Shown: positions 1 through 64,000 of the stretch, one piece after another
How positions within the stretch are numbered: position 1 is the stretch's first letter
How the letters are laid out: each line of letters opens with the position of its first letter
Assembly (NCBI GenBank): GCA_023129165.1
Contig: JAGMCL010000111.1
Coordinates: forward strand, 201 to 64,200
Length of the DNA stretch: 64,000 bases
From: a candidate division WOR-3 bacterium
GTDB taxonomy: Bacteria; Hydrothermota; UBA3073
Direction: 5' to 3'
Position numbers and translations under genes: made by a program
The notes under the pieces: model-generated
The model's input: only the letters and a program-made list of their open reading frames with translations
The model's database searches: none
What the model was told of the DNA's origin: nothing

Positions 1-19
1 ATCCGATGATTTTTTTACT

Positions 20-48
20 TGACTTTTCTCACATACAGTGTTATAATT
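20..48 (+). promoter_or_regulatory. sigma70-like promoter, TTGACT-17-TATAAT
   Basis: TTGACT at 20-25 and TATAAT at 43-48 with a 17-nt spacer, upstream of the epimerase gene. Confidence 0.4.
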
Positions 49-168
49 CTTGACATAGAAATACTCCATGGGAGGTACAAATATATTAAGGCGATATAAT
101 GTAAACCCACTTGAGCGGCAAATCTTTAAGAGGTAAATTAAAAATCATTCATAAATTATAATAGTAAG

Positions 169-1215
169 GTGGTTTATATGAAGGTATTAATTACTGGTGG
201 CAGCGGTTTCCTGGGAATAAATTTGATACGATATCTATTGGATAAAGGGATAAATAATATCATTTCTCTTGATCTTGTTGAATTTGATTACCCTGAAAAG
301 AATAAAATCAGGGCTATAGTTGGAGATATTCGGAACAAGGAAACTGTCAGGGAGATGATGAAGGATGTCGCTTTAGTAGTTCATTGTGCAGCTGCATTAC
401 CACTTTATTCAAAAGAGGAGATATTCTCGACTGATGTAGAGGGAACAAAAATTGTCCTAAAAGAGGCATTTAAAAACAATGTAGAAAGGTTTGTTCATAT
501 ATCCACAACTGCAGTTTATGGCATACCTGATCATCATCCATTATATGAGGATGATAGATTAGAAGGCGTTGGTCCATATGGGGAGGCAAAAATATTAGCT
601 GAAGAAGCCTGTCTTGAGTATAGAGATAAAGGGATGTGTATACCTATTTTACGACCAAAATCATTTGTTGGTCCTGAGAGATTAGGGGTTTTCGCTATTT
701 TTTATGAATGGGCAAAAGACGGCAGAAACTTTCCAATGATTGGAGATGGAAATAATCGATACCAATTACTTGATGTTGAAGACCTTTGTAAGGTCATTTA
801 TTTATGTTTAACTTTAGATAAAAACATTGTTAACAATACATATAATATTGGGGCTAAAGAATTTACAACAATGGGGGAAGATTATCAAGCAGTATTGAAT
901 TATGCGGGATTCGGAAAGAGAATGAAGACTTTTCCTGCTTTACCTGTAATCCTCACACTACGTTTTCTTGAGTTCTTGCATCTATCTCCATTATATAAAT
1001 GGATTTATGATACAGCATCAAAGGATTCTTTTGTATCTGTAATAAAGGCAGAAGAGAAATTAGGCTTTAAGCCAAAGTATTCTAATAAAGATGCATTAGT
1101 ACGGAATTTTAAATGGTATTTAGAAAATTATTGTACATTTAAGGATAGAACTGGAATATCCCACAGGATGCCATGGAAACAAAACGTTCTAAAACCACTT
1201 AAGATATTCTTCTAA
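169..1215 (+). CDS. NAD-dependent epimerase/dehydratase, SDR superfamily
   Basis: N-terminal Rossmann motif VLITGGSGFLG. Length and overall pattern fit the UDP-sugar epimerase/dehydratase family. Confidence 0.8.
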   Translation: MVYMKVLITGGSGFLGINLIRYLLDKGINNIISLDLVEFDYPEKNKIRAIVGDIRNKETVREMMKDVALVVHCAAALPLYSKEEIFSTDVEGTKIVLKEAFKNNVERFVHISTTAVYGIPDHHPLYEDDRLEGVGPYGEAKILAEEACLEYRDKGMCIPILRPKSFVGPERLGVFAIFYEWAKDGRNFPMIGDGNNRYQLLDVEDLCKVIYLCLTLDKNIVNNTYNIGAKEFTTMGEDYQAVLNYAGFGKRMKTFPALPVILTLRFLEFLHLSPLYKWIYDTASKDSFVSVIKAEEKLGFKPKYSNKDALVRNFKWYLENYCTFKDRTGISHRMPWKQNVLKPLKIFF

Positions 1216-1280
1216 TTGGTATTTTATAAAATAGATGGGTTTTATGGTAAAATCCAAGACAAGTTTGTATAATTTATATT

Positions 1281-2177
1281 ATGGATAGCACAATCCCACA
1301 TCTTGGTGAAATTTTTTCTCTATTAGCTGCAGTATCCTGGGGTATTGCAGTTGTACTTTTTAAAAAGAGTGGTGAAACGGTTCACCCTGTTGCACTAAAT
1401 CTATACAAGAATGTATTAGCCGTACTACTATTTATTCCTACGATGTGGTTATTTAAGGAAATGTTTATACCACAACTTAGTTTAGGAGATTACTTATTGC
1501 TATTGCTTAGTGGAGCAATTGGTATAGGAGTTGGTGACACCTTACTATTTAAAAGTTTGAACCTGATTGGTGCAGGTTTACATTCAATAGTAGATTGTCT
1601 GTATAGTCCTTCTATTATTGGGTTATCCATGATCTTCCTTGGTGAGCGCCTCTCCGTTTTACAGATATTTGGTGCGGTAATAATTATTTCATCTGTATTA
1701 CTCATAACTCGCGAGAAGAGACATACTGAGGTCAGTCGTCGTAACCTTATACGGGGAATAGTCTTGGGAGTACTTGCTGTGTTATGCATAGCCGTTGGAA
1801 TTGTTATGATAAAACCAATAATAGGACGTTCTCCACTGTTGTGGGCTATAGAAGTTAGGTTGTTAGGAGGTGTGCTATTTTTATGTCTGATTCTCGTTTT
1901 TAATTCATCACGCCGAAGGATTGTTTCTACTCTGATTTCAGCGAGAGGATGGGGTTATACATTTGCCAGCTCATTTTTTGGAGCCTATCTTGCTATGTTT
2001 TTCTGGTTGGCTGGAATGAAATTAACCCAGGCTTCTATTGCATCAGCACTAAACCAGACCAGTAACGTTTTTGTGTTTATCTTTGCAGCCATTTTTCTCA
2101 AGGAACCAATTAATTTACTGCGAATTATGGCGATTATCATCGCTTTCGCAGGTATTTATATGGTATTCTTTGGATAG
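1281..2177 (+). CDS. EamA/DMT-family membrane transporter
   Basis: About 10 predicted TM helices arranged as two EamA-like halves. Hydrophobic throughout. Confidence 0.7.
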   Translation: MDSTIPHLGEIFSLLAAVSWGIAVVLFKKSGETVHPVALNLYKNVLAVLLFIPTMWLFKEMFIPQLSLGDYLLLLLSGAIGIGVGDTLLFKSLNLIGAGLHSIVDCLYSPSIIGLSMIFLGERLSVLQIFGAVIIISSVLLITREKRHTEVSRRNLIRGIVLGVLAVLCIAVGIVMIKPIIGRSPLLWAIEVRLLGGVLFLCLILVFNSSRRRIVSTLISARGWGYTFASSFFGAYLAMFFWLAGMKLTQASIASALNQTSNVFVFIFAAIFLKEPINLLRIMAIIIAFAGIYMVFFG

Positions 2178-2473
2178 TAGATTATAGAAGACAGTGATAT
2201 GAAAGAGATTGTTATTTAACAGGGACTTGCCTGCCCCGCTAAAGGCGGGGTAAGAGACTTATTTATAAAAAGGTAATTTTTAAAATTACTGTTCGAGTCA
2301 ATAAATATAACAATAGACATCCTATAAAGATCAGGATATCTGATATCAATTACTTTCATATTTAAAGGCTTCTAAAATTCATATTGGATTATTAATTATC
2401 CGTTAGCTAACGGATTGGTAATAAAAGTTGTCAGGTAAAGAGATTTATATTTTAATCTGAGTAATCAGGTATA

Positions 2474-2917
2474 ATGAACATTATACCAGGGGTTTTAATG
2501 ATATACAGGAAATTTGGTGATAAATTTATTGTAAGGATTGATAGGGGAGAGGAGATAGTAGAGACACTAAAGCAATTTTGTATAGACCAGAGGATAAAAC
2601 TGGGTTCTATATATGGAATCGGGGCAACAAATAAGGTTACAATAGGACTTTTTGAAGTAGAGACTAAAAAATATCACTCAAATGAGCTGAAGGGAAATTA
2701 CGAGATAGCACCTCTGGTCGGTAATATAACAACAATGGATGGTGAGGTATATCTGCATATACATGTGAATTTATGTGACTATGAACACAGATCTTTTGGT
2801 GGACATCTTAATTCTGCAGTTGTAAGCGCAACCTTTGAATGTATTATTGATACAATAAACGGTGAGGTTGATAGAGAATTTGATGAGGAGATAGGATTGA
2901 ATATTTTGCGGTTATAG
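2474..2917 (+). CDS. PPC/DUF296-domain protein
   Basis: Size and motif pattern (IVRIDRGEEIVETLKQFC ... YEIAPLVGNIT ... GEVYLHIHV) resemble the plants-and-prokaryotes-conserved DUF296 fold. Confidence 0.45.
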   Translation: MNIIPGVLMIYRKFGDKFIVRIDRGEEIVETLKQFCIDQRIKLGSIYGIGATNKVTIGLFEVETKKYHSNELKGNYEIAPLVGNITTMDGEVYLHIHVNLCDYEHRSFGGHLNSAVVSATFECIIDTINGEVDREFDEEIGLNILRL

Positions 2918-2928
2918 TATTCTAATCC

Positions 2929-3079
2929 TGTCATTGCGAGCCGTAGGCGAAGCAATCGCATTTTAGTGTTATTAGTAATAAATGATGAGATTGCCACGAC
3001 TTCACTTTGTTCAGTCTCGCAATGACGAAAAGTCGTAATGGGATTGCCACGACTTCACTTTGTTCAGTCTCGCAATGAC
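2929..3079. repeat. GTCATTGCGAG-type palindromic intergenic repeat with a 38-bp direct repeat x2
   Basis: GTCATTGCGAG at 2929 and CTCGCAATGAC at 3011 and 3069. GATTGCCACGACTTCACTTTGTTCAGTCTCGCAATGAC occurs twice, at 2983-3020 and 3041-3078. Confidence 0.8.
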
Positions 3080-3097
3080 AGATGTTTTATAATTGTT

Positions 3098-3574
3098 ATG
3101 AATAAAACAATGAAGATGAAAAGTCCTGAAAAAGATATAGAAAATGTTGTAATAAAGAAACTGACAACAGATGATTATGACTCTATGATAGAGTTGTGGG
3201 ATGATGTAGGACTTCCATATAAACCGCATGGTCGTGACAGTCGAGAGAGTATTAAGTACCAGTTACAGCAACCTACCTCTATCTATCTCGCAGCTTATAT
3301 ATGGAATAAAATGATCGGTGTAATCTGTGCAACCCATGATGGACGTAAAGGTTGGATAAACAGACTCGCTGTATTACCCAATTATCAGAAACGTGGTATA
3401 GCAAAAAGACTTGTATCAGAGGTGGAAAACCGTTTTTATAAACTTGGTATCCGTATATACGCATGTTTAATTGAGAATTGGAACACAGTTTCAATGGAAT
3501 TTTTTGAACATTTGGGATATAAAACATATAAAGATATATTCTACCTGACTAAAAGAATAGAACCAGAAATATAA
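3098..3574 (+). CDS. GNAT-family N-acetyltransferase
   Basis: Acetyl-CoA binding motif RLAVLPNYQKRGIAKRLV. The start was moved to ATG 3098 because the ORF-track start at 3038 lies inside the repeat. Confidence 0.75.
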   Translation: MNKTMKMKSPEKDIENVVIKKLTTDDYDSMIELWDDVGLPYKPHGRDSRESIKYQLQQPTSIYLAAYIWNKMIGVICATHDGRKGWINRLAVLPNYQKRGIAKRLVSEVENRFYKLGIRIYACLIENWNTVSMEFFEHLGYKTYKDIFYLTKRIEPEI

Positions 3575-3625
3575 TATTTTTATGACAGGCAAATTAAAAA
3601 CGAAAATCATTACCCGGTTGTAAAT

Positions 3626-3853
3626 ATGCTGACTGTAAAATGTGCCAGATGCAAGAAGAGAGTATTCAAATATTTAAAATTTGGTAAAGGTAAATTGCTG
3701 CACTGCTGGAAGGGAAAAATTATCAGGGATTATAGTGTTCATGATGGTAGAGAAGTAAAGTGTCAGTGTGGTAATCTAATTGGTATTGATGAAGGCAAGT
3801 GGATAAAGATGAAACCGCACTCATTTATATGTTCGGGTGCAAAATTTAGATAA
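3626..3853 (+). CDS. small Cys-rich zinc-ribbon-like protein
   Basis: CxxC ... CxC ... C pattern in 75 aa, with no other recognisable family. Confidence 0.35.
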   Translation: MLTVKCARCKKRVFKYLKFGKGKLLHCWKGKIIRDYSVHDGREVKCQCGNLIGIDEGKWIKMKPHSFICSGAKFR

Positions 3854-3948
3854 ATGTCTTCTTCTGTGTAAACGTTTTTGAATTTCCTTGACTTTCTCTA
3901 CGTTTGGTGTTATAATAAAACAGAGGACTAAATTTTTCAAAGATAAGT

Positions 3949-4551
3949 ATGGAAAATATTACTTTTTTAAATTCTACAATGTACACGTGGATTATACTTC
4001 CCTTGCTTATTTTGATTGCAAGAATCCTGGATGTAAGCATGGGAACAATACGTGTTATACTCATGGCGAAAGGGGTTAAATTTCTTTCTGCCTTAATAGG
4101 TTTCTTTGAGGTTTTAATATGGCTTCTTGCAATCGGACAGATAATGAAAAATTTGGACAATGTAGTATGTTATTTAGCCTATGGTGGTGGTTTTGCACTG
4201 GGAACTTATCTTGGTATATTAATAGAAGAAAAATTGTCGATTGGAATGGTAATTATTCGAATTATTACCCAGAAGGATGCAACAGAATTGATAAATTATC
4301 TTCAATTAAAAGGCTTTGGAGTTACTCGTGTGGATGCTGAGGGTGCCTATGGTGATGTAAAGATTCTATTTACAATAGTAAGACGTCATGATATTCGTAA
4401 CATTGCAGAAGTTATCCAGAAGTTTAACCCAAAGGCATTTTATTCAGTAGAAGATATAAGATTTGTAAGTGAGGGTATATTTCGTCCTAAAGAACGACAA
4501 TATAGTAAAATTTGTCTGAGAATATTCAGAAGGCATAGAAAGGGGAAATAA
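3949..4551 (+). CDS. YitT/UPF0316-family membrane protein (DUF5698 + DUF2179)
   Basis: Three N-terminal TM helices followed by a soluble DUF2179-like domain (GFGVTRVDAEGAYGD). Confidence 0.55.
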   Translation: MENITFLNSTMYTWIILPLLILIARILDVSMGTIRVILMAKGVKFLSALIGFFEVLIWLLAIGQIMKNLDNVVCYLAYGGGFALGTYLGILIEEKLSIGMVIIRIITQKDATELINYLQLKGFGVTRVDAEGAYGDVKILFTIVRRHDIRNIAEVIQKFNPKAFYSVEDIRFVSEGIFRPKERQYSKICLRIFRRHRKGK

Positions 4552-4582
4552 TGTGTGGTTAATTTTATAACAAGGAGAGAAT

Positions 4583-5209
4583 ATGTGTAGATATGTAAAA
4601 GTATCCATCCTTATTATAGTTCTATTTCTAATAAGTGGATGCGGGCCCAGAGTGATGGTTCCACCAGAAATAGATTTAACAGAATATGAGGTATTAGGGC
4701 TGATTGATTTTAGCTCTAACATGGAGGGAAATCATGATGAATACGCAACACAAAAGTTTATAGAGGCGATTACCGAAAACCAGAAAGGAATCCGTATCAT
4801 AGAGCTTGGTAGTGAAGATGAAATTCTTGAATCCTTAAATCAGGAAAAAATCAATTCAAAGGCTGTTAAGGTTATCGGAGAACAATATAATGTAAAAACC
4901 GTGATTATTGGCGATCTGGATATATCAAATGTTAGACCAAAGATCGATATTTTAAGTTTAACCAAATATATGAGTTTTAGTGCTGAGGTGAAGGCTTCAT
5001 TATCAGTAAGGTTATTAGAAACTAATAGTGGTGCAACAATCTGGACAAGTTCTTCACAGGACGAAGCTGATGTTGCTCATGTCAGTATAATTTCTGGTAA
5101 TTTATTTAGTTTCGATGCAACTGACCCTGATGAAGCATATGGAGATTTAATTGATGAGTTAGTAAGAGATGTAACAAAAGATTTTAGAGTTACATACAAA
5201 AGGATGTAA
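4583..5209 (+). CDS. lipoprotein, function unknown
   Basis: Signal peptide with lipobox LISGCG. Confidence 0.5.
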   Translation: MCRYVKVSILIIVLFLISGCGPRVMVPPEIDLTEYEVLGLIDFSSNMEGNHDEYATQKFIEAITENQKGIRIIELGSEDEILESLNQEKINSKAVKVIGEQYNVKTVIIGDLDISNVRPKIDILSLTKYMSFSAEVKASLSVRLLETNSGATIWTSSSQDEADVAHVSIISGNLFSFDATDPDEAYGDLIDELVRDVTKDFRVTYKRM

Positions 5210-5229
5210 ATAAGCATGTAAAAAATATT

Positions 5230-6357
5230 ATGTTTACAAGGATTATTTTCTTATCAGGATTAATTTTTTTGAGCCTTGCGGGCTATACAAAAGGAAATGA
5301 GGCTATCTTCCCTGACCTGACCGGACAGGAACTTCTTGATAGCCTGATATACTATTATAAAACAGATACAGTATTACCTTACAGCATAGCAAGAGATACG
5401 TTATTTGCAAATGTTTACCAACATAACGATAGCTTAACGTGTGTATACTCCGGATATACAATCTATTTAGACCCACAAGAAGACCCGACACAAGATGCCT
5501 ATAGTAAGGGCATTGACACTGAACACACATGGCCTCAGAGCAAAGGTTCAGTTGGTCAGGCTAAGAGTGATATGTTTCACCTGTATCCAACCAGAGTAGT
5601 GGTTAATTCTTCCAGAGGAAATGACCCCTTTGCTGAAATCCCTGATCCAGATACGGATAAATGGTTTCGTCTGGATTATTATTTAACTACCATTCCTACA
5701 GAGTTTATCGACGAGTACAGTGAAAAGGATGAAGATGCGAATCTATTTGAACCGCGTGAAGATCATAAGGGGAATGTAGCTCGTGCTATGTTTTATTTCT
5801 ATACTATGTATAAGCGGCAGGCTGACAGCCTTGATCCAGAATATTTCGGGTTACAAAAGGATGTATTATACCAATGGCATCTTACTGATACAGTTGATTC
5901 AATGGAACGGATTAGAAATGATTTGATTGCATCTTATCAGGGAGATAAAAAAAATCCCTATATTTTAGATTCTTCACTTGTCAGACGGGCATATTTTTAT
6001 GAATCTACAGTGGTAACAGGTGATTATAAATTGCTTACAAATGACATAATATTAGAACAGAATTATCCAAATCCATTCAGTACAGAGACAGTTATTACTT
6101 TGGAGTGCATCAACATGGTTGATGCAGCTGTGACATGGTCACAGCACTCCATAAATATCTACGACCTCACTGGTCGACTCATCCGCACCATCCCTCTTAA
6201 TCTGTGTAATCCCAATAAATCCGTGCAATCTGTGATTTGGGATGGGAGAGATAACTCTGGAGAGAATGTTCCCGGTGGAGTATATTTTTATAGACTTAAC
6301 ATTGATGGAGATAACAATAGATTTACACAGACAAAGACGATGATACTATTAAGATAA
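5230..6357 (+). CDS. extracellular endonuclease I family nuclease with T9SS C-terminal sorting domain
   Basis: Endonuclease I motifs (TEHTWPQSKG, DMFHLYPTRVVVNSSRGNDPF), signal peptide, and a C-terminal PNPF ... IYDLTGRLI ... GVYFYRL Por_Secre_tail. Confidence 0.7.
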   Translation: MFTRIIFLSGLIFLSLAGYTKGNEAIFPDLTGQELLDSLIYYYKTDTVLPYSIARDTLFANVYQHNDSLTCVYSGYTIYLDPQEDPTQDAYSKGIDTEHTWPQSKGSVGQAKSDMFHLYPTRVVVNSSRGNDPFAEIPDPDTDKWFRLDYYLTTIPTEFIDEYSEKDEDANLFEPREDHKGNVARAMFYFYTMYKRQADSLDPEYFGLQKDVLYQWHLTDTVDSMERIRNDLIASYQGDKKNPYILDSSLVRRAYFYESTVVTGDYKLLTNDIILEQNYPNPFSTETVITLECINMVDAAVTWSQHSINIYDLTGRLIRTIPLNLCNPNKSVQSVIWDGRDNSGENVPGGVYFYRLNIDGDNNRFTQTKTMILLR

Positions 6358-6394
6358 TGTTATTCAGATATATGATAGTTTTTTATCTTTTTTC

Positions 6395-6423
6395 TTGACT
6401 TTTAGCACATTTTGAATTATAAT
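6395..6423 (+). promoter_or_regulatory. sigma70-like promoter, TTGACT-17-TATAAT
   Basis: Motifs at 6395-6400 and 6418-6423, followed by a leader of about 230 nt before the 6657 gene. Confidence 0.4.
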
Positions 6424-6656
6424 AAATATACATACATCTGAATTGTAGTAATAGAATAATACCTCGAGATTGCTTCGATAATTGTAGTACTCCACATAGC
6501 ATTCCAACCAGAAATAAGAGTGGCTTCAATAAGATAAAATTAATAAACCGCATATAGATAATCAGATTATAGTTCTCCAACTCTTATTCCTTCAGTGTTG
6601 TATGTCCTAATTCAACAAACTTCAAAATAGATAAATTCATTGAAAATTTATAAGAT

Positions 6657-8678
6657 ATGAAAAAGCTAATCGAGATACTTTGTGTAATTTTGCTTACAAG
6701 TAGCAATTTAATAGGGAATATTTACGCAAAATCCCAAGAAGTATATCTATTACCATCTCAACAGGGTGAACCGAGTAAAGTGATGTCTGTAGATAGGCTT
6801 TCAGCACATTCGCTAATACAGTATGATTGTGGAGAAAGTAGTCATTACCTAACTGATATCCTTCCTTGTGATACTATCGGGGTATTATTTGTTCCACCTT
6901 TCCCCTGCTCTCTTATTGAAGTTCATTTCTGTAGATATAAAAGGTTTGAGAATACACCCGACATATATTATGGTATTGTTGCTGATGTTCCTGATAGTGT
7001 AATACCTGAATCTTATGGGGAGTATCGTGATTCTACATCTATACCTGGTCCAAGCCCAATAGGTAATTTTTACCTGAGACCTGCTGCTATGGAGTTACCA
7101 TACACAGTAGGTTTTCACTGGGATACTCTCGTTATTCCAGGACAGCCAAATATAGACCAAAAGCTATTCTGGGCTGGGTATACAATTGAAGACACCTGCC
7201 ATTCAACGAGGGTAGATTTAAATGTTCCTCCTCCCTTTCATGCAATATGCTGGAGGCAAAGTGGTGCAGGACCCGAAACTAATGGTCCAGGATGGTATTC
7301 TTCATCTGATCTCTTCTGGATACGAGCACTTGTTAAATTCTATGGTCAGAACTATACTGGGGTTTCTGTTGAGAAATTAAAGAGTACATACGATACTCAC
7401 GATAGAATTGTTCATATCTATTCCTGGGATTACAATGAAGATTCGGCTGGTGTAGGATTTTATCCAGATTCAGCATTTCTATATTATTCTATAAATGAAT
7501 GTAATACTTTTAGAGTATCTCTTATACAAGATTCTGTTTATAACCCTGATCCATATTCCGAAGATGCCTGGTGGCATGCTATTATTCCTGGTCAGAGACC
7601 AGAGGTAAAAGTTACTTATTGGGTAGAACTTAAGTATAGAAGTGAGCTAAGACCTATATACATAACCCGATCATACTGGTATAAAGTAAAAAGAGGTAGA
7701 GATGACAATGGTCTCCTATACATTGAGGGTGATGAGGTTTGGGGTGGTGATGTGCACAATGCATTTGTAGGTCTACCCTGGGACATATGGTATGAAGCAG
7801 TTGATGGTGTTCCCGATAATACAGTGACAGATTTCTATGCCTTCGGTCCTGGTGGGCGGGCAATTTCCTGGCTTTCTTTAGCCGGAGTTACCTTTGCCAA
7901 TCCGTATGAGCCTGGTTGGTCTCATACTCAAGTGTTTAGGGACTTTATGGATTGTGGTAGTACTTTATTAGTCTCGGGTCAGGATATACCAGGTGGCGGC
8001 TATGGTCTCGGTTATGGCGACTGGGTCGCACCCCCATCACCACACCCGTTGAGGGATTATCTGAAGGCACACGCAGGAATAGACGATTACTTACTAACAT
8101 CTCCTTTCTTGGTCTTCGTCGATGCAACAGATGTGGTTACGATAGGCATGTCCGAAGAGATAACCATTGACTGTGGCTCTGTTATGCAGCCTACCCGGGT
8201 TGGAATATTCACAGACCTCGATCCCGCTTGTGTGCCTCTGTTCTTTGATGGTGAGGGCAATATTCTTGGATACAGGTATGAGTCAGCAAAGGGCTTTAGG
8301 GTTGTATTGCTCTACTTTCCCTTTCATGCAATAACAGATACGGATGAACAAGATATATTTATTGAAAACATAACTAACTGGTTTCCAGTGGGAGTGGAGA
8401 AAGAACCAGATGAATTCATATACGACCTTCCCATGGTCAGCCCGAATCCAATTTCAAGACCTACTATGATAAACTTCACCATGCCTAAAAACGAGCATGT
8501 ATCAATTAAAATATACGATGTAACAGGTTCGTTTATTAAAACACTTGCAAATGAAAGATTTAACGCAGGAAATCATACTCTTAAAATAAACACAGATGAA
8601 CTTATATCAGGTGTCTATTTCCTTAAAATGGATGTAGGTGAGTTTTCAGAAGTGAGGAAGTTTTTGGTTGTAAAATAG
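6657..8678 (+). CDS. secreted T9SS cargo protein, function unknown
   Basis: Signal peptide and a C-terminal CTD (SPNPISRPT ... IKIYDVTGSFI ... GVYFLKM). It shares an SGQDI-containing segment with the 48283 giant. Confidence 0.6.
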   Translation: MKKLIEILCVILLTSSNLIGNIYAKSQEVYLLPSQQGEPSKVMSVDRLSAHSLIQYDCGESSHYLTDILPCDTIGVLFVPPFPCSLIEVHFCRYKRFENTPDIYYGIVADVPDSVIPESYGEYRDSTSIPGPSPIGNFYLRPAAMELPYTVGFHWDTLVIPGQPNIDQKLFWAGYTIEDTCHSTRVDLNVPPPFHAICWRQSGAGPETNGPGWYSSSDLFWIRALVKFYGQNYTGVSVEKLKSTYDTHDRIVHIYSWDYNEDSAGVGFYPDSAFLYYSINECNTFRVSLIQDSVYNPDPYSEDAWWHAIIPGQRPEVKVTYWVELKYRSELRPIYITRSYWYKVKRGRDDNGLLYIEGDEVWGGDVHNAFVGLPWDIWYEAVDGVPDNTVTDFYAFGPGGRAISWLSLAGVTFANPYEPGWSHTQVFRDFMDCGSTLLVSGQDIPGGGYGLGYGDWVAPPSPHPLRDYLKAHAGIDDYLLTSPFLVFVDATDVVTIGMSEEITIDCGSVMQPTRVGIFTDLDPACVPLFFDGEGNILGYRYESAKGFRVVLLYFPFHAITDTDEQDIFIENITNWFPVGVEKEPDEFIYDLPMVSPNPISRPTMINFTMPKNEHVSIKIYDVTGSFIKTLANERFNAGNHTLKINTDELISGVYFLKMDVGEFSEVRKFLVVK

Positions 8679-8756
8679 AACCCCTTGTTGGGGTCAGACC
8701 CATAAATACAGGGTGGACTGAGTTAAGACTTTTTCTTTCATTCTTTTTATTTATAA

Positions 8757-8960
8757 CTATCCTGTATATCCAGTTAATCCAGTCAAGATTTTTCTTTTTT
8801 AGACAGGATATACAGGATGAACTGGATTTAATTATTTTTTTCTTTTAACAGAAAAAACTCTTTTTTATTTCAAATAATCATTATCCTGTCTATAGTGTTA
8901 ATCCTGTCAAATATGTCTTTTTTTAGACAGGATATACAGGATGAACGGGATTAAAATTTA
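8757..8960. repeat. two copies of an approximately 75-bp inverted-repeat element
   Basis: ATCCTGTATATCC ... GTTAATCC(A/T)GTCAA ... T-run ... GGATATACAGGAT occurs at 8757-8830 and 8878-8960. GTTAATCCTGTC recurs at 9130. Confidence 0.6.
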
Positions 8961-8995
8961 TTCATTTTGTCTTTTAAAATTATCCTGTATATCTT

Positions 8996-9122
8996 GCCTG
9001 CCCTGTAGTGATAATGTGCAGGGCCTGCCCTGTAGTGGTAATGTGCAGGGCCTGCCCTGTAGTGGTAATGTGCAGGGCCTGCCCTGTAGTGGTAATGTGC
9101 AGGGCCTGCCCTGTGCGAACGA
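8996..9122. repeat. tandem array of 27-bp hairpin repeats, about 4.7 copies, with no spacers
   Basis: The unit GCCCTGTAGTGGTAATGTGCAGGGCCT has a 6-bp stem (GCCCTG/CAGGGC) and a 13-nt loop. Confidence 0.85.
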
Positions 9123-9238
9123 AGTAATTTTACGGGGTTAATCCTGTCGAATAAAACAGTAAGTTATTTTTTTATACTGTTAAATCTTAGCCTGACCTCG
9201 TAAATGCTCCTTGTATAACAGACAAAAGGAGACATAGA

Positions 9239-10102
9239 ATGAGGAATGCACTAATTCTCTTATGTTTGGCTTATTTTGTTGTTCCTGCGGTTGCCGAGAA
9301 TCTTATTATAAATCCAGGATTTGATGAAACTCCATGGGATACTGGATGGTCCTGGAAAGGATGGTCGGAAGAAGGAATTAGTATTGCAATACCAGATACG
9401 GAAAGATACTACACATCACCTCGAAGTTGCATGTTGCGAGCTATGACAAGTTGGCGCGGTGCGTATATAGACCTTTTCCAGGAGATACAACCTGCAGTAT
9501 CTTGTACTTGTAGAGTTTATTTTCAAAATAGAAGCTATAACAGCATGTATGCATGCACAGAATATCGTATTTATGTAAAGGTAAATAATGATTATCAGAC
9601 AGAATGGGTTTGCGAAGGAGATAATCCTGTTTGGACAAAGTGGGAAAAAATATATACTTCTTCCGACACTATAAGTAGTATCGAGTTTGGCATCATTGCT
9701 GGGAGTGGGCTGCATGGCTTTACAGCAGACGGAAACTTCTGGATTGATGATGTTTATATATCAGGTATAGTTGTAGGAATCGAGGAGGATATAAGTAATA
9801 ACAATGACTTTTTAGAAGTGTATCCAAACCCTTTCAGGGAGAGAACAGTTATCAGTTTGGAGTGCATCAACCGTGTTGATGCTGCTGTGACATGGTCACA
9901 GCACTCCATAAATATCTACGACCTTACTGGTCGTCTCATCCGCACTATTCCTCTTCCCTCATCTCCCTTCACTCCTCTCAAAGTTGTCTGGGATGGTAAA
10001 GATAGACAGGGGAATGAAGTACTATCAGGAGTATATTTTATACGACTTGAAATAACCAGTGGGACAATCAGTTATCCAACCAAAAAGCTTGTAAAATTTT
10101 AA
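9239..10102 (+). CDS. secreted T9SS cargo protein, function unknown
   Basis: Signal peptide and CTD. The CTD segment LECINRVDAAVTWSQHSINIYDLTGRLIRTIPL is nearly identical at nucleotide level to 6100-6200. Confidence 0.6.
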   Translation: MRNALILLCLAYFVVPAVAENLIINPGFDETPWDTGWSWKGWSEEGISIAIPDTERYYTSPRSCMLRAMTSWRGAYIDLFQEIQPAVSCTCRVYFQNRSYNSMYACTEYRIYVKVNNDYQTEWVCEGDNPVWTKWEKIYTSSDTISSIEFGIIAGSGLHGFTADGNFWIDDVYISGIVVGIEEDISNNNDFLEVYPNPFRERTVISLECINRVDAAVTWSQHSINIYDLTGRLIRTIPLPSSPFTPLKVVWDGKDRQGNEVLSGVYFIRLEITSGTISYPTKKLVKF

Positions 10103-10117
10103 AATGTAAATACTAAA

Positions 10118-11386
10118 ATGCGTGAAAGATTAAATATCTTATTAGTGATAGTGTTTACACTATTAATTATAGAGTGCCTACAAGCTCAAGTTATTGCTAT
10201 AGATACTATCCAACTGGGTGCTGGAAATAATCCCTGTGATATTTCAGTTAATCCATATATAAAACGCATTTATGTATCATGCAAGGATAACAATATGGTC
10301 TTTGTTATTGATGAAACAAGCAATTCAGTTATCGATACTATATTGCTTAATCAACCTCGTGATATCTCAATTAATTCTAAAACTAATCGAATCTACATAA
10401 CACAAATTGGCAAAATTTCTATAATAGATGGTTTTACTAATTCTGTCATGGATTCAGTGACAATTGAAGACTATGCCGTTAATGTTTGTGTTAACCCCTT
10501 AACTAATCGAATTTATGTAACAGCGTGGAAGCGATATGCTATTGATCAAAACAGGGTTTACGTAATTGATGGCATAACTGATTCAATAACAACCACAATA
10601 CCTGTTGGTGAATACCCTGATGGTATTTCTATTAATTTAAAGCTCAACTATATTTATATAGCTAATTGGTATGGCAGCAGTGTCTATACAATTGCTGGGA
10701 CAAGTGATTCGATTATTGCTGCATTAGCAGTTGCCCAATGGCCTTATGGTATTTGTGTTAATCCAAAAACAAATTACGTTTATGTAGCCCATTATTATCA
10801 TTCTGTTTGGTACAATTCTAACCTTGTATCTGTAATAGATGAAACTAATAATTCAGTTTTAGCTACAGTAATTACTGGAACGAGTCCACGTTCTGTTTGC
10901 GTAAATCCAGAAAATAATCGGGTATATGTAGCGAATGAAGTCAGTAATGATGTTTACGTGATTGATGGAACAAGTTTTTCAGTAGCAGATATAATTCCTG
11001 TTGGCGTAAAACCTTATAGCATAGACGTTAATCCAACAAATAACAGAATTTATGTTACATGTTATGAAGATGAAGCGATATATGTACTTGAGGATTTAGT
11101 AGGAATAGAGGAACCCAGCTTTATACCTGAATCCTTTTCTCTTACTTTATTAGAAAATCCTGTGAAAGAGAAGGCAATTTTTCATTTGAATCTTTCAGAA
11201 GATGTTATAGTTACTTTACGAATATATGATATAATGGGTCGTTTGGTTGATTTGCTGCTTAATGAAAGGAAGGCTGCTGGTTTTTATGAAATATCATGGA
11301 TACCAGAGGTGAGTGCAGGCGTCTATTTCTATGTTCTGGAAACAGCACAAACAAAAAAATCAGGTAAGATAGTTTTGATAAAATAG
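10118..11386 (+). CDS. YVTN-family beta-propeller repeat protein with T9SS CTD
   Basis: Repeated NRIYVT / NYVYVA / NRVYVA blocks about 40 aa apart, a signal peptide, and the CTD RIYDIMGRLV ... GVYFYVL. Confidence 0.7.
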   Translation: MRERLNILLVIVFTLLIIECLQAQVIAIDTIQLGAGNNPCDISVNPYIKRIYVSCKDNNMVFVIDETSNSVIDTILLNQPRDISINSKTNRIYITQIGKISIIDGFTNSVMDSVTIEDYAVNVCVNPLTNRIYVTAWKRYAIDQNRVYVIDGITDSITTTIPVGEYPDGISINLKLNYIYIANWYGSSVYTIAGTSDSIIAALAVAQWPYGICVNPKTNYVYVAHYYHSVWYNSNLVSVIDETNNSVLATVITGTSPRSVCVNPENNRVYVANEVSNDVYVIDGTSFSVADIIPVGVKPYSIDVNPTNNRIYVTCYEDEAIYVLEDLVGIEEPSFIPESFSLTLLENPVKEKAIFHLNLSEDVIVTLRIYDIMGRLVDLLLNERKAAGFYEISWIPEVSAGVYFYVLETAQTKKSGKIVLIK

Positions 11387-11578
11387 TATCACTTGTTCAT
11401 ATGGAGAATTCCCTAATTTTTTAAAGTTGTTCTTGTAGAGCATTGGTGTATTTAATGTATTATTAAATTTTAGTATTAAAATAGGAGTTGAAGTTATGAG
11501 TTGTAATCTTCTTTTGGTTTTGGATTAAGGCAGAAAATTTCTCTCTTTGATTAAATAAGAGAGATAAAAAGAGGAGAT

Positions 11579-14449
11579 ATGAAATACTTAAAAAACATAA
11601 AATATAGAAAGAGTCTAAATTGTTTGTTGGCAGGCAAAAAAACCTCGTTAGTAATATTTATGATACTTGTTTGTTTATCTGCAAAGGCAAATACTGATAA
11701 CAATATCGACGAGAGATGGAGTGATATTTTGAGACAAGGAGAGTGTAGAACATGGAGTTCAGGGGTAGAAGAAAAGAGGAGACGATTGAGAGGAGATATA
11801 CTAGAAATGAATGGGGAAGCCATTCCTATTCGAATGCCAAAGGGAGAAATTGTAACTGAAACTCAACTGGAAGTAATAAAAGATGTAATTAAAAATGACT
11901 TTCTTGTCAATGATGATACTACTTTTGGATGTTATCAATATACTCCTTCAGTAGGGATGAATGGTTCAGGTTGCTTTGTAATCTGCTGGCAGGATGGACG
12001 TAATAGCAACAGGGACATCTACACGCAGATATATGATGCTGGAGGGACTCCTCAGGGGTCTAACTTCAGGGTGAATGATGATGCAGGGACAAGTGAAAAA
12101 TGGTACCCTTCAGTAGCGATGGATGGTTCAGGCGGCTTTATAATCTGCTGGGAGGATGGACGTAATGGTGACTGGGATATCTATGCACAAATGTATAATG
12201 CCAGTGGGGCTCCACAAGGTCCTAACTTCAGGGTGAATGATGATGTAGGGTCAAGTAGTCAATGGTATCCTTCAGTAGCGATGAATGGGTATAGCAGCTT
12301 TGTAATCTGCTGGCAGGATGGACGTAATGGCGACAAGGACATCTACGCGCAGATGTATGATGTTAGTGGAAGTCCACAGGAATTTAACTTCAGGGTGGAT
12401 GATGATACAGGGTCAAGTTATCAACGCTGGCCTTCAGTAGCGATGGATGGGTCAGGCAGTTTTGTAATCTGCTGGAAGGATGAACGTAATGATTGGGATA
12501 ATCCTGACATCTACGCGCAGATTTATGATGTTAGTGGGACTCCACAGGGTTCTAACTTCAGGGTAGATGATGATACATGGGCAAGCGATCAATATACTCC
12601 TTCAGTAGCGATGGATGGGTCAGGCAGTTTTGTAATCTGCTGGAAGGATGAACGTAATGATTGGGATAATCCTGACATCTACGCGCAGGTGTATGATGCA
12701 AGTGGAACTCCCCAGGGGTCTAACTTCATAGTGAATGATAATACAGGGTCAAGCGGTCAACACAGGCCTTCAGTAGCGATGGATGGGTCAGGCAGTTTTG
12801 TGATCTGCTGGTATGATCGGCGTAATGATGATTATGACATCTACGCGCAGGTGTATGATGCAAGTGGAACTCCCCAGGGGTTTAACTTCATGGTGAATGA
12901 TGATGTAGGGTCAAGTAGTCAATGGTGTCCTTCAGTAGCGATGAATGAGTCAGGCAACTTTGTGATCTGCTGGGAGGATAAGCGTAACGGTGACAGGGAC
13001 ATCTACACACAGAGGTATGATGCTGGAGGGACTCCACAGGGTTCTAACTTCAGGGTGAACGATGATACAGGATCAAGTAGTCAATGGTATCCTTCAGTAG
13101 CGATGAATGGGTATAGCAGCTTTATAATCTGCTGGGAGGATGTACGTTATGGCAACAATGACATCTATGCACAGATGTATGATGCCAGTGGGACTCCACA
13201 GGTATCTAACTTCAGGGTGAATGATGATACATGGATGTATCGAGGGTATCCTTCAATAGCAATTGATAGTTCAGGCAACTTTTTAATCTGTTGGCAGGAT
13301 CTGCGTAATAGCTGGGATTATCCCGATCCTGACATCTACGCGCAGATGTATGATGCTGGAGGGACTCCACAGGGTTCTAACTTCAGGGTGAATGATGATA
13401 CAGGGGAATGTAGGCAAAAGTATCCTTCAGTAGCGATGGATAGGTCTGGCAGCTTTGTAATCTGCTGGTATGATCGACGTAGTTACGAGAAGGACATCTA
13501 CGCGCAGATGTATAATGCGAGTGGGACTCCTCAGGGGTCTAACTTCAGAGTGAATGATGATGTAGTGTCAAGAGATCAATGGTATCCTTCGGTAGCGATG
13601 GATGGGTCAGGCAGCTTTGTAATCTGTTGGGAGGATAAACGTAATGGCAACTGGGATATCTATGCACAAAGGTATGATACTAATGGAACTCCACTGGATT
13701 CCAACTTCAGGGTGAATGATGATACAGGTGTAAGTGAACAAGGGTATCCTTCAATAGGGATGGATGGTTCAGGCAGCTCTTTAATCTGTTGGGAAGATGA
13801 ACGTAATGGTGACAATGACATCTATGCACAGATGTATGATGCAAGTGGGAATCCTCAGGGGTCTAACTTCAGGGTGAATGATGATGCAGGTGTAAGTGAA
13901 CAAGGGTATCCTTCAATAGCGATGGATCCATTCGGGAGCAGGTTTGTAGTTGTATGGACAGATTTCAGAAATCCTGACGGTGACCCTGAGATTGTGGCGC
14001 AGAAATACGTGAATGGATCTCCTGTTGGTAACAATGTTCAGATAAATGAGCCTGATTTATTTCTGTATAATCATCAATTGTCAGGAAAATACTCTGTTGA
14101 TTGCAATAATGATATAGTTGTATTTACGTGGATGGACAATCGTAGGCATAAGGGGTGGGACATATATGGCAAATTGACCGATTGGGAACTTGTGGGGATA
14201 GAAGAAGATATAATACCTCAGGTTCCAGACCTTAAACTGAGAGTATATCCTAATCCCTTCCGTAGTCGTATTACAATATGTGGAGGAGATAGTAAGCTGG
14301 AAATCTATGACCTCTGTGGGAGATTGATAATAAAAACAGATAATAACTCCTGGAATGGTACAGACCAAAAGGGTAATGAAGTACAATCAGGTATTTATTT
14401 TATAAAGTCTAAAGGTTATGAACCTATGAAAGTAGTGAAGACAAAGTGA
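11579..14449 (+). CDS. T9SS cargo protein built from about 17 tandem repeats of roughly 46 aa
   Basis: Repeat consensus GTPQGSNFRVNDDTGSSSQWYPSVAMDGSGSFVICWEDGRNGDxDIYAQMYDAS. The array spans 11900-13950 with a DNA period of 138-144 bp. C-terminal CTD is VYPNPF ... EIYDLCGRLI ... GIYFIK. Confidence 0.7.
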   Translation: MKYLKNIKYRKSLNCLLAGKKTSLVIFMILVCLSAKANTDNNIDERWSDILRQGECRTWSSGVEEKRRRLRGDILEMNGEAIPIRMPKGEIVTETQLEVIKDVIKNDFLVNDDTTFGCYQYTPSVGMNGSGCFVICWQDGRNSNRDIYTQIYDAGGTPQGSNFRVNDDAGTSEKWYPSVAMDGSGGFIICWEDGRNGDWDIYAQMYNASGAPQGPNFRVNDDVGSSSQWYPSVAMNGYSSFVICWQDGRNGDKDIYAQMYDVSGSPQEFNFRVDDDTGSSYQRWPSVAMDGSGSFVICWKDERNDWDNPDIYAQIYDVSGTPQGSNFRVDDDTWASDQYTPSVAMDGSGSFVICWKDERNDWDNPDIYAQVYDASGTPQGSNFIVNDNTGSSGQHRPSVAMDGSGSFVICWYDRRNDDYDIYAQVYDASGTPQGFNFMVNDDVGSSSQWCPSVAMNESGNFVICWEDKRNGDRDIYTQRYDAGGTPQGSNFRVNDDTGSSSQWYPSVAMNGYSSFIICWEDVRYGNNDIYAQMYDASGTPQVSNFRVNDDTWMYRGYPSIAIDSSGNFLICWQDLRNSWDYPDPDIYAQMYDAGGTPQGSNFRVNDDTGECRQKYPSVAMDRSGSFVICWYDRRSYEKDIYAQMYNASGTPQGSNFRVNDDVVSRDQWYPSVAMDGSGSFVICWEDKRNGNWDIYAQRYDTNGTPLDSNFRVNDDTGVSEQGYPSIGMDGSGSSLICWEDERNGDNDIYAQMYDASGNPQGSNFRVNDDAGVSEQGYPSIAMDPFGSRFVVVWTDFRNPDGDPEIVAQKYVNGSPVGNNVQINEPDLFLYNHQLSGKYSVDCNNDIVVFTWMDNRRHKGWDIYGKLTDWELVGIEEDIIPQVPDLKLRVYPNPFRSRITICGGDSKLEIYDLCGRLIIKTDNNSWNGTDQKGNEVQSGIYFIKSKGYEPMKVVKTK

Positions 14450-14472
14450 TTGGAAAGTAAGAAGGAAACAAT

Positions 14473-15524
14473 GGGGTTAAATCTCGAAACTTGACAAATA
14501 ATCAATTCTCGTTATAATAATATTATGGCAAGACCATTAAGAATAGAATATCCGGGTGCCTTTTACCACGTGACCTGCCGTGGCAATGGACGTGCAAATA
14601 TCTTTTTTAATGATGGAGATCGACAGAGGTTTCTTATGATGCTTGAAGAGTCAATAAAAATCTATCGGGTTATTCTCAATGCTTATATCTTGATGGATAA
14701 TCACTTTCATCTGTTGGTGCAGACCGAGCGTGCTAATCTATCAGAGTTCATGCGTCGTTTTAATGTTTCTTATACTGGTTGGTTCAATTATCGGCATGAT
14801 CGTTGTGGCCATCTCTATCAGGGAAGATACAAGGCTTTCTTGATAGATGTAGATAGTTACTTACTTGAGGTTTCCCGTTACCTTCACTTAAATAGTGTCC
14901 GGGCAAGAAGCTTACATTCCTTGGATTATCAAAGGCAGTGGCAGTATGCAAAGAAATATAAATGGAGTAGTTTGCCTGGGTATATTAGTAAAAAGCGGGT
15001 TGCTGATTTCATTAAATACGACATGATTCTTGAGATGGTTGGTGGTCGGCGTAGGTATCAATCATTTATATTGGATGGATTAAAGCATGACATTGATAAT
15101 CCTTTTGAGGAGGCGCAGAATCAGGTGATATTGGGTGGTGATGAATTTATCGCTCGTATTAAGAGTGAATATACAGATGGTTCGTTACGTGAACAGCCAT
15201 CATATCGTGATTTAATGGTGGAGATCGTAGAACCAGAGTTGGTAATGAAATGTGCTACTGAGACATTGGGTATTGAGCGAGGGGATTTACAGAAACGTTA
15301 TGTTAATAGTGATGCTCGTGGTATTGTGAGTGATTTGTTGTATAGATATAGTGCTTTGACCCAGGTTGAGATAGGGAAGTTATTAGGAGGCATTGACTAT
15401 ACAGGGGTTAGCAAGTTGCGAGTTCGTTTGAGGCGGAGGATGTCATATGACAAGCGGGTTAGTGCGAGTTATGAGAAAACCGAGGCAAAGCTTAAGGAAT
15501 TGTCAAGTTTCGAGATTTGACCCC
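14473..15524 (+). mobile_element. compact RAYT-type Y1 HUH unit bounded by 25-bp imperfect inverted repeats
   Basis: GGGGTTAAATCTCGAAACTTGACAA at 14473-14497 and its reverse complement, with one mismatch, at 15500-15524. The left repeat contains the -35 TTGACA of a TTGACA-16-TATAAT promoter (-10 at 14513-14518). Confidence 0.55.
14525..15520 (+). CDS. REP-associated tyrosine transposase-like protein (IS200-like Y1 HUH family) with a C-terminal helical extension
   Basis: HUH motif NHFHLLVQ, catalytic-Tyr region GHLYQGRYKAF, and N-terminal YHVTCRGN, as in COG1943 proteins. A single ORF with no tnpB. Confidence 0.7.
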   Translation: MARPLRIEYPGAFYHVTCRGNGRANIFFNDGDRQRFLMMLEESIKIYRVILNAYILMDNHFHLLVQTERANLSEFMRRFNVSYTGWFNYRHDRCGHLYQGRYKAFLIDVDSYLLEVSRYLHLNSVRARSLHSLDYQRQWQYAKKYKWSSLPGYISKKRVADFIKYDMILEMVGGRRRYQSFILDGLKHDIDNPFEEAQNQVILGGDEFIARIKSEYTDGSLREQPSYRDLMVEIVEPELVMKCATETLGIERGDLQKRYVNSDARGIVSDLLYRYSALTQVEIGKLLGGIDYTGVSKLRVRLRRRMSYDKRVSASYEKTEAKLKELSSFEI

Positions 15525-15548
15525 ATTACCTACTCAAATTGATTTCAT

Positions 15549-15700
15549 GTCCTGCCTGACGGTAGGTAGGCAAGAGATTACTTGACGCCTTTCCTGCCTG
15601 TCGGCCAGACAGGTAATTATTATCACAGCATATACGCTGCGGGCTTCGCCCTTGACCTTCGGGACATGCTCCCTTCGGTCACAGGTCGTATATCATGGAA
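15549..15700. repeat. cluster of REP-like GC-rich palindromes
   Basis: CCTGCCTGACGGTAGGTAGGCAAG, CCTGCCTGTCGGCCAGACAGG, and CCTTCGG direct repeats. Confidence 0.6.
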
Positions 15701-15752
15701 CCGTTAGGCGAAATTATTCTTGGAAAAGCAACAATGTTAAGGAGGTAAAGAA

Positions 15753-16262
15753 ATGATGAGAAGTATAAGACATGTAAAAATCCCGTTATTTCTAATATCG
15801 AGTTTCCTTTGTTTAATGTTTTTGTTTTCTGGTTGTTCATCTGAATCTGAAAAAGATACTGCTAAACCACCTAACTATACGGACAAGATAGAGATTGAAG
15901 TGATACTGGAACCTTCAAGTAATCTTGAAGATCTGCATCAAAATGATATTATTTACACAATCACAAATTATGGAGACAAGACTATCACAGAGCTTTCCTG
16001 CGAGGTTGTATTCTATAATCGAGACGATACGGAAGTAGGAAGAATGCCTTGGTTGTTTCTCACAGTTGACAAGAAGTGGGAAGGTTTAGCCGTTGAAAGT
16101 CAGAAGGCAGTATATCGTTCTCTTCCTCCTGGCAAAACAATGAGCGCTGGTTATCCTTATCCTGCCTTCTTTGTCGGTCAGCCAGAACTCAGAAGTAAAG
16201 TAAAAGCTAACTGGGACAATCTGACAGTAAAACCAATTATAAAAAAGGTAATTGTAAAATAG
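15753..16262 (+). CDS. lipoprotein, function unknown
   Basis: Signal peptide with lipobox FSGCSS. Confidence 0.45.
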   Translation: MMRSIRHVKIPLFLISSFLCLMFLFSGCSSESEKDTAKPPNYTDKIEIEVILEPSSNLEDLHQNDIIYTITNYGDKTITELSCEVVFYNRDDTEVGRMPWLFLTVDKKWEGLAVESQKAVYRSLPPGKTMSAGYPYPAFFVGQPELRSKVKANWDNLTVKPIIKKVIVK

Positions 16263-16461
16263 TTGCTTATTTATGCAATTTCTAAAAGCTTAGCTTATCA
16301 GTGGATAAAAGGGAAATCCCTATCTGCTGATAGGCAGGAAAAATATTCCCAACTCCTGACAAGTTAAAACTTGTTTTATCCTCGATATGTTAGGTGAAAT
16401 CGTGACTATTTGGTCTGGAAGTGTTCAACAGAGGTTGTAAAGGATGGATTGCAATTTTTCC

Positions 16462-16490
16462 TTGACAAATCCTTTATAATATGATATAAT
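16462..16490 (+). promoter_or_regulatory. sigma70-like promoter, TTGACA-17-TATAAT
   Basis: Located immediately upstream of the trpS ATG. Confidence 0.5.
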
Positions 16491-16497
16491 TCACGGT

Positions 16498-17481
16498 ATG
16501 AAAAAGAAGATATTTAGTGGTGCACAGCCAACAGGAAGACTTCATATAGGCAACTACATCGGTGCACTCAAGAATTGGGCTCAGTTACAATATGATTACG
16601 ATTGTGTCTTCGGGATAGTCGATTATCACGCCATAAGTGTGCCATTCTCACCGAGTGAGATGAAGCAGAGGGTATTAGATTGTGCAATAGGGTTTCTTGC
16701 ATCTGGTATAGACCCTGAGAAATCCATTATTATGCTTCAATCACTTGTCCCTCAACATACGGAGCTTACCTGGATATTAAACTCAGTTTCACCTGTACAG
16801 GACCTTATGAGAGTCCCTACTTTTAAGGAGAAGTCGGCACAGCATAAGGGAAATATTAATATGGGACTCTTAGATTATCCTGTTCTTATGGCTGCGGATA
16901 TAATCATATACAAAGCGGACTTTGTACCTGTTGGCGATGATCAGGTGCCCCATATAGAACTAACCAGAGAAATAGCAAGAGAATTTAATAAGAGATATGG
17001 TTACACTTTTCCTGAACCAAAAGAAATTTTAGGACCAAGGATACTCGGACTCGATGGACAAGCCAAGATGTCAAAAACACTTGGAAACTGTATATACCTT
17101 GATGAAACACCTGACGAAATCTGGAAGAAGCTTGCACCTGCTCTTACAGACACACGAAGGAAGAGAAGGAATGATCCCGGTGAACCGAAAGACTGTAATA
17201 TTTACAACTGCTACTTAAAGAGATTTTGTGATAAAGAAGAAATCCGCTATATTGAGGAAGGCTGCAGGAAGGCATCTATAGGTTGTCTGGAATGTAAAAA
17301 AATATTATTCAAAAAAATAGTTAAAGAACTTACCCCTGTAAGGGAGAAAATACTGGAACTGAGACAGAATGAGAACTATGTGATGGATATAATATACAAA
17401 GGCTCAAAAAAAGCAAGAATTATTGCAGAGAAAACCCTAACAGAGGTAAAAGAGAAAATTGGTTTTGACTATAAATTATAG
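16498..17481 (+). CDS. trpS: tryptophan--tRNA ligase
   Basis: Class I HIGH-type motif (GRLHIGNY) and KMSKT. Confidence 0.9.
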   Translation: MKKKIFSGAQPTGRLHIGNYIGALKNWAQLQYDYDCVFGIVDYHAISVPFSPSEMKQRVLDCAIGFLASGIDPEKSIIMLQSLVPQHTELTWILNSVSPVQDLMRVPTFKEKSAQHKGNINMGLLDYPVLMAADIIIYKADFVPVGDDQVPHIELTREIAREFNKRYGYTFPEPKEILGPRILGLDGQAKMSKTLGNCIYLDETPDEIWKKLAPALTDTRRKRRNDPGEPKDCNIYNCYLKRFCDKEEIRYIEEGCRKASIGCLECKKILFKKIVKELTPVREKILELRQNENYVMDIIYKGSKKARIIAEKTLTEVKEKIGFDYKL

Positions 17482-17513
17482 AAGGTAATTTATTTATAAA
17501 ATTTACTATCTTT

Positions 17514-18443
17514 ATGAGGAATAGTCGAATATTTCTTATCCTCATTTTATTACTTTTTTTTATATCAATAATCTCTCTTTTTTTAGGTGTCTCCATTCCC
17601 TCTCTTCTTGTTGTTACTAAGATTAGGTTACCCAGACTTGTCCTTGCCATATTTGCCGGTGGTGCACTTGGTATTGTTGGTGCTGCTTTCCAGGGATTAT
17701 TACGCAATCCACTTGCAGACCCATACATAATTGGAGTTTCAGGAGGAGCTACACTGGGTGGGACTATATCTATTCTTTTGGGGATATGGCCCATACAAGC
17801 ATTTGCATTTGCAGGTGCAGTTGTTACTATATTTATTGTTGAGAGACTTGCAACTATATCCGGCAGGATGGAGCGAGAGACATTGCTCCTTTCAGGAGTT
17901 GTATTCGGAACACTAACATCATCTCTTGTAATATTATTTATGACAATAGGCGGTAAGAGTCTTGATGAGATGATTTACCTTATAATGGGTTGGCTGGGTG
18001 TCATCTGGGATAAAAAACTACTTATTGGATTTATTGTATCTGCCTTGATTGTGACTGTTTGCTCTTTTATAATCTGGATGCGTTCTAAGGAATTGAATAT
18101 ACTATCTTCAGGCGAGGAAGAAGCTATCTCTATAGGCGTGGATGTTGAAAGGCTTAAAAGAGAGATATTCATACTTGGTTCGATTATTGTAGGACTTGTT
18201 GTTTCACTTTGTGGCGCAATAGGTTTCATTGGCTTGATTGTTCCACATATAACAAGACTTATTCTGGGGCCTGACCATCGTGTCTTAATTCCTGGTTCAG
18301 CAATATTAGGCGCAGTGCTTCTTGTGCTTTCGGATATGATTGCAAGGGGTATTGCTGTTTATGAGTTACCCGTGAGCGTAATTACGGCACTCTTCGGTGT
18401 CCCCTTTTTCCTTTATCTCTTGAGAAGAAAAAATGTTAATTAG
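17514..18443 (+). CDS. FecCD-family ABC transporter permease (iron/cobalamin type)
   Basis: Motif LLRNPLADPYIIGVSGGA and about 9 TM helices. No adjacent ATPase or binding protein. Confidence 0.7.
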   Translation: MRNSRIFLILILLLFFISIISLFLGVSIPSLLVVTKIRLPRLVLAIFAGGALGIVGAAFQGLLRNPLADPYIIGVSGGATLGGTISILLGIWPIQAFAFAGAVVTIFIVERLATISGRMERETLLLSGVVFGTLTSSLVILFMTIGGKSLDEMIYLIMGWLGVIWDKKLLIGFIVSALIVTVCSFIIWMRSKELNILSSGEEEAISIGVDVERLKREIFILGSIIVGLVVSLCGAIGFIGLIVPHITRLILGPDHRVLIPGSAILGAVLLVLSDMIARGIAVYELPVSVITALFGVPFFLYLLRRKNVN

Positions 18444-19064
18444 TTAATTGGTTGATTAGTTGAATAGTTGAATGTTACATATGAAATGTTTGATGTGATG
18501 GTAGGAGCGACTTCCTAGTCGCGATAGAGGGAAGAGCGTCCCAGTGGAATAGTTGACACATTCCACAGGATAAATAGGGCGTAATGCGAAGAGCGTAGGG
18601 AGTAGGGCGATTGATGATTGACGAATGACGATTGAAGATTAGGGACATGTTAAAGGGTAAAAGGCAAATGGCAAATGTAATTAATTGTGGATTTCGGATT
18701 GCGAATTAGGGAAATGTTAAATATTTAATAGGATAAGAGTTAATTAGTTGAATATTAGATGTTACATGTTGAATGTTTAATGTTGAATGGGAAATTGACG
18801 ATTGGCGATTGAAGATTACGAATTTATAATTTCCATTTGAAAATTGGCTTGATCCTTTAACCATATTACTTTTTTACCTTTACCTTTTACTTTTTACTTT
18901 TACCTTTTTACTTATCTAATGACTCAATGACCCTAAGACTCTATTTATAAACCCAATGAACCCAATAAACTAAACAAACCAGACAAACTAAATAAACTAA
19001 ACAAACCAAATAAACTCAATAAACTCAACAAACCGTGTAAACTCAATAAACTAATTTTACTTTT
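18444..19064. repeat. 600-bp low-complexity word-repeat spacer
   Basis: Runs of ttgaatgtt, gattgaagatta, ttttacctttt and aaataaactaaacaaacc-type 9-mers. GTAGGAGCGACTTCCTAGTCGCGATA at 18507-18532 recurs at 20229-20254. Confidence 0.6.
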
Positions 19065-20150
19065 ATGAAAATATTAATGGTATCTGATTTATATTACCCC
19101 CATACGGGTGGTGTTTCTGAACATATATACCATTTGTCATGTGAGTTAATTAAAAAGGGGCACTGTGTTACTGTAATGGCACCACATATGACCGGGGAGG
19201 AGGATACTGTTGAAATACCACCAGTTGCAAGGGTAGGGAAGGCTATACCAATTTTGGCAAATCGTTCACATTCTCAGGTTGCAGTTGCATGGGATATACA
19301 AAAACAGGTGAATGATGTGCTTGAAAGTGGATTTGATATTATTCACATACACAGTTTTGTTCCAGTGCTTCCTATTCTTGCCTTGAAACATTCAAATACC
19401 AGGAATGTTATAACTGTTCATGCAGCCTACGAAAAGAGTCTTCCTTATACAGCATCTAAGAGATATTTATTGAGGTATTTTAATAAGTTACATGCAAGGA
19501 TAGCCGTTTCAAAGGTTGCGGAAAATTCGCTGTCGATGTTTTTCCCGGGAAGGTATAAAATAATACCAAATGGGGTGGATATTAATAGATTTAATCCAGA
19601 TGTTAAACCACTGCCGGAATTTGAGGGAAGATTTAATATACTCTTCGTTGGAAGGTTTGAACCCAGAAAGGGTTTGAGATATTTACTTTCTGCATTTCAT
19701 ATTATAAAAAGACAGGTTCCATGGGCAAGGCTAATCGTGGTAGGAAGTGGTAGATTTGAGGTTCCCAAGAGATATACAGATGATATAATTTTGCGTAGAT
19801 GTGTCCATTCTTCACTGATTCCAAGTTACTATACATCTGCAGATGTCTTTTGCAGTCCTGCGACAGGGAATGAGAGTTTTGGAATTGTATTAATTGAGGC
19901 TATGGCTTGTGGAATACCTGTTGTGGCATCATCTATTGCGGGTTACAGGTGTGTTATTAAGAATGGAGAAAATGGAATATTAGCAGAAAACAGGAATCCT
20001 CAGGCCATAGCATCTGCTATTATAGGACTTGCAAGAGATAGGATTACACGAGAGGAACTGGGTAAAAGGGGAAGGCAATTTGCCACCTCGTTCTCCTGGG
20101 ATAAAATAACAAATAAGGTTGAGGAAGTTTATAATTCATTATATGATTAA
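19065..20150 (+). CDS. glycosyltransferase family 4
   Basis: GT-B EX7E region ESFGIVLIEAMACGIPVV. Confidence 0.8.
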   Translation: MKILMVSDLYYPHTGGVSEHIYHLSCELIKKGHCVTVMAPHMTGEEDTVEIPPVARVGKAIPILANRSHSQVAVAWDIQKQVNDVLESGFDIIHIHSFVPVLPILALKHSNTRNVITVHAAYEKSLPYTASKRYLLRYFNKLHARIAVSKVAENSLSMFFPGRYKIIPNGVDINRFNPDVKPLPEFEGRFNILFVGRFEPRKGLRYLLSAFHIIKRQVPWARLIVVGSGRFEVPKRYTDDIILRRCVHSSLIPSYYTSADVFCSPATGNESFGIVLIEAMACGIPVVASSIAGYRCVIKNGENGILAENRNPQAIASAIIGLARDRITREELGKRGRQFATSFSWDKITNKVEEVYNSLYD

Positions 20151-20615
20151 TTAAAGGGGAAAGAATATTTCAAACTACAGAGGACACAGAGGAAAATAAA
20201 CAATGTAAAATGTTGAATGTTAAATGTTTAATGTAGGAGCGACTTCCTAGTCGCGATAAATTCCCATAAGGGTTAATCGGGGTTAGGAAACCCCTCCTAC
20301 AAAAAGGGAGGGTAGGAGCCCCGCCTTTGGCGGGGGAATAAGAGAAGAGAGATGAGGAATTAAAGCAAACTGACATCTGTGGTTTATACTTGCATAGCAA
20401 TATTAAAAGATGGGATAAAGAGATTATTTTATAGAGGTCACAGAGGGGAGGAATAAAAATCTTTTATAATCTCTTGATACTAAAGATTCTCTGTGGTTCC
20501 CCTATTAAATAAAGTACCAGAAGCGATGACTTGTACTTAATTTTGTAACTATTTAACAGGGTGAATCTGTGGTTAGATTTTTGACAATAGTCTACAAAAT
20601 TAAAGGGGTAAGAAT

Positions 20616-21677
20616 ATGATATCACTACAGCAGGAGATGAGCCAATTGAAACAGAGGATAGATGAAAGGCTTCTTAAACTACTCGAGGATAAGAAGAAAA
20701 TAGCAGGCGACTCTTATAACAAAGCACTCTACAACCTTCTTATTGATTTTGCAATGCGTGGAGGAAAAAGACTTCGTCCAATTCTTATGATAGAGTCTTA
20801 CAAGGCATGTGGTGGCAAAGACATAGATGCAATAATAGATGCATCGTTGTCTATGGAACTTATTGAAAACTATCTGTTGATACACGATGATATAATTGAC
20901 AGGGATTATATACGACGTGGAGGTCCAAGTTTTCATAAGATGGTTGAAAGGCTTTTAGAAAAAGAAAATGAGGAATTAAAAATTGCTCCTAATCTCTCAC
21001 ACTTTGGTATATCAGGTGCATTGATAGGTGGGGATGTTTTTTCTACCCTTTCCATGATTCCAATTCTCAAATCACCTTTCCCAGCTCATTTGAAGATAGA
21101 AGCTCTGAAGGAGTGTGCATCTGCGTGTGAACAGTGTTTCAAGGGAGAGCTAATTGATGTAATAATGGAGAAAATTGAGGACGTAGACGAAGAGGAGTTA
21201 CTTCGTATGATTGATCTTAAGACTGGCAGTTATACCACCTATCTACCGCTTGTTGTTGGTGGAATATTTGGGGGGTTTAAGAATCTTGCAGTGTTAAGGG
21301 GTTATGGAATGCTTATAGGTCGTGCCTTTCAGATAAGGGACGATATACTGGGTACGTTTGGTGAAAATAAGAAAACTGGTAAGCCAACATCGTCTGATAT
21401 TAGACAGGGTAAAAAAACATTGCTGGTAATTTATGTATTAAAAAAAGCAAATTCACCGGATAGGAAGTTCTTGAGTAGTAAACTTGGCAAAGATGTAAGT
21501 GTAAAAGATATGAGCAGGATAAAACAAATTATTAGTGATTGTGGAGCACTTGAATATTCATTGGATAAAATTGAAGATTATTCTACACAGGCAAAAGAAA
21601 AACTCCTTTCCTCCTCTCTAAAATCTAAGGACTTTTTCATCCAATTCGCAGACTATCTGACAACTCGAGAATTTTGA
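20616..21677 (+). CDS. polyprenyl diphosphate synthase (GGPP/FPP synthase family)
   Basis: First DDxxD motif LIHDDIID and second motif FQIRDDILG. Confidence 0.85.
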   Translation: MISLQQEMSQLKQRIDERLLKLLEDKKKIAGDSYNKALYNLLIDFAMRGGKRLRPILMIESYKACGGKDIDAIIDASLSMELIENYLLIHDDIIDRDYIRRGGPSFHKMVERLLEKENEELKIAPNLSHFGISGALIGGDVFSTLSMIPILKSPFPAHLKIEALKECASACEQCFKGELIDVIMEKIEDVDEEELLRMIDLKTGSYTTYLPLVVGGIFGGFKNLAVLRGYGMLIGRAFQIRDDILGTFGENKKTGKPTSSDIRQGKKTLLVIYVLKKANSPDRKFLSSKLGKDVSVKDMSRIKQIISDCGALEYSLDKIEDYSTQAKEKLLSSSLKSKDFFIQFADYLTTREF

Positions 21678-21870
21678 ATATCCTTCCCAATTTACTTTCC
21701 TTTACAAAAGATAGAGCTATGATATCCTAAGAATTTATATCTATGTGCATAGAAGTCATATGTTTTCAAAAGATATCTTTTGATAAATAAAATTAAGATT
21801 TTTATTAATATGATTCTAAGATTGTACAATTTATTTTTAAGCACCAAGGGAACATTTTTTAATTTTTTAC

Positions 21871-21899
21871 TTGACAAAAAGTAATTTTTTTATTATAAT
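21871..21899 (+). promoter_or_regulatory. sigma70-like promoter, TTGACA-17-TATAAT
   Basis: Would give an ORF-free leader of about 350 nt before the 22256 gene. Confidence 0.4.
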
Positions 21900-22255
21900 A
21901 TATGTAGATATCCTACTTTTATTGTAAGTGAATGTTAAAGCTAATATAATCCACATTCCTATTGAACTCCTCGTATACTTAACGAGATCTAACGAACTGC
22001 AATTAGAAATACACCTTAAAGAAACACGCAGTAATTATTCCTACTTGATAGAACAAGATTTAGAATTGTAGTAGCCTCTTAAAATTAATCATCTCCTGTT
22101 CATATAGATACCCATCATTATAAGAGATCAACTCAGTTTCAAACGAAAAAACTAAATATCACGCTCTTCTTATCAGTCTCTTAATTTTATATGTTTTTAG
22201 AGTCAATTTTAGATAGCGTCAGTTCTTGGTGGATAATTAACCCAAGGAATTAGAG

Positions 22256-23674
22256 ATGAGAAACTTCCGTAACATGATATTTTTTTACGTAGTAATATTT
22301 AGTTCTATGACTGTCTTTTCCTGGACTACTCCGACTAATATATCAAATAGTGAGATGGTGTCGGCAGATCCTTCAATTGCAATTGGCAAAGACAATCTCG
22401 TACATGTAGTGTGGGATGAAAGAGATGATCACACTGAAGCTGAAATTTTCTATTCTTATTGCATGGAAAACTCCTGGATTCAACCAATTAATGTCTCACA
22501 TAATTCATACTTTTCATGGTTACCTACTATAGCGACTGATACAACTGGATATCCACATGTCGTTTGGACCGACTCTGGAGACGATTGGTTGTATTGGTCC
22601 TTTTTTAATGGTGAGAACTGGGTTACCCCAGAAGATATCTTCAATCAGCAGGGGTTGGACTATATGCCCAGGATGGTTTCAGATGAGTTGAATCAGTTAC
22701 ACTTAGTTTGGTATAACTGGGGTACAAATAATGAAATTTGGTACGCTAACTATAATGGAAGTTCTTGGTCCTCACCTATTAATGTAACAAACGATGAAGA
22801 TGACTCAGCATTCCCTGATATAGCAATTGATTCAGAAGGAAACATTCATGTCGTATGGATCAACTATGGTGCGGCAGGACATCCAGACAGCATTGATATA
22901 TACTATTCAAAATACGATGGTTTATCGTGGTCGATCCCAGTTAATATTTCAAATTTAGTCGGTTCGTCTTGTTACCCTCTTATTTCGATTGATTCTCGAA
23001 ACAGTCCTCATGTGGTTTGGGAGGAAAGATGGACTGATACAATAGGACATTACAGTCCCTACTATACATTCTTTGATAGTACCTACTGGTCTGAACCATA
23101 TATGCTTACAGATTCTTGCGAAAATGGTATTGAGCCGATTATTGGGGTTGATTCGAAAGACAGGGTACACATATTATGGACTAAAGGAGAATTCGGAGGT
23201 GGAATTTTTTATAGATACCTTGAAGGTGATACTTTTTCAAACTCTTATGAACTATCTGATACTGGTTGGGTACCATCTATAGCCATTGACTATGATGATA
23301 ACCTTCATGTGGTATTTGGAGTGTTTGGCGAAATCTATTATTGCAAGCATGTACAAACAGGCATAAATTTTTTTGAAGATAACCAGTCCTTTCTTAAACA
23401 ATTCAGATTGAATCAGAATTTTCCAAATCCTTTTATCGAGAAAACCATAATTTCCTACTATGTACCCTATGAGTGTTACGTGGGTATTACTATTTATGAT
23501 ATAGCTGGCCGTATGATTGAGAGTATAGACCTAGGTTGCAGTGCAGAGGGATTTAACACTTACACTATAACGAAAAATAGGTTAATCAATAGAGGTAGCG
23601 GTATCTATTACTATCAATTAGATGCGAGTAATCATACCCTAACAAGAAAGATGGTATTTTGTAGAACTATGTGA
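22256..23674 (+). CDS. secreted T9SS cargo with about 50-aa HVVW-type repeats
   Basis: Signal peptide and repeats (PHVVWTD, LHLVWYNWG, IHVVWINYG, PHVVWEERW, VHILWTKGE). CTD is FPNPF ... ITIYDIAGRMI ... GIYYYQL. Confidence 0.6.
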   Translation: MRNFRNMIFFYVVIFSSMTVFSWTTPTNISNSEMVSADPSIAIGKDNLVHVVWDERDDHTEAEIFYSYCMENSWIQPINVSHNSYFSWLPTIATDTTGYPHVVWTDSGDDWLYWSFFNGENWVTPEDIFNQQGLDYMPRMVSDELNQLHLVWYNWGTNNEIWYANYNGSSWSSPINVTNDEDDSAFPDIAIDSEGNIHVVWINYGAAGHPDSIDIYYSKYDGLSWSIPVNISNLVGSSCYPLISIDSRNSPHVVWEERWTDTIGHYSPYYTFFDSTYWSEPYMLTDSCENGIEPIIGVDSKDRVHILWTKGEFGGGIFYRYLEGDTFSNSYELSDTGWVPSIAIDYDDNLHVVFGVFGEIYYCKHVQTGINFFEDNQSFLKQFRLNQNFPNPFIEKTIISYYVPYECYVGITIYDIAGRMIESIDLGCSAEGFNTYTITKNRLINRGSGIYYYQLDASNHTLTRKMVFCRTM

Positions 23675-23715
23675 AAAAGACCCAAAGGGGGTCAGGTCTT
23701 TAGTTTTAAATTTAC

Positions 23716-23744
23716 TTGACTTTTTCTAAAAGATATATTATATT
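23716..23744 (+). promoter_or_regulatory. sigma70-like promoter, TTGACT-17-TATATT
   Basis: Lies between a 16-nt inverted repeat pair with no ORF downstream. See the sRNA finding. Confidence 0.3.
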
Positions 23745-23994
23745 GATACTCAAATGTTTCAATTATTGTTAAATATTTTGAAATTCAGATAGTAAAAAAC
23801 CCACACCCTGGAGAAAAGTTTATAAGGTTACATAAAAAACTTAAAACTAAAGACCTGACCCCATGATTCCACCTTTTTTCCCCAAAAATTGTCTAAATTA
23901 TCAAAAAAGGTTATTTAATACCGTTTTGAATTTATATGATTTTATAAAGCCCTTCTGAATAAGGTTTTGTGAAATATTTTTTGCTAAATTTTTC

Positions 23995-24023
23995 TTGACA
24001 ATCGTCGAAAAATGTGGTATAAT
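23995..24023 (+). promoter_or_regulatory. sigma70-like promoter, TTGACA-17-TATAAT, for gyrB
   Basis: Exact consensus hexamers. Confidence 0.5.
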
Positions 24024-24060
24024 AATGCATGTAAGATATATACAAATTTTATATTAAAAA

Positions 24061-24240
24061 GATTCTGTGAAAAATGATATGAATGAATATATCCGAAGGG
24101 TTCGCATGGAAAAGAACAAGTATCGAAGTTCGTGATGTATTTTTCCAGTCTCGAGCTTCCAGTTTCGAGTTTCGTTACGAGTTTCCATACCGATAAACTA
24201 GTTTCGATAATATTGGTTTTGTGAAGCACTATAATAAGTA
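24061..24240 (+). repeat. degenerate copy F of the leader-associated repeat family
   Basis: CTGTGAAAAATGATATGAATGAATATA ... AGGGTTCG matches the left end of copies A-E. Lies between the gyrB promoter and its start codon. Confidence 0.35.
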
Positions 24241-24290
24241 GTAGTTCAGTATCAGCTAATTTTTTATCATCAAATATTATATTAAAATAG

Positions 24291-26195
<1,905 letters not shown>

Positions 26196-26747
26196 TTATA
26201 TTGATCTTGCGAGTCTTATTCTTAATAGGGCTTTTGCCCTGGATACTCTGACCTTTGCATTACTCTGTGTAATGCCGAGCTCCCTTGCTATCTTTCCGTA
26301 AGGATATCCTTTTACTTCCCTCATAATAAAGGCTTCCCTGTATTTATGAGGTAATCTTTCTATCTCTTTTTTTAATATTCTCCTCAACTCCACCTTTGTA
26401 ATATCTTCATTGAATGGTACAGAAAGGGTTTTAACTACTGCCGGGTCTTCAATTGAGATTTCTGTAACCTTGCTTCTCAACCTCATAAGTGAAAGATTTC
26501 GGGCAATACCTATTAACCAGGAGCCAAATTTTGTTGCATTCTTCAGGGTAGTTAAACGGGTATATGCAATAAAAAATGTCTCCATAGTTATATCCATTGC
26601 ATCATCTCTATTGTGCAGTATTTTATATGCTGTATTGTATATCTTCCTCTTATGCTTTTTTAGAAGAATTTCAAATGAATTCTCATCACCTGCTTTTGCT
26701 CGCTTTACAAGCTCTCTTTCTTCCATAATTATTATAGTATATCGCAA
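26196..26747 (-). CDS. ECF-subfamily RNA polymerase sigma factor
   Basis: Sigma70 region 2 and region 4 helix-turn-helix (GKIARELGITQSNAKVRVSRAK). Confidence 0.8.
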   Translation of the reverse strand: MRYTIIIMEERELVKRAKAGDENSFEILLKKHKRKIYNTAYKILHNRDDAMDITMETFFIAYTRLTTLKNATKFGSWLIGIARNLSLMRLRSKVTEISIEDPAVVKTLSVPFNEDITKVELRRILKKEIERLPHKYREAFIMREVKGYPYGKIARELGITQSNAKVRVSRAKALLRIRLARSI

Positions 26748-26799
26748 AGAACTAAAATTCTTGATTTAATACAAAAGAATTGAATTGATTGGTTTGAGC

Positions 26800-27447
26800 T
26801 TAATCAATGAGGTTAAGGATATCTTTATAACATTTTACTCTTTCCTCAATGTTATCTCTATCAAGAATGTCTCTCGAAACACAGATTCCATCGATATGTA
26901 GTTTGGATATTTGCTCAATCTTTTCAAGGGTTATACCTCCTATAGCAAAGAGAGGTATCTTGACAGACTTTTTAATATCCCTGAGAATGGATAATGAACG
27001 GATCTGAGATTTTTTTGTTTTTGAGGGGAATATTGAACCAAATGAAAGATAGTTTGCCCCTTCATTCTCTGCGCGAATAGCTTCTTCTACAGAATGAACT
27101 GAGACTCCTACTAATTTCTGCGGACCAAGTATCTTTCTTGCAGTATAAATAGAGACATCATCTTGCCCGATATGTACTCCATCAGCGTTTACTTCAAAGG
27201 TAATATCTGGGCGATTATTGATTATAAAGGTGGTGTTATAGTGACATAAAGCAGTATTTATCTTTCTCGCGTCCTTGATAATTTTTCTTGCCTCCTTGCT
27301 CTCCCTGAGCTGTATCATTGAGACACCCAATGAAGCAACTCTAACTGCTATTTGCTCTATTTTTCTGCCTTTAAGCCATTCCTCTCCAAGGATGATATAA
27401 AGAAGCATAAGATTATCTGGTTTGTATAGAAGAAATAATCTAATCAA
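26800..27447 (-). CDS. thiE: thiamine-phosphate synthase
   Basis: Motifs GVHIGQDD and IPLFAIGGI in a TIM-barrel fold. Confidence 0.75.
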   Translation of the reverse strand: MIRLFLLYKPDNLMLLYIILGEEWLKGRKIEQIAVRVASLGVSMIQLRESKEARKIIKDARKINTALCHYNTTFIINNRPDITFEVNADGVHIGQDDVSIYTARKILGPQKLVGVSVHSVEEAIRAENEGANYLSFGSIFPSKTKKSQIRSLSILRDIKKSVKIPLFAIGGITLEKIEQISKLHIDGICVSRDILDRDNIEERVKCYKDILNLID

Positions 27448-27493
27448 ACATTAGTTTGTTATACACTTATGTGTGTTCTTGAAATATAAACTC

Positions 27494-28135
27494 TCATTCT
27501 ATAAAGTTTATTTTCCTATATATCTTTCTTACGAGTTCCGTATCTCGCATACAGTACTCACATATTTCATCAATTCTTCCCTCTTTATAGTATTCATAGA
27601 CCTGAGAGCCATCCATATCGGTTTTTGAGGTTGGCAGGGAGAGAATATAGGCGAGCTTATCGAGTGATATTCTTGCGCTCCAATTTTCCCACTCCCACAT
27701 AGTATCGAAAACCATATCACGCCTATATCTTGCAAAATTTATTCGTACAGTGGGCTTTATCCCATATATTATACATTTCTTAGAAATAAATTTTAAATCG
27801 AAATCAAGTATATTATGTCCTACGAAGAGATTGACATCCCTGCAAAACTCCCAGAATTCTTGTATTAAATTTTTTTCATCTCCCCTGAATATCATTTTCT
27901 CCAGATGGTTGTCTCTTTCCTTAATACAGGCAATGCATACTATCTGACCGAAGTCACCTGAAAGGGAAGTCTTCTCAAGGGTTTCTCTGATTTTTTTAGG
28001 CTTTTCTTTCACCTCCCATTTTTTCAGTTCTGTGAATGTTGTGACTTCCTTTGGTTGCTTTATATGTGTCTCAAAATACCTTTTGGCGTTTTTTCCACCG
28101 GGAATAGTTTCGATATCTAAAAATAGAATATTCAT
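27494..28135 (-). CDS. RNase H-like 3'-5' exonuclease (YprB/PolB-exo-like)
   Basis: Exo I motif LFLDIET and Exo II motif GHNILDFD. Confidence 0.5.
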   Translation of the reverse strand: MNILFLDIETIPGGKNAKRYFETHIKQPKEVTTFTELKKWEVKEKPKKIRETLEKTSLSGDFGQIVCIACIKERDNHLEKMIFRGDEKNLIQEFWEFCRDVNLFVGHNILDFDLKFISKKCIIYGIKPTVRINFARYRRDMVFDTMWEWENWSARISLDKLAYILSLPTSKTDMDGSQVYEYYKEGRIDEICEYCMRDTELVRKIYRKINFIE

Positions 28136-28137
28136 AA

Positions 28138-28581
28138 TTAATCCCCAAAGTTTCTATTACCCTCCTCTGTCTGCAGCCACCATTCAAAAAATATGATTAT
28201 TTCTTTTGTAATATCTCCAGTTCTTTGTACCTTTGCATAATGTGGGGCGTCATCGGTCTTAAGAAAATAATAGTAAGGATAGCTCTCTTCATCTGTCCAT
28301 TCAAATACTTCACAGGTTAAGTATCCCTGTGCGGGAGCAGTATCACTATCTCCTACAACCCTGACAACTCCATTGGCGTGTATATAGACATATCCACTGT
28401 TATGCTCCAGTTGGAACTCTCCGTAATCTCCCCCTGGAAATGTGAATGTATAAAATCCATTTTCTGTTAAATCACAACTACCAGTTCCATGTCTTATGCT
28501 CGATGGGGGTTGTAGTGGATTCTCATTACAGGCAATAATAATTAATAGGACCAAAGGAAAGAGAAAAGTGAGCTTTTTCAT
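28138..28581 (-). CDS. lipoprotein, function unknown
   Basis: Signal peptide with IIACN lipobox. Confidence 0.45.
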   Translation of the reverse strand: MKKLTFLFPLVLLIIIACNENPLQPPSSIRHGTGSCDLTENGFYTFTFPGGDYGEFQLEHNSGYVYIHANGVVRVVGDSDTAPAQGYLTCEVFEWTDEESYPYYYFLKTDDAPHYAKVQRTGDITKEIIIFFEWWLQTEEGNRNFGD

Positions 28582-28630
28582 ACGCTATTATAAAATTAGA
28601 TTTTCGTTTATCGTTAAGGTAATTTTAACG

Positions 28631-29245
28631 CTATGTTTTTGTTATATTTCTTATTGAAGATAGTTTTATTGCTCTTGAAGATATCAATTGTGTTAGCAAC
28701 TTTTTCAGCTTTTTAACAGGAAGACCAACTACATTGTGATAGTCACCTATGATATATTCTATAAATTTATCACCATTTTCCTGGATTGCGTAAGCACCCG
28801 CCTTATCCTCCCAATTACTTGATGAAAGATATGAAATTATCTCTTCTTCCTTCAGCTCCTTCATCTTTACAATTGTTTCTTCATAATCAGATATCTTTTT
28901 AATACCCTTATTATTTTTTACAATAATACATAGACTAGTAATTACCACGTGTTCACTACCTGATAGGCGAGATAAGATATCATATGCATCCCTCTCATTC
29001 TGTGGTTTGCCGATTATAGAACCATTTAGTGATACTACAGTATCAGCAGATATTATTACTCCATTCTTTATGTTCAGGGCAACAGATTCCGCCTTTGCTT
29101 CTGATGCCTTAAGTGCAAATTCTACAGCATTTGTATCATCAATAAGACTCTCATCTATACCACTCTTTATTACATCAAAAGAGGGTATGAGTGTTCGAAG
29201 AAGTTCCTCTCTTCTCGGTGATGCTGAAGCTAATATAAATCTCAT
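28631..29245 (-). CDS. maf: Maf-family nucleoside triphosphate pyrophosphatase
   Basis: N-terminal ILASASPRR and C-terminal GAYAIQ. Confidence 0.8.
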   Translation of the reverse strand: MRFILASASPRREELLRTLIPSFDVIKSGIDESLIDDTNAVEFALKASEAKAESVALNIKNGVIISADTVVSLNGSIIGKPQNERDAYDILSRLSGSEHVVITSLCIIVKNNKGIKKISDYEETIVKMKELKEEEIISYLSSSNWEDKAGAYAIQENGDKFIEYIIGDYHNVVGLPVKKLKKLLTQLISSRAIKLSSIRNITKT

Positions 29246-30489
29246 GTTTTTAACCTCTTTGTTTTGGCTGCTGGGAAAAGAATATTATTGAGTATAAGTC
29301 TGTAACCAGGGGAATTTGGAAAATTTTCTAACGCTGTTGGAGGGTCACCAACAAGATGTGCAAAATCTTCAGGGTCATGACCACCAAGAAATGTAAAGAA
29401 CCCTTTTCCTCTATCCCCATAAATATACTTTACCTCTTCAGTATCCTTGATATCTGCCATGACAACTACGTCATCCTTTATCAAATTTCTTTTGAATCCA
29501 GTGTTCTGTCCAAGATATTCCCTAATATGTTTTGTATGGTTCTGAGTGAGCATAGAAGGGATAGGGTCGTATTTTGCATCGAAATTTTTTAATGTAAAAT
29601 ATACATTTTCACCTCTTCTGTGTGCCTCTCTGGTTACATCAATATCAGAATGATTATAAATTAACGGGTTTACATCAGGTGTGAAATCTGTAAAGGAAAA
29701 TGTACTATTATAATCAAGTTTATCCATAAAGTTAGATTCCTCTGGCGTGCCATCAAATGGTTGACCTACTATGTCTACTTCAAGTGCTGCAAGTGCTATA
29801 TCAATCGTTTCAGTTGCTGAACACATGGCAAAAAGGAATCCCCCATCCTCAACATACTCTCTTATATTTAAGGCAACTGCATGTTTCAATCTCCATACTG
29901 ATGAAAAGCCAAGTCTTTTAGCCATGTTCTCATTTATCGCAACTTCTTTCTTATACCAGTCTGCATTGTGGTAGGACCTGTAAAATTTACCATATTGACC
30001 AGTGAAATCTTCATGATGGAGATGTACCCAGTCATATGAAGATAAGGCTCCTGAAAGGACCTCTTCATCCCATAGGTTGTCGTATGGAATATCGGCATAC
30101 TCCAGCGCAAGTCTGACAGCATCATCCCAGGGAGAAGAATGTGGCGGTACATAAACAGCTACCTTTGCAGCCTCTTCAAGAATGATCTTCTCCATATTAT
30201 TGGATTCTATTAAATCATAGATCTGTTTCACTTCTGCTTCACTTACAATAGAGTAACTAACATGTTTCTGAATACAGAGGTTTTCGAGTTGCCTGTTATA
30301 GTCGATTAGAAAAGAGCCACTTCTGTAATTAAGAAGCCATTCAACCCTTTTCTCTAAAAGTAATGCATGATAGGCAATACCATAGGCACGTAGATGGTCA
30401 CTCTGCATTGTATCCATAAAAATAAGAAGCCTTGCAGATGAGAGTGGGAGTGCAATGATTATTGCTATAAAAATGAATAATTTACGCAT
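29242..30489 (-). CDS. secreted protein, function unknown
   Basis: Signal peptide only. No confident family assignment. Confidence 0.45.
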   Translation of the reverse strand: MRKLFIFIAIIIALPLSSARLLIFMDTMQSDHLRAYGIAYHALLLEKRVEWLLNYRSGSFLIDYNRQLENLCIQKHVSYSIVSEAEVKQIYDLIESNNMEKIILEEAAKVAVYVPPHSSPWDDAVRLALEYADIPYDNLWDEEVLSGALSSYDWVHLHHEDFTGQYGKFYRSYHNADWYKKEVAINENMAKRLGFSSVWRLKHAVALNIREYVEDGGFLFAMCSATETIDIALAALEVDIVGQPFDGTPEESNFMDKLDYNSTFSFTDFTPDVNPLIYNHSDIDVTREAHRRGENVYFTLKNFDAKYDPIPSMLTQNHTKHIREYLGQNTGFKRNLIKDDVVVMADIKDTEEVKYIYGDRGKGFFTFLGGHDPEDFAHLVGDPPTALENFPNSPGYRLILNNILFPAAKTKRLKT

Positions 30490-30534
30490 ATGATAGATAA
30501 TTGTCTATTCGTTTTCTTGATATTCAATGTTTTT

Positions 30535-31092
30535 TTATTCATAGTGTAGATAAATAGAAAACTTCTCAATACCCTTTCGAACGCCATCTGTAACTGCTCT
30601 TGATGATATAGTTGCTGCAGTAATGGCATCTATTGTGCCGCCATATGATTTCAATCGAATTTCCTCTAATTTTTTACACCTAAACTGGTCTAGAAAAAAT
30701 GCCTCAGTAATCTTCACACCAAGTCCAGGTGTCTCCTTCAGTCCTTCAGAAGGAGTTGCAGGTCTTATCGTTACTATAGTTGTATCAGTGGCTAAACCCA
30801 CGAGTGTCTCGATTGGTCCACCATATCCCTTTGGAAAGACCTTGAACAATATCCCAATTCGGTTCCCTGTAGAATCCAGAGCTGCCCAGAGTGTATCTTT
30901 AAGCAATGTATCTCCTTCAACTATATAATACGAGAAAGAGTGGGCTATAGGAAAAACTTCACGAAGTTGTTCGTCTAATTTTTCCTCGATACCTTCTTCA
31001 ATTATTGGTGTCGTGACAGTATATACATATGATAGAAGCGCTGCTGATGCCAGACATACAATTAGTAGTGATAAAATCATTTTAAGCTTCAT
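30535..31092 (-). CDS. FMN-binding domain protein (RnfG/NqrC-like)
   Basis: N-terminal TM helix and the covalent-FMN motif GGTIDAITAATISSRAV. Confidence 0.65.
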   Translation of the reverse strand: MKLKMILSLLIVCLASAALLSYVYTVTTPIIEEGIEEKLDEQLREVFPIAHSFSYYIVEGDTLLKDTLWAALDSTGNRIGILFKVFPKGYGGPIETLVGLATDTTIVTIRPATPSEGLKETPGLGVKITEAFFLDQFRCKKLEEIRLKSYGGTIDAITAATISSRAVTDGVRKGIEKFSIYLHYE

Positions 31093-31113
31093 AATTCCTT
31101 CTTATCAAATTTT

Positions 31114-31439
31114 CGGTATTGTGCAAAATATTTTAACTAATTTCTCATAACCTATGGTTTTTAAAGCTGTTAACAATTTTTTGCTTGCCTCCCCCTAATT
31201 CTTGTAGGGGTCGGATTCCCGTCTACCCTGCCTACCGGCAGGCAGGCGTCGGGCGGGTATCCGACCCGTTTCTTTTACGGGTTCGATAAATCGAACCCGT
31301 ACATTTTTGCTTTCTTATTCTTTCTACTAACGGATTGTCCTCTATATACTTATGAATATATGGAGCTTATTTACGGGTTCGATAAATCGAACCCCTACAT
31401 TTTTGCTTTCTTATTCTTTCATATTCTATTTCACACTAC
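31114..31439 (-). repeat. copy D of the leader-associated TIR/hairpin repeat family, carrying the extra module and REP
   Basis: TIRs CGGTATTGTGCAAAATATT and GGTAGTGTGAAATAG. GGGTTCGATTTATCGAACCC occurs twice. CCTGCCTACCGGCAGGCAGG and CCCCTACAAGAATTAGGGG are present. Ends 21 nt upstream of the FMN-binding gene start. Confidence 0.8.
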
Positions 31440-31900
31440 CAAATTTTCTATATTTTGAGCAACTTAATTATACTTCTATTTTCTTGTAGATATATAGTAT
31501 CTTTGAAATATGTCTTAACTGTAATTTATTATACATCAAATATAGGAATTTGTCAACTGATTTTTTATTAAAAATTGGGTTTATTAACGTTAAAATTCTA
31601 TCTGTTTCTTATGTGATTCTTTCTTGGCAAAAGATGCAGAATAACAAAATACATATGGATTCATAGGTTGTTATAAATAGGTTGTTATAAATATGTAAAG
31701 AGTAAGAATTCAAGACGATTTAATCGTATCTGCCTGTTGGCAGATATAATATATCAACTAAATTGAAGAAGAACTGAATTTTTAAATATATAGATGGTAG
31801 ATATAAAAGGTGAAAGAGAAGATTATGGGTGATACTATGTAATATTTTTAATAAGTATTTACTTTTGGGGGGCACATCATAGTGCCCCCCAATTTTGTCT

Positions 31901-32716
31901 TTATGGACATATGGCAAATGCACGGGCAGGGAATCCATCTCCCTTAAATGGCTTAGGCCAACTTACTACAATAAGTGCACCTGCTTCAGGAACCAGGTCA
32001 AGATTTCTCAAAACCTCAATTTGCCAGTGTCCTTCAGCAAGAAGCCACTTTTCGACCGAACAACCAAGAGTATCAGTGTCCATAGCTTCATGGCCATTTG
32101 CAGTTATACCCCTTTCATCATAAAGGAACTGAATTGCCTCCATACCCCATGCAGGGAAAGGATATCTCTTGAAGTTGTCAAAGTTGCGTATATCCTTGTC
32201 TAACTGCCAGTCCTTATACATATCGCTTCTTAATGCCACGAAGGCTCCCTCTGGAATATTACCGTACTCTTTCTCCCATTCGAGGATGTCATCTACTGAG
32301 CACTGATGACTAGGTTCATCAACGAGTTTGTCAGTAATATCTATAACACAGAGGGGTAGAATCATCTCATCACATGGAATTTCATCGCAAGTTATATCGC
32401 AATCACAGAAGTGGCTGGGAGGGTCTACATGTGTTCCATATTGACCAACATGTGTATATATTGTAGCTCTGAAGAAATTATCAGTTGTTTCGCATGTCCA
32501 GAGATTGCCTTCTGCGTCCTTTGCGGGTTCAAACTTTGCCTGACCAAATCCCTCCCACACAGGAGTAGTCCCATCAAATGCATGTGTGAGGTCAACAAAT
32601 GTGGCAGTCTTTATCTGGGCATCATATAGTGCCCATAACCCAGGCTGCTTTGCCATACCAAACACTGACATGGCTATAAGTAATACTACTGCTACCAGTG
32701 TCACTTTTCTTGACAT
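31901..32716 (-). CDS. cyclase-family protein (kynurenine formamidase-like), secreted
   Basis: Motif HxGTHxDxPxH (HVGQYGTHVDPPSH) and a signal peptide. Confidence 0.7.
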   Translation of the reverse strand: MSRKVTLVAVVLLIAMSVFGMAKQPGLWALYDAQIKTATFVDLTHAFDGTTPVWEGFGQAKFEPAKDAEGNLWTCETTDNFFRATIYTHVGQYGTHVDPPSHFCDCDITCDEIPCDEMILPLCVIDITDKLVDEPSHQCSVDDILEWEKEYGNIPEGAFVALRSDMYKDWQLDKDIRNFDNFKRYPFPAWGMEAIQFLYDERGITANGHEAMDTDTLGCSVEKWLLAEGHWQIEVLRNLDLVPEAGALIVVSWPKPFKGDGFPARAFAICP

Positions 32717-32801
32717 ACAACCTCCCTTTAAAAATAAACCCCAGCAAAAACATACCCCTATAAGAGTTTTTTTGAGATATCACCTCCCTTCAATGTGAGT
32801 T

Positions 32802-32897
32802 TTATTTAGACCTGGCTGCTCTTCTGAGACAGATTGCCAGGCCTCCATAAAGTACTATACAGCCAAATATTAACATTATTATAGCCGATACAGGCAT
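32802..32897 (-). CDS. 31-aa single-TM peptide, putative small subunit of the NSS transporter (MetS/MaAIMP_sms-like)
   Basis: MPVSAIIMLIFGCIVLYGGLAICLRRAARSK. Strong AGGAGG RBS. Starts 4 nt after the transporter stop codon. Not in the ORF track. Confidence 0.4.
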   Translation of the reverse strand: MPVSAIIMLIFGCIVLYGGLAICLRRAARSK

Positions 32898-32900
32898 TTT

Positions 32901-34370
32901 TTATTCCTCCTTTCTTCCTATTTTTCCAAGAATAATGGATAATATTATAATAAGAACAAGAATACCCAATCCGGTAAAGATTGCCCATTTCGGATATCCT
33001 CCATAACCATAACGAATTAACTGATAAAGAGATGCAATAAATGACCATGCAAGTATCAGGGGAGTTACTATCATAATCATCACATCCCACCACTTCCCTA
33101 TCTTGAATTCTGAAACCTCGTTTGTGTACTCTCTTAATTTTCGAGATTTGTAAATATAACCTATTGCTACACACTCAAGAAATCCAACAAGTGTTAGACC
33201 GTAGGTGCAGGTAAAGTAGTCAGTAATGTCCAACCAGTGTATACCCCCACGGGTTGTAAATATGGAACCGATAAGAAAGCCGAATATACAGACAATAACC
33301 AATGTCTTATTTTTAGAGAAGTGCCACTTGTCAGTAAATCCAGCGACAAAGGGTTCTACCTGTGAGAATGCAGAATCTATCCCGAGGGTCAGGAGCAATA
33401 TAAAGAATAGAACACCGAAGAATTGAGCCCAGAATGGGAGCATCTGTATTATGAGTGGATAGGTTTCAAAAGCAAGGCCGAAACCACTACAGGCAATATC
33501 CGGTACGCCGACCCCCATTGCCTGTGCAAGATAACCCAGTGAGGAAAATACTGCAAAACCAGCGAAGAAGCTTGTTCCACAGTTCGCAAGTGACGTAATA
33601 TATGCATTATTCGTGATATCGGATTCCTTCTTGAGATAGCTTGAATAAACGATTAGTGTGCCCATTGCTAAGGATAGACTGAAGAATATCTGACCATAGG
33701 CTGCTAACCACACCTGGGGGTTCGCAAGGGCCTTAAAATTTGGTGTCAGATAGAATTTAAGACCCTCAATAGCTCCAGGTAGTGTAAGACCCCTGACAAC
33801 CATGATTATAAGGATAGCCCATGGGATTGTTACCGTCCAGAGAACGACCTTTCCAACGACCTTAACACCCTTGAATAAAATAAGATAGATTGCCAACCAT
33901 ACGATAGCAAGTGCAAAAAGTATTGGCCACCTTATTCCTCCAAGTATCCCGGGTCCTGCAGTTTGTTGAAGAAATAAATTACTGAAGAAATAACTTGTAT
34001 CTGTTCCCCATTGTAATGTCACAGAATGTACCGCATAGTTTAGGCTCCATGCCATTATTGTGGGGTAGAATAGAAATATTAGCATTACCACGAATAGTGA
34101 TAGCCATCCAATCCATTCCGTGCCTTTACTAACCAAAAAAGAGAAAGCAGATGGTGCTCCTGCCTGTGCCCTTCTTCCCATTGCATATTCCAATATCATG
34201 AGTGGTATGCCGGCGGTAATTAAAGCTATAAAATATGGAATAAGAAATGCGCCGCCGCCATTAGCATAACATATATAGGGGAATCTCCAAACGTTACCAA
34301 GACCGATGGCTGCTCCTATGGATGCCAGGATGAAGCTTGACCTGTTCCCCCATCTTTCCCTAATTTCCAT
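32901..34370 (-). CDS. neurotransmitter:sodium symporter (NSS/SNF) family transporter
   Basis: N-terminal signature GNVWRFPY and about 12 TM helices. Confidence 0.85.
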   Translation of the reverse strand: MEIRERWGNRSSFILASIGAAIGLGNVWRFPYICYANGGGAFLIPYFIALITAGIPLMILEYAMGRRAQAGAPSAFSFLVSKGTEWIGWLSLFVVMLIFLFYPTIMAWSLNYAVHSVTLQWGTDTSYFFSNLFLQQTAGPGILGGIRWPILFALAIVWLAIYLILFKGVKVVGKVVLWTVTIPWAILIIMVVRGLTLPGAIEGLKFYLTPNFKALANPQVWLAAYGQIFFSLSLAMGTLIVYSSYLKKESDITNNAYITSLANCGTSFFAGFAVFSSLGYLAQAMGVGVPDIACSGFGLAFETYPLIIQMLPFWAQFFGVLFFILLLTLGIDSAFSQVEPFVAGFTDKWHFSKNKTLVIVCIFGFLIGSIFTTRGGIHWLDITDYFTCTYGLTLVGFLECVAIGYIYKSRKLREYTNEVSEFKIGKWWDVMIMIVTPLILAWSFIASLYQLIRYGYGGYPKWAIFTGLGILVLIIILSIILGKIGRKEE

Positions 34371-34539
34371 AGTCCCTCCTATTGCAGTTGAAACTATTTA
34401 AAACTTTAACCAAAGATTAACCGTGTTAAATATTTACAAAATTAAGTATAAGTAATCATCTTTAGAAAGTTTTATATAATATTATAATAGTTTTTTATAA
34501 AAAAGTCAAGAAAAAAATTTTTACTTTAATGAATTAGCA

Positions 34540-36336
34540 TTAGATGTCTTTACATTCAAGCTTGAGCTCTTTGAGTTTTTTCTCTGTTGGAATACCATTC
34601 CTATCCCATTCTCTAAGATTATAATACTCATTAAGCATGGTATCGAGTGTCTCTTGTGATATATATTGCCCTTTTGCTGGTCCAGCAGGAATGGGCTCTT
34701 CCATACATCTTGGTGCTAATGTGTCATCTTTTCTTGATATTCCCTCTCTTACAGCAAGCATCCTTGTTAGGTTCCAGATTCTTTCTCCTGCATGTACATA
34801 TTCTTCCGGTGTAAATTCCAAACCTGTGCAATAGGTAAGTAGATTGGCAAAATCTTCCTCAGAGAAGGGCATAAAATCACAAAGGTCTGTAGAAAAACAA
34901 GCGGCACGCTCATCCTGGTTATATTTAACAAATTCTGCTCTTCCCTCTGTGCTGAATCTCTTGAGTTTACCATAAAGCTCTGCACGTGCTACCCATACCC
35001 TCTGATGGCATCCACCTCTATCTGCTGTTGCAAATGCAAGCGCCATACCATAAGATGCACGAGGGTCAACACCTGGAAGCTCGAGACCCTTGACATGTAT
35101 TGCATATCTTTTAGAATTTTTGCCAATTTCATCTGCGGCGATTCTTACACCATTTGCAAAAAGATCTCCAATTCCCTCTCTATAAGCTATAAGTTTTATA
35201 AACTCTATGAGTGCTTTACCATTGCCAAATTTTAAATCTATCTCTGGTTTTATTAAACCCTTTTCATAGCACTCCATTGCAAATCCTGCAGCATTACCAG
35301 CTGAGATTGCATCGATTCCTAAATCATTACACAGTATATGGGCATATGTTACCCATTCATATGAATCAATTAGGCAGTTGGGACCAAAAACTGCAACTGG
35401 TTCGTACTCTGGAGCCTCTAATTTTTTCCCCTTATATTCACCTGATTTTAGTACACTTAATTTAGTACAGGCTACAGGACATGCATAACAGGTTGTAGTT
35501 CCTGCCCATATATTCTCCTCCCATAATTTTTCTGGAACGAGACTGATGATCTGTGGCCATGCTATTCCGCTGTAGTTCTTAATAGGCAGTGTACCACCAT
35601 CTATTCCTTCCCATATACAAACGAGTGTTCCTAAGACATGTCTCTTTATGCGGTTTGGATGGGTGTGCAGAGAGCGATTTAGGTCTTTTACAAGTTTTTT
35701 GAATCTATCGGGGTGGGCATAAGAGGGTCTCTTATCTCCTGGTTCCACTACAATTGCCTTCAAATTTTTGGAACCCATTACTGCACCTGGTCCGCATCTT
35801 CCTGCCTGACGTCCGATATCGAAGGATATACATGCAAACTTAACGAGCTTTTCTCCAGCAGGTCCTATTACACCACAACTTGATTTTGGATACTTTTTCT
35901 TTAGTATCTCGTCGACTTCGAATACTGTTTTACACCATAGGTTTGAAGCATCCAATATCTCACAGGATTCGTCTTTAATATGTAGATAAACAGGTTCTTC
36001 AGATGCTCCATTAATTATTATTCCGTCGAAACCCGCAGTCTTAAGTTTCTGTCCAAAATAACCCCCGACGTGACCATCGGTGAATATTCCGGTCTCGGGT
36101 GATTTCGTTATCACTGAAAATCTGCCCGAAGATGGGGCTAGGGTACCTGTTAGTGGACCCGTCATAAGGATAAGTAGATTATCAGGACTAAGAGGAGGTG
36201 TCTTTGCAGGGACTCTATCCCAGAGAATCTTTGCACCATATCCCTTACCACCGATAAATAATTTTGCCAGTTCAGGGTCTATTTCTGTTATGGTTGTTTT
36301 CCTTGAGGTTAGGTCTACTTCTAATATTTTTCCCAT
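34540..36336 (-). CDS. aldehyde:ferredoxin oxidoreductase family (tungsten/molybdopterin)
   Basis: AFOR_N and AFOR_C regions. Start placed at MGKILEVD, so the first 14 aa of the ORF track are probably not translated. Confidence 0.85.
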   Translation of the reverse strand: MGKILEVDLTSRKTTITEIDPELAKLFIGGKGYGAKILWDRVPAKTPPLSPDNLLILMTGPLTGTLAPSSGRFSVITKSPETGIFTDGHVGGYFGQKLKTAGFDGIIINGASEEPVYLHIKDESCEILDASNLWCKTVFEVDEILKKKYPKSSCGVIGPAGEKLVKFACISFDIGRQAGRCGPGAVMGSKNLKAIVVEPGDKRPSYAHPDRFKKLVKDLNRSLHTHPNRIKRHVLGTLVCIWEGIDGGTLPIKNYSGIAWPQIISLVPEKLWEENIWAGTTTCYACPVACTKLSVLKSGEYKGKKLEAPEYEPVAVFGPNCLIDSYEWVTYAHILCNDLGIDAISAGNAAGFAMECYEKGLIKPEIDLKFGNGKALIEFIKLIAYREGIGDLFANGVRIAADEIGKNSKRYAIHVKGLELPGVDPRASYGMALAFATADRGGCHQRVWVARAELYGKLKRFSTEGRAEFVKYNQDERAACFSTDLCDFMPFSEEDFANLLTYCTGLEFTPEEYVHAGERIWNLTRMLAVREGISRKDDTLAPRCMEEPIPAGPAKGQYISQETLDTMLNEYYNLREWDRNGIPTEKKLKELKLECKDI

Positions 36337-36390
36337 GTATCCGCCTAACATATGCACCTCCGATAAGCTTGTTATCAATGTATAATAGTA

Positions 36391-36990
36391 TTAAATCACC
36401 CTTACAAATATCCAGATTATAAATATAATTGCTATTTCTATACTGTAGGCTAATCTCTCTTTTTTCTTAAAGGCTCTGTAGAGAACTTTTCCAAAGTTAT
36501 AACCAAACAAAGAGGTTATAGAGGCACCCAGTGCAGCCAAACTGCCATTTAGTCCTATATATTTTAATACCTTTGCAGATCCTCCATATGTCCAATAATG
36601 GTATCTGAAAAGATAGGTTATCGAAAATGCGAATATAACATATCCAAGCCAGGTTCCAAGTGCTCCGGATATCCAGATGGGTTTTTCTCGTTTAATTAGC
36701 TTTGCAATGATATCAAATCCCAGGCCTAAAGAGAGTATTGCTAAGAGATGGCAGTAATAAGGCCCAGCATTGATAAGTCTGAACAAGCAGGCAGTTACTG
36801 CTATGAGAGTGATGGAGCCAGGTCGAGAGACAAAAATAAAGGAAATTCCCAGGATACCGATTGCAATTATGGAGAGTATTATATCAGAGTAAGGGACATT
36901 AGCATTGTAAAGGGCACTGCCACCGATAGTCTCAAGAAATCCCCAAATAGAACCAAAGAAGACTATAAGAATAAGCTCTTTTCTGAACAT
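36391..36990 (-). CDS. membrane protein with 6 TM helices, function unknown
   Basis: Hydrophobicity profile only. Confidence 0.45.
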   Translation of the reverse strand: MFRKELILIVFFGSIWGFLETIGGSALYNANVPYSDIILSIIAIGILGISFIFVSRPGSITLIAVTACLFRLINAGPYYCHLLAILSLGLGFDIIAKLIKREKPIWISGALGTWLGYVIFAFSITYLFRYHYWTYGGSAKVLKYIGLNGSLAALGASITSLFGYNFGKVLYRAFKKKERLAYSIEIAIIFIIWIFVRVI

Positions 36991-37626
36991 TTAAGCCTCC
37001 AGTCTAATGTCAACTTTATATATTCTGTCTTCATCTATTTTGAGGGTTGATAAAAATCCAAGCAGGATATTTGTTAATGCATTTTTAACAAAAGAGTTTA
37101 AAGGAATTGTCTTTTCATTGATTTTAAGTCGGGTCATTTTATCTCTACCTTTTGACAACTTTTCAAGGAAATTTACAATATTTTTGATATCATCAGGATG
37201 AAATGTAGGTTTTTTTGTCTTTATTAAGAAATTACTTATTATTGCAATAGAGTCTTTTATCCTGGGTTTCTCACTTATACCTATCCTTAGTAATTCAATC
37301 TTTTTTACTGCCTTTGCCCTTTTATAACCCTCGATAAGTACAAAATCGCAGTCTGAGAGATGGTTGATAGCAAGGTCTTCGAGTTTGTTTTCGTCTGTTG
37401 ATTTTTTTATTAATCCAATCTCGTTTGGACTACTTAAAACCACTCCCCTTGCTCCACTTTTTCTGAATTTAAATGAGTCCTTGTCAGGAGGGTCAAATTT
37501 GAATCCTCGAGGACAATGCTTTATACACCCAACCCTGTATCCCCTTTTATTTAGTTCAGTTATAAGTTGGTTTATAAGCCGTGTTTTCCCAGTATCAGAT
37601 ACACCTGTTATACCTATTAAAAGCAT
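36991..37626 (-). CDS. mobB: molybdopterin-guanine dinucleotide biosynthesis adapter MobB
   Basis: P-loop LIGITGVSDTGKT with a MobB-like N-terminal domain. Confidence 0.7.
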   Translation of the reverse strand: MLLIGITGVSDTGKTRLINQLITELNKRGYRVGCIKHCPRGFKFDPPDKDSFKFRKSGARGVVLSSPNEIGLIKKSTDENKLEDLAINHLSDCDFVLIEGYKRAKAVKKIELLRIGISEKPRIKDSIAIISNFLIKTKKPTFHPDDIKNIVNFLEKLSKGRDKMTRLKINEKTIPLNSFVKNALTNILLGFLSTLKIDEDRIYKVDIRLEA

Positions 37627-37905
37627 TTCTTGACTTTATCCAAACTCCCAAATACGAGATTGCGAAGTTTATTCTGAGCAATAGCGAGGAATCTTCCTCA
37701 GAGAAGAAATCTAATTTTTACTTCGTTGAGATTCTATGGTAGGAGCAGGTTTCTACCTGCGATTATAGGTCGCAACCAGGAGGTTGTTCCTACCTTCAGA
37801 AGATATATTATGTAAAAGAGCAATAGGAACTTTATAAAGGAGTGACAGTGTTTACTTAGTAGTTTAATGTCTAAAGTCTTATGTCTTTTATCTGGATATT
37901 TTACT

Positions 37906-38940
37906 CTATTTAATAGTCGTCTGATGGATACTGATCAAGTCGTTTAGAAGTGAAAACCCGGTTTCTATACGACCTGCGCCTGGTCCAGATATAGTAACAC
38001 AATCAAGAGCATCAGTCTTGAATACAATTGCATTATTAACTCCAGAGATATGGAATAGAATATCACTCTCTTCAACCTTTTCTGGTGAAACACGTGCATT
38101 TACTTTTCCATTCTTCTTACATGCCCTGGCAATTAGTTTATACCTTTTATTTTCTCTTTTTGCCTGCTGGATATCAGATTGAGTAATGTTAGTAATACCC
38201 TTTCTTTCTACATCAGAGACCTTTATATCAGCACCCATCACCACATTTGAGAGTATGACAATCTTTGCAAGGGCGTCCCAACCCTCAACGTCGGCATCAG
38301 GCTTTGTTTCAGCATAACCAAGGCGTTGTGCTTCCTTAAGAACCTCAGCGTAGTTCCTACCTTCATCCATCTTAGTGAATATATAATTTGTAGTACCGTT
38401 GACTATCCCTCTTATCTCAGTGATATCTGCACCAGCAAGAGTGGAAAGGCTCAAATTTAGTGCAGGTGTACCGCTCAGCACAGTTCCTTCAAATTTAAGA
38501 ATCTTGTTATTTTCTGTTGCAAGTTTATTGAGCTCTCTATAATGAAGTGCTATTGGCCCCTTATTAGTGGTTATCACATGTTTACCTTCCTGTAATGCTG
38601 TTCTTATAAATGTAGTTCCCGGGTCTCCAGTATCAAGATTAGTTGGTGTGATCTCTGCGATTATATCTGCACCAGTTTCTTTTATTGTCTTCAAACTATC
38701 CCATCCCTTATTGCCACTTGAATAACCATTGATATTACCATCCTTCTTTACAAGTGATAATATCTCCAGCAAATCGAGACCTTCATCATGGTATACACTT
38801 CCCTTTACTGGATCAGATATCGCCACAACTTCATACTCCAGGGTGTATTTATTCTTCAGGTAAGTTCTCTTTTCTCTAAGAAGTTCTACAAAGCCCTGAC
38901 CAACAGTGCCCAATCCAATTATAGCAATTCTAAAACTCAT
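37906..38940 (-). CDS. hom: homoserine dehydrogenase
   Basis: NAD-binding RIAIIGLGTVG and the catalytic region GIVNGTTNYI. Start moved to ATG 38940, which follows GGAGG. Confidence 0.8.
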   Translation of the reverse strand: MSFRIAIIGLGTVGQGFVELLREKRTYLKNKYTLEYEVVAISDPVKGSVYHDEGLDLLEILSLVKKDGNINGYSSGNKGWDSLKTIKETGADIIAEITPTNLDTGDPGTTFIRTALQEGKHVITTNKGPIALHYRELNKLATENNKILKFEGTVLSGTPALNLSLSTLAGADITEIRGIVNGTTNYIFTKMDEGRNYAEVLKEAQRLGYAETKPDADVEGWDALAKIVILSNVVMGADIKVSDVERKGITNITQSDIQQAKRENKRYKLIARACKKNGKVNARVSPEKVEESDILFHISGVNNAIVFKTDALDCVTISGPGAGRIETGFSLLNDLISIHQTTIK

Positions 38941-39331
38941 TCTACCTCCTGGTATAATCTTCGGTAGCGTGCAAAATCTAACCACAGAGAGCACAGAGAA
39001 TCTTTAGTATTAAGGGATAGATTTATATTCCTCCCCTCTGTGACCTCTTATTAATCTCAAGATCCATTCCACAGGATATGTATGGAAAGGATACGGAATC
39101 TCACAGATAAGACTAATCTTTTATCACATCTTTTAACTTTTTTACGTTGAATGGTATTTAATAGCACAGGCAATTATCTTTTCTATTATACCATTCTGGA
39201 GAAATTCTTTTGGAGAGCACAGAGAATTAAATTTACTCTGTGACCTCTGTGGTTTTTCATATTCTTTCATATTATTTTTCACAGTATCTAATATTCATTA
39301 TATTAGACATCCTGATATTTATAGGATGTCT

Positions 39332-40240
39332 TTATATTTGGGTTATGCCAATATTACTTGATTTAGTAATTAGAATTTCCTTCTCAGTTTCTATTAGTTC
39401 TTTCTCAAAAATAGTAGCTATTTCCTCTCTTTTTTCCTTTTCACATATTGCAAAAATAGATGAACCACCACCAGATATATTGCATCCATATGCACCTGCA
39501 TAAAGAACTCTCCTCTTGACATTTTCATATCCTGGAATTGATTTTGCTCTTGCTGGTTCTGATAAACAGTCTTTATTTACGAATCTTCCAATATCTTTCA
39601 AATTACCTGATTCGATTGCATGAATCAAAGCCGAACAGCAACTTATTTGGTTTTTTAACTCTTTCAATGTATATCTTTTTTTTATAAGACCTCTGGTTGT
39701 GGTAAGTTTCTTTTTAATAATAGAAATTACTATAGGTATATCAGGTACCTCAAATTTTGTAACATCCATGGGTTTAAAACATCTTACAAGGATAAATCCT
39801 CCAAGCAAACACGCTGCAGCATTATCTGCATGAGGTTGCCCACCCGTTATCCTCTCTGCACTGCTTGCTATCTCAATAATTTCATTGTAGTTGAGATTTA
39901 GTGATAGCATCTGATTAAGGCCATATGCTGTTGCAGAGGCGGATGCACCAGATGAGCCAAGACCTGAGCATGTTTTAATGCCCTTTTTTATATTGATTTC
40001 CACACCCTGAGGTTTTCCAAGCCTTTGTAGAAGATTTATAGCAGCGAGACCAGCTGTATTTCTTTTTACCTCAGTGGGAACTTCCCATTTACCTGCTTCA
40101 ATATTTATAACAACAGAATTGTTTTGGGATAAAGATATTCTGAATTCATCATATGGTTTCTCTAAAGCGAGAGCAAAGATGTCAAACCCGGGACCAAAAT
40201 TCGCTATTGTGGCAGGTGCTCTAACTACGATCTCTCTCAA
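39332..40240 (-). CDS. thrB: homoserine kinase
   Basis: GHMP kinase motifs PATIANFGPGFD and GLGSSGA. Confidence 0.8.
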   Translation of the reverse strand: MREIVVRAPATIANFGPGFDIFALALEKPYDEFRISLSQNNSVVINIEAGKWEVPTEVKRNTAGLAAINLLQRLGKPQGVEINIKKGIKTCSGLGSSGASASATAYGLNQMLSLNLNYNEIIEIASSAERITGGQPHADNAAACLLGGFILVRCFKPMDVTKFEVPDIPIVISIIKKKLTTTRGLIKKRYTLKELKNQISCCSALIHAIESGNLKDIGRFVNKDCLSEPARAKSIPGYENVKRRVLYAGAYGCNISGGGSSIFAICEKEKREEIATIFEKELIETEKEILITKSSNIGITQI

Positions 40241-41148
40241 ATTAACCTCTTTTCATTCAGTACATTTTTCAGAATCTCTCTCTTTGGTTGGCTCAATCTT
40301 GTGAGAGGTAACCGAAGTCCACCTGCAGGTAGTCTCATTAAATTCAAAGCCTCCTTACAGGCCATAGGATTTGTCTCCATCCTGAGGGCTTCAAATAAGT
40401 TGTAGTATTTATAATGGAGTTCCCTTGCTTTATCTATTTCTCCTGTGAGACTATATTCGGTTATATTCTTCATAACGTCGGGTATGACATTGCCGGCAAC
40501 AGTAAATACACCCTTTCCACCAAATGAAAGTAGGGGATAGGCAGTTACGTCCTTTCCTGTAAATACATCGAAATCATTATTCTCTGTCAGGTATACAACC
40601 TTGGACAAGTGTCTCATATCACAGTTTCCATCTTTAGTAGCAATTATATTGGGATGCTCAGCCAATTTAGCTGTTCCTTCAGGCGAGAGATTCCTTAAGA
40701 CCCTTCCTGGTGAGTTATGCATTATAATAGGAATTTTCGACTCATCAGCAACATGCTTATAGAAGGAGATAATACCTTCCTCTGTAGGTAAAATCAGGTA
40801 AGGAACATATACGGCAGCATAATCACATCCAAGATCATAAAATAATTTAACTCTTTCAAGAGTTTTTTCCAGACCCATTGTACAGGTGTCAGGAATAACT
40901 TTTGTTTTGCCGTTTACTTCTTTAATTATAATTTCTATCACTCTTATTATTTCCTGATAAGATAGTAGTGTATTTTCACCGGTAACTCCAAGTGGTGCAA
41001 TTCCATGAATCCCTGCTTCTATTTGCCTTTTTACAAGTATCCGAAGTCCTTTTTCATCTAAAGATAAGTTTTCATCGAATGGTGTGATAAGTAATGTGTA
41101 GGCACCTGAAATCATAAAACCTCCTATCGTTTGTCTAAGTATTGTCAA
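40237..41148 (-). CDS. DapA/NAL-family lyase (4-hydroxy-tetrahydrodipicolinate synthase-like)
   Basis: DHDPS-family TIM-barrel pattern. Overlaps thrB by 4 nt. Confidence 0.7.
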   Translation of the reverse strand: MTILRQTIGGFMISGAYTLLITPFDENLSLDEKGLRILVKRQIEAGIHGIAPLGVTGENTLLSYQEIIRVIEIIIKEVNGKTKVIPDTCTMGLEKTLERVKLFYDLGCDYAAVYVPYLILPTEEGIISFYKHVADESKIPIIMHNSPGRVLRNLSPEGTAKLAEHPNIIATKDGNCDMRHLSKVVYLTENNDFDVFTGKDVTAYPLLSFGGKGVFTVAGNVIPDVMKNITEYSLTGEIDKARELHYKYYNLFEALRMETNPMACKEALNLMRLPAGGLRLPLTRLSQPKREILKNVLNEKRLI

Positions 41149-41184
41149 AAAACTTTTGTGGATTTTCTCTTATTCCACTTTTTT

Positions 41185-41326
41185 TTATAATTATCAATTA
41201 TTTACTTAACTCCCCCTGATTCTTGTAGGGGTCGGATTCATCCGACCCGTTTCTTTTGCAGGTTCGATAAATCGAACCCCTACATTTTTGATTTCATATT
41301 CTTTCATATTCTATTTGACACTACCG
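41185..41326 (-). repeat. copy E (short) of the leader-associated repeat family
   Basis: CGGTAGTGTCAAATAGAATATGAAAGAATATGAAAT, GGGTTCGATTTATCGAACC, GGGTCGGATGAATCCGACCC and CCCCTACAAGAAT. Intercistronic, co-oriented with the dapA-like gene. Confidence 0.75.
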
Positions 41327-41372
41327 TTTATCTAATTGGAATACTTAATAATACTATCTATGATGCTAAAAT

Positions 41373-42275
41373 TTATTGGACAAATAATATACTAAGCTGG
41401 TGAGCGATGCCGAGGTCAACCATGGGAGACACCGTATAATCAAATTTCAATCTGTTTCGTACAAATCCAAGACCAACAGAGAGTCCAGCAATAGCGTCCA
41501 TGGGTACATCTGCCTTTAAGTCTTGTCCCTGTGTATTGTATCCTGCCCTGAAAACAAAATTTGATGAAAGTTCAACTTCTGCACCAAGGATGAAATTTTG
41601 TCTTCCATTAAACTGTCTATCAACATCAAGGCTAAAGATATAAGGGGGAAGAGGATTGTATTTAACACCCGCTCTTATTTTATAAGGTAGCTCTTCTCTT
41701 TTATCACTGAAGGTTGTTATCTCATAACCTATGTTATTAAGGCAGAAGGCAATATCGATCTGAGGTGTATTAGGTGGAGTATATATGATTCCTGCATCTA
41801 GTGCAGGAGCAAATGCAGAATATTGGTCTATGTTTTCATATATAAGATTTAAGGATAAACCAGCCTTCAGAGTACTAAAACTTCTTGCATATGCAAACCT
41901 TGTAGATAGAGAGATTGGAGTAAAGGTGCCTTCCAACTTACCTACTATATCCCGTCTCTCCATGCTGCCAAGATTTACATAATTAATTGCAATACCAATT
42001 ACGCCTTGAAAGTAAGGTTTTTCCCAGAGAAGAACACCTGAGTTTATCCCGGCAACGTAGAGTCGTAGGGTAGAGCTGATGGTCATGGAATTAGTATTGC
42101 ATATACCGGCAGGATTATAAAATATGCTGTATGGATCGCAGAATGCAGAAAACCCACCACCAATTGCAGTTGGTCTTGCACCGCACGGAATATTGAGAAA
42201 GTCAAATATAGTTGTGCTATTATTACAGAAAAGGATTGTAGGGGTTATAATTGCGAGGAGAAGAAACCTTTTCAT
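41373..42275 (-). CDS. outer-membrane beta-barrel protein of the PorV/PorQ (T9SS-associated) type, putative
   Basis: Signal peptide. N-terminal GARPTAIGGGFSAFCDPYSIFYNPAG resembles the conserved ARxxGMGGA ... NPAG motif. Alternating beta-strand pattern. Confidence 0.4.
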   Translation of the reverse strand: MKRFLLLAIITPTILFCNNSTTIFDFLNIPCGARPTAIGGGFSAFCDPYSIFYNPAGICNTNSMTISSTLRLYVAGINSGVLLWEKPYFQGVIGIAINYVNLGSMERRDIVGKLEGTFTPISLSTRFAYARSFSTLKAGLSLNLIYENIDQYSAFAPALDAGIIYTPPNTPQIDIAFCLNNIGYEITTFSDKREELPYKIRAGVKYNPLPPYIFSLDVDRQFNGRQNFILGAEVELSSNFVFRAGYNTQGQDLKADVPMDAIAGLSVGLGFVRNRLKFDYTVSPMVDLGIAHQLSILFVQ

Positions 42276-42387
42276 AGCTTTATTTTAACACAATAATAGA
42301 GAATTGTCAAGGAAAAAATAATGGGAGTATTTATAAATAGAAATGATTAAAAGATTGTATAATTAATGTTAATAACAAATAGAATAT

Positions 42388-43104
42388 TTATGGGATACCT
42401 GATTTATTAGGAAGATATTCTTCTGGATTTAATATACTGTCATTATAGTATATTTCATAATGAAGATGAGGTCCAGAGGATATACCACTTGAACCAACAA
42501 ATGCAACCACATCTCCTCTGTTTACTTTTTCACCATCCTTTACAGTGATAGATGAGTTGTGCCCGTATACGATTTTATATCCTTCCTTATTGCATATTTC
42601 TAATACACTGCCTAGTAGTGAATCAGTCCATATTGCATTTACATATCCACTTATGGTTGAAACTATTTGTGTACCAATTGGTGCTGCAATATCTATTGCC
42701 TTATGGTAGGGAGTAAATCCCTGACTTATCCACCCATGTGTAGGCCAAATTGCAGGTATATAGCCTTCCTGGTTGTTTCCCTGTGTATAGACCGGTGATG
42801 TATCTTCTATACCCAACAGTGTTAGTAATCGCTGGTTTTCATACACCAAGCGATTTAAGTCTGCTATTATCTTATCTATTGTTTCGTTTTTCTCTTTTTG
42901 AAGGAATTCTATGTTTTCTTCTAGTTTATTTGCTTTTTTAGCAAGATTGTAAATACTCACATACTTATATCCCAGGAATGCTACAACTCCAATAATAACA
43001 AAAAGGAGGACTAAAAGAAGTATAGCCACACCTTTGGGAATAACTATCCTTTTTACATCTCCTTCCTCGTCAGGGATGAACATAAGTGATATCTTTTTTG
43101 CCAT
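42388..43104 (-). CDS. M23-family peptidoglycan endopeptidase with N-terminal coiled coil (EnvC-like)
   Basis: HKAIDIA ... GHNSS ... GSSGISSGPHLHYEI. Confidence 0.75.
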   Translation of the reverse strand: MAKKISLMFIPDEEGDVKRIVIPKGVAILLLVLLFVIIGVVAFLGYKYVSIYNLAKKANKLEENIEFLQKEKNETIDKIIADLNRLVYENQRLLTLLGIEDTSPVYTQGNNQEGYIPAIWPTHGWISQGFTPYHKAIDIAAPIGTQIVSTISGYVNAIWTDSLLGSVLEICNKEGYKIVYGHNSSITVKDGEKVNRGDVVAFVGSSGISSGPHLHYEIYYNDSILNPEEYLPNKSGIP

Positions 43105-43232
43105 ATTCGTATAATGTTGAGTTTTTCAGGTTTAAATAAAGAGGCAATATTATTATTTGATAATTATACACTAAAGCAATAAAATTGTCAAGGAAAAAAT
43201 GAGGTTTGGGTTCATATATGTGAGAATTTTCC

Positions 43233-43261
43233 TTGACAACTCGGTAGATTTGGATTATAAT
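43233..43261 (+). promoter_or_regulatory. sigma70-like promoter, TTGACA-17-TATAAT
   Basis: The -10 ends 20 nt before repeat copy A begins, so the element would form the start of the 5' UTR. Confidence 0.5.
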
Positions 43262-43280
43262 GTTATATAAGTTTTATTTT

Positions 43281-43660
43281 TGATACTGTGAAAAATAATA
43301 TGAAAGAATATGAAAGCTAAAATGTAGGGGTTCGATTTATCGAACCCGCAAATAAACCCCCTTCTGAAAGGAATTATTATGAGCATGTAATCAGGAATGA
43401 GAAAGCCTTACATAATATTCATAGGTATATAGAGGACAATACGTTAGTAGAGAGAATAAGATTTGAAGAATTCTATAGAAACGGGTCGGATACCCGTCGG
43501 GCAGGAATCCGACCCCTACAAAAATCAGGGTTGGATGAATCCGACCCCTACAAGAATTAGGGAGAGGAAAGAAAAAAATTGATAATTACTTTAAAAACTA
43601 TAGGTTATTCGTTAGCTAACGAATTACGATAAATTAGATAAGATATTTTTCACACTACCG
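43281..43660 (+). repeat. copy A of the leader-associated repeat family, with extra module and tandem CCCCTACAA duplication
   Basis: TIRs ACTGTGAAAAATA and TATTTTTCACACTACCG. Hairpins GGGTTCGATTTATCGAACCC, GGGTCGGAT ... ATCCGACCC and CCCCTACAAGAATTAGGG. Ends 16 nt before the ATG at 43677. Confidence 0.85.
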
Positions 43661-43676
43661 TATTTTTCATCAGGGG

Positions 43677-45260
43677 GTGGCAATGAAGAATATATTTGTT
43701 TTTGTGCTTTTGGGAACTTTTATATTAGTTTCCTCTCTGATGTTTGCGTCGGAACTCTATGTCAGTTTTGACAACTTCTATCCCATTTTTACGTCAGAAA
43801 TCTATGTCAGTTATGAGTTGTACCCTCGTAAACCCTATCCAGAGTCTTATCCCAAGAATGATGAGATTTCCCTGAGAATTAGAGGTATAAACAAACATCT
43901 TGCAGGGATTGTATCTGATACAATAACTGATATGCTCTGGAACCCAGCAAGACTACCCTCAAAGAGTTTCATCTCTTTTCGGGTTCCAAACAGAATAGTC
44001 ACCTCGCTTCCGGGTCCCTTAAAAACGAGATTGGGAATATTATTAGAAGGAAGTTACTCTGAATCGGAGAATAAGTACAGAGAGAAAGAGCCTTCTTACT
44101 ATTATTGGGACTATCATTATACTGATTATTTAAATAGTCACAGCAGTAGTCATTCAGGCAATACATACAAGGGGGTACTCCTTGGGTCAAAGCAGGTTAA
44201 TCCTAATACCTGCATTGGATTAAGATTAGATTACTCCTTGAAGCCTAATACAAGCAGTGATGACTGGATATATAGATATACCCGTGAAAGGAACTATGAT
44301 AGCTATGAGCGGTTAGATAGTAGAGATGATATTAGAGAATACAACGGTGCAGACACTACATCTTCCTGGTCTCTTGGCATCGGCATACTCTCTTCAATCC
44401 GTAAATCAGATGTGGAAATTGTCCTTATGTACAGAAATCAAAAGGAGCTGGGTCACTTTCTTGACAGCAGGAGAGAGAATGGATATGGAGAATACATTCG
44501 CACATACGATAGCACAACATATACAGATATCCACAACTTTGAATCCGAAAGACTGGCAGAGGAATATGATTTTCTCAATCCCCAGATATGGAGTCTGGGG
44601 ATGAGATTGTCCAGGGATATAACCCCTACCTCAACATTTAGGACAATAGCTACTCTCTATAAAGGATATGGAGATGCACAGAGAGAGAGAAAAAATCTAA
44701 GGTACTATTATGAAGACCGTTATTACAGCTACTCAGATCCTGACACCTTCTATGCCCATGGTGATACATCTGAATCCTATCAGGAAGATGAGAGTGTGCT
44801 TGAGGGTGATGCAAATATTCTCGGTGGTCTTCTCGCCCTGGGGCAGGAATTTAGTGTTTCCCCCAAACTCTCTGGGGGGGTTGGAATCAGAATCTCCTAC
44901 GAGAAAAGTGAGGTTAAACTCACAGGAACAAGGGATGAGGTTTATGATACCCTGACCTCGCATTCCGCAATAGAAGAGAAGAGCATTGGAAGAAAAACCT
45001 ATGTCTATCTTCCCATGGGCATTGAATACAGACCTATACCAGAAATCGCTGTAAGATTTGGGATTAGCATCTATGGCTTTCATCATCTCCTGGAAGAGAA
45101 TACCAGCGAAGGCTACAGCAAATCAAAATATACAAACGGTCCCTATTATAACATCAGTTTTGGTGCCGGTTATAACTGGAAGAGATTTAAGTTTGATATC
45201 TATACAATGGATGTTGCAGCAATTAAGTCGTGGGAAATTGAATTATGCTACAGTTTGTGA
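43677..45260 (+). CDS. secreted protein, possible outer-membrane beta-barrel, function unknown
   Basis: Signal peptide, Tyr/Asp/Ser-rich composition, and alternating-hydrophobicity C-terminal strands. Confidence 0.45.
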   Translation: MAMKNIFVFVLLGTFILVSSLMFASELYVSFDNFYPIFTSEIYVSYELYPRKPYPESYPKNDEISLRIRGINKHLAGIVSDTITDMLWNPARLPSKSFISFRVPNRIVTSLPGPLKTRLGILLEGSYSESENKYREKEPSYYYWDYHYTDYLNSHSSSHSGNTYKGVLLGSKQVNPNTCIGLRLDYSLKPNTSSDDWIYRYTRERNYDSYERLDSRDDIREYNGADTTSSWSLGIGILSSIRKSDVEIVLMYRNQKELGHFLDSRRENGYGEYIRTYDSTTYTDIHNFESERLAEEYDFLNPQIWSLGMRLSRDITPTSTFRTIATLYKGYGDAQRERKNLRYYYEDRYYSYSDPDTFYAHGDTSESYQEDESVLEGDANILGGLLALGQEFSVSPKLSGGVGIRISYEKSEVKLTGTRDEVYDTLTSHSAIEEKSIGRKTYVYLPMGIEYRPIPEIAVRFGISIYGFHHLLEENTSEGYSKSKYTNGPYYNISFGAGYNWKRFKFDIYTMDVAAIKSWEIELCYSL

Positions 45261-45507
45261 TACTGTGAAAAATAATACGAAAGAATATGAAAGCAAAAAT
45301 GTAGGGGTTCGATTTATCGAACCCGCAAAAGAAACGGGTCTGATACCCGTCCGACGCCTGCCTGACGGTAGGCAGGGCAGACGGGAATCCAACCCCTACA
45401 AGAATTAGGGGAAGGCAAGCAAAAAATTGATAATTACTTTAAAAACTGCAAATTGTTAGTTAGCTAACGAATTATAAGAAATTAGTTAAAATATTTTTCA
45501 CATTGCC
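45258..45507 (+). repeat. copy B of the leader-associated repeat family, containing an embedded REP
   Basis: Starts at the upstream gene's stop codon. Has TIRs, the three hairpins and CCTGCCTGACGGTAGGCAGG. Ends 23 nt before the ATG at 45531. Confidence 0.85.
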
Positions 45508-45530
45508 CATCACCATAAACAGGAGGTATT

Positions 45531-47714
45531 ATGAGGAGGTTATGGGTTGTACTGGCACTTGTGATAGGGGTATCTGCCTATGCCCAGCAGGAGATAACGC
45601 TTGTAGATGAGTTGTTTGAGGCGGGAGAGTTCAGGGATATTGTTATCATTGATAACTATCTCCTCACCCCAAATATCAAGGGACTGGCAATATATGATAT
45701 ATCAAATCCATCATTTCCAGTCCATATAAATACCATAAATACACCGGGGTGTGCCGAAAATCTGGTGGTGAAGGATGATTATCTCTATCTATTTGATATT
45801 GGCAATGGGATAATACTGTTTGATATAACAGACCCCTCTTCTCCATCTATCCTCGATAAATTTCATTTCTATAATGGAATGTCTCTTTATTACCCTCACC
45901 ACACAGTGGAGATTTATGGTAATATGCTCTACTACCCTGATTATGTGAATTACAATGCGTATCTTAAGGTTCTTGACATCACCAATCCTCTTAGTCCTGT
46001 TCCAAGAGATAGTATTCAAATTCCTAACTATTCCTATGACCTTCAAGTAAACTATCCGTACTGTTATATGAGCGACAACACTCAAAGCATATATATTCTT
46101 AATTTATCTGACCCTGATTCTATTTGTGTAGTAGATACCATTTCCCTTGGGGGCGTGGGCTTGGGTATGACAACAGTGGGTAACTATCTCTATGTTGGAA
46201 CTGATTATTCCTATGGTGTGGAGGTTTTTGACATCACAAATCCGGTGTCTCCTGATAGTGCTGGATACTTTCTTGACGAATGGTATCCCTACTATTCCTT
46301 TGTTGGACTGGATAGTATCCTCTATGGCTACCGCCACGGTGGCAGGCTTGCTGTATTCGACATATCGAACCCACCTGAAATAGATACCCTCGGATTGGCT
46401 CCTTTTTCATATGGTGGGGGTGGGGGTTGTATGTTCAGGGAAGACACCCTCCTTGCTATGACAGCCAGCCGTTCTACAGCCTCGGGAAATTATTATGGAA
46501 TGGGCATTATAGGAATTTCTGACCCAATTTCTCCCAATAACCTCTCTTACACCATTACCGATAAGGGACCTATTCAATTTGTAAAAACCACGGGAAATAA
46601 TTTGATTATGGCAAATCCTGGAGAGATATATTGTTACGGTATACAAAATCCCGCATCTCCATATCTTCTGTCAGATTACAATCCTTCTCCTTGCAATGTC
46701 TATAAGCTGGCAGTTGATTCAAACTATGTATATTATGTGAGCTCCTGGCATTACAGCCTGGGGGCACTCAGTCTGCTCGACCTCTCTCTTGCAGGTTCAT
46801 TTTCAACACAACAGTATCTCTTTGATATTGTTGCCTCAAACGGCTATGTCTATGGGGTGAGGGATACCGTCAGGGTATTTCAAATGATGGGTGACAGTCT
46901 TCAGCAGTTAGGGGTCTATCAAGATTGTGTAAACACGATACATCTCTTTGTTAGAGATACCCTCCTGTTTTTCTATGACTATGACTCGGCATTGTTTAAT
47001 ATATTAAATGTGTCCAACCCGTCTTCTCCGACGCTTGCAGGGGAACTTGACCCGGAGAGAAATCTCTGGTACTCTCCAATTTTCGTGGATGGTGATTATG
47101 GATATTTCCTGTATGGAGATAGCCTTCTTGTCTATCATTTTGGAAGCAACTTTTCATCAATGGATTTTGCGGGCTCTTTGTTTCTTGATAATTATGTAGA
47201 GGGTGGTGATATTGCGGTGCAGGATACATTTATGTATATCGCCGGAAATAAATATCTCACAATACTCAAAACCACAACCCCGGATTCGCCTGTTCTGGTA
47301 GACAGATATAATACATCGGGAATTCCTGAAGGGGTTGCTCCCTATGGAGATTATGTATATGTGGCTGATAACACATCTCTTGGTATATATCACTTCCAGG
47401 CTACAGGAATTGAAGAGGAGTCCGTTCGGGGTGAAGGAGTCATAAACCTTGCCGTTACACCCAATCCAGCGAGTGGATTCTTTACCATCTCGTATTCAAT
47501 TCCAGAAAAATGTAAGGTCAGGATAGGTATCTACGATATCACAGGCAGGCTCGTCAGGTCTTTCCCAATTAACCAATCAACCAATCAACTAATTAACTGT
47601 ATTACCTGGAAGGGTGAAGATGACAGGGGTAAAAAGGTCTCTCAGGGAATATACTTCTGTTTGATGGAGACGGAAGGTGCGAAGATAAGTCGTAAGATGA
47701 TTGTGATAAAGTAA
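45531..47714 (+). CDS. LVIVD-repeat beta-propeller protein with T9SS CTD
   Basis: Repeats of the type YLY ... DIxNP/DPSSP. Signal peptide. CTD is VTPNPASGF ... IGIYDITGRLV ... GIYFCLM. Confidence 0.7.
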   Translation: MRRLWVVLALVIGVSAYAQQEITLVDELFEAGEFRDIVIIDNYLLTPNIKGLAIYDISNPSFPVHINTINTPGCAENLVVKDDYLYLFDIGNGIILFDITDPSSPSILDKFHFYNGMSLYYPHHTVEIYGNMLYYPDYVNYNAYLKVLDITNPLSPVPRDSIQIPNYSYDLQVNYPYCYMSDNTQSIYILNLSDPDSICVVDTISLGGVGLGMTTVGNYLYVGTDYSYGVEVFDITNPVSPDSAGYFLDEWYPYYSFVGLDSILYGYRHGGRLAVFDISNPPEIDTLGLAPFSYGGGGGCMFREDTLLAMTASRSTASGNYYGMGIIGISDPISPNNLSYTITDKGPIQFVKTTGNNLIMANPGEIYCYGIQNPASPYLLSDYNPSPCNVYKLAVDSNYVYYVSSWHYSLGALSLLDLSLAGSFSTQQYLFDIVASNGYVYGVRDTVRVFQMMGDSLQQLGVYQDCVNTIHLFVRDTLLFFYDYDSALFNILNVSNPSSPTLAGELDPERNLWYSPIFVDGDYGYFLYGDSLLVYHFGSNFSSMDFAGSLFLDNYVEGGDIAVQDTFMYIAGNKYLTILKTTTPDSPVLVDRYNTSGIPEGVAPYGDYVYVADNTSLGIYHFQATGIEEESVRGEGVINLAVTPNPASGFFTISYSIPEKCKVRIGIYDITGRLVRSFPINQSTNQLINCITWKGEDDRGKKVSQGIYFCLMETEGAKISRKMIVIK

Positions 47715-47929
47715 AGAGCATGACTTCGGACAACGGTAGGGACAGGGCTCGTCCCTGTCGAGTAATGGAGTGATATAGGGCAGGAGTATTGGGATATCTG
47801 GAGTGCATTAGCTTGCTAATGTAAAGGGTAGAGTGAGTTTGTTATAGATTACAGATTGTAGATATTAGATAGGGAGGTTGTTGACACCTGATTCAATTTT
47901 ACCTGATTTCTTCAGAGGGGTACTGAATC

Positions 47930-48003
47930 GTAGGGCAAGGCTTAAGCCTTGCAAAAGCAAACCTAAAGCCTGCCTGCCGGTAGGCAGGGTTTGCCCTACA
48001 TTA
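47930..48003 (+). repeat. compound REP-like palindromic element, upstream copy
   Basis: GTAGGGCAA ... GGCTTAAGCC ... CCTGCCTGCCGGTAGGCAGG ... TTGCCCTAC. An approximately 90% identical copy in inverted orientation lies at 53443-53512. Confidence 0.7.
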
Positions 48004-48282
48004 ATAGGTTAATAAAAGCTTCATGATTGCCCTGCTTACAAACAGGTGTCAAGCAAGTCAACATTGTTACCTGTAACATAATAATTTATGTTCCTCCTGG
48101 GCTTATATGATACTATTTCAATTCGTGCTTGCACGGTTAAAAACCGCGACTGCCGTCAGGCAGGCGTGCCTACATTTTAAGTAGGCCGTGTTTGTAGGCA
48201 CGAATTCAATTCGTGCTTGCTATCAAACTTGGTCACCCTTCAGTGTGACCATTATGCAAACTTTATTGACCTGGAGGTGATT

Positions 48283-51200
48283 ATGAGGCGTTTTTGTATT
48301 TTGGCAGGATTATTCTTATGCCACGCTCTCTTATTTGCCCAGCCGGCAGATAGCCCCTGGCCTATGTATCAGCACGATGCCCAGCATACGGGAAGAGTAG
48401 ATGTGATGGGACCCGAGTCACCACATATGGACTGGATATATGAACCAACCGGAAGTGGAATTTCTATGCCCATCATAGATGAAGATTCAACCATATATTT
48501 CTATTCTACAGTAGATACACTTTTCTATGCACTTTATCCAAATGGCACGGTGAAATGGATTTATAAGTACAACGGTTCCGGTGGTATAAGTGGCGAATGT
48601 GGTGTGGTCAGTGAGGATTATATCCACTTTGTAAGAAACACATGGGAAACTAACGGTGGTAGCTACTGGTCTTATTATCATATCTTAAATAAAGACGGAA
48701 CCCTATACTGGCAAAATGACAGAGGAGGAAGCTACTGGTATTACAATAGACTTTACAGTTCACCAATTATGGGAACTGATAGAACTGTATATGTCGTGGG
48801 AGACTCAGGAACCGTCGCGGCAAAAGATGTAAAACTATATGCATTTGACGACACTTTAGTTCAGTGGACATCATTCCTGAAGCAAGCACAAAGTGGTCAT
48901 TATTATTTCTCGACACCTGCAGTGGGACCCGATGGAACAATCTATGTTGCACTGGATGACAGCATATATGCAGTCAACCCTGATGGTTCAAGAAAGTGGA
49001 GTGTAAGCCGAGGAAACTTCGCCTGGGCTGATTGGCAGAAATACGCAACGGTATCTGTGGGTAGTGATAGTTCTGTATATTTTGTGTCAAAATTTGGTGG
49101 TTATGATTCACTTACTGCAGTTGACCCATCTGGTAATGTAATGTGGAGATGGGGATGTCCGTCTTCTTTATATAATATTCGCACACCTGCTCCCTCCATT
49201 GGCTTGGGTGACACCCTCTATTTTATATATGGTAAGTATCTTATGTCGCTAACAGCAGATGGTGATAGCATCTTTACTATACCTTTCGATTGGTGGGGAA
49301 ATAATCTTGTAGTTACACAAAATATGTTGTATGTGGTGGGGAGGAATCCCGGAGCTTTATTTGCATTTACACATAGCGGTAAATTAAAATGGAGATACAA
49401 TTTTGACGCTTGGTATATAGAGGGTGTTGCAATGGGTTACGATGGAATTATCGGCATTGATGGAGACAACAGGGCCTTCTGCATAAGAGAGGGTAATTAT
49501 GCCGTTGAATTACTCCATCCAAACGGTGGTGAGAACCTGTCTACCTTACAACCTGATACCATAAGGTGGAGTTCGCAGAATGTGGATTCAATTTCCCTGT
49601 ATTACACACTTACGGGCAGCGATAATATAATTGATTATACGCCAATAGTAGAGAAGATTCCGAATACGGATGAATATATCTGGCAGCCACCTGACACATC
49701 CTGCAGCAGTGTACGGGTTGCAGTTGTTGCAACAGATTCACGAGGAAGTATTCTTGCACTTGATATGAGTGATAGCAATTTTACTATAGATAACACACAT
49801 CCTGAATCCTGGGTTGATTCACTGCCAGGATTTATAAACTCATTATCATTTGAAATTACCTGGCACGGTTATGACCCGGGCGACGGTTCGGGATTGGATT
49901 ATTTTGATGTTCAGTATAAAGACGGCGATGGTTCCTGGATTGATTGGCTAATGGAAACAACCGATACAACCAAAATATTTACAGGGCAGGAGAATCATAG
50001 GTATTATTTAAGGTGCAGGGGGGTTGATAAGAGCGGAAATGTGGAGCCATATCCTTCCTACGACACCTATACTTATATAGATATAACTCATCCCACAATT
50101 ACAGATGTAACTCCCATAGAAGATGGTCTGGCTGGTACTGAACCTGTCATTCATGCGGTGGTGGGTGACCCATCACCCGGTAGTGGGTTGGTGCTTGATT
50201 CAATCAAGGTGGTATTTGACGATACACTTGCATATCACTATCCAGGTGGAGTTACATACGATGATTACACTGGTGAAGTAGGGTTTAAGTGGTATTGTGC
50301 CCCACTTTCTTATGGTATGCACACGATGACAATAAGTGCGATGGATTTGGCAACTAACTGGTTCTCGGTAAACAGAAACTTCAATGCCTCGTGGTTTGTA
50401 GATAAGAAGTGGGAACTTGTGGGTAATATGGGCAGATTAGGAGGAGATGATACCTGCACACTTTATGATGAATCACAAACCGAGGAATATCTGTTGCAAC
50501 TTTTAATAGATGATTATGCTCCCTTTGAAAGACTATGTCTTGGTGAGGATGTGATGTTCAGGTTGGAGTGCTGGACAGGAGGGGCTGTGTGGGATTTTAT
50601 GTGGGCATTTACTGATTTGAAGATATTATCCGATGGGTGTGTTGACAATATCAGGAGACAGGTTGAGACGTGGGTGGCAGAGGATTCTGCTGCTTATGCT
50701 GATAGTATAGAGTCAGCGACCGATATGGTGGGACGCATAGTTGATGAGTACGAGGAGTTCATTGACATAGGTATCTCAATAGTGGATGAAGTTTATGGGA
50801 CTGGATTTGGTGATGTCAAGACCTATATAAGTGTAATATATGATTTAACTTCGCCCAATGATGATGAGATAATCTACCAGTTCAGACAGATGGCAACCCG
50901 TATTGTAATGAACAGTTTCCTGAGAATAACACAACCATCACTTGATGATATACTTAACAATGCGATTACGCATAATTTTACGGGTACTTATGGAGAGGCA
51001 CAGCAAGCGACCGGTGGACTTATGACACCGGACCAATATCCCGATGGTTCCGTTCTAAAAATATACAAGGATTGGTATGAAGCGGCAGACGATTCAATAT
51101 GTGATTACATATGGACAGCACAGGGATTTGAGTTTGTATCCTATCTGTTTGGAATATTTGGTGCGCCCATCGGTGGTTTTGATTTTGGAGTGATATTCCA

Positions 51201-53418
51201 GAAGTGGAGCGAAACCATTGCGGCAATAGAATATTTGAGAGCAATGCAGGTTGCCTTAAGATATTATGTTGGGGTTGCAGACACATCTACCGGTGGCATA
51301 AGGGAAGGTACAATATTGTCGTTTTTCCCGGACAGTAGTGTATCAAAAACAATCCTATGTGAATTTATACCACGGGAAGTAATTGAGAAGTTTAAGGATA
51401 AATTCAGGGATGCAAAAGATGATTACGAGACCTGCCTGTTGCATATACAGCAACTTGTTGACAACGGCGAGGTTGATAGCGTAAGACTCCTCCTTCCCAC
51501 TCTTATAGAACTTGACCGCCAGTATTCATTTCAGTCTCGCATCTCAAAGGCACCAATACTTGCCGTTGCAGACACCGCATATGCCGAGGATACCGGTTTT
51601 GCTGATGAGCTATTTGATTTGCATATAAAATTTGTCAACTCAAATAGTGAGCGACATCGTGTAAATAATTTTATAAGGGCGTCTCTGGGTGATTCTACAT
51701 ATATAGACAGCGTTGATGCACAGGTGCCAGCAGTAATTGCGACAAATGATACACTGGAAGGGATGACATCGGCTCTATTGGATTCCATTAGTAGTTATCC
51801 CGCATCCCCCATAGTTTTGCCCTCATATTATCAGGTTAGAGATAGGGTTAGTGTGGGTGATACATTCAGCCTTCACGCAAGTATTATAAATGGTGGTGCA
51901 GGTGTTGCACATAATGTAAGGGCACGACTTATAACCCCATCTGAGATTAACATCACGGGTGAGAATGAATTTTATATCGGTGATTTAGAGAGTGGTGAAG
52001 AAGTTGAGGTTACCTGGTCGCTTATGTGCAGGGAAGCAGGAGGCCCTGTATCACTTATGATAGCACCCCGTGCAGATAACGGTAAATTTATGTCAAAAAC
52101 GGTAAATATTATGACCGAATATACGATAGCACCGGAGATAGGTGGGGTAACGGTTGACTCACAGTTGATAGAGCCTTATGATTATGTGGTTATCAATGCA
52201 TATGTCACGGGGGTTAAATCCATATACAGGGTATATGCATATATTACAAGGCCAGGTGAATCGTATATCCAGCAAGTCCGTCTTTATGACGATGGTTACC
52301 ATTACGACGGTGAGTCAGATGACCACCTTTACGGTGTCAGATGGAGAACACCCAATTATGCGAAGGATTATTATATCTCTATAACTGCAGAAGATATAAG
52401 TGGCAATACAAGGACACGCGGTAATGTAGTGGGATTTACAAGCAAGGAGTTTGAAAATGCAAATGCTTTACTCATTGTAAACGATAATCTTGATAGATAC
52501 GAAATTGTAAATGATGACACAACAATTATTGGAGGAGATATTGAAAGTTATTACAGAACCTCACTGGATAATCTGGGACACCCCTACGATATGTGGAGAA
52601 CCATCTGTAGAGGTACTCCTACAGATTTTGTGCTTGAGCTTTACAGAAAAGATGGATGCGCGATCTGGGGTAATGGAATCTATAAGGGTAGTATAATATC
52701 AGGTTTGGATGCTCAGAATGCTATTAAATGGTATTTAGGTCGTGAGGGCAAATTTTTTATAAGTGGTCAGGATATTGCCTGGGGTTTGACGCGAAATGGA
52801 AGTGATGTCAATACTCTCCTGGAGGATTATCTTAATACCACTTATCTTTTAGATGATTCAAGAGATTATGATCTTGAGGGAGTGAATGGTGACCCGATAT
52901 CCGATGGGTTAGATATCTCTATCTCAGGTGGTATTGGGGCAAATAATCAGAGATATCCTGATGTTATAGAGCCGACTGGTGAAGGCACATCGATATTTAA
53001 CTACAGTGCGGGGTTGTCTGGAGGAGTAAGGACAGAGGATAGGATTGTATACCTGTCCTTTGGGTTCGAGGGGATAGATTCTGATATAGATAGGGATAGT
53101 ATCCTTGCGAGGGTCTTGGATTACTTTGGGTTCGTTGGTATTCAGGAGAATGAGACTGAGATTATTCATGCTTTCAGAATATATCCTAATCCTTCTTCCA
53201 GATATTTGTGTCTAACGATACCAGGGTCATACAAAAGTAGCTTATTGAGTATATACGATCTATCCGGGAGGCTTTTGAGGAGTATAGATTTAAAGTGTGT
53301 GGATAAAGAAGGGAATACTCACTCTATTGATGTTAGTGATTTGCCTGCGGGAATATACTTTATCCGGGTAGAGACGCCTTCTAAGAAGTATATCCGTAAG
53401 ATAATACTGATAAGATAG
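48283..53418 (+). CDS. giant (1711-aa) secreted T9SS cargo with N-terminal PQQ-like beta-propeller and unknown middle and C-terminal domains
   Basis: Start moved to ATG 48283, preceded by GGAGG. Signal peptide. Six or more PQQ-like blades (TIYFYS ... GTVKW, TIYVALDDSIYAVNPDGSRKW, etc.). CTD is IYPNPS ... SIYDLSGRLL ... GIYFIRV. Confidence 0.7.
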   Translation: MRRFCILAGLFLCHALLFAQPADSPWPMYQHDAQHTGRVDVMGPESPHMDWIYEPTGSGISMPIIDEDSTIYFYSTVDTLFYALYPNGTVKWIYKYNGSGGISGECGVVSEDYIHFVRNTWETNGGSYWSYYHILNKDGTLYWQNDRGGSYWYYNRLYSSPIMGTDRTVYVVGDSGTVAAKDVKLYAFDDTLVQWTSFLKQAQSGHYYFSTPAVGPDGTIYVALDDSIYAVNPDGSRKWSVSRGNFAWADWQKYATVSVGSDSSVYFVSKFGGYDSLTAVDPSGNVMWRWGCPSSLYNIRTPAPSIGLGDTLYFIYGKYLMSLTADGDSIFTIPFDWWGNNLVVTQNMLYVVGRNPGALFAFTHSGKLKWRYNFDAWYIEGVAMGYDGIIGIDGDNRAFCIREGNYAVELLHPNGGENLSTLQPDTIRWSSQNVDSISLYYTLTGSDNIIDYTPIVEKIPNTDEYIWQPPDTSCSSVRVAVVATDSRGSILALDMSDSNFTIDNTHPESWVDSLPGFINSLSFEITWHGYDPGDGSGLDYFDVQYKDGDGSWIDWLMETTDTTKIFTGQENHRYYLRCRGVDKSGNVEPYPSYDTYTYIDITHPTITDVTPIEDGLAGTEPVIHAVVGDPSPGSGLVLDSIKVVFDDTLAYHYPGGVTYDDYTGEVGFKWYCAPLSYGMHTMTISAMDLATNWFSVNRNFNASWFVDKKWELVGNMGRLGGDDTCTLYDESQTEEYLLQLLIDDYAPFERLCLGEDVMFRLECWTGGAVWDFMWAFTDLKILSDGCVDNIRRQVETWVAEDSAAYADSIESATDMVGRIVDEYEEFIDIGISIVDEVYGTGFGDVKTYISVIYDLTSPNDDEIIYQFRQMATRIVMNSFLRITQPSLDDILNNAITHNFTGTYGEAQQATGGLMTPDQYPDGSVLKIYKDWYEAADDSICDYIWTAQGFEFVSYLFGIFGAPIGGFDFGVIFQKWSETIAAIEYLRAMQVALRYYVGVADTSTGGIREGTILSFFPDSSVSKTILCEFIPREVIEKFKDKFRDAKDDYETCLLHIQQLVDNGEVDSVRLLLPTLIELDRQYSFQSRISKAPILAVADTAYAEDTGFADELFDLHIKFVNSNSERHRVNNFIRASLGDSTYIDSVDAQVPAVIATNDTLEGMTSALLDSISSYPASPIVLPSYYQVRDRVSVGDTFSLHASIINGGAGVAHNVRARLITPSEINITGENEFYIGDLESGEEVEVTWSLMCREAGGPVSLMIAPRADNGKFMSKTVNIMTEYTIAPEIGGVTVDSQLIEPYDYVVINAYVTGVKSIYRVYAYITRPGESYIQQVRLYDDGYHYDGESDDHLYGVRWRTPNYAKDYYISITAEDISGNTRTRGNVVGFTSKEFENANALLIVNDNLDRYEIVNDDTTIIGGDIESYYRTSLDNLGHPYDMWRTICRGTPTDFVLELYRKDGCAIWGNGIYKGSIISGLDAQNAIKWYLGREGKFFISGQDIAWGLTRNGSDVNTLLEDYLNTTYLLDDSRDYDLEGVNGDPISDGLDISISGGIGANNQRYPDVIEPTGEGTSIFNYSAGLSGGVRTEDRIVYLSFGFEGIDSDIDRDSILARVLDYFGFVGIQENETEIIHAFRIYPNPSSRYLCLTIPGSYKSSLLSIYDLSGRLLRSIDLKCVDKEGNTHSIDVSDLPAGIYFIRVETPSKKYIRKIILIR

Positions 53419-53442
53419 TATCAATGACCATAAGTCAACATA

Positions 53443-53512
53443 TGTAGGGCAAACCCTGCCTACCGGCAGGCAGGCTTCAGGTTTGCTTTTACGCAAGGGT
53501 TAAGCTCTTACC
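53443..53512 (-). repeat. compound REP-like palindromic element, downstream inverted copy
   Basis: Reverse complement matches 47930-48003. Confidence 0.7.
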
Positions 53513-53572
53513 ATACTAGTCTATATTTAGTAGAGATTTCGTAACCGTAGAACAATACGGACTAACGATGAT

Positions 53573-54754
53573 ATGATGATATTAGCAATCCTATTAATTA
53601 TAACTCAATCTCCTGACTCTGTCATTGAATATAACCATACGATGCAGAGGGGTAGCACACTTAGTGAGGCGATTGAAATGAGTGGTCTGGGAAAAGATTC
53701 CTATGTGAAACTGATAACACTACTTGAAGACAGCGTAGATGTGAGGAAGTGCTATCCAGGTGATAAAATAAATATTAAAAGGTCAGGAAATAAGATTGTT
53801 GAATTCAGCTTCGAAGGCAAGTACCTTACATACAGTGTAGATAGTCTTTACAGGTTTAAGAGGGAGAAGGAGAAGCTTCTTTTAACACTTATCCATGGTT
53901 ACATAGATGGAGGGTTTTTATGGGAAGCCATTGTATCAAACGGTGGCTCTCCGAATCTTGTATATAGGTTTACAGATGAGATATTTATCTGGGATATAGA
54001 TTTTAATGTTGAAACAAGGACTGGGGATGAATTTTTGGTTATTGTATATAAAAGGTATATGGGAGATAGATTTCTTGGATTTGGGAATATACTATATGCA
54101 TCCTATAAGCAAGTAAGAAGAGAGTTAAGAGCATATTACTATACTCCTGAAGGCAAGAGACCTGACTATTATAACTTAGAAGGCAAATCTTTACAGCGAG
54201 TGTTTCTAAGAGCACCTCTATCATATACAAGGATAAGTTCGAGATTCAGTAAGTCCCGATTACATCCAATCTTACGTATAAGAAGACCCCATCTTGGGGT
54301 AGACTACGCTGCGCCAATAGGCACACCTGTAAAGACCATCGGGGATGGAAAGGTAATATTGAGAAAATGGAATGGTGGTTATGGAAATCAGGTAGTTATT
54401 CAACATGGTTCGAGATATAAGAGTTATTATGGGCATCTTTCAAGGTTTGTATCAAGGGTAAAAAAGGGCAGTTATGTTAAACAGGGAGATATAATTGGAT
54501 ACGTAGGTTCTACAGGACTCTCCACAGGTCCGCATCTCGACTTTAGAATTAAAAGGGATGGGAGGTGGATAGACCCATTAAAGCTTGATCCCCCATCAAG
54601 AAAAGACCCCATCTCACAAGAAGAGATGGAGTCTTTTAAAGAATATAAAGAACATATCTTCTCCCTGCAGAGGCAGCTCGAGACATGCAGGAATCTTTCT
54701 CATATGTTGGGAATAAGAAATAGCCTTATTAAATCAGAGGTTAAGCAGCCTTAA
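53573..54754 (+). CDS. M23-family peptidase with N-terminal OapA/LysM-like region
   Basis: HLGVDYAAPIGTPV ... GHLS ... GSTGLSTGPHLDFRI. Confidence 0.75.
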   Translation: MMILAILLIITQSPDSVIEYNHTMQRGSTLSEAIEMSGLGKDSYVKLITLLEDSVDVRKCYPGDKINIKRSGNKIVEFSFEGKYLTYSVDSLYRFKREKEKLLLTLIHGYIDGGFLWEAIVSNGGSPNLVYRFTDEIFIWDIDFNVETRTGDEFLVIVYKRYMGDRFLGFGNILYASYKQVRRELRAYYYTPEGKRPDYYNLEGKSLQRVFLRAPLSYTRISSRFSKSRLHPILRIRRPHLGVDYAAPIGTPVKTIGDGKVILRKWNGGYGNQVVIQHGSRYKSYYGHLSRFVSRVKKGSYVKQGDIIGYVGSTGLSTGPHLDFRIKRDGRWIDPLKLDPPSRKDPISQEEMESFKEYKEHIFSLQRQLETCRNLSHMLGIRNSLIKSEVKQP

Positions 54755-54998
54755 GTTGAGATAGTTTCTTGGTAAGTCTTGATTTCTTTCTTGCTGCTGT
54801 ATTTTTGTGTATAATTTTCTTTTTTGCTGCCTTATCTATTGCAGAGTATGCCTCTGAAAGTGTGATTTTCTTTTTCTTCGGTGTAGCTGCAATTGCAGTA
54901 ACTATCTTCGTTTTCATACGTCTCTTATACCCTATATTTCTTGATTTCTTGACTTTATCCTGTCTTATTCTTTTCCTTGTCGAAGGCGTATGCGCCAT
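54741..54998 (-). CDS. rpsT: 30S ribosomal protein S20
   Basis: 85 aa and highly basic. Start MAHTPSTRKRIRQ and the helical Lys/Ala-rich composition are typical of S20. Confidence 0.75.
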   Translation of the reverse strand: MAHTPSTRKRIRQDKVKKSRNIGYKRRMKTKIVTAIAATPKKKKITLSEAYSAIDKAAKKKIIHKNTAARKKSRLTKKLSQLKAA

Positions 54999-55180
54999 TA
55001 TCCCTCCAGATATGTTTTGAATTTTATTATTAATTATAATTACACGCAGATTATAACATAAATTTTATTATATGTCAAGAAAAAAGTTGACATAGAGAAT
55101 TATATGTGTTGTTATTTTTATTGATATCATACTATGTGCTGTAATATAAGATACTTATAACTATTTTTATAAAAAATATC

Positions 55181-55209
55181 TTGACTTTTTATTAAATGTA
55201 TGTTATCAT
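55181..55209 (+). promoter_or_regulatory. sigma70-like promoter, TTGACT-17-TATCAT
   Basis: Upstream of the inositol-phosphate synthase gene. Confidence 0.35.
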
Positions 55210-55322
55210 ATAGGGTTATCTTATATATAGTTTTTATAAACTTTTAAAAGTATAAACTATAATTTACTTCTCCACTGCGGTTGTGTTAAACACAATGGAA
55301 GTAGATAAAAAAAGGAGGTTCT

Positions 55323-56417
55323 ATGGGTAAGATAAGAGTGGGTATTATTGGTGTGGGTAATTGTGCATCTTCACTTGTTCAGGGTATATATTTTTACAGG
55401 AATATAAGCGATAAAGAGTTAATCCCCGGCATAATGCATACAAACTTTGGAGGATATAGAATTAGTGATATAGAATTCTCCTGCGCATTTGATATAGATA
55501 TAAACAAGGTTAAGAAGGATCTTGCAGTTGCAATTTTTAAAAAACCAAACAATACATATAAATTCTGTGATGTCCCGAAACTTAACATCCCTGTGTTGAG
55601 AGGAATGACCCATGATGGCATCGGAAAGTATCTTGCTCCTATTATAAAGATTGCTCCTGGTTCTACGGTTGATATGATCAGGGTTTTGAGAGAGACAAAA
55701 ACAGATATGTGTATTAGCTACTTACCAGTTGGAAGTGAGGAGGCTACAAAATGGTATGTAGAACAATTATTACAGGCTGGAGTTGGATTAATAAATTGTA
55801 TACCCGCTTTCGTAGCTTCTCAGAAATATTGGAATGATAGATTTAAAAGTGCCGGTTTACCAATAATAGGTGATGACATAAAATCACAGGTTGGAGCAAC
55901 GATAGTTCATAGAGTTCTTGTAAACCTATTCAAAGATAGGGGGGTTAAGCTTGAACGCACATATCAATTGAATGTAGGAGGAAATACCGATTTTCTAAAT
56001 ATGCTTGAAAGGGAAAGACTCGAATCTAAAAAGATGTCAAAAACTCAGGCGGTTACTTCACAACTGTCATATAAGCTCCCTGATGAAGATATTCATGTTG
56101 GTCCATCTGACTATATTCCCTGGTTAAAAGATAGGAAATTTGCATTTATGAGACTTGAAGGAACTACCTTTGGTAATGTTCCTCTTACGGCTGAGCTCAA
56201 ACTTGAGGTCTGGGATTCTCCTAATTCAGCAGGGGTTGTTATCGATGCCATAAGAGCACTCAAGATTGCTTTAGATGCAGGCTTATCCGGGAGTATAATT
56301 GAACCCTCTTCATATTTCATGAAGTCCCCACCTGTACAGTTTACTGATGATATTGCTCGAGACAAGGTAGAGGAGTTTATTAAAAAATATTCTAGTTCAA
56401 ACAAGAAAGAAAAATAA
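55323..56417 (+). CDS. myo-inositol-1-phosphate synthase (archaeal/bacterial short type)
   Basis: N-terminal [20 protein letters not shown] Rossmann motif. About 360 aa, typical of the short MIPS type. Confidence 0.75.
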
Positions 56418-56426
56418 GAGGTAACT

Positions 56427-57047
56427 ATGACTGAACTCCTTATTACATTTGAGGGTATAGAGGGAAGTGGAAAGTCTGTACAAGCAAAACTTCTATATGA
56501 TTACTTTCAAGAAAAGGATATCTCCTCAATATTAACAAGAGAACCGGGTGGTTCTGATCTTTCAGAGAAAGTAAGGGAAATACTTCTTGACCGCCAACAC
56601 CTTGATATGGTTCCCTATACAGAATTGTTTCTCTATCTTGCTGCAAGAGCTCAACATACCCAGGAAGTCATAAAACCTGCCCTTGCGCAGGGCAAGATTG
56701 TTATATGTGATAGATATATAGATGCATCTATCGTATATCAAGGAGATGGGAGAGGAATATCTAAAACACTTATAACGCAGCTCAATAAGACTTCAACCGG
56801 GGGCTTAGTGCCAAATTTAACCTTTCTTTTAGATATTGAGCCTGAGATTGCACTTAAGAGAATTGAAAGAAAAGATAGGCTTGAGTCTGAATCACTGGAG
56901 TTTCACAACCGTGTCAGAGGTGGTTATCTAAAACTTCATAGACAGAATCCAGATAGGTTTGTACTTCTCGATGGTACTAAATCTATAGAAAAATTACATA
57001 ATGAGATAAAGGATATATTTGAGGCAAGAATGATGAAGTTGGAATAG
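56427..57047 (+). CDS. tmk: thymidylate kinase
   Basis: P-loop FEGIEGSGKS, plus REPGGS and DRY motifs. Confidence 0.85.
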   Translation: MTELLITFEGIEGSGKSVQAKLLYDYFQEKDISSILTREPGGSDLSEKVREILLDRQHLDMVPYTELFLYLAARAQHTQEVIKPALAQGKIVICDRYIDASIVYQGDGRGISKTLITQLNKTSTGGLVPNLTFLLDIEPEIALKRIERKDRLESESLEFHNRVRGGYLKLHRQNPDRFVLLDGTKSIEKLHNEIKDIFEARMMKLE

Positions 57048-57251
57048 ATAGAGAGTGAATCTCCCATTCTTCTGGAATTGGTGGATGAGCATGGTAATCT
57101 CATCTCTAATTACTATCCCTAATATGAGATTGTTTCACTCTGATGGTCGTTGGAATTCGCAATGACAGACCAGACCCGTATCACATAGCTTTGGAATATT
57201 GTTAAAAATTCTAACTTGTGTATTGTTTTTTACAGTTTTGATTACCCACCA

Positions 57252-60200
57252 ATGTATCTTGAATCTATTTCTATCTCCGGTTTTAAGTCGTTTCCCCATA
57301 AAACAATCATAAAATATCACCCTGGAATAAATTGCATTATAGGTCCAAATGGATGTGGAAAATCCAATATTATAGATGCAATTAGATGGGCACTTGGTGA
57401 AAGCAGAACTTCACTTCTCAGAGCAAAGACCATGCAAGAGTTGATATTTCATGGAACCGAAAGGAGACCCCAGAAAGGAATGGCAGAGGTATCACTATGT
57501 TTTCTTAATGATGGGATACTACCCATAAAGTCAAGTGAGATAGTTATTTCAAGAAAACTTACACGATCTGGAGAGAATGAATTTTATTTAAATGATAAAA
57601 GAGTACTACAAAGAGATATTGTAGAGTTGTTTGAGTCGATAAACCCGCAGGGTTATTCCCTTCTATCACGAGAGGAGATAGATTCTGTTCTTTCGGGTGA
57701 TCCATACTATCGAAGAAGAACAGTAGAAGAAGTCGCTGGTGTAGTAACATATAGAAACCATAAATTAAGTACTCTATCGAAACTTGAGCGTATGAAAACA
57801 GATATAGAGAAATTGGATAATGTTATAAGCGAAGTCTCTGCAAGAGAGATAGAGCTTCGTAGTGCAGCAAGGAGGGCAGTCAAATACGAAAACCTGAAGA
57901 GGGATATTGGGCATATAAGGTGGACACTTTTGAAGGATATGACAGCACAGATTGATAAGAAGTTAGAAACTATATCATCGTTAATCACTAAGGAAAAAGG
58001 ATTACAGAAAAAGGTAAAAGATTTAGAGAAATCAAAAGCATCTATTATGGGTAGAAAAAAAGAACTGGAAGAAAGAGGAAAAGAGATAGGAAACAGGATG
58101 CTTCAACTTGAGAAACAGGAGTCTTCGCTTAAAGAAAAAAGAGAGAACCTCAAGTATCGATTGGATGAGATTCTTAAACAGAGAGATAGAATAATGAAAG
58201 ATTTGTTAAAGGTTGGAAAGACAAGGAAAGATGTTGATAATAATTACAAGAAAATTCTTAAACGTATCGATTCGGAAAGAGATGAAATAAAATTATATCC
58301 TGAAGTTGATGAAACACTATATGAGAAAAGAGATGAGATTATCAGGGGAATTGAGTCATTGAAAAAAGAGAGTGCTTCTGTAAGAGAAAATCTCATCATA
58401 ACAAAGACAATAGTTGAGAGCAATAAGAAGAGAAGAGAACACATAAGGGAGGAACTGGAGAGAACTAAGCAGAGAAAAGGTGTTGCAGAAAAAGAGCTTA
58501 AGAAAACATTGGGATTATCTGAAAACTTGAAGCCACCCGCAAGAGATATGGAGGAAATAGAGGATTCTATACAAAAGCTTGAACAGGAACGTGCAAGATT
58601 GTTGATTTATGTGAAAGACGTTATTTCTGATGAGGATTATGTAAAACTTGGTGATGTTATTACAGCGAAGAAGGGCAAAGAAAGGATTGTTTATGGAGCA
58701 CTTGGTTCAGTTTTGTCCTGTATACTTGTTAATAAACTTGAAGAGGTTGTTTTCTCTGATGGTAAAAGAAAAGAATTTATATGTCCAGATTTGCTGCCTG
58801 ATTGGAATTTTAAGGAAAATTATGAGGATTTGTCAACTTTCGTTAACTTGGACCATGATTATAAATACCTTGAATCGATTTTACATATATTCATTGTGAC
58901 CTCAGATATAAAATCTGCAATTTCCCTTCGAAAAAAGGGGCTTAATCTACCTATCGTCACTAAGAATGGAGAATTACTGACATATCTTGGTATACTTGAA
59001 GTAGGAGAACCTGAGATTAAAATTAGTAAAACTAGATTAGAAAAGGAGCTTGAAGAGGTAGAGAAAAAGATAAAGGAGAAACGGAAACTGTTGGATGAAA
59101 GACGAACTGCAAAGATAGCCTATGAAAGGAAAAGTGTGACACTGAGTCTAAGAATAAAGGAACTAAAGGTGGATATTAAGGAAATGGATAAAACTCTTAA
59201 TGATCTGAAGAAGGAACTAAAGGATGATGTCCAGGTTGATATGAAATCCCCGGAAGAGACACTTTTAAAGTTGACAGAACTTATTAGAGAAAAAGAGAAG
59301 GGCAGAGATAAGATTGAGAGTGATGTTGCTTATGTGAATAGACTTATTGAGGCGAGAAAGAAAGAAGAATTAGAAATCTCAAAATTTGAAAATGAATCGA
59401 GGTTTTTAGATAAGGAATTAAATGGTTATGATAAAAACCTTGAAGAGTTAAGAAAGAATCTTTCTTCAGTCACAGAAAAAGAGAGGGGAGTAAAGCAAAA
59501 CCTTGATGAGGTGACTTTTTCATATAAAGGTGTTACTAAAGAACTAAAGGATTTAAGAAAGGAAACAGAGGATTTTTCAGATATAGAACTTGTTGGTGGT
59601 ATTACTGATCTTTTTGAATTTGAAAAGGAGATAGAAAGGAGTAGAAATTCGCTGTATTCAATCAGGGAGGAACGGCATTCTCAGGAGCTTGAAATAACAC
59701 GTTTAGAAACCAGAACTAAGGAGATTGAGAGTAAGGGTGTAATTAGACCAGAGAAGTCATATCTTATTGATGATATTAATGAGAGATTGGAAAATTATGA
59801 GAAAAGACTCCAGTTAATGCAACCGGTGAATCCACTTGCTATCAAGGAACATGAGGAAATAAAACAAAGATTAACGTTCCTTCAAGAGGAAAGGGAAGAC
59901 ATAATTCGTTCACGGTCTATAATTGAGGAAACAATAAACCTACTTGACGAACAGGCACGAAATAAAGTAAGGGAAGCAATGGTGAAAATAAATAAAAAGT
60001 TTAACGATATCTTCCAGATACTCTTTCAGGGGGGTGAAGCGAGACTTTTACTTAACGATGGAGATCCTCTTGTAGCCAATGTTGATATAGTTGTTTCTCC
60101 CAAGGGGAAAAAACTTAGAAGGATTGAGCAACTCTCTACCGGAGAAAGGACTCTTTCCGTGATAGCTCTTTTTTTTGGGGTTTACGAACTTAAACCCACT

Positions 60201-60410
60201 CCCTTTATGATACTTGATGAGGTTGATGCACCTCTGGATGATGCAAACTTATTTAGATTCCTCTCATTGATAAAAAGACGAGCAGAGAAAACCCAGTATA
60301 TACTAATTACTCATAATAAACAGACTATGGAATCAGCAAATTACCTTTATGGTGTGACTATGGAAGAACCTGGTGTATCAAAGATTGTTTCTGTGAGATT
60401 GCGTGAATGA
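57252..60410 (+). CDS. smc: SMC chromosome segregation protein
   Basis: Walker A GPNGCGKSN, long coiled coils, a hinge-like segment, and C-terminal LSTGERTLSVIAL ... ILDEVDAPLD. Start placed at MYLES. Confidence 0.8.
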   Translation: MYLESISISGFKSFPHKTIIKYHPGINCIIGPNGCGKSNIIDAIRWALGESRTSLLRAKTMQELIFHGTERRPQKGMAEVSLCFLNDGILPIKSSEIVISRKLTRSGENEFYLNDKRVLQRDIVELFESINPQGYSLLSREEIDSVLSGDPYYRRRTVEEVAGVVTYRNHKLSTLSKLERMKTDIEKLDNVISEVSAREIELRSAARRAVKYENLKRDIGHIRWTLLKDMTAQIDKKLETISSLITKEKGLQKKVKDLEKSKASIMGRKKELEERGKEIGNRMLQLEKQESSLKEKRENLKYRLDEILKQRDRIMKDLLKVGKTRKDVDNNYKKILKRIDSERDEIKLYPEVDETLYEKRDEIIRGIESLKKESASVRENLIITKTIVESNKKRREHIREELERTKQRKGVAEKELKKTLGLSENLKPPARDMEEIEDSIQKLEQERARLLIYVKDVISDEDYVKLGDVITAKKGKERIVYGALGSVLSCILVNKLEEVVFSDGKRKEFICPDLLPDWNFKENYEDLSTFVNLDHDYKYLESILHIFIVTSDIKSAISLRKKGLNLPIVTKNGELLTYLGILEVGEPEIKISKTRLEKELEEVEKKIKEKRKLLDERRTAKIAYERKSVTLSLRIKELKVDIKEMDKTLNDLKKELKDDVQVDMKSPEETLLKLTELIREKEKGRDKIESDVAYVNRLIEARKKEELEISKFENESRFLDKELNGYDKNLEELRKNLSSVTEKERGVKQNLDEVTFSYKGVTKELKDLRKETEDFSDIELVGGITDLFEFEKEIERSRNSLYSIREERHSQELEITRLETRTKEIESKGVIRPEKSYLIDDINERLENYEKRLQLMQPVNPLAIKEHEEIKQRLTFLQEEREDIIRSRSIIEETINLLDEQARNKVREAMVKINKKFNDIFQILFQGGEARLLLNDGDPLVANVDIVVSPKGKKLRRIEQLSTGERTLSVIALFFGVYELKPTPFMILDEVDAPLDDANLFRFLSLIKRRAEKTQYILITHNKQTMESANYLYGVTMEEPGVSKIVSVRLRE

Positions 60411-60468
60411 TTCACATATTATAAAGAGAGCTCAAAGGTAGTTTTTAAAGAGCTCTCGAAAATATTTC

Positions 60469-60497
60469 TTGACAAAATATAAAAATAAGTGTATAAT
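60469..60497 (+). promoter_or_regulatory. sigma70-like promoter, TTGACA-17-TATAAT
   Basis: Upstream of yloV. Confidence 0.45.
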
Positions 60498-60543
60498 TTA
60501 ATTAGGAAATTTTTCTTTAATTTATTAAATTTTTAAACTAATT

Positions 60544-62091
60544 ATGGTTCTTCTAAGACCCGAAGATTTAAAGAAGATACTGTCTCTTATGAGACTGACA
60601 TTGAAAGAGAATGAAGATTACCTCAACAGTCTGAATGTATTTCCTGTTCCTGATGGAGATACTGGAACCAATATGTACTCAACTGTAAGAAGTGGATTAC
60701 AAGCAGTTAATAGTGCAAGAAACAGTTCACTTCAGGAAATACTTAGTGTTTTTGTTAGAGAGACTGTTATGGGAGCAAGAGGAAATTCTGGAGTTATACT
60801 TGCTCAGTATTTAGCAGGGGTAAGGGATATACTCGAAAAATCCGATTATCTATCTTTTTCTACTGTATCAGATATATTTGACCATGCGACTGAAGAGGCA
60901 ATAAATGCAATAGGTGACCCTGTTGAAGGTACTATACTAACTGTTATGGAGGATGTAAGGGATGCTGTAAAAGACCGCACCTTTGACAGTATTAAGGAAT
61001 TGTCTGAATTCATTGTGGAGGTAGCAAATAAATCCCTCAAGAGAACTCCAGATTTATTGCCAATTCTTAAAGAGGCAGGTGTAGTTGATGCTGGAGGACA
61101 GGGGTTTTGTCTTGTATTAGAGGCTATAGATGCATATCTTACGGGTAAAAAGACCAAGATACTGGAAGCAGAAGTAGACAAAACAGCAGATGTTTGGCAC
61201 GAAAAATCCTTCTACAGATTTTGTATAAATGTAACAATGAATCCGCCTGTATTAGATGTAAAGGAAAAACTGAAGGGTCTGGGAGATAGCCTTGTAGTTG
61301 GTCGCGAAAAAGAGCTTGTAAAGGTTCATATTCATTCCAATAATCCCCCGCTCGTTCTTGAAAGATGTAAAAAGATGGGTAATATCATAAGGGTGCAGAT
61401 AAACGATATGGATAAAGAGCAGAGGATGTTCCTTGGTGAGGATATAGATGGATTATCCGTTATTGCATACGGTGAAGGGGAGGGGATTAAGGATATTCTA
61501 AAAAGTATGGGTGTATCGGTTGTGCTTGCAGACGTAAAAAGCCCCAGTATAGGTGAAATCGTTGAAGCAGTGGAGAAAAATGGTAAAAAGGCTATCATAC
61601 TTCCAAATGACCATAATATTATACCTGCGGCCAAGAAGGCAAAACAACTCTCCAATATTGAATGTGAGGTTATAGAAACCAGATCAGTTCCAGAAGGTCT
61701 CGCTGCATTGCTTTCTTTCAGGGAGGATGGAGATCTTGATGAGGTAATAAATGATATGAAGAATGCGATTAAGAATATAATATGTAGTGAGATAAAATGG
61801 GCTGTGAGGGATGTGAAGATTGGTGGTATTACGATAAAAAAGGGTAATGCAATTTGCGTGAAGAATAAAAAACTTATTTCTGTCTCTGGTGACCCTATAA
61901 ACTGTCTTTTAGAATCAATATCCAAGTTAATAGAGGAACACAGTCTCATTACAGTATATTATGGAAAAGTCCTTGAAAAACAAGCCTTTGAAAATCTTTT
62001 AAATCAGATTAAGAAAAAATTCCCATCTGTAGAAGTTCAGTTATATTTTGGTGGTATGGCAAACTCATACTATATGTTTTCCCTTGAGTAA
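60544..62091 (+). CDS. yloV: DAK2-domain fusion protein YloV
   Basis: DAK2 motif VPDGDTGTNM and a C-terminal DegV-like region. About 515 aa. Confidence 0.7.
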   Translation: MVLLRPEDLKKILSLMRLTLKENEDYLNSLNVFPVPDGDTGTNMYSTVRSGLQAVNSARNSSLQEILSVFVRETVMGARGNSGVILAQYLAGVRDILEKSDYLSFSTVSDIFDHATEEAINAIGDPVEGTILTVMEDVRDAVKDRTFDSIKELSEFIVEVANKSLKRTPDLLPILKEAGVVDAGGQGFCLVLEAIDAYLTGKKTKILEAEVDKTADVWHEKSFYRFCINVTMNPPVLDVKEKLKGLGDSLVVGREKELVKVHIHSNNPPLVLERCKKMGNIIRVQINDMDKEQRMFLGEDIDGLSVIAYGEGEGIKDILKSMGVSVVLADVKSPSIGEIVEAVEKNGKKAIILPNDHNIIPAAKKAKQLSNIECEVIETRSVPEGLAALLSFREDGDLDEVINDMKNAIKNIICSEIKWAVRDVKIGGITIKKGNAICVKNKKLISVSGDPINCLLESISKLIEEHSLITVYYGKVLEKQAFENLLNQIKKKFPSVEVQLYFGGMANSYYMFSLE

Positions 62092-62397
62092 TATTTTCCT
62101 TGAATCTAATTATATGATCACCCACCATTCTAACTCCTTAATATTTACTAACTTAAGCTTGCCTTGTAATTCATATTTAGATTTTGGTGATACAAAAACA
62201 CTCTATTGATTTTTATTCAACTTGTATTCTTGATTGCAGATACACATTATTATCATTGCACTCTATAAATGATTATTGTAGATACACTACCTACCATCAG
62301 GCAAGTTATCCTTGCGAAAAGAGAGAAGGTAAGATCGCAAACTGCTCTTTGTCGCATACTCTGTGAGTGGTTAGTTTTTTGGCAATACTAAATCTTA

Positions 62398-62632
62398 GAT
62401 ACTATGAAAAATAATATGAAAGAATATGAAAGCGAAAATGTAGGGGTTCGATTTATCGAACCCGTAAAAGAAACTGGTCGGATACACGTCTGCCCTGCCT
62501 ACCGGCAGGCAGGCGTCGGGCAGGAATACGACCCGTACAAGAATTAGGGGAAGGCAAGTAAAAAATTGATAATTATCTTAAAAACTGTAGGTTATGAGAA
62601 GTTAGTTGAGATATTTTTGGCAATACTAAACC
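62398..62632 (+). repeat. copy C of the leader-associated repeat family, containing a REP
   Basis: Hairpins and CCTGCCTACCGGCAGGCAGG are present. Flanked by direct repeats TTTTTGGCAATACTAAA at 62375-62391 and 62614-62630. Ends 18 nt before the ATG at 62650. Confidence 0.8.
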
Positions 62633-62649
62633 TTAAACAAGAAGAAAAA

Positions 62650-63579
62650 ATGAATAGAATCCTGGTATTTCTAACTATATTAATTATTGCAGGATGCTCG
62701 ACTAAAAAAGATGTGAAACCATTGGCTGATTTTGATGCACTCTGGGATTACAATAATCCTGAGCAGACTGAAATCAAATTTCGGGAATTGATATCTATAG
62801 CAAAACAATCAGGTAACCTATCTTATTATGCCCAATTGTTGACACAAATAGCAAGGACACAAGGATTGCAGTATAAGTATGAGGATGCTCATCAAACACT
62901 TGATAGTGTTGAAACCATATTAACGGATGATTTAATTCTTGCAAGAATAAGATTTCTTCTTGAAAGAGGAAGGGTGTATAATTCTTCAAATTACCCGGAT
63001 AAAGCTAAAACACTCTTTTTAGAAGCATGGAAAATCGCAGATGCGAATAAAAAAGACTTCTATGCAATTGATGCAATACATATGTTGCAAATTGTTGAAC
63101 CACCAGAAAAACAGATAGAGTGGGCTAATAAAGCAATAGAACTGGCTGAAAAATCGACTGACCAGCGAGCAAAAAATTGGTTAGGTCCTTTGTACAACAA
63201 TACTGGTTGGACCTATCACGATTTGAAAGAATATGATAAGGCATTAGAGATATTTAAAAAGTTATTAAAATTGCGAGAGGAGAGTAATAATGTATATTCT
63301 ATAATAATCGCTAAATGGTGTATTGCAAGAACTTATCGATCACTCGGCAGAATAGATGAAGCCCTTGATATCCAGAGTGCATTAGAAAAAGAAATTGAAG
63401 AAGGGTTTGAACCCGATGGTTATGTGTTTGAGGAATTAGGGGAGTGTTTATTGTTATTGGGAGAAAAGGAAGAAGCACAAAAATATTTCAAACTTGCATA
63501 CGATATACTTTCAAAAGACGAGTGGTTAGTAAGAAATGAACATGAAAGATTGGAAAGATTAAAAGAGCTTGGAAAGTGA
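62650..63579 (+). CDS. TPR-repeat lipoprotein
   Basis: Start moved to ATG 62650, giving MNRILVFLTILIIAGCS with a lipobox. The ORF-track start at 62566 lies inside the repeat. Tetratricopeptide-like helical repeats. Confidence 0.55.
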   Translation: MNRILVFLTILIIAGCSTKKDVKPLADFDALWDYNNPEQTEIKFRELISIAKQSGNLSYYAQLLTQIARTQGLQYKYEDAHQTLDSVETILTDDLILARIRFLLERGRVYNSSNYPDKAKTLFLEAWKIADANKKDFYAIDAIHMLQIVEPPEKQIEWANKAIELAEKSTDQRAKNWLGPLYNNTGWTYHDLKEYDKALEIFKKLLKLREESNNVYSIIIAKWCIARTYRSLGRIDEALDIQSALEKEIEEGFEPDGYVFEELGECLLLLGEKEEAQKYFKLAYDILSKDEWLVRNEHERLERLKELGK

Positions 63580-63641
63580 AGGTAATAATTGTTTATATGG
63601 TTGAGTATCGATTGAAAATTTAAAATCCTGAAGGAGGAGAG

Positions 63642-63935
63642 GTGGATAATAAGAAAAAGAAAGAGAAACGCACCTGGACTGAGGAAATAGAAATTGCTGG
63701 AAGTGAACTTGTGGAACGTGTAAAAGAATTGATTAAAGAGGGTAATGTTCGTAGGTTAATTATTAGAAAATCAAGCGGTGAGATTTTGGTTGAAATACCA
63801 CTAACTGCAGGTGTAGTAGTTGGCAGTGTGGTGACATTTTTCTCGCCGATACTGGTAGCATTGGGTGCAATGGCAGCGCTGCTTGCAAAGGTTAGGATTC
63901 AGATCGTCCGTACAGAAGATGATGAAGAAAAATAA
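63642..63935 (+). CDS. DUF4342-like small protein
   Basis: Pattern ELVERVKELIKEGNVRRLIIRKSSGEILVEIPLTAGVV. Confidence 0.4.
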   Translation: MDNKKKKEKRTWTEEIEIAGSELVERVKELIKEGNVRRLIIRKSSGEILVEIPLTAGVVVGSVVTFFSPILVALGAMAALLAKVRIQIVRTEDDEEK

Positions 63936-64000
63936 CTAATTGAAGTGATGCAGATTTATTATAATTATAGAGTACTATAATAGAGGAGGTCGAAAATGGA

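Follow-up and report, generated by a model that had tools for sequence, protein, structure and literature searches.

A T9SS-tagged WOR-3 protein of fourteen 54-residue blades, predicted to form two seven-bladed beta-propellers and evolving in concert

Gene architecture and secretion

The window analysed here, a stretch of 64,000 nucleotides from a candidate division WOR-3 bacterium, carries at 11579-14449 (+) one intact open reading frame of 956 residues in the ORF list (Table 1), and an orthologue of 954 residues and 91% identity is present in a WOR-3 metagenome-assembled genome (MAG). The first 37 residues of the translation comprise a K-rich n-region, then hydrophobic SLVIFMILVCLSA, then AKA followed by N, and when read by eye they make a probable Sec signal peptide. 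At the opposite end, the C-terminal sorting domain (CTD) is above threshold both in Pfam (Por_Secre_tail, PF18962; 34.5 bits against a cutoff of 27, residues 889-946) and in NCBIfam (TIGR04183; 33.4 against 23), and the family profile aligns to the PorU CTD and to the CTDs in 8glj/8glk. These matches confirm an earlier description of the protein, made from the sequence alone, as T9SS cargo. The gene lies among at least seven other CTD-bearing genes. No T9SS machinery (SprA, PorV, PorU and so on) was noticed among the window ORFs scanned. To our knowledge, T9SS function has not been studied in WOR-3.

The same sequence-only reading saw a looser version of the repeat in a separate cargo gene further along the window (22256-23674). 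This neighbour does appear to be a weak, remote relative with seven blades, since the family HMM recognises seven stretches of it (E=1.7e-4) and hhalign aligns it with 73% probability; it is absent from the closest MAG.

Table 1. Features of the locus, with positions in the window and the evidence for each
Feature	Position	Strand	Evidence
Complete CDS, 956 aa, including stop codon	11579..14449	+	ORF list; 954-aa WOR-3 orthologue
Probable Sec signal peptide, aa 1-37	11579..11689	+	translation read by eye
N-terminal linker, aa 38-102, low-confidence	11690..11884	+	pLDDT mostly <50
Extra N-terminal outer strand 'DFLVNDD', aa 103-109	11885..11905	+	full AF2 model
Blades 1-12, homogenised 53-58-aa units	11942..13906	+	anchors, TRF, model strands
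Starts of blades 1-6	11942, 12104, 12266, 12428, 12596, 12764	+	
Starts of blades 7-12	12926, 13088, 13247, 13421, 13583, 13745	+	
90-nt tract in unit 4, identical to unit 5 (12599-12688)	12431..12520	+	unit alignment vs L001
Blade 13, divergent unit (FVVVWTDFRNPDGDPEIVAQKY...)	13907..14074	+	keeps positional orthology
Blade 14, degenerate three-strand unit (…IVVFTWMDNRRHKGWDIYGKLTD)	14075..14185	+	repeat HMM, model strands
T9SS type-A C-terminal sorting domain, aa 889-956	14243..14446	+	PF18962, TIGR04183
Neighbouring 472-aa T9SS cargo, separate gene, 7 looser blades	22256..23674	+	HMM, hhalign

Repeat number and period

A strong tandem repeat is present, as had been claimed, but the count and period first attached to it were wrong. 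Tandem Repeats Finder (TRF) reports an array at 11944-13927, with a period of 162, 12.1 copies, 79% matches and a score of 2038. Successive P-S-V-A-M anchors are separated by 54, 54, 54, 56, 56, 54, 54, 53, 58, 54, 54 and 54 residues, which delimits 13 clear units over residues 122-832, and the repeat HMM adds a degenerate 14th at residues 833-869, where the domain ends. Anchor spacing, TRF and the HMM count thus rule out the proposed parsing into 17 repeats of 46 residues in favour of 13 clear units and one degenerate unit of ~54 residues each, and the period is ~162 bp rather than 138-144 bp. The consensus drawn up in that parsing was correct and has 54 residues. Nor are the units near-identical: in pairwise comparison units 1-12 share 0.73-0.88 of their DNA positions (~78%), with a mean protein identity of 0.69, or 0.64 over all 13 units. 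Blade 13 stands further off, at a DNA identity of 0.51-0.59 to the others.

Predicted fold

The full AlphaFold2 (AF2) model is all-beta (pLDDT 85.2, pTM 0.73), and DSSP assigns to it 14 successive sets of strands A to D (pLDDT > 85), the strands of blade 14 being E840-842, E846-853 and E861-868. When modelled on their own, blades 1-7 form a single compact domain (pLDDT 88.3, pTM 0.89). Foldseek, suggested in the sequence-only reading as a check and run here on this fragment, matched seven-bladed propellers. The best superpositions were with the propeller domain of CylK (PDB 7roo, 7fh6; TMq 0.72-0.74) and the lectin CV39L (PDB 6gxs; TMq 0.65-0.69, TMt 0.71-0.77), at 10-14% sequence identity and with no relationship at the sequence level. 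Further seven-bladed matches were to PL42/GH145 and PL24/25, and sialidases were also found, with every match at 14% identity or less. The whole protein was also paired, at TMq 0.40-0.44, with GH74 enzymes, which have two seven-bladed propellers. Enzymes account for many of the closest structures (CylK, GH74, PL42, sialidases).

The repeat had been offered as either a propeller blade or a turn of a beta-solenoid. The compactness of the blades 1-7 domain and its seven-bladed matches point to a tandem propeller and exclude the solenoid; in the models, four-stranded antiparallel blades are repeated, and they would close into a toroid as in a beta-propeller. We infer from the DSSP strands, pLDDT, Foldseek scores and family architecture that the 14 blades form two seven-bladed propellers.

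Residues 103-109, upstream of the first blade, are ordered as a strand in the full model and become disordered once blades 8-14 are removed, and a loose motif, [DE][DE]?F.[VIL]N[DE], occurs in 112 of 121 family members within the first 260 residues searched. This is likely a 'velcro' strand for a blade that has no fourth strand of its own; the spare N-terminal strand would then complete the final, three-stranded blade. Read from end to end, the protein would consist of a Sec signal peptide, a flexible linker, this spare outer beta-strand, 14 blades of ~54 residues and a T9SS type-A CTD.

Relation to curated families

When the 956-residue protein was searched against Pfam, the CTD alone exceeded threshold, and the propeller part gave nothing above threshold in Pfam-A, NCBIfam or PDB sequence searches, either as a single sequence or as a family profile. 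For Kelch, NHL, YVTN, PQQ, WD40 and SBBP there was no Pfam match even at E<=1 for the protein or at E<=10 for consensus triplets. BNR (PF02012) likewise gave no match, and the canonical Asp-box, SxDxGxTW, is absent from the blades; the D-G-S-G-N-F hairpin has a spacing unlike that of the Asp-box and sits between strands A and B. Neither Pfam-A nor NCBIfam therefore recognises the repeat, which had not been placed by eye in Kelch, NHL, YVTN, PQQ or BNR, as a member of any of these five families or of WD40 or SBBP.

Weak, repeated matches to the 'D-x-S-G-N-F-V-I-x-W' hairpin do arise from three models, all under their curated cutoffs. The NCBIfam beta_prop_Msarc repeat (TIGR04275) reaches 46.2 bits against a cutoff of 85 over six stretches (E=2.7e-12), a resemblance that by these scores is statistically real, yet sub-threshold. 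Pfam BNR_4 (PF15892), which we take to belong to the sialidase clan, recurs at 19-23 bits against 27.3, and SBBP (PF06739) reaches 18.8 bits against 20.5 in the neighbouring cargo only.

A search of the literature on 14-bladed propellers, T9SS propellers and WOR-3 found no description of the repeat, and a preprint on giant genes (10.1101/2023.11.21.568195) treats RCC1 and other propellers, not the present blade type. The searches support calling the repeat family undescribed in the limited sense of being unrecognised by Pfam-A and NCBIfam. There is thus an annotation gap, in that a 54-residue blade has neither a model in the copies of Pfam and NCBIfam searched nor a solved structure, and adding one repeat model would supply annotation for many large surface proteins in WOR-3, Zixibacteria, Calditrichota, Ignavibacteria/Bacteroidota and Planctomycetes.

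Family size, spread and blade number

A word-indexed search returned at least 2,436 matches to the protein. Searching 1.84 billion 50%-identity cluster representatives of public proteins with a profile of a single blade (54 residues) recovered 43,215 representatives at E<=1e-3 and 7,546 at E<=1e-30, with source names that include WOR-3, Zixibacteria, Calditrichaeota, Bacteroidota, Zhuqueibacterota, Blastopirellula and Pirellulales. By this profile the family is not rare, having tens of thousands of members in several phyla. Among sampled members that have a source name, most bear the label 'hypothetical protein' or one taken from the sorting tag.

In seven giant relatives the blades fall into runs of 7, 14 or 42 with spacers between them; in three of these proteins a few runs count 8, where the eighth is probably an extra match to an outer strand. 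Such runs imply a structural constraint on blade number, and together with the blade counts of homologues they show the blades to occur in sets of seven. The family is accordingly built from seven-blade modules, and it occurs in the FCB group, allied phyla and Planctomycetes. Outside the blade runs, Pfam identifies PKD, Ig-like, FG-GAP and TIG domains in three multi-domain relatives (one of them among the seven giants), and in some close homologues a dockerin replaces the CTD.

The locus had also been proposed as a hotspot for length variation. It would then be of the contingency type, gaining and losing repeats, unless its length were an artefact of assembly. Exact DNA tracts of between 30 and 90 nt, long enough for RecA-mediated exchange, are shared by 9 of the 66 unit pairs; moreover, two apparently complete homologues, P0049 and P0061, have just 9 and 11 detected blades. 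Nonetheless, 13-14 blades are detected in 118 of 120 homologues (36-91% identity), which makes repeat number a mostly fixed property. The count is unchanged in the nearest genome, and an orthologue that was assembled independently carries all 14 units and departs from them by one 6-nt indel (in a scan of loci for this single protein, one of five was a true orthologue). With the runs of 7, 14 or 42, and few of 8, in the giants also telling against it, we consider a shifting repeat number, or a length produced by assembly, extremely improbable, and the hotspot claim is unsupported.

Concerted evolution of the blades

Blade identity is 0.69 within the protein, compared with 0.542 to blades at the same position of homologues and 0.541 to blades at other positions. 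Positional orthology is kept by blades 13 and 14 only, with same-position identities of 0.48 and 0.50 respectively, against 0.44 and 0.355 to internal units. When the units were aligned to those of the sister MAG (L001), unit 4 was found to carry 90 nt, including a 6-nt insertion, that match unit 5 at 100% and make up the longest exact tract shared by any two units; at its 3' end, unit 4 is orthologous to its counterpart in the sister MAG. Judged by this alignment, the tract is a recent gene-conversion tract. Across units 1-12 there are 114 differences from the sister MAG, and at 92 of these both alleles occur in paralogous units, where random changes would give ~45. The differences cluster in the repeats, with the N-terminal part differing at 3 of 363 nt. 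Paralogous units are more alike than orthologous ones, and the lack of positional orthology among internal blades, together with the 90-nt tract, points to concerted evolution.

High internal identity in symmetric propellers is usually taken as recent amplification, and the array could on that model (Pereira and Lupas) have been re-amplified repeatedly and recently from a single blade in each lineage, rather than converted. It would account for blades being more alike within than between proteins and for the missing positional orthology of blades 1-12, the same pattern that PMC9218822 takes as independent amplification. It would not readily account for the family-wide positional orthology of the last two blades and the N-terminal strand, nor for the near-constant blade number of the 120 homologues. 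A mosaic unit with a 90-nt converted tract, at a copy number equal to that of the sister genome, and polymorphisms common to paralogous units at twice the random expectation count against it as well, and we regard re-amplification as quite unlikely. On these sequence comparisons, high internal identity here is better explained by conversion than by recent amplification. Intragenic gene conversion would keep blades 1-12 alike within each gene, and the requirement that two rings be closed would keep blade number and blades 13 and 14 constant. The protein offers a clean example of concerted evolution under structural constraint, which bears on how symmetric propellers are read.

Binding, structural and enzymatic functions

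Between blades, pN equals or exceeds pS at columns 1, 17, 19, 26-28, 34 and 52-58 of the unit alignment. These variable columns adjoin the invariant residues W16, D18, R20 and D50 and the nearly invariant D51 and Q57, and, as placed by DSSP, pLDDT, Foldseek scores and family architecture, would lie in the B-C and D-A loops. As a whole, the blades have a pN/pS of 0.54 among themselves, which does not amount to a demonstration of positive selection.

Multivalent surface binding is the likely, though putative, function. As a multivalent binding module without enzymatic activity, exposed at the cell surface, the protein would contact its ligand through those residues of the B-C and D-A loops that vary from blade to blade. 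Relatives carry dockerin, PKD, Ig-like, FG-GAP or TIG domains, as extracellular binding proteins typically do, and this was counted toward the proposed function.

A purely structural surface component, such as a coat, spacer or scaffold, would have no specific ligand, its conserved loop residues serving to stabilise the ring. Such a role predicts that the residues found in every blade (W, D, R, N, DIY-Q, N-F-V-N-D-D, Q, P) should be the same in thousands of proteins, as they are. The acidic loop motifs (DxRN, NDD) are lost in the Planctomycete subfamily, where others replace them, so DxRN and NDD may be structural and not ligand-binding. The clustering of variable positions with pN >= pS in two sets of loops argues the other way, as do the fusions to dockerin, PKD, Ig and FG-GAP domains, and on this evidence a purely structural role seems unlikely.

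We think it very unlikely that the protein is a carbohydrate-active enzyme (a GH or PL) with its active site at the propeller centre or in the inter-propeller cleft, comparable to GH74 or PL42/GH145. The idea draws on the Foldseek neighbours (GH74 double propellers, PL42, GH145, PL24/25 and sialidases), on the recurrent sub-threshold BNR_4 matches and on one homologue whose gene adjoins GH31 and melibiase genes. Identity to all structural neighbours is nevertheless at most 14%, and no family threshold is reached. The genomic neighbourhoods of three distant homologues have no informative genes in common, and homologue neighbourhoods show no conserved link to polysaccharide utilisation. Furthermore, blades 1-12 are homogenised and have no position-specific residues, which is hard to square with a unique catalytic constellation; one asymmetric active site is improbable when no blade shows conservation of its own.

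Returning to binding, a broader proposal, which we hold to be doubtful, is that the protein belongs to a very large uncurated superfamily, ranging from 900-residue T9SS or dockerin proteins to Planctomycete giants of 8,000 residues, whose internal blades are continually homogenised by conversion while a few loop positions diversify. If true, this would be a bacterial surface-recognition scaffold working like the fungal WD40 recognition repeats, and a natural test case for the view that symmetric propellers of young appearance may be old arrays that conversion keeps uniform, and not newly amplified ones.

Comparison with known systems

Taken as a whole, our reading, in which a secreted and probably cell-surface protein of two seven-bladed propellers belongs to an uncurated family, has its blades maintained by gene conversion and would bind ligands, appears on balance probable. 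Apart from the annotation gap and the concerted evolution, the protein is an ordinary secreted propeller. It resembles the T9SS type-A cargo of the FCB group in having a CTD that is above threshold and aligns to solved CTDs, and is unlike that cargo in its host, WOR-3, and in the dockerin that takes the place of the CTD in close homologues.

Pereira and Lupas (2022; PMC9218822) define a highly repetitive propeller by a median internal blade identity of >60%, and the mean here lies above that level (0.69 for blades 1-12, 0.64 for blades 1-13). Among such propellers, the WRAP protein of Nostoc punctiforme has 14 blades and folds as two seven-bladed propellers (Chaudhuri et al. 2008; PMC9218822). 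The present protein is like the WRAP type in being bacterial, with 14 tandem blades of >60% internal identity, a predicted 2 x 7 arrangement and an architecture of the amplification type. It differs in its blade of 54 residues, as opposed to ~40 for WD40, which is without a WD40, VCBS or Asp-box signature, and in carrying a T9SS secretion tag where WRAP-type proteins are fused to a STAND ATPase. The evidence here also favours conversion at fixed copy number, a mechanism not discussed in PMC9218822.

The fungal HNWD/HET-E proteins, which bear WD40 recognition repeats, are eukaryotic cytoplasmic proteins of the NLR type, unlike the present protein. Their repeat number is reportedly unstable and positive selection on them is said to have been formally shown, whereas here blade number is mostly fixed and selection is suggested only. 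What the fungal repeats (Paoletti et al. 2007, PMC1805685; Chevanne et al. 2010, PMC2873952) and the present blades have in common is that propeller repeats evolve in concert within genes, with a few hypervariable positions set beside invariant structural residues.

A T9SS cargo built from 54-residue repeats

The 956-aa product is encoded by a single intact ORF at 11579-14449 (+), in which Tandem Repeats Finder identified a repeat array (11944-13927) of 12.1 copies with a period of 162 bp (79% matches, score 2038), rather than the 138-144 bp proposed from the sequence-only reading. That reading gave a correct consensus string, itself 54 residues long, but its count of 17 repeats of 46 aa was wrong: P-S-V-A-M anchors define 13 units, spaced 54, 54, 54, 56, 56, 54, 54, 53, 58, 54, 54 and 54 residues apart, and a repeat HMM trained on those 13 adds a degenerate 14th, ending at residue 869. 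To call the units near-identical was also too strong, as units 1-12 share 73-88% DNA identity and a mean of 69% protein identity, yet nine unit pairs do have exact tracts of at least 30 nt in common (90 nt in one pair). Unit 13 is far more diverged, with 51-59% DNA identity to the others.

The assignment as a T9SS cargo was borne out by a type-A C-terminal sorting domain (CTD) exceeding both curated cutoffs, and, using the family profile, the tail aligns with CTDs of solved structure, from PorU and from the cargo bound in 8glj/8glk. The feature is real: a secreted protein whose fold is ordinary.

Parts of the 956-aa protein (residues) and features of the surrounding DNA (window positions)
Feature	Location	Basis or remark
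Putative Sec signal peptide	residues 1-37	read by eye from translation
Low-confidence stretch	residues 38-102	AlphaFold2 model
Extra strand DFLVNDD, equivalent to a blade outer strand	residues 103-109	AlphaFold2 model
13 full blades	residues 122-832	
14th blade, three strands	residues 833-869	
T9SS type-A sorting domain	residues 889-946	Pfam 34.5 bits (cutoff 27); TIGR04183 33.4 (cutoff 23)
331-aa IS200/Y1-transposase-like ORF	14525-15520	PF01797
169-aa ORF, lipoprotein-like N-terminus	15753-16262	no Pfam match
472-aa T9SS cargo	22256-23674	seven looser blades, pattern P-x-I-A-I-D-x-x-G-N-x-H-V-V-W ... I-Y-Y

The repeats are predicted to form seven-bladed propellers

AlphaFold2, run on a 73-sequence alignment, gave a full-length model (mean pLDDT 85.2, pTM 0.73) with four strands per ~54 residues along the repeat region, where most 10-residue blocks score 82-97. 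For a fragment comprising the N-terminal strand and blades 1-7 (pLDDT 88.3), the pTM of 0.89 indicates one compact domain. In Foldseek searches of the PDB this fragment resembled solved seven-bladed propellers, at no more than 14% identity throughout, including those of CylK (TMq 0.72-0.74), the lectin CV39L (TMq 0.65-0.69, TMt 0.71-0.77), PL42/GH145, PL24/25 and prolyl oligopeptidases; the full model matched double seven-bladed GH74 enzymes at TMq 0.40-0.44. Of the two folds initially considered, the propeller therefore stands, while a beta-solenoid is excluded for this protein by the propeller-type models and the seven-bladed matches. Strand 103-109 is ordered in the full model and disordered once blades 8-14 are removed, a pattern that fits velcro closure with the three-strand final blade. 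From the models, the Foldseek scores and the family architecture we infer a 2 x 7 partition of the blades and the exact strand exchange.

A very large family outside the curated models searched

Searching Pfam-A with the 956-aa protein, consensus blade triplets and three multi-domain relatives returned nothing above threshold but the sorting domain. The curated models nearest to the blade repeat, NCBIfam TIGR04275 (46 bits across six stretches of the 956-aa protein, cutoff 85) and Pfam BNR_4 (19-23 bits, cutoff 27.3), remained sub-threshold, and the curated-model search gave the protein no match at all to Kelch, NHL, YVTN, PQQ, WD40, SBBP or BNR. The proposal that the repeat lies outside existing families thus holds for the curated libraries searched. 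Neither the single sequence nor the profile, searched against the PDB, found a relative of the propeller part at sequence level.

A word-indexed search gave no fewer than 2,436 significant proteins; the top 120 are nearly all 830-1,060 aa long, and the majority have a T9SS CTD or a dockerin at the C-terminus. A single-blade profile (54 positions), searched exhaustively with HMMER, recovered 43,215 cluster representatives with E<=1e-3 and 7,546 with E<=1e-30. Relatives are named in their sources as 'hypothetical protein' or by the sorting tag only, and the named hosts include WOR-3, Zixibacteria, Calditrichaeota, Bacteroidota, Zhuqueibacterota, Blastopirellula sediminis and Pirellulales. We conclude that the blade family is very large and is without a model in the curated libraries searched.

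Seven giant relatives (1,587-3,937 aa) carry spacer-separated runs of 7, 14 or 42 blades, which shows independently that the seven-bladed propeller is the family's structural unit. Some runs of 8, in three of the seven, are read as an extra outer-strand hit, and blade detection is patchier in the largest relatives (~7,000-7,900 aa). In three multi-domain relatives scanned with Pfam, the regions beyond the blade runs contain PKD, Ig-like, FG-GAP and TIG domains.

A sister blade type (…DGDFVVVW-S--QDGSG-G[IV][FY]AQR[FY]…EF-VNT-T…) occurs in Planctomycete and unassigned giants of 3,800-7,900 aa with 42-69 detected blade hits: P0121 (Blastopirellula sediminis WP_230214495.1), P0174 (Pirellulales MBN2021737.1), P0123, P0133 and P0140. 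Those blades that group cleanly form spacer-separated seven-blade runs, and P0121 also has PKD/Ig-type domains. Annotations of the named records read hypothetical, 'EF-hand' or 'trypsin-like'.

Genomic surroundings

The propeller gene lies in a same-strand run of CTD genes encoding an Endonuclease I protein, a 673-aa protein, a CBM-like protein and an NHL/YncE propeller, and three further CTD-bearing genes lie elsewhere in the window. Altogether the 64 kb hold at least eight Por_Secre_tail genes (including those at 5230-11386 and 45531-53418), among them the genes for the 472-aa propeller, an LVIVD-repeat protein and a 1,733-aa PQQ_2-like protein. The products include several propellers, from different families.

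The looser version of the repeat noted in the 472-aa cargo is present as seven blades, but the relation is weak: the family blade HMM matches seven stretches at E=1.7e-4, the hhalign probability is 73%, and matches to SBBP and 'PDIAV motif lipoprotein' were sub-threshold only. By these comparisons the cargo is a weak, remote relative of the family.

The closest genome is that of a candidate division WOR-3 MAG (locus L001), in which the orthologue of the propeller gene has 91% protein and 95% DNA identity. This sister MAG lacks the segment with the 472-aa cargo (21695-24286; L001 10201-10389) between flanks that are 96-98% identical, so cargo gene content varies between close relatives. Also absent (L001 5414-5686) is ~2 kb at 14470-16455, which carries the transposase-like and lipoprotein-like ORFs of the table and appears to have been inserted recently, immediately downstream of the propeller gene. 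AT-rich tandem repeats of periods 7/13 and 9/27 (for example AAACCAAATAAACTCAATAAACTAAAC x3.9) occupy intergenic DNA at 18866-19054, just upstream of a glycosyltransferase-like ORF (19065-20150).

A tentative binding function

One possibility, which we put at slightly under even, is that the protein serves in non-enzymatic, multivalent binding at the cell surface. Homogenised blades without blade-specific residues leave no single active site to be built, which favours such a role over catalysis. Blade-to-blade variation is limited to unit-alignment columns 1, 17, 19, 26-28, 34 and 52-58, where per-site pN equals or exceeds pS; these columns interleave with invariant W16, D18, R20 and D50 and nearly invariant D51 and Q57. 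In the AlphaFold2 model they sit in the B-C and D-A loops, which in propellers generally share one face, the usual ligand-binding face. Both this placement and the fusion of relatives to dockerin, PKD, Ig-like, FG-GAP and TIG modules count towards binding. Against it, overall pN/pS is 0.54, the acidic loop motifs are not kept in the Planctomycete branch, and many structural neighbours are enzymes. The neighbourhoods of three homologues held no shared genes bearing on function.

Mostly fixed blade number and concerted evolution

The array had been proposed as a hotspot for length variation. This fails among the homologues (36-91% identity), since the repeat HMM detects 13-14 blades in 118 of 120, a count of 13 reflecting a degenerate last blade missed by the HMM, and all 14 units recur in the WOR-3 orthologue, whose length differs by one 6-nt indel only. 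Three proteins counted at 15 have a spurious or partial extra hit. Rare variants may nevertheless exist: P0049 (640 aa) and P0061 (783 aa), homologues that look complete with signal peptide and CTD, have 9 and 11 detectable blades, which makes two seven-blade rings impossible for them, and could be real contractions (alleles) or collapsed assemblies.

Blades within the protein average 69% identity, and those compared with homologues are no more alike at the same position (54.2%) than at others (54.1%); positional orthology is seen only with the 91% orthologue. The terminal blades keep a positional signal (0.48 vs 0.44 for blade 13, 0.50 vs 0.355 for blade 14), and a loose pattern finds the N-terminal strand motif in 112 of 121 sequences.

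The first 90 nt of unit 4 (12431-12520) equal those of unit 5 (12599-12688) exactly, including a 6-nt insertion that the sister MAG has in unit 5 only, while the 3' end of unit 4 is still orthologous to the sister's unit 4, making the unit a mosaic. Differences between the two genomes pile up in blades 1-7, each unit having 6-21 of them where the whole 363-nt N-terminal part has 3, and for 92 of 114 differences across units 1-12 both alleles occur in paralogous units, where ~45 would be expected at random. The middle of unit 4 in L001 (TGGTATGATCAGCGTAATGATGATTATGAC) resembles unit 6 of both genomes (units 4-6 correspond to 12428-12925 in the window), suggesting a second, independent conversion in that lineage.

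The simplest reading is that intragenic gene conversion would homogenise the internal blades while selection would preserve both the blade count and the two end blades; with blade number mostly constant, homogenisation driven by conversion leaves a clear signature here. We hold this structural and evolutionary description of the protein with high confidence. Pereira and Lupas attribute high blade identity to continual re-amplification from single blades, and their paper does not mention conversion (PMC9218822). Work on fungal WD40 recognition genes documents propeller repeats in concerted evolution (PMC1805685, PMC2873952); the phenomenon is thus known, and the propeller gene adds a new bacterial case.

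Follow-up and report, generated by a model that had tools for sequence, protein, structure and literature searches.

Gene, promoter and flanking repeats

At positions 14525 to 15520 of the forward strand, the window (the whole 64-kb stretch of DNA that was analyzed) carries a gene for a protein of 331 amino acids. Its neighbors encode a repeat-rich 956-aa protein, with a weak match to Por_Secre_tail (a T9SS-type sorting tail), a 169-aa protein, and TrpRS. A preliminary description of this DNA had presented the 331-aa protein as a lone Y1/HUH enzyme with a C-terminal extension and no tnpB, and this was borne out: no second Y1 gene was found within the 64-kb window, and no tnpB lay beside the gene. 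The search against the Pfam Y1_Tnp profile that it had called for returned a match at residues 14 to 121 (14564-14887, forward strand) with E = 3.9e-13 and 50 bits, against a cutoff of 23. The gene call is further supported by an alignment of 29 sequences and by a dN/dS of about 0.2 in comparison with five relatives. Invariant in the alignment are H60 and H62 of the HUH motif NHFHLL (H60-F-H62, 14702-14710) and the catalytic Y102 within QGRY (14828-14830). The catalytic motif had been given as GHLYQGRYKAF; its second tyrosine stands, whereas Y98 is not invariant.

The modeled structure was searched with Foldseek, and the best match was the E. coli REP-associated transposase (4er8_A, E = 1.6e-5), followed by the TnpA structures of IS608 and ISDra2. 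The HUH domain was recovered by this fold search alone and was not recovered when a sequence profile was searched against the PDB sequences, which instead returned 1j1v at E = 0.038. The middle third of the protein was poorly modeled. The C-terminal region (residues ~235-325, 15227-15499, forward strand) had pLDDT values of 72-94 and matched 3pvp_B (TM 0.87, rmsd 1.6 Å) and 1j1v_A (TM 0.86); as modeled, the C-terminus folds like the helix-turn-helix of DnaA domain IV. Pfam returned no C-terminal DnaA-type match in the window protein, and PF08299 was present in one homologue (P0097). The protein is likely to combine a Y1/HUH single-strand nuclease of RAYT-like type with a double-strand DNA-binding domain that resembles domain IV of DnaA.

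The gene is flanked by inverted repeats. The left repeat (14472-14497, forward strand) consists of a T, a tip GGGGTTAAATCT (14473-14484), and two 7-nt units, TCGAAAC (14484-14490) and TTGACAA (14491-14497). The right repeat (15500-15525, reverse strand) is TTGTCAA GTTTCGA GATTTGACCCC A. As had been described, the 25-mer at 14473-14497 and the reverse complement of 15500-15524 differ at one position; the complementarity extends to 28 nt (14470-14497 and 15500-15527), with 27 of 28 positions matching. A search of the 64-kb window for further copies of the 25-mer returned these two arms only, where 0.00 copies are expected (100 shuffles). The right arm covers the last seven codons of the gene, including the stop codon TGA (15518-15520).

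The earlier proposal that the left repeat supplies the -35 element of the gene's promoter was likewise upheld. The promoter (14491-14518, forward strand) consists of TTGACA (14491-14496) inside the repeat, a 16-nt spacer, and TATAAT (14513-14518), matching consensus at 12 of 12 positions. The ATG starts only 6 nt after the -10 element, and the mRNA is therefore probably leaderless. In 39 homologous loci the -10 element ends 5 to 7 nt ahead of the ATG, and the -35 element has its first base at arm position 19 in 25 loci and just inside the arm end elsewhere.

This architecture is already known, under the names TIRYT and TIRtron (Di Nocera 2013, PMC3733652) and, within the TnpA_REP-like superfamily, as subclass 2.1 (Quentin 2018, PMC6006769). 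We assign the gene at 14525-15520 to the TIRYT family with high confidence. The stretch from 14472 to 15525 is probably one intact single-gene TIRtron, that is, a compact IS-like unit encoding a TIRYT, with 26-bp TIRs as its cis sites.

Conservation of the repeats and limits of the unit

Across homologous loci, the arm consists of a near-invariant tip with the family consensus (T)GGGGTCAAATCT and, after it, a tandem pair of 7-nt repeats. The tip was found on the left at 73 of 81 loci, on the right at 73 of 81, and on both sides at 67 of 81, and the loci with tips span WOR-3, Stahlbacteria, Desulfobacterota-type lineages, Spirochaetota, the PVC group, Binatia, and Anaerolineales. Within the tip, conservation is 99-100% at positions 2-5 and 7-12 and 90-100% at positions 1 and 6. 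The left arm of the window copy has T at position 6 (14478), where the family has C in 96% of 72 left arms and in 100% of 73 right arms. The copy looks single-copy and old, and because a tip position that is otherwise invariant carries this rare substitution, its mobility may be poor. The tip also loosely resembles the tRNA T-arm sequence GGTTCAAATCC, which we judged coincidental.

The inner part of the arm has a period-7 self-similarity of 0.60, compared with 0.18-0.31 at other shifts. The 7-nt units differ from one paralogue to another, for example TCGAAAC/TTGACAA as against TCTACAT/TCTACAT, and change in concert in both arms of a locus: at positions 13-25, the arms of one locus agree in 68-100% of loci, as compared with 35-80% in shuffled pairings, and agreement is at least 80% at positions 13-24. 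Comparison of homologues revealed that the inner-repeat type is tracked by the motif of the HTH recognition helix, a link that may reflect shared ancestry only. As single-stranded DNA, the arms fold no better than shuffled sequences (z between -0.6 and +0.5) and are not palindromes, in agreement with the preliminary description.

The position of the repeats relative to the gene is also conserved, with a tip-to-ATG distance of 51-66 nt in most homologous loci. Of 68 intact genes, 65 have their stop codon within the right arm, where it occupies at least seven different positions and each of the three frames. The repeat shows no change at dS values up to 0.68, while the dN/dS of the protein is about 0.2. 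The constraint acts at the level of DNA.

Comparison by blastn with five relatives of 81-94% nucleotide identity gave the limits of the unit. Homology runs from 14472 to 15525 or 15526 in L002 to L005 and begins at 14463 in L001. The window's four flanking gene products are absent from L001, L002, L004, and L005, and L003 has a single weak match (E = 1e-7) to the 956-aa flanking protein. Nucleotide homology to non-syntenic relatives ends exactly at the repeat tips. Both ends also fall at the tips in four short Logan contigs (L081, L084, L085, and L086); these had been selected for a length near that of the unit, and the estimated probability of four in five being tip-bounded by chance is ~2e-4. 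The runs SRR14339846, SRR14699980, and SRR26538809 yielded tip-bounded contigs, a hint that in some samples the unit occurs in more than one context.

Copies of the tip occur apart from complete units as well. The homologue loci, 583 kb in all, hold 30 extra tips where ~2.6 are expected. Metagenome contigs carry arm pairs with no gene between them, which measure 89, 101, 105, and 118 bp, as well as a 151-bp arm pair that keeps only the last 30 codons of the gene, and many solo arms. The dispersed repeat of the TIRYT family is the flanking inverted repeat itself. Pseudogenised or truncated copies of the unit were found at L001, L015, L056, and L065. On balance, we think it rather probable that the repeats are the cis sites of a unit that is mobile now or was so until recently.

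The best-surviving alternative is that of a fully domesticated, immobile host gene, whose flanking repeats would be operators bound by the DnaA-like domain for autoregulation, perhaps with looping, and whose other arms would be the operators of a regulon. The location of the -35 box within the left arm is in keeping with such operators, and the protein is under purifying selection. Each genome has one diverged copy per type, and the identity among the paralogues of a genome is 50-60%, well short of near-identity. Some copies occupy orthologous positions in different species (L004/L005, L013/L026, and L063/L070), and for this reason long-term vertical residence is common and activity at most rare. 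When the joined flanks of 90 repeat-bounded units were compared with all collected loci, no junction was spanned and no empty site was seen; alignment of two candidates, L105 and L110, revealed no clean empty site. No target-site duplication was found. Plasmid and phage collections returned distant N-terminal matches only and no full-length relative.

Operators would nonetheless give no reason why the second site invariably overlaps the stop codon, precisely where the unit ends on its 3' side. They would also leave unexplained the homology between non-syntenic genomes that ends at the tips, the assembly contigs that break there, and the invariance of the HUH residues and Tyr102. The inverted arm pairs of 89-151 bp are equally unaccounted for, one of which, with its last 30 codons, resembles an internal-deletion derivative. 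We regard the immobile host gene as unlikely, although it deserves more weight than the two alternatives taken up below.

GC-rich palindromes and other Y1 systems

The preliminary description had read the gene as a domesticated RAYT that disperses GC-rich palindromes of one type, CCTGCC..GGCAGG. Five exact palindromes of this type are indeed scattered in the window (31227, 45357, 47969, 53455, and 62494), where none is expected. Two GC-rich imperfect palindromes do follow the gene (15549-15615, forward strand; fold z = -3.2), and these pair into one long hairpin, the second palindrome (15595-15615) looking like a terminator. They are not of the same type: the gene-adjacent palindromes (at 15551 and 15594) are degenerate variants with just 16 nt in common with the CCTGCC..GGCAGG family. 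The GC-rich palindromes are genuine GTAG-tagged REP-like hairpins of the window genome and lie outside the TIRYT unit; of 95 perfect hairpins in the window, 13 have the TGTAGGG foot, as compared with 32 of 1197 (2.7%) in all homologue loci.

On the reading as a domesticated RAYT, the gene would disperse these GTAG-tagged hairpins, and its inverted repeats would either be incidental or have a regulatory role. Consistent with this are the likeness of the fold to the E. coli RAYT 4er8, the tagged hairpins and exact palindromes in the window, the two degenerate palindromes 3' of the gene, and the single Y1 gene in the visible 64 kb; the 2013 paper left open whether TIRYTs act on GTAG repeats (PMC3733652). 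The two downstream hairpins, however, are without the GTAG foot and lie beyond the conserved unit, in which homology ends at 14472 and 15526. The palindrome is missing at 85 of 87 related loci, and the 2.7% of GTAG-tagged hairpins in the homologue loci is a background level. REP hairpins were not found on both sides of the gene: upstream is the non-folding arm with no REP, and downstream are the two untagged, degenerate palindromes. The protein scored 54.3 bits with the NCBIfam model REP_Tyr_transpos, under the equivalog cutoff of 80, and Quentin et al. detected no REPs close to subclass 2.1 genes (PMC6006769). A canonical RAYT may sit elsewhere in the genome, beyond the 64 kb seen. A RAYT dispersing the window's palindromes is in our estimation very unlikely, and the unit at 14472-15525 is instead a further copy of an already described and little-studied kind of element.

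Comparison with the canonical RAYT/REPtron, represented by E. coli TnpA_REP (4er8), nonetheless revealed likenesses beyond the closest HUH fold. In both, the repeat whose inverted copies enclose the single gene is also found dispersed, either singly or in inverted doublets. CT dinucleotides are the cleavage sites of RAYTs (PMC8266576), and the TIRYT tip ends in ..ATCT. In contrast, the flanking repeats of the TIRYT form no hairpins and have no GTAG foot, and the protein, which falls under the NCBIfam equivalog cutoff, is ~2 times longer, with a double-strand DNA-binding domain.

With the TnpA proteins of IS200/IS605 elements (IS608 and ISDra2), the TIRYT shares the Y1/HUH catalytic domain, the single catalytic tyrosine, and the lack of target-site duplication. 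The ends of IS200/IS605 elements are asymmetric subterminal hairpins cut on the same strand, with no TIRs, whereas those of the TIRYT are symmetric 26-bp TIRs. Their TnpA proteins have about 130-150 residues and no HTH, compared with 331 residues here, and their copies are usually identical within a genome. Of the TIRYT, the window holds one copy, and paralogues in MAGs are diverged. An ordinary IS200/IS605 member, whose arms would form subterminal hairpins or pair in the transcript as a 5'-3' panhandle, agrees with the Y1_Tnp match and the mutual complementarity of the arms; it is nevertheless hardly credible in view of the 331-aa protein with its extra double-strand DNA-binding domain, arms that fold no better than shuffles, the absence of any relevant Rfam match (whole window at gathering thresholds, 14300-15800 at E <= 5), and, for the panhandle, which we rejected, a left arm outside the mRNA, since it contains the -35 element and lies upstream of the likely transcription start, the ATG being 6 nt past the -10 element.

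Proposed mechanism and significance

The non-palindromic flanks, previously remarked on as unusual for the family, are the defining trait of the named class TIRYT/TIRtron (PMC3733652, PMC6006769). In the former paper, TIRYTs are RAYT-like Y1 genes flanked by long TIRs unrelated to GTAG REPs; the spacing between repeats and ORF is constant, and the repeat on the 3' side overlaps the ORF, all as observed here. Also in common are the possibility of several differently "decorated" paralogues per genome, repeats that form moderately abundant families in some genomes, and an outer end that starts with GGGG and four further nucleotides. The sequence GGGGTCAA of the right arm and of the family consensus fits the GGGGWSAS motif at seven of eight positions, and GGGGTTAA of the window left arm fits it at six of eight, the motif being stated in the 2013 paper to be fitted by "some" TIRs.

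The hosts found here, WOR-3/Stahlbacteria and Desulfobacterota-type MAGs, are outside the species named in the accessible text of PMC3733652. Features not described in that of either paper are the two-module repeat, with its invariant 12-nt tip and two co-varying 7-nt units, the leaderless promoter with its -35 element in the repeat, and a stop codon that the repeat overlaps irrespective of frame. The name TIRYT dates from 2013 (PMC3733652) and the classification from 2018 (PMC6006769), and no TIRYT biochemistry was found in the literature searched; one lead, the "Esi" paper (PMC5442856), was false, its text matches being "Raytselis" and "DNAase".

According to PMC6006769, subclass 2.1, which its authors equated with the TIRYTs, has no REPs detected beside the gene. 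The 2.1.2 proteins are long, and their C-terminal extension, which includes a Bac_DnaA_C-like HTH, is related to Bac_DnaA_C or HTH_23/28. Because GGGGWSAS is unlike the DnaA box, the same authors were skeptical that the repeats are read by the DnaA-like domain. The DnaA box TT[AT]TnCACA has a 3' half, TnCACA, whose T..ACA recurs in the inner units found here, of the type TTnACA. From the sequences, this likeness and the co-variation with the recognition helix are suggestive only of reading by the DnaA-like domain. An analogy, and an analogy only, may be drawn with the Rep-origin modules of rolling-circle replicons (geminivirus and plasmid iterons, and AAV Rep with its ITRs). There too, a conserved nick-type sequence lies beside short tandem repeats that confer specificity and vary together with the cognate HUH protein, and the termini are inverted; the TIRYT has no helicase domain and there is no sign of an episome.

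We propose that the C-terminal domain would recognize, in duplex DNA, the pair of 7-bp units of TTnACA type, and that each paralogue would therefore have its own specificity. With the protein bound there, its HUH domain would sit on the tip (T)GGGGTCAAATCT, which is invariant and holds CT, a dinucleotide of the kind cleaved by RAYTs, and would nick there. Because the ends mirror each other, nicking would affect opposite strands, in contrast to the same-strand cuts of IS200/IS605. Occupation of the left repeat would cover the -35 element and repress the gene's own leaderless transcript. The arm pairs and solo arms, if moved in trans, would be the REP/REPIN analogue of the TIRYT family. In biochemical terms this scheme is a proposal, plausible in its details yet held tentatively.

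More tentative still is the possibility that TIRYT units form a distinct and still unnamed IS family with a hybrid mechanism. In such a family, a DnaA-domain-IV-type reader on two paralogue-specific 7-bp iterons per end would load an HUH nuclease on the invariant 12-nt tip and make opposite-strand nicks unlike those of any characterised Y1 transposon. Miniatures of 89-151 bp would be mobilised in trans as REPIN analogues, and a genome could hold several orthogonal protein/iteron pairs.

The motif (T)GGGGTCAAATCT marks the ends of TIRYT units and of their miniature derivatives. Genes of this kind in WOR-3, Stahlbacteria, and Desulfobacterota MAGs are better annotated as TIR-bounded Y1 elements than as "REP element-mobilizing RayT". 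If the two-module reading is true, an HUH nuclease that requires single strands would have been recruited to ordinary duplex inverted repeats, and the family would be a source of naturally orthogonal protein/site pairs.

The Y1 gene and its inverted repeats

The ORF at 14525-15520 on the forward strand of this candidate division WOR-3 MAG encodes a protein of 331 aa. When searched against Pfam, the protein matched Y1_Tnp over residues 14-121 (E = 3.9e-13), confirming the Y1 HUH transposase of the preliminary description, and it fell below the cutoff of the NCBIfam RAYT equivalog (54 bits versus 80). No second Y1 gene was found in the window. The 25-mer of the proposed inverted repeat occurs there exactly twice, with the copies inverted to each other and differing by one mismatch, where none would be expected by chance; the complementarity extends over 28 nt (14470-14497 and 15500-15527, 27 of 28 matching). 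The left arm (14472-14497), as had been described, supplies the -35 box (TTGACA, 14491-14496) of a perfect sigma-70 promoter, whose -10 box (TATAAT, 14513-14518) follows after a 16-nt spacer and lies 6 nt from the ATG. The right arm (15500-15525) overlaps the last codons and contains the TGA stop codon (15518-15520), again as reported. Single-strand folding of either arm was no better than that of shuffled sequence, in keeping with the earlier remark that the repeats are not palindromic. The upstream gene (11579-14449) encodes a 956-aa protein in which a unit of 54-56 aa (162-168 nt in the DNA) is repeated in tandem about 11-12 times; the protein's C-terminal tail weakly matches Pfam Por_Secre_tail, a T9SS-type sorting signal.

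RAYT-like genes with long flanking inverted repeats were named TIRYTs, and the units TIRtrons, by Di Nocera et al. 2013. They described a common GGGGWSAS motif, fixed repeat-ORF distances and overlap with the 3' end of the ORF; one genome may hold several paralogues with different decorations, and the repeats form families of moderate abundance (PMC3733652). Quentin et al. 2018 assigned most TIRYTs to subclass 2.1, with a C-terminal Bac_DnaA_C-like or HTH domain and no REPs found nearby (PMC6006769). The literature searched held no mention of TIRYTs beyond these two papers. GGGGTCAA, the sequence of the right arm and of the family consensus, fits GGGGWSAS at seven of eight positions, and the left arm of the window at six. 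Since the element has the defining features of TIRYTs, it very probably belongs to this already named, uncharacterised kind.

Full-length homologues of ~330 aa number more than 6,400. Scanning the genomes of species representatives gave 80 loci (81 with the window), drawn from WOR-3, Stahlbacteria, Desulfobacterota-type lineages, Spirochaetota, the PVC group, Binatia and Anaerolineales; in several genomes there are two to four paralogues, each just ~50-60% identical to the window protein. Both arms are present at the gene in 67 of the 81 loci. Alignment of 72 left and 73 right arms revealed a sharp outer boundary, with T at position -1 in 72-77% of arms, and a repeat of two modules. The outer tip, GGGGTCAAATCT, is near-invariant (positions 2-5 and 7-12 conserved at 99-100%, positions 1 and 6 at 90-100%). 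The inner arm consists of two tandem 7-nt units (self-match of 0.60 at a shift of 7 versus 0.18-0.31 at other shifts), such as TCTACAT TCTACAT, TTCACAA TTCACAA, TTGACTA TTGACAA or, in the window, TCGAAAC TTGACAA. Positions 13-25 differ among loci and co-vary within them: the left and right arms of one locus agree at 68-100% (at least 80% at positions 13-24), and shuffled pairings at 35-80%.

Of 68 intact genes, 65 have the stop codon within the right arm, at no fewer than seven positions and in all three frames, so conservation of the tip is at the level of the DNA and not of the peptide. The dN/dS of the protein is ~0.2 against five relatives, and the repeat has hardly changed even where dS reaches 0.68. 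The promoter layout is also kept: in 39 loci 5-7 nt separate the end of the -10 box from the ATG, and the -35 box begins at arm position 19 in 25 loci, or directly adjoins the arm on its inner side when the second unit does not resemble TTGACA. This arrangement points to a leaderless mRNA and to a promoter that is covered when the arm is bound. At tip position 6 (14478), where C is nearly invariant, the left arm of the window has T; judging from this substitution, the window copy may be impaired. One related metagenomic contig, L085 (1-1073; Logan SRR29366191), has the tip TTTGGGCAACACGCCC instead of GGGGTCAAATC and keeps the 7-nt units (TCTACAT TGAACAT).

Boundaries, derivatives and mobility

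Four related loci, L002-L005 (81-90% identity), are homologous to the window at the nucleotide level between 14472 and 15525/15526 and no further; with L001 (94%) the homology begins at 14463. None of the window's four flanking gene products was found in L001, L002, L004 or L005, and the only hit in L003, to the 956-aa protein, was weak (E = 1e-7). Four Logan contigs start and end at repeat tips (L081, 1057 nt; L084, 1070 nt; L086, 1073 nt; L085, 1073 nt, with the variant tip); the ends of a JGI contig of like length are not at tips. With k = 31, the repeat falls short of k-1, and the contig breaks at the tips therefore probably reflect more than one flanking context.

Repeats also occur without the gene. 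The homologue loci contain 30 further tip copies in 583 kb, versus ~2.6 expected, and a metagenome scan with the window-type 25-mer returned 25 contigs, only two with the full gene. Metagenome contigs carry gene-less inverted arm pairs of 89, 101, 105 and 118 bp, many solo arms, and a 151-bp pair in which just the last 30 codons are left; one holds 10 tips of several types within 10 kb. Codon 146 of the L001 gene is an in-frame stop, and the copies in L015, L056 and L065 are truncated or fragmented.

Counting against high mobility, neither an empty site nor a target-site duplication was found among the loci examined, L004/L005, L013/L026 and L063/L070 are syntenic between species, and a plasmid and phage search gave no full-length relatives. 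On balance, we favor the view that the element is mobile, or was so recently, and that the repeats are its cis sites.

Several loci show rearranged ends. A stretch comprising 6-10 nt of flank and tip positions 1-13 is duplicated in tandem in L023 (3914-3960), L050 (3925-3962) and L059 (3925-3962), with a slightly longer unit in L067 (3921-3950 and 5003-5047); L007 (935-1004) and L026 (3909-3990) duplicate flank and whole arm. Such recurrent duplications might be the footprint of a (staggered) break near repeat position 13, for which they are weak evidence. Arrays of the left arm and the first 74-104 codons stand upstream of a complete copy in L056 (3399-5304) and L065 (3950-5381), and L038 (6263-6584) holds a fragment for aa 1-88 followed by a solo arm of window type; L002, from the same genome, has window-type arms. 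The arrays and the fragment resemble the products of left-end events that were abortive or one-ended. In 11 of 66 two-armed loci, including the window (14470-14472/15525-15527), L019, L017, L058 and L057, locus-specific complementarity runs 3-7 nt past the tips (~3.9 expected, p ~0.002), and no direct target duplication was found in the 66, a pattern suggestive of insertion between T and A in the middle of short palindromic sites. L099 (4572-4660) and L107 (163-251) share the same 89-bp gene-less arm pair and right flank (88% identical). On the left, the two contigs show no relation beyond the tip, so that the arm tip marks a rearrangement breakpoint.

REP-like hairpins of the genome

The window holds genuine REP-like hairpins, with five exact CCTGCC..GGCAGG palindromes and a TGTAGGG foot on 13 of 95 perfect hairpins. 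To this extent the preliminary description stood; the pair of palindromes 3' of the gene, by contrast, has only 16 nt in common with that family and lacks the GTAG foot. Its proposal that the RAYT disperses REPs was not supported: the pair lies outside the conserved unit, the palindrome is absent from 85 of 87 related loci, and GTAG-tagged hairpins in all homologue loci stand at 2.7%, the background level. We conclude that the REP-like hairpins are a feature of the genome rather than of the element, and the earlier account, confirmed as an observation, is partly supported as an interpretation. The conclusion draws on the 64 kb visible; the TIRYT enzyme might conceivably act on these hairpins as well.

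Most GTAG-tagged hairpins fall within composite repeats (near 31.1-31.5, 41.2, 43.3-43.7, 45.3-45.5, 47.7-48.2, 53.4 and 62.4-62.7 kb). This family of ~170-370 nt occurs in both orientations (31088-31456, 41173-41341, 43276-43660, 45258-45510 and 62384-62654; also 47935-48216 and 53442-53490), with GTAG-tagged hairpins enclosing a CCTGCCTACCGGCAGGCAGG palindrome; the hairpins comprise TGTAGGG with GGTTCGATTTATCGAACC, GGGTCGGAT..ATCCGACCC and GCAAACC..GGTTTGC. No cognate RAYT for it is visible within the 64-kb window. The spacer after the TIRYT gene (15527-15752, 226 nt; GC 47% versus 37% for the window) has three hairpin modules and no Rfam match. Its part 15545-15625 folds with z = -3.2, and 15629-15695 has a closing stem ATATACG/CGTATAT with inner UUCG-type loops. 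Parts of the spacer recur at 89-90% identity in the related metagenome contig L110, away from its TIRYT fragments. Other short repeats of the window (8996-9130, 18423-18479 and 18949-19056) include four to five head-to-tail copies of the 27-nt unit GCCTGCCCTGTAGTGGTAATGTGCAGG and A/T-rich tracts of 8-nt and 9-nt period; the 26-mer GTAGGAGCGACTTCCTAGTCGCGATA, GTAG plus palindrome, is identical at 18501-18526 and 20233-20258, 1.7 kb apart.

The DnaA-like domain and a proposed mechanism

The AlphaFold2 model of the window protein is confident at residues ~10-105 and 235-325 and poor at 110-232. By Foldseek, the N-terminal domain is closest to 4er8, a REP-associated transposase of E. coli (E = 1.6e-5), with the structures of IS608 and ISDra2 TnpA next. 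The modeled C-terminal domain has the fold of DnaA domain IV (3pvp_B, TM 0.87, rmsd 1.6 Å; 1j1v_A, TM 0.86), a likeness that the sequence profile supports weakly (E = 0.038). At the positions that align with the recognition helix of DnaA, the residues differ according to the inner-repeat type: DYT[GA]VSK with TCGAAAC TTGACAA, DYGAVYL with two TCTACAT, [EG]YTAVNM with two TTCACAA, and DYVSVHH with TTTGCAT TTTGTAT. Shared ancestry could explain this correspondence, and Quentin et al. doubted that the C-terminal domain reads the repeats (PMC6006769). As a lead only, the 7-nt unit consensus TTnACA has T..ACA in common with the half TnCACA of the DnaA box, TT[AT]TnCACA as cited there.

We tentatively propose a mechanism, which may well prove wrong in its details. 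The HUH domain would act on the invariant tip; RAYTs cleave at CT (PMC8266576), and this dinucleotide is present in the tip. Because the element ends are mirror images, the nicks would fall on opposite strands; the end duplications of L023, L050, L059 and L067 hint, weakly, at where a break might lie, near position 13. The DnaA-like domain would recognise both 7-bp units in duplex DNA, which would set the specificity of each paralogue, and occupancy of the left arm would repress transcription of the gene.

Follow-up and report, generated by a model that had tools for sequence, protein, structure and literature searches.

The elements in the window

The stretch analysed here (the window) is 64 kb of a WOR-3 genome. 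It holds at least seven copies of a small repeated element, 188–432 bp in length, and two remnants of element ends. Five of the copies, A to E, had been recognised in a preliminary description, together with a degenerate sixth, F; copies G and H and a solo end are new. The features are as follows.

43282-43659, + strand: copy A, 378 bp; target-site duplication (TSD) TTATTTTT at 43274-43281 and GTATTTTT at 43660-43667; Shine-Dalgarno (SD) sequence AGGGGG at 43672-43677; ATG at 43683 of a 525-aa protein without a Pfam match
45259-45507, + strand: copy B, 249 bp; TSD absent; first two bases within the stop codon of the upstream gene (45258-45260); SD AGGAGG at 45521-45526; ATG at 45531 of an LVIVD / Por_Secre_tail protein (T9SS protein)
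62359-62389, + strand: solo 3' (IRL-type) end from an older G-type copy, directly upstream of copy C
62398-62627, + strand: copy C, 230 bp; TSD AAATCTTA / AAACCTTA; ATG at 62650 of a TPR protein
31440-31115, - strand: copy D, 326 bp, in which the 5' module and hairpin 1 are duplicated internally; perfect TSD GAAAATTT at 31448-31441 and 31114-31107; ATG at 31092 of an FMN_bind protein
41325-41138, - strand: copy E, 188 bp, with a minimal interior; 3' inverted repeat at 41151-41138; TSD (T)AGATAAAC / (T)AGACAAAC; SD AGGAGG at 41125-41120; ATG at 41115 of DHDPS/dapA
39288-38963, - strand: copy G, 326 bp; TSD GAATATTA / GAAGATTA; SD at 38950-38945; ATG at 38940 of homoserine dehydrogenase (hom)
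about 20160-20591, + strand: copy H, G-type, 5'-truncated and without the 5' inverted repeat; 3' end TTTTTGACAATAGT; AGGGGT at 20604; ATG at 20616 of a polyprenyl synthetase
24061-24095, + strand: copy F, in the gyrB leader; about 30 nt resembling the 5' (IRR-type) end

The shared modules of copies A to E are 84–97% identical (blastn E = 1e-20 to 1e-69), and the order of the modules, the three hairpins and the optional CCTGCC...GGCAGG palindrome in the loop of hairpin 2 are as first described. The palindrome CGTTAGCTAACG is also present as described, in A and B only. The earlier count of six was right about a repeated family and wrong about its size, since G, H and the solo 3' end at 62359-62389 had been missed. 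Copy E is real and longer than had been thought, reaching to the 3' inverted repeat, and the "optional module" assigned to A and D is, in the case of D, partly the internal duplication. Copy F agrees with the 5' end over about 30 nt (87–90% identity, E ~1e-5), and has no recognisable 3' end; F is possibly a solo-end remnant, and at best that. Copy G has the termini of A to E around a different interior (CCACAGAGGTCACAGAG ... CTCTGTGCTCTCTGTGG modules).

As had been claimed, each of the seven copies points in the same direction as the gene that follows it. The start codon follows the element end by 23 nt in A and B, by 22 nt in C, D, E and G, and by 24 nt in H, so the fixed spacing noted earlier stands, while its range narrows from 16–25 to 22–24 nt. 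The downstream genes (dapA, hom, polyprenyl synthetase, TPR, FMN_bind and the T9SS protein) are functionally unrelated, again in agreement with the first account. A tRNA scan returned no tRNAs.

Two arrangements in the window involve neighbouring copies. Copies A and B are direct repeats that flank one gene. The solo 3' end upstream of copy C abuts an 8-bp target that was also used by copy C; such tandem re-use of one target is seen at a metagenome locus (L169) as well. Together with the insertions that have no matching TSDs (B, L094b, L248), these arrangements may hint, indirectly, at the replicative route of IS6 elements through cointegrates without a resolvase.

In a related WOR-3 species, an insertion (L094b, at 6702-7315 of contig L094) adjoins a 3' flank that is near-identical to that of copy G. 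Judged from these flanks, the two probably occupy the same site, and since the insertion is apparently common to two species, it is probably old. Contigs with identical proteins bear identical insertions; for example, L001–L003 all have copy B. A search for presence/absence polymorphism through identical proteins in other assemblies used two proteins, of which one had no entry and the other gave one match, from the same strain and with the same insertion.

Ends shared with an insertion sequence

The copies have terminal inverted repeats (TIRs) of 14–16 bp and target duplications of 8 bp. Both of their ends match both ends of a 1.8-kb ISHco2-like insertion sequence (IS) of the IS6 family found in metagenomes, at 85–97% identity over 32–38 nt for the 5' ends and 76–82% over 28–43 nt for the 3' ends. 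The pattern of the 5' module matched at least 120 metagenome stretches, many of which are one end of the 1.8-kb IS, with the other end matching the 3' repeat (TIR2). Chimerism is evident in some of the metagenome contigs that span the IS (L238 vs L242).

The two ends are IRR = GGTACTGTCAAAAATA and IRL = AGTAATGTCAAAAATA. The inverted repeat GGTACTGTCAAAAA fits the IS6-family motif GG..cTGTt..caaa, and in this family 8-bp TSDs are the rule (PMC7986276). The far inverted repeat of the full-length IS is GACATTACT, which differs from GACAGTACC; Harmer and Hall found for the long IS6 clades that the inverted repeats' outermost bases are not always complementary.

In an end search, perfect 8/8 TSDs were seen in 13 of 22 complete elements, with 7/8 in most of the others and one spurious match. 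Among Firmicute plasmid copies with definable ends they were perfect in 10 of 11, a count for which the ends were set by hand at two loci and L252 and L255 were left aside. Matching TSDs are absent from copy B and L094b, and also from L248.

The elements carry no gene of their own: the longest ATG-initiated reading frame within any copy encodes 68 aa, tblastn found no transposase homologue in the 64-kb window, and no autonomous copy was found there or at three loci of the related WOR-3 species. Taken together, the elements in the window are very probably MITEs of an ISHco2-like, zinc-finger-bearing IS of the IS6 type, with foreign repeats inside and with targeted insertion. This is one of the two readings offered in the preliminary description, which had proposed a MITE with a strong preference for leaders; the TIRs, the 8-bp TSDs and the homology of both ends to an autonomous IS6-like IS now speak for it.

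The history that these features suggest would run as follows. The MITEs retain about 35–45 bp of the transposase-distal end (IRR, corresponding to TIR1 and the GAATATGAAA repeats) and about 30–40 bp of the transposase-proximal end (IRL, the TIR2 region), having lost the transposase gene. Their interiors would have been colonised by unrelated palindromic repeats, which may be two inverted GTAG-type REP units, CCTGCC...GGCAGG, or the "CACAGAG" modules. A transposase encoded elsewhere would move them in trans, now or formerly, with insertion duplicating 8 bp of the target and the IRL end landing 12 bp upstream of (A)GGAGG, 22–24 bp before the start codon.

Nested REP units

Hairpins 1 and 2 belong to the GTAG type of REP, are nested within the elements and are unrelated to the IS ends. 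Their positions are listed below.

43324-43347, + strand: REP unit 1 (hairpin 1), example, GTAGGGGTTCGATTTATCGAACCC
45301 and 62440, + strand; 31398 and 41283, - strand: further copies of REP unit 1
about 31302, - strand: variant of REP unit 1, GTACGGG...
41225-41248, + strand: REP unit 2 (hairpin 2 plus CCCCTAC), example, inverted with respect to unit 1; reads GTAGGGGTCGGATTCATCCGACCC on the other strand

The exact 19-mer of hairpin 1 occurs in more than 112 genome stretches, and the REP class is found in more than 10 phyla. REPs are usually lineage-specific, and one exact 19-mer across many phyla is unusual. The 19-mer is preceded by GTAG in 104 of 123 instances and has an inverted CCCCTAC partner within 120 nt in 66 of the 123; the stems of the partner units differ between subfamilies, with 8/8 complementarity kept. 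An Omnitrophota contig (L069) carries a Y1_Tnp (RAYT-like) ORF (29.3 bits, cutoff 23) flanked by inverted REP units of this class, with GTAGGGGTCGGATTTATCCGACCC on its upstream side and GGGTTCGATAAATCGAACCCCTAC on its downstream side. The 64-kb window showed no RAYT, and a literature search for the REP sequence strings gave no match.

Insertion 12 bp upstream of the Shine-Dalgarno sequence

The position of the element relative to the gene was examined at 51 independent junctions, which include MITEs, full-length IS on Atribacterota-type contigs, and ISCpe7-like IS and their longer relatives on plasmids of Clostridium, Geobacillus, Pediococcus and Levilactobacillus. An SD core lies 11–14 nt beyond the IRL end in 46 of the 51, and 40 have both the core and an ATG at +22 to +27, compared to a background of 0.4% (nominal P ~2e-85). 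An SD-like core is missing from the expected offset at five junctions, and the strict criterion of SD plus ATG excludes 11. Offset 13 alone accounts for the core in 14 of 26 ends. In the reconstructed empty sites, the sole conservation is (A)GGAGG at +12 to +17.

The rule extends well beyond close relatives. It is valid for a 61%-identical relative (L246), for relatives of about 35% identity on plasmids of Geobacillus, Pediococcus, Levilactobacillus and C. estertheticum, and for ISCpe7-like IS at 27% identity. The ISCpe7-like inverted repeats have no TTGACA, yet AGGAGG or AGGGGG follows at +11/+12 in 4/4. As controls, the opposite end of the element shows the signal in 0/87 cases, and classical IS26 has SD plus ATG in 0/40 unique flanks.

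The IRL end is always the gene-proximal one, and MITEs, full-length IS and distant relatives do not differ in position or orientation. Since the full-length 1.8-kb IS and the G-type MITEs share this placement, it is a property of transposition and not of the hairpins. The plasmid copies of cultured Firmicutes, with their perfect TSDs, are presumably recent insertions. Part of the sharpness of the distribution may reflect selection after insertion.

A remark from 2011 that copies of ISCbo1 mostly lie "directly upstream a gene" (PMC3098183) hints at such behaviour. Apart from this hint, a rule of fixed orientation and 12 bp from the SD has, to our knowledge, not been described before.

The transposase

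The transposase of the full-length IS matches the Pfam family DDE_Tnp_IS240 (PF13610) at 42.3 bits, with a cutoff of 27. Its best NCBIfam match, transpos_IS6, scores 63 bits and thus falls under the cutoff of 125, which marks the protein as belonging to a divergent branch of IS6. An 80%-identical homologue has been named "IS6 family transposase ISHco2" by NCBI.

An N-terminal extension with a CxxC zinc finger is found in the clades that target and is missing from IS26. Among the transposases compared, targeting is limited to those with this extension, and the correlation between domain architecture and behaviour leads us to infer that the zinc-finger domain reads GGAGG on DNA. The extension would thus recognise the motif on the double strand and position an asymmetric transpososome. 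Pfam gave nothing significant for the N-terminal 295 residues, and the AF2 model of the transposase was poor (pLDDT 57, pTM 0.29). A PDB sequence search returned a weak zinc-ribbon match alone, to an HVO_2753-like small protein (E = 0.043), which is regarded as generic CxxC similarity.

Transcription and alternative explanations

A sigma-70-type promoter stands upstream of copy A:

43233-43261, + strand: perfect TTGACA-17-TATAAT promoter

With this promoter, copy A would sit in a 5' UTR of about 410 nt. Promoters of the same consensus had been reported upstream of A and F; that of A was recovered by a promoter scan, which added another perfect one upstream of D, and that of F is readable in the sequence. 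The scan detected no outward promoter near the IS end that corresponds to IRL, and it did not flag a TTGATA-N16-TAGGTT string within the MITEs of the A–D type. By eye, the TIRs did not fit the motifs of sigma-54 promoters, Bacteroidetes-type promoters or CRP sites, and these possibilities were dropped. Co-transcription of the elements as part of the 5' UTR, with the TIRs closing a stem, is plausible and would be a by-product. The gene would then keep its own SD, and its native promoter would transcribe through the element.

The other reading in the preliminary description was a genome-wide cis-regulatory leader RNA. In the form weighed here, it would be transcribed at the start of the 5' UTR, and a TIR stem around three hairpins would be selected for mRNA stability, processing (e.g., by RNase III) or translation. 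Consensus promoters 20–90 nt upstream of A and D, and also upstream of F, would put the element into RNA; the predicted fold of copy B pairs the TIRs and leaves the SD free (MFE -72.6 kcal/mol, z = -4.6); the REP hairpins are terminator-like on the antisense strand only; and one insertion, that of G and L094b, has apparently been kept in two species. What speaks against such an RNA is that the full-length IS and the G-type MITEs, which have none of the three hairpins, occupy the same position in the same orientation, and that the hairpins come from a REP class of many phyla and contexts. Nor is there covariation to suggest an RNA under selection: the hairpins do not vary from copy to copy, the copies being too alike for it, and the variation in stems lies between REP subfamilies. 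The comparison with Rfam that had been proposed gave 0 matches at gathering thresholds over the whole window, and relaxing to E up to 1 on 43200-45600 gave noise alone (E ~0.4–0.5). With unrelated downstream genes besides, a selected leader RNA is decidedly unlikely.

An unlikely alternative of a different kind lets the elements insert at random in AT-rich intergenic DNA, with later selection for an intact SD and for read-through or a hybrid promoter. IS6-family elements commonly supply the -35 of a hybrid promoter from their inverted repeat (PMC7986276). A -35 TTGACA in the clade VIII inverted repeat does stand exactly 17 bp from the SD, and in the opposite orientation the REP hairpins would act as terminators. 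However, AGGAGG is not a -10 element, the ISCpe7-like repeats obey the rule without TTGACA (4/4), and IS26 forms hybrid promoters and still shows no bias (0/40). The offsets are also nucleotide-sharp (13 in 14/26 ends; 11–14 in 46/51), unlike what selection of the tolerance type would leave, and the presumably recent plasmid copies in cultured Firmicutes, perfect TSDs included, keep the rule. The composite could instead be a REPIN/BIME-like unit that a RAYT (Y1 transposase) spreads through its GTAG hairpins, the TIRs being incidental. Hairpins 1 and 2 do form an inverted GTAG-REP doublet, the copy B fold pairs GTAGGGG from unit 1 with CCCCTAC from unit 2 in a long REPIN-like stem, and a RAYT-like gene lies between the same units in L069. 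This is nevertheless very improbable, because the TIRs are immediately bordered by the 8-bp TSDs, both TIRs and subterminal sequences agree with those of a DDE IS, G-type copies share the ends and have no REP doublet, and other phyla have the doublet without the TIRs. Least credible of all are invertons, with the TIRs as recombination sites of a site-specific invertase that controls surface-protein genes. Inverted repeats of 14–16 bp around a segment of 150–400 bp directly upstream of genes, some of them encoding secreted proteins or lipoproteins, would suit an inverton, but the interior has one orientation in all copies from the window, the related species and the metagenomes; both orientations at one locus were not seen in L001–L003 or L261. 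The 8-bp direct repeats that flank the inverted repeats, the match of the ends to a transposase-bearing IS, and the many housekeeping genes among the targets also count against it.

Relation to known elements

The targeted MITEs described here find their closest kin in the long zinc-finger clades of IS6, that is, clade VIII or "i" (ISHco2, ISTet2, ISHahy6) and clade VII or "h" (ISCpe7, ISCbo1). They have in common the DDE_Tnp_IS240 catalytic domain, the N-terminal CxxC zinc-finger extension, the 8-bp TSD and GG-tipped inverted repeats with CTGT...AAA, and the IS of clade VIII are about 1.8 kb long, those of clade VII 1.27 kb. The elements in the window differ in being gene-less and in having foreign REP-type inserts. 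Two reviews of the IS6 family report neither experimental data nor a target specificity for the zinc-finger clades, and record only two MITEs for the family as a whole (PMC6807381, PMC7986276).

Fixed placement relative to an expression signal is known from TnGBS, ISLre2 and ISKra4, which have Mutator-like DDE transposases and insert 15–17 bp upstream of the -35 box of sigma-A promoters; the fixed orientation of the TnGBS type has been attributed to asymmetry between the two inverted repeats (PMC3942029). The present elements resemble these in having a DDE transposase, in keeping a fixed distance and orientation to an expression signal, and in avoiding gene disruption. Membership in the TnGBS/ISLre2 type was considered and rejected, since the transposase is IS6-like, of a different superfamily, and the signal is an SD at +12; unlike in those elements, the insertion ends up inside the transcribed leader.

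IS26 and IS257 also have 8-bp TSDs and GG...CTGT inverted repeats that contain an outward -35, but they have no zinc-finger extension, and IS26 is without an association with SD and ATG. The units of the window look like REP/BIME/REPIN sequences in that GTAG precedes a short GC-rich palindrome, doublets are inverted, and Y1_Tnp is flanked by them in L069; they differ in being passengers within a DDE-type MITE. The Correia elements (CREE/NEMIS) of Neisseria are likewise small, TIR-bounded and often co-transcribed, and their paired TIRs can form an RNA stem that is processed by RNase III. They duplicate TA and are not known to keep a fixed distance to the SD, whereas the leader-resident elements of the window duplicate 8 bp and do keep such a distance.

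Significance

At the least, these results give an identity to a repeat that could easily be taken for a regulatory RNA during annotation. Because contigs are interrupted by these repeats precisely where genes begin, the results also affect how 5' UTRs, operon maps and assemblies of such genomes should be read.

For the IS6 family, the analysis yields a precise target rule, apparently not characterised before, that applies to an entire branch of DDE elements, including IS on plasmids of C. perfringens and C. botulinum and in food lactobacilli. The choice of a site by a gene-expression signal is rare, the promoter-directed TnGBS/ISLre2 elements being the known case, and insertion directed by the SD, if true, would be a second "safe-site" strategy. 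The evidence tips somewhat in favour of the view that the zinc-finger branches of IS6 are the first described bacterial transposons to home to translation-initiation regions by reading the SD on DNA. The SD rule would account for the presence of these IS inside operons. If it is true, a small DNA-reading zinc-finger module would be available for study or for re-use in targeted insertion. It would also mean that these elements and their MITE offspring embed themselves in 5' UTRs and leave the genes intact, that seven gene leaders within 64 kb of one WOR-3 genome have received such an element, and that the same rule spans organisms from uncultured phyla to Clostridium, Geobacillus and lactobacilli.

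Copies in the window

The five elements (A to E) of the preliminary description are real: alignment and a blastn search of each copy against the window (G+C 37.4%) gave 84-97% identity over the common modules, with E-values of 1e-20 to 1e-69, and the order of modules it had proposed proved correct when its six places were read and aligned. The likeness of its degenerate copy, F, is confined to about 30 nt at the 5' end, and F does not stand as a full copy. The blastn search also recovered a copy that had been overlooked, G (39288-38963, minus strand), whose first 34 nt are identical to A and whose last 16 nt form a TIR2-like end, with a quite different interior. A later census of 3' ends added copy H (about 20160-20591), which is without the 5' inverted repeat, and a solo 3' end immediately upstream of C. 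The suggested comparison with Rfam, made by searching the window, gave no match. The elements are also present in a candidate-division WOR-3 species of the genome collection, and MAG GCA_030628885.1 carries a gene identical to one in the window.

G-type MITEs consist of inverted modules, CCACAGAGGTCACAGAG ... CTCTGTGYTCTCTGTGG, and are found in the window (39262-38963, minus strand, and 20160-20591) and at the compared loci L094 (4666-4885), L121, L124, L129, and L218. Palindromes such as CCTGCCTRCCGGYAGGCAGG are repeatedly inserted into these modules, and this nesting brings some copies to 620 bp.

Parent insertion sequence

A degenerate pattern of the 5' module, scanned against metagenome contigs, matched at least 120 stretches. 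In most of those listed, the motif is preceded by GGTACTGTC/GGTAGTGTC, and the DNA upstream of this is unrelated, which makes for a sharp boundary. Many of the listed stretches run on into about 1.8 kb with a protein of about 483 aa on the opposite strand, and the 1.8-kb element terminates in ...AAATTAGTAAATTATTTTTGACATTACT, the counterpart of the TIR2 region at the 3' end of the window copies. The protein matches the catalytic domain of the IS6 family, Pfam DDE_Tnp_IS240 (42.3 bits, cutoff 27), and its best NCBIfam match is IS6, under that model's cutoff. Its homologues number at least 3978 (E <= 1e-10), and one of them, at 80% identity, bears the NCBI name "IS6 family transposase ISHco2." ISHco2, ISTet2, and ISHahy6 make up the IS6 "long" clade VIII/i, whose elements are 1.7-1.76 kb long, with 8-bp duplications, a zinc finger, and an additional N-terminal extension; no experimental data exist on this clade, and its status as a family of its own has been suggested as possible (PMC6807381; PMC7986276).

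The window copies are 85-97% identical to the IS at the 5' end and 76-82% at the 3' end. Since their ends match those of the IS, no ATG-initiated ORF longer than 68 aa lies inside them, and the 64-kb window holds no transposase homologue, the elements are MITEs. Of the two readings first offered, the MITE is the right one, and the leader RNA module is not supported. Judged by sequence, these are MITEs of the long zinc-finger IS6 branch. The zinc-finger region of the IS transposase P0003 (residues 125-158) weakly matches the chain of an HVO_2753-like small zinc-finger protein (E = 0.043; PDB 9fhl_C and 7 further entries), and the JGI label of one homologue is [quoted passage not shown] The match is probably a generic CxxC similarity, of interest given the targeting of the Shine-Dalgarno motif (SD).

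Target duplications and solo ends

A search in which the octamer preceding the 5' inverted repeat had to recur after the 3' inverted repeat returned 22 complete elements, both MITEs (117-622 bp) and IS (about 1.8 kb), plus one match regarded as spurious. The target duplication (TSD) is perfect (8/8) in 13 of these 22 and 7/8 in most others; in the window, it is 8/8 in D and 7/8 in A, C, E, and G. None was found for B or for L094b, a related-species copy, both of which start at the preceding gene's TGA stop. There (45258-45260 in the window, L094 6700-6704), the first element bases, the GA of GATACTG, complete the stop codon.

Repeated use of a single 8-bp target is seen at each of three places: L169 (4595-6480), the window (62359-62635), and L135 (5590-5640). 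In L169, three GTAAAAGR copies separate a full IS from a solo end of 30 nt, and in the window a solo IRL (transposase-proximal) end lies directly before copy C. This suggests repeated insertions at one SD or IS6-type events beside a resident end. Solo ends of the IRR (transposase-distal) type, 30-75 nt long, are joined straight to a gene's SD in metagenome contigs L117, L130, L144, L152, L181, L199, L223, and L227; at the L181 junction, the IS interior and the target duplication share 7-8 bp of microhomology (ATAAATT), which a deletion would be expected to leave.

Insertion locked to the SD

Offsets here are counted outward from the element end toward the gene. The start codon lies 22-24 nt past the 3' (IRL-type) end in nearly all elements with tabulated TSDs. 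An independent census, keyed solely on the motif of the 3' inverted repeat, gave 26 unique ends; 14 of them have the GGAGG core at offset 13, and 23 have it at 9-15. Reconstructed empty sites have only (A)GGAGG conserved, located +12 to +17 from where the duplicated octamer starts; the octamer itself is merely AT-rich.

The rule extends to full-length IS and to distant relatives. An Atribacterota-type transposase has full-length copies at no fewer than 7 different genes, the neighbor always divergent and 158 nt from the transposase start. At L238 and L242, a full IS of this type stands 12 bp upstream of the rplV SD, followed by genes for S3, L16, L29, S17, and L14; at least one of these contigs is chimeric, because their far flanks differ. 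A 61%-identical relative, L246, obeys the same position rule. Seven relatives of about 35% identity come from plasmids of Geobacillus, Pediococcus, Levilactobacillus, and Clostridium estertheticum. Perfect 8-bp duplications flank six of them, and the ATG lies at +23 or +24 in six; the remaining ATG is at +30, with its SD at +11. Clade VII is represented by four ISCpe7-like elements (27% identity, about 1.27 kb) from plasmids of C. perfringens and C. botulinum; their duplications are perfect, AGGAG, AGGGGG, or AGGAGG stands at +11/+12, and three of the four show the ATG at +25 to +27. Differences in the SD-to-ATG spacing leave the SD distance unchanged, which makes the SD, or a G-rich tract over +11 to +14, the better candidate for the determinant.

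The pooled set comprises 51 distinct junctions, no locus having been collected by an SD-related criterion. An SD-like core is found at 11-14 in 46 of the 51, and together with an ATG at 22-27 in 40. The background is 0.4% (AT-rich positions in the window), and the binomial P of about 2e-85 should be read as nominal, since some dependence remains among the junctions. At the other end, the outward flank gave 0/87. Classical IS26, which is without the zinc finger, had SD plus ATG in 0 of 40 unique flanks and an SD-like core in 2 of 40, about the background rate. The elements are IS-derived, make 8-bp duplications, and insert oriented and locked to the SD. TTGACA in the clade VIII inverted repeat is exactly 17 bp from the SD, a spacing taken as probably coincidental because the ISCpe7-like inverted repeats are without TTGACA.

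Hairpins as REP units

A scan of one genome per species for the 19-mer hairpin-1 core, GGGTTCGATTTATCGAACC, gave, among the matches listed, more than 112 stretches (genome collection L004-L115), with hosts that include Omnitrophota, Atribacterota, Auribacterota, Desulfobacterales, Planctomycetia, Ignavibacteria, Chloroflexota, and others; GTAG precedes the core in 104 of 123 instances, and an inverted partner ending in CCCCTAC follows within 120 nt in 66 of 123. The partner stems vary (CTTG, TCGG, CGCG, and others), yet they are 8/8 complementary around a GATTYATC center. Hairpin 2 with the CCCCTAC of the element is such a partner. A Y1_Tnp gene between inverted REP units is the hallmark of REP/RAYT systems, and in Omnitrophota L069 (6228-6879), a Y1_Tnp (RAYT-like) gene of 143 aa lies between inverted units of the hairpin-1 and hairpin-2 kinds. 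The hairpins nested in the elements are REP/RAYT-class units and are not specific to these elements. Outside WOR-3, the REP doublets are without TIRs and without GAATATGAAA repeats, and the window has about 10 further GTAG-plus-hairpin units outside the elements.

REP units in the window with the exact GGGTTCGATTTATCGAACC core
43324-43347
45301-45324
62440-62463

Other GTAG-plus-hairpin families in the window
18501-18522
20233-20254
20300-20279, minus strand
20312-20335
37739-37760
47736-47759
48194-48216

One example of these other families, GTAGGAGCGACTTCCTAGTCGC, has two copies in the window, and this genome appears to have many REP classes. The palindrome CCTGCCTRCCGGYAGGCAGG, the optional insert in the hairpin-2 loop, is also free-standing (15551-15610, 47930-48000, 48130-48216, and 53444-53486) and nested in other GTAG units (GTAGGGCAAACC...GGTTTGC); the intergenic region at 47.7-48.2 kb is a dense pile of such repeats. 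The GGGTTCGATTTATCGAACC core is common to MAGs of more than 10 phyla, usually as GTAGGGG-N4-GATTYATC-N4'-CCC doublets, a breadth that is odd because REPs are normally lineage-specific. Horizontal RAYT/REP spread among anaerobic sediment and groundwater bacteria could account for it.

Proposed mechanism and expression

The CxxC-rich N-terminal extension, the only architectural feature common to both targeting clades yet missing from IS26, may read the purine-rich SD motif on DNA and hold the transpososome with the IRL toward the SD. Orientation would then be set by the dissimilarity of IRL and IRR, an explanation already put forward for TnGBS/ISLre2 (PMC3942029). The gene would retain its own SD, with transcription passing through the element. 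Points counted in support are the perfect predicted promoters that precede A and D by 20-90 nt, REP hairpins that are terminator-like in the antisense direction only, and an IS sense strand free of strong terminators. A computed RNA fold suggests that base pairing between the TIRs can close the element and leave the SD free; such pairing would be the expected by-product of inverted repeats.

Perfect (12/12) TTGACA-17-TATAAT promoters (n = 4)
43163-43191, minus strand
43233-43261, plus strand
31528-31556, minus strand
23996-24024, plus strand

Two of the four form a divergent pair in the intergenic region 42388-43683.

Relation to known systems

The nearest known behavior is that of TnGBS, ISLre2, and ISKra4, whose insertion is directed by promoters; they differ in transposase superfamily and in signal. 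Neither IS6 review mentions target specificity for these long zinc-finger clades (PMC6807381; PMC7986276). A full-text literature search for SD-directed insertion and the IS names, with subscription journals and ISfinder notes outside its range, gave a sole hint, from Skarin et al. 2011, in which ISCbo1 copies were mostly "directly upstream a gene" with 8-9 bp direct repeats (PMC3098183).

MAG and metagenome contigs often end in or beside these elements (L002 1-443, L261 1-509, and many of L116-L235), with a systematic effect on the gene starts that lie at the edges of contigs in assemblies of this kind. The rplV insertion, if real, would mean that essential genes are expressed through or out of an IS. 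SD-locked, oriented insertion, common to MITEs, full-length IS, and distant relatives in cultured organisms, is a new way for such elements to behave, although an earlier description is possible; Clostridium, Geobacillus, or lactobacilli would allow a direct test of it.
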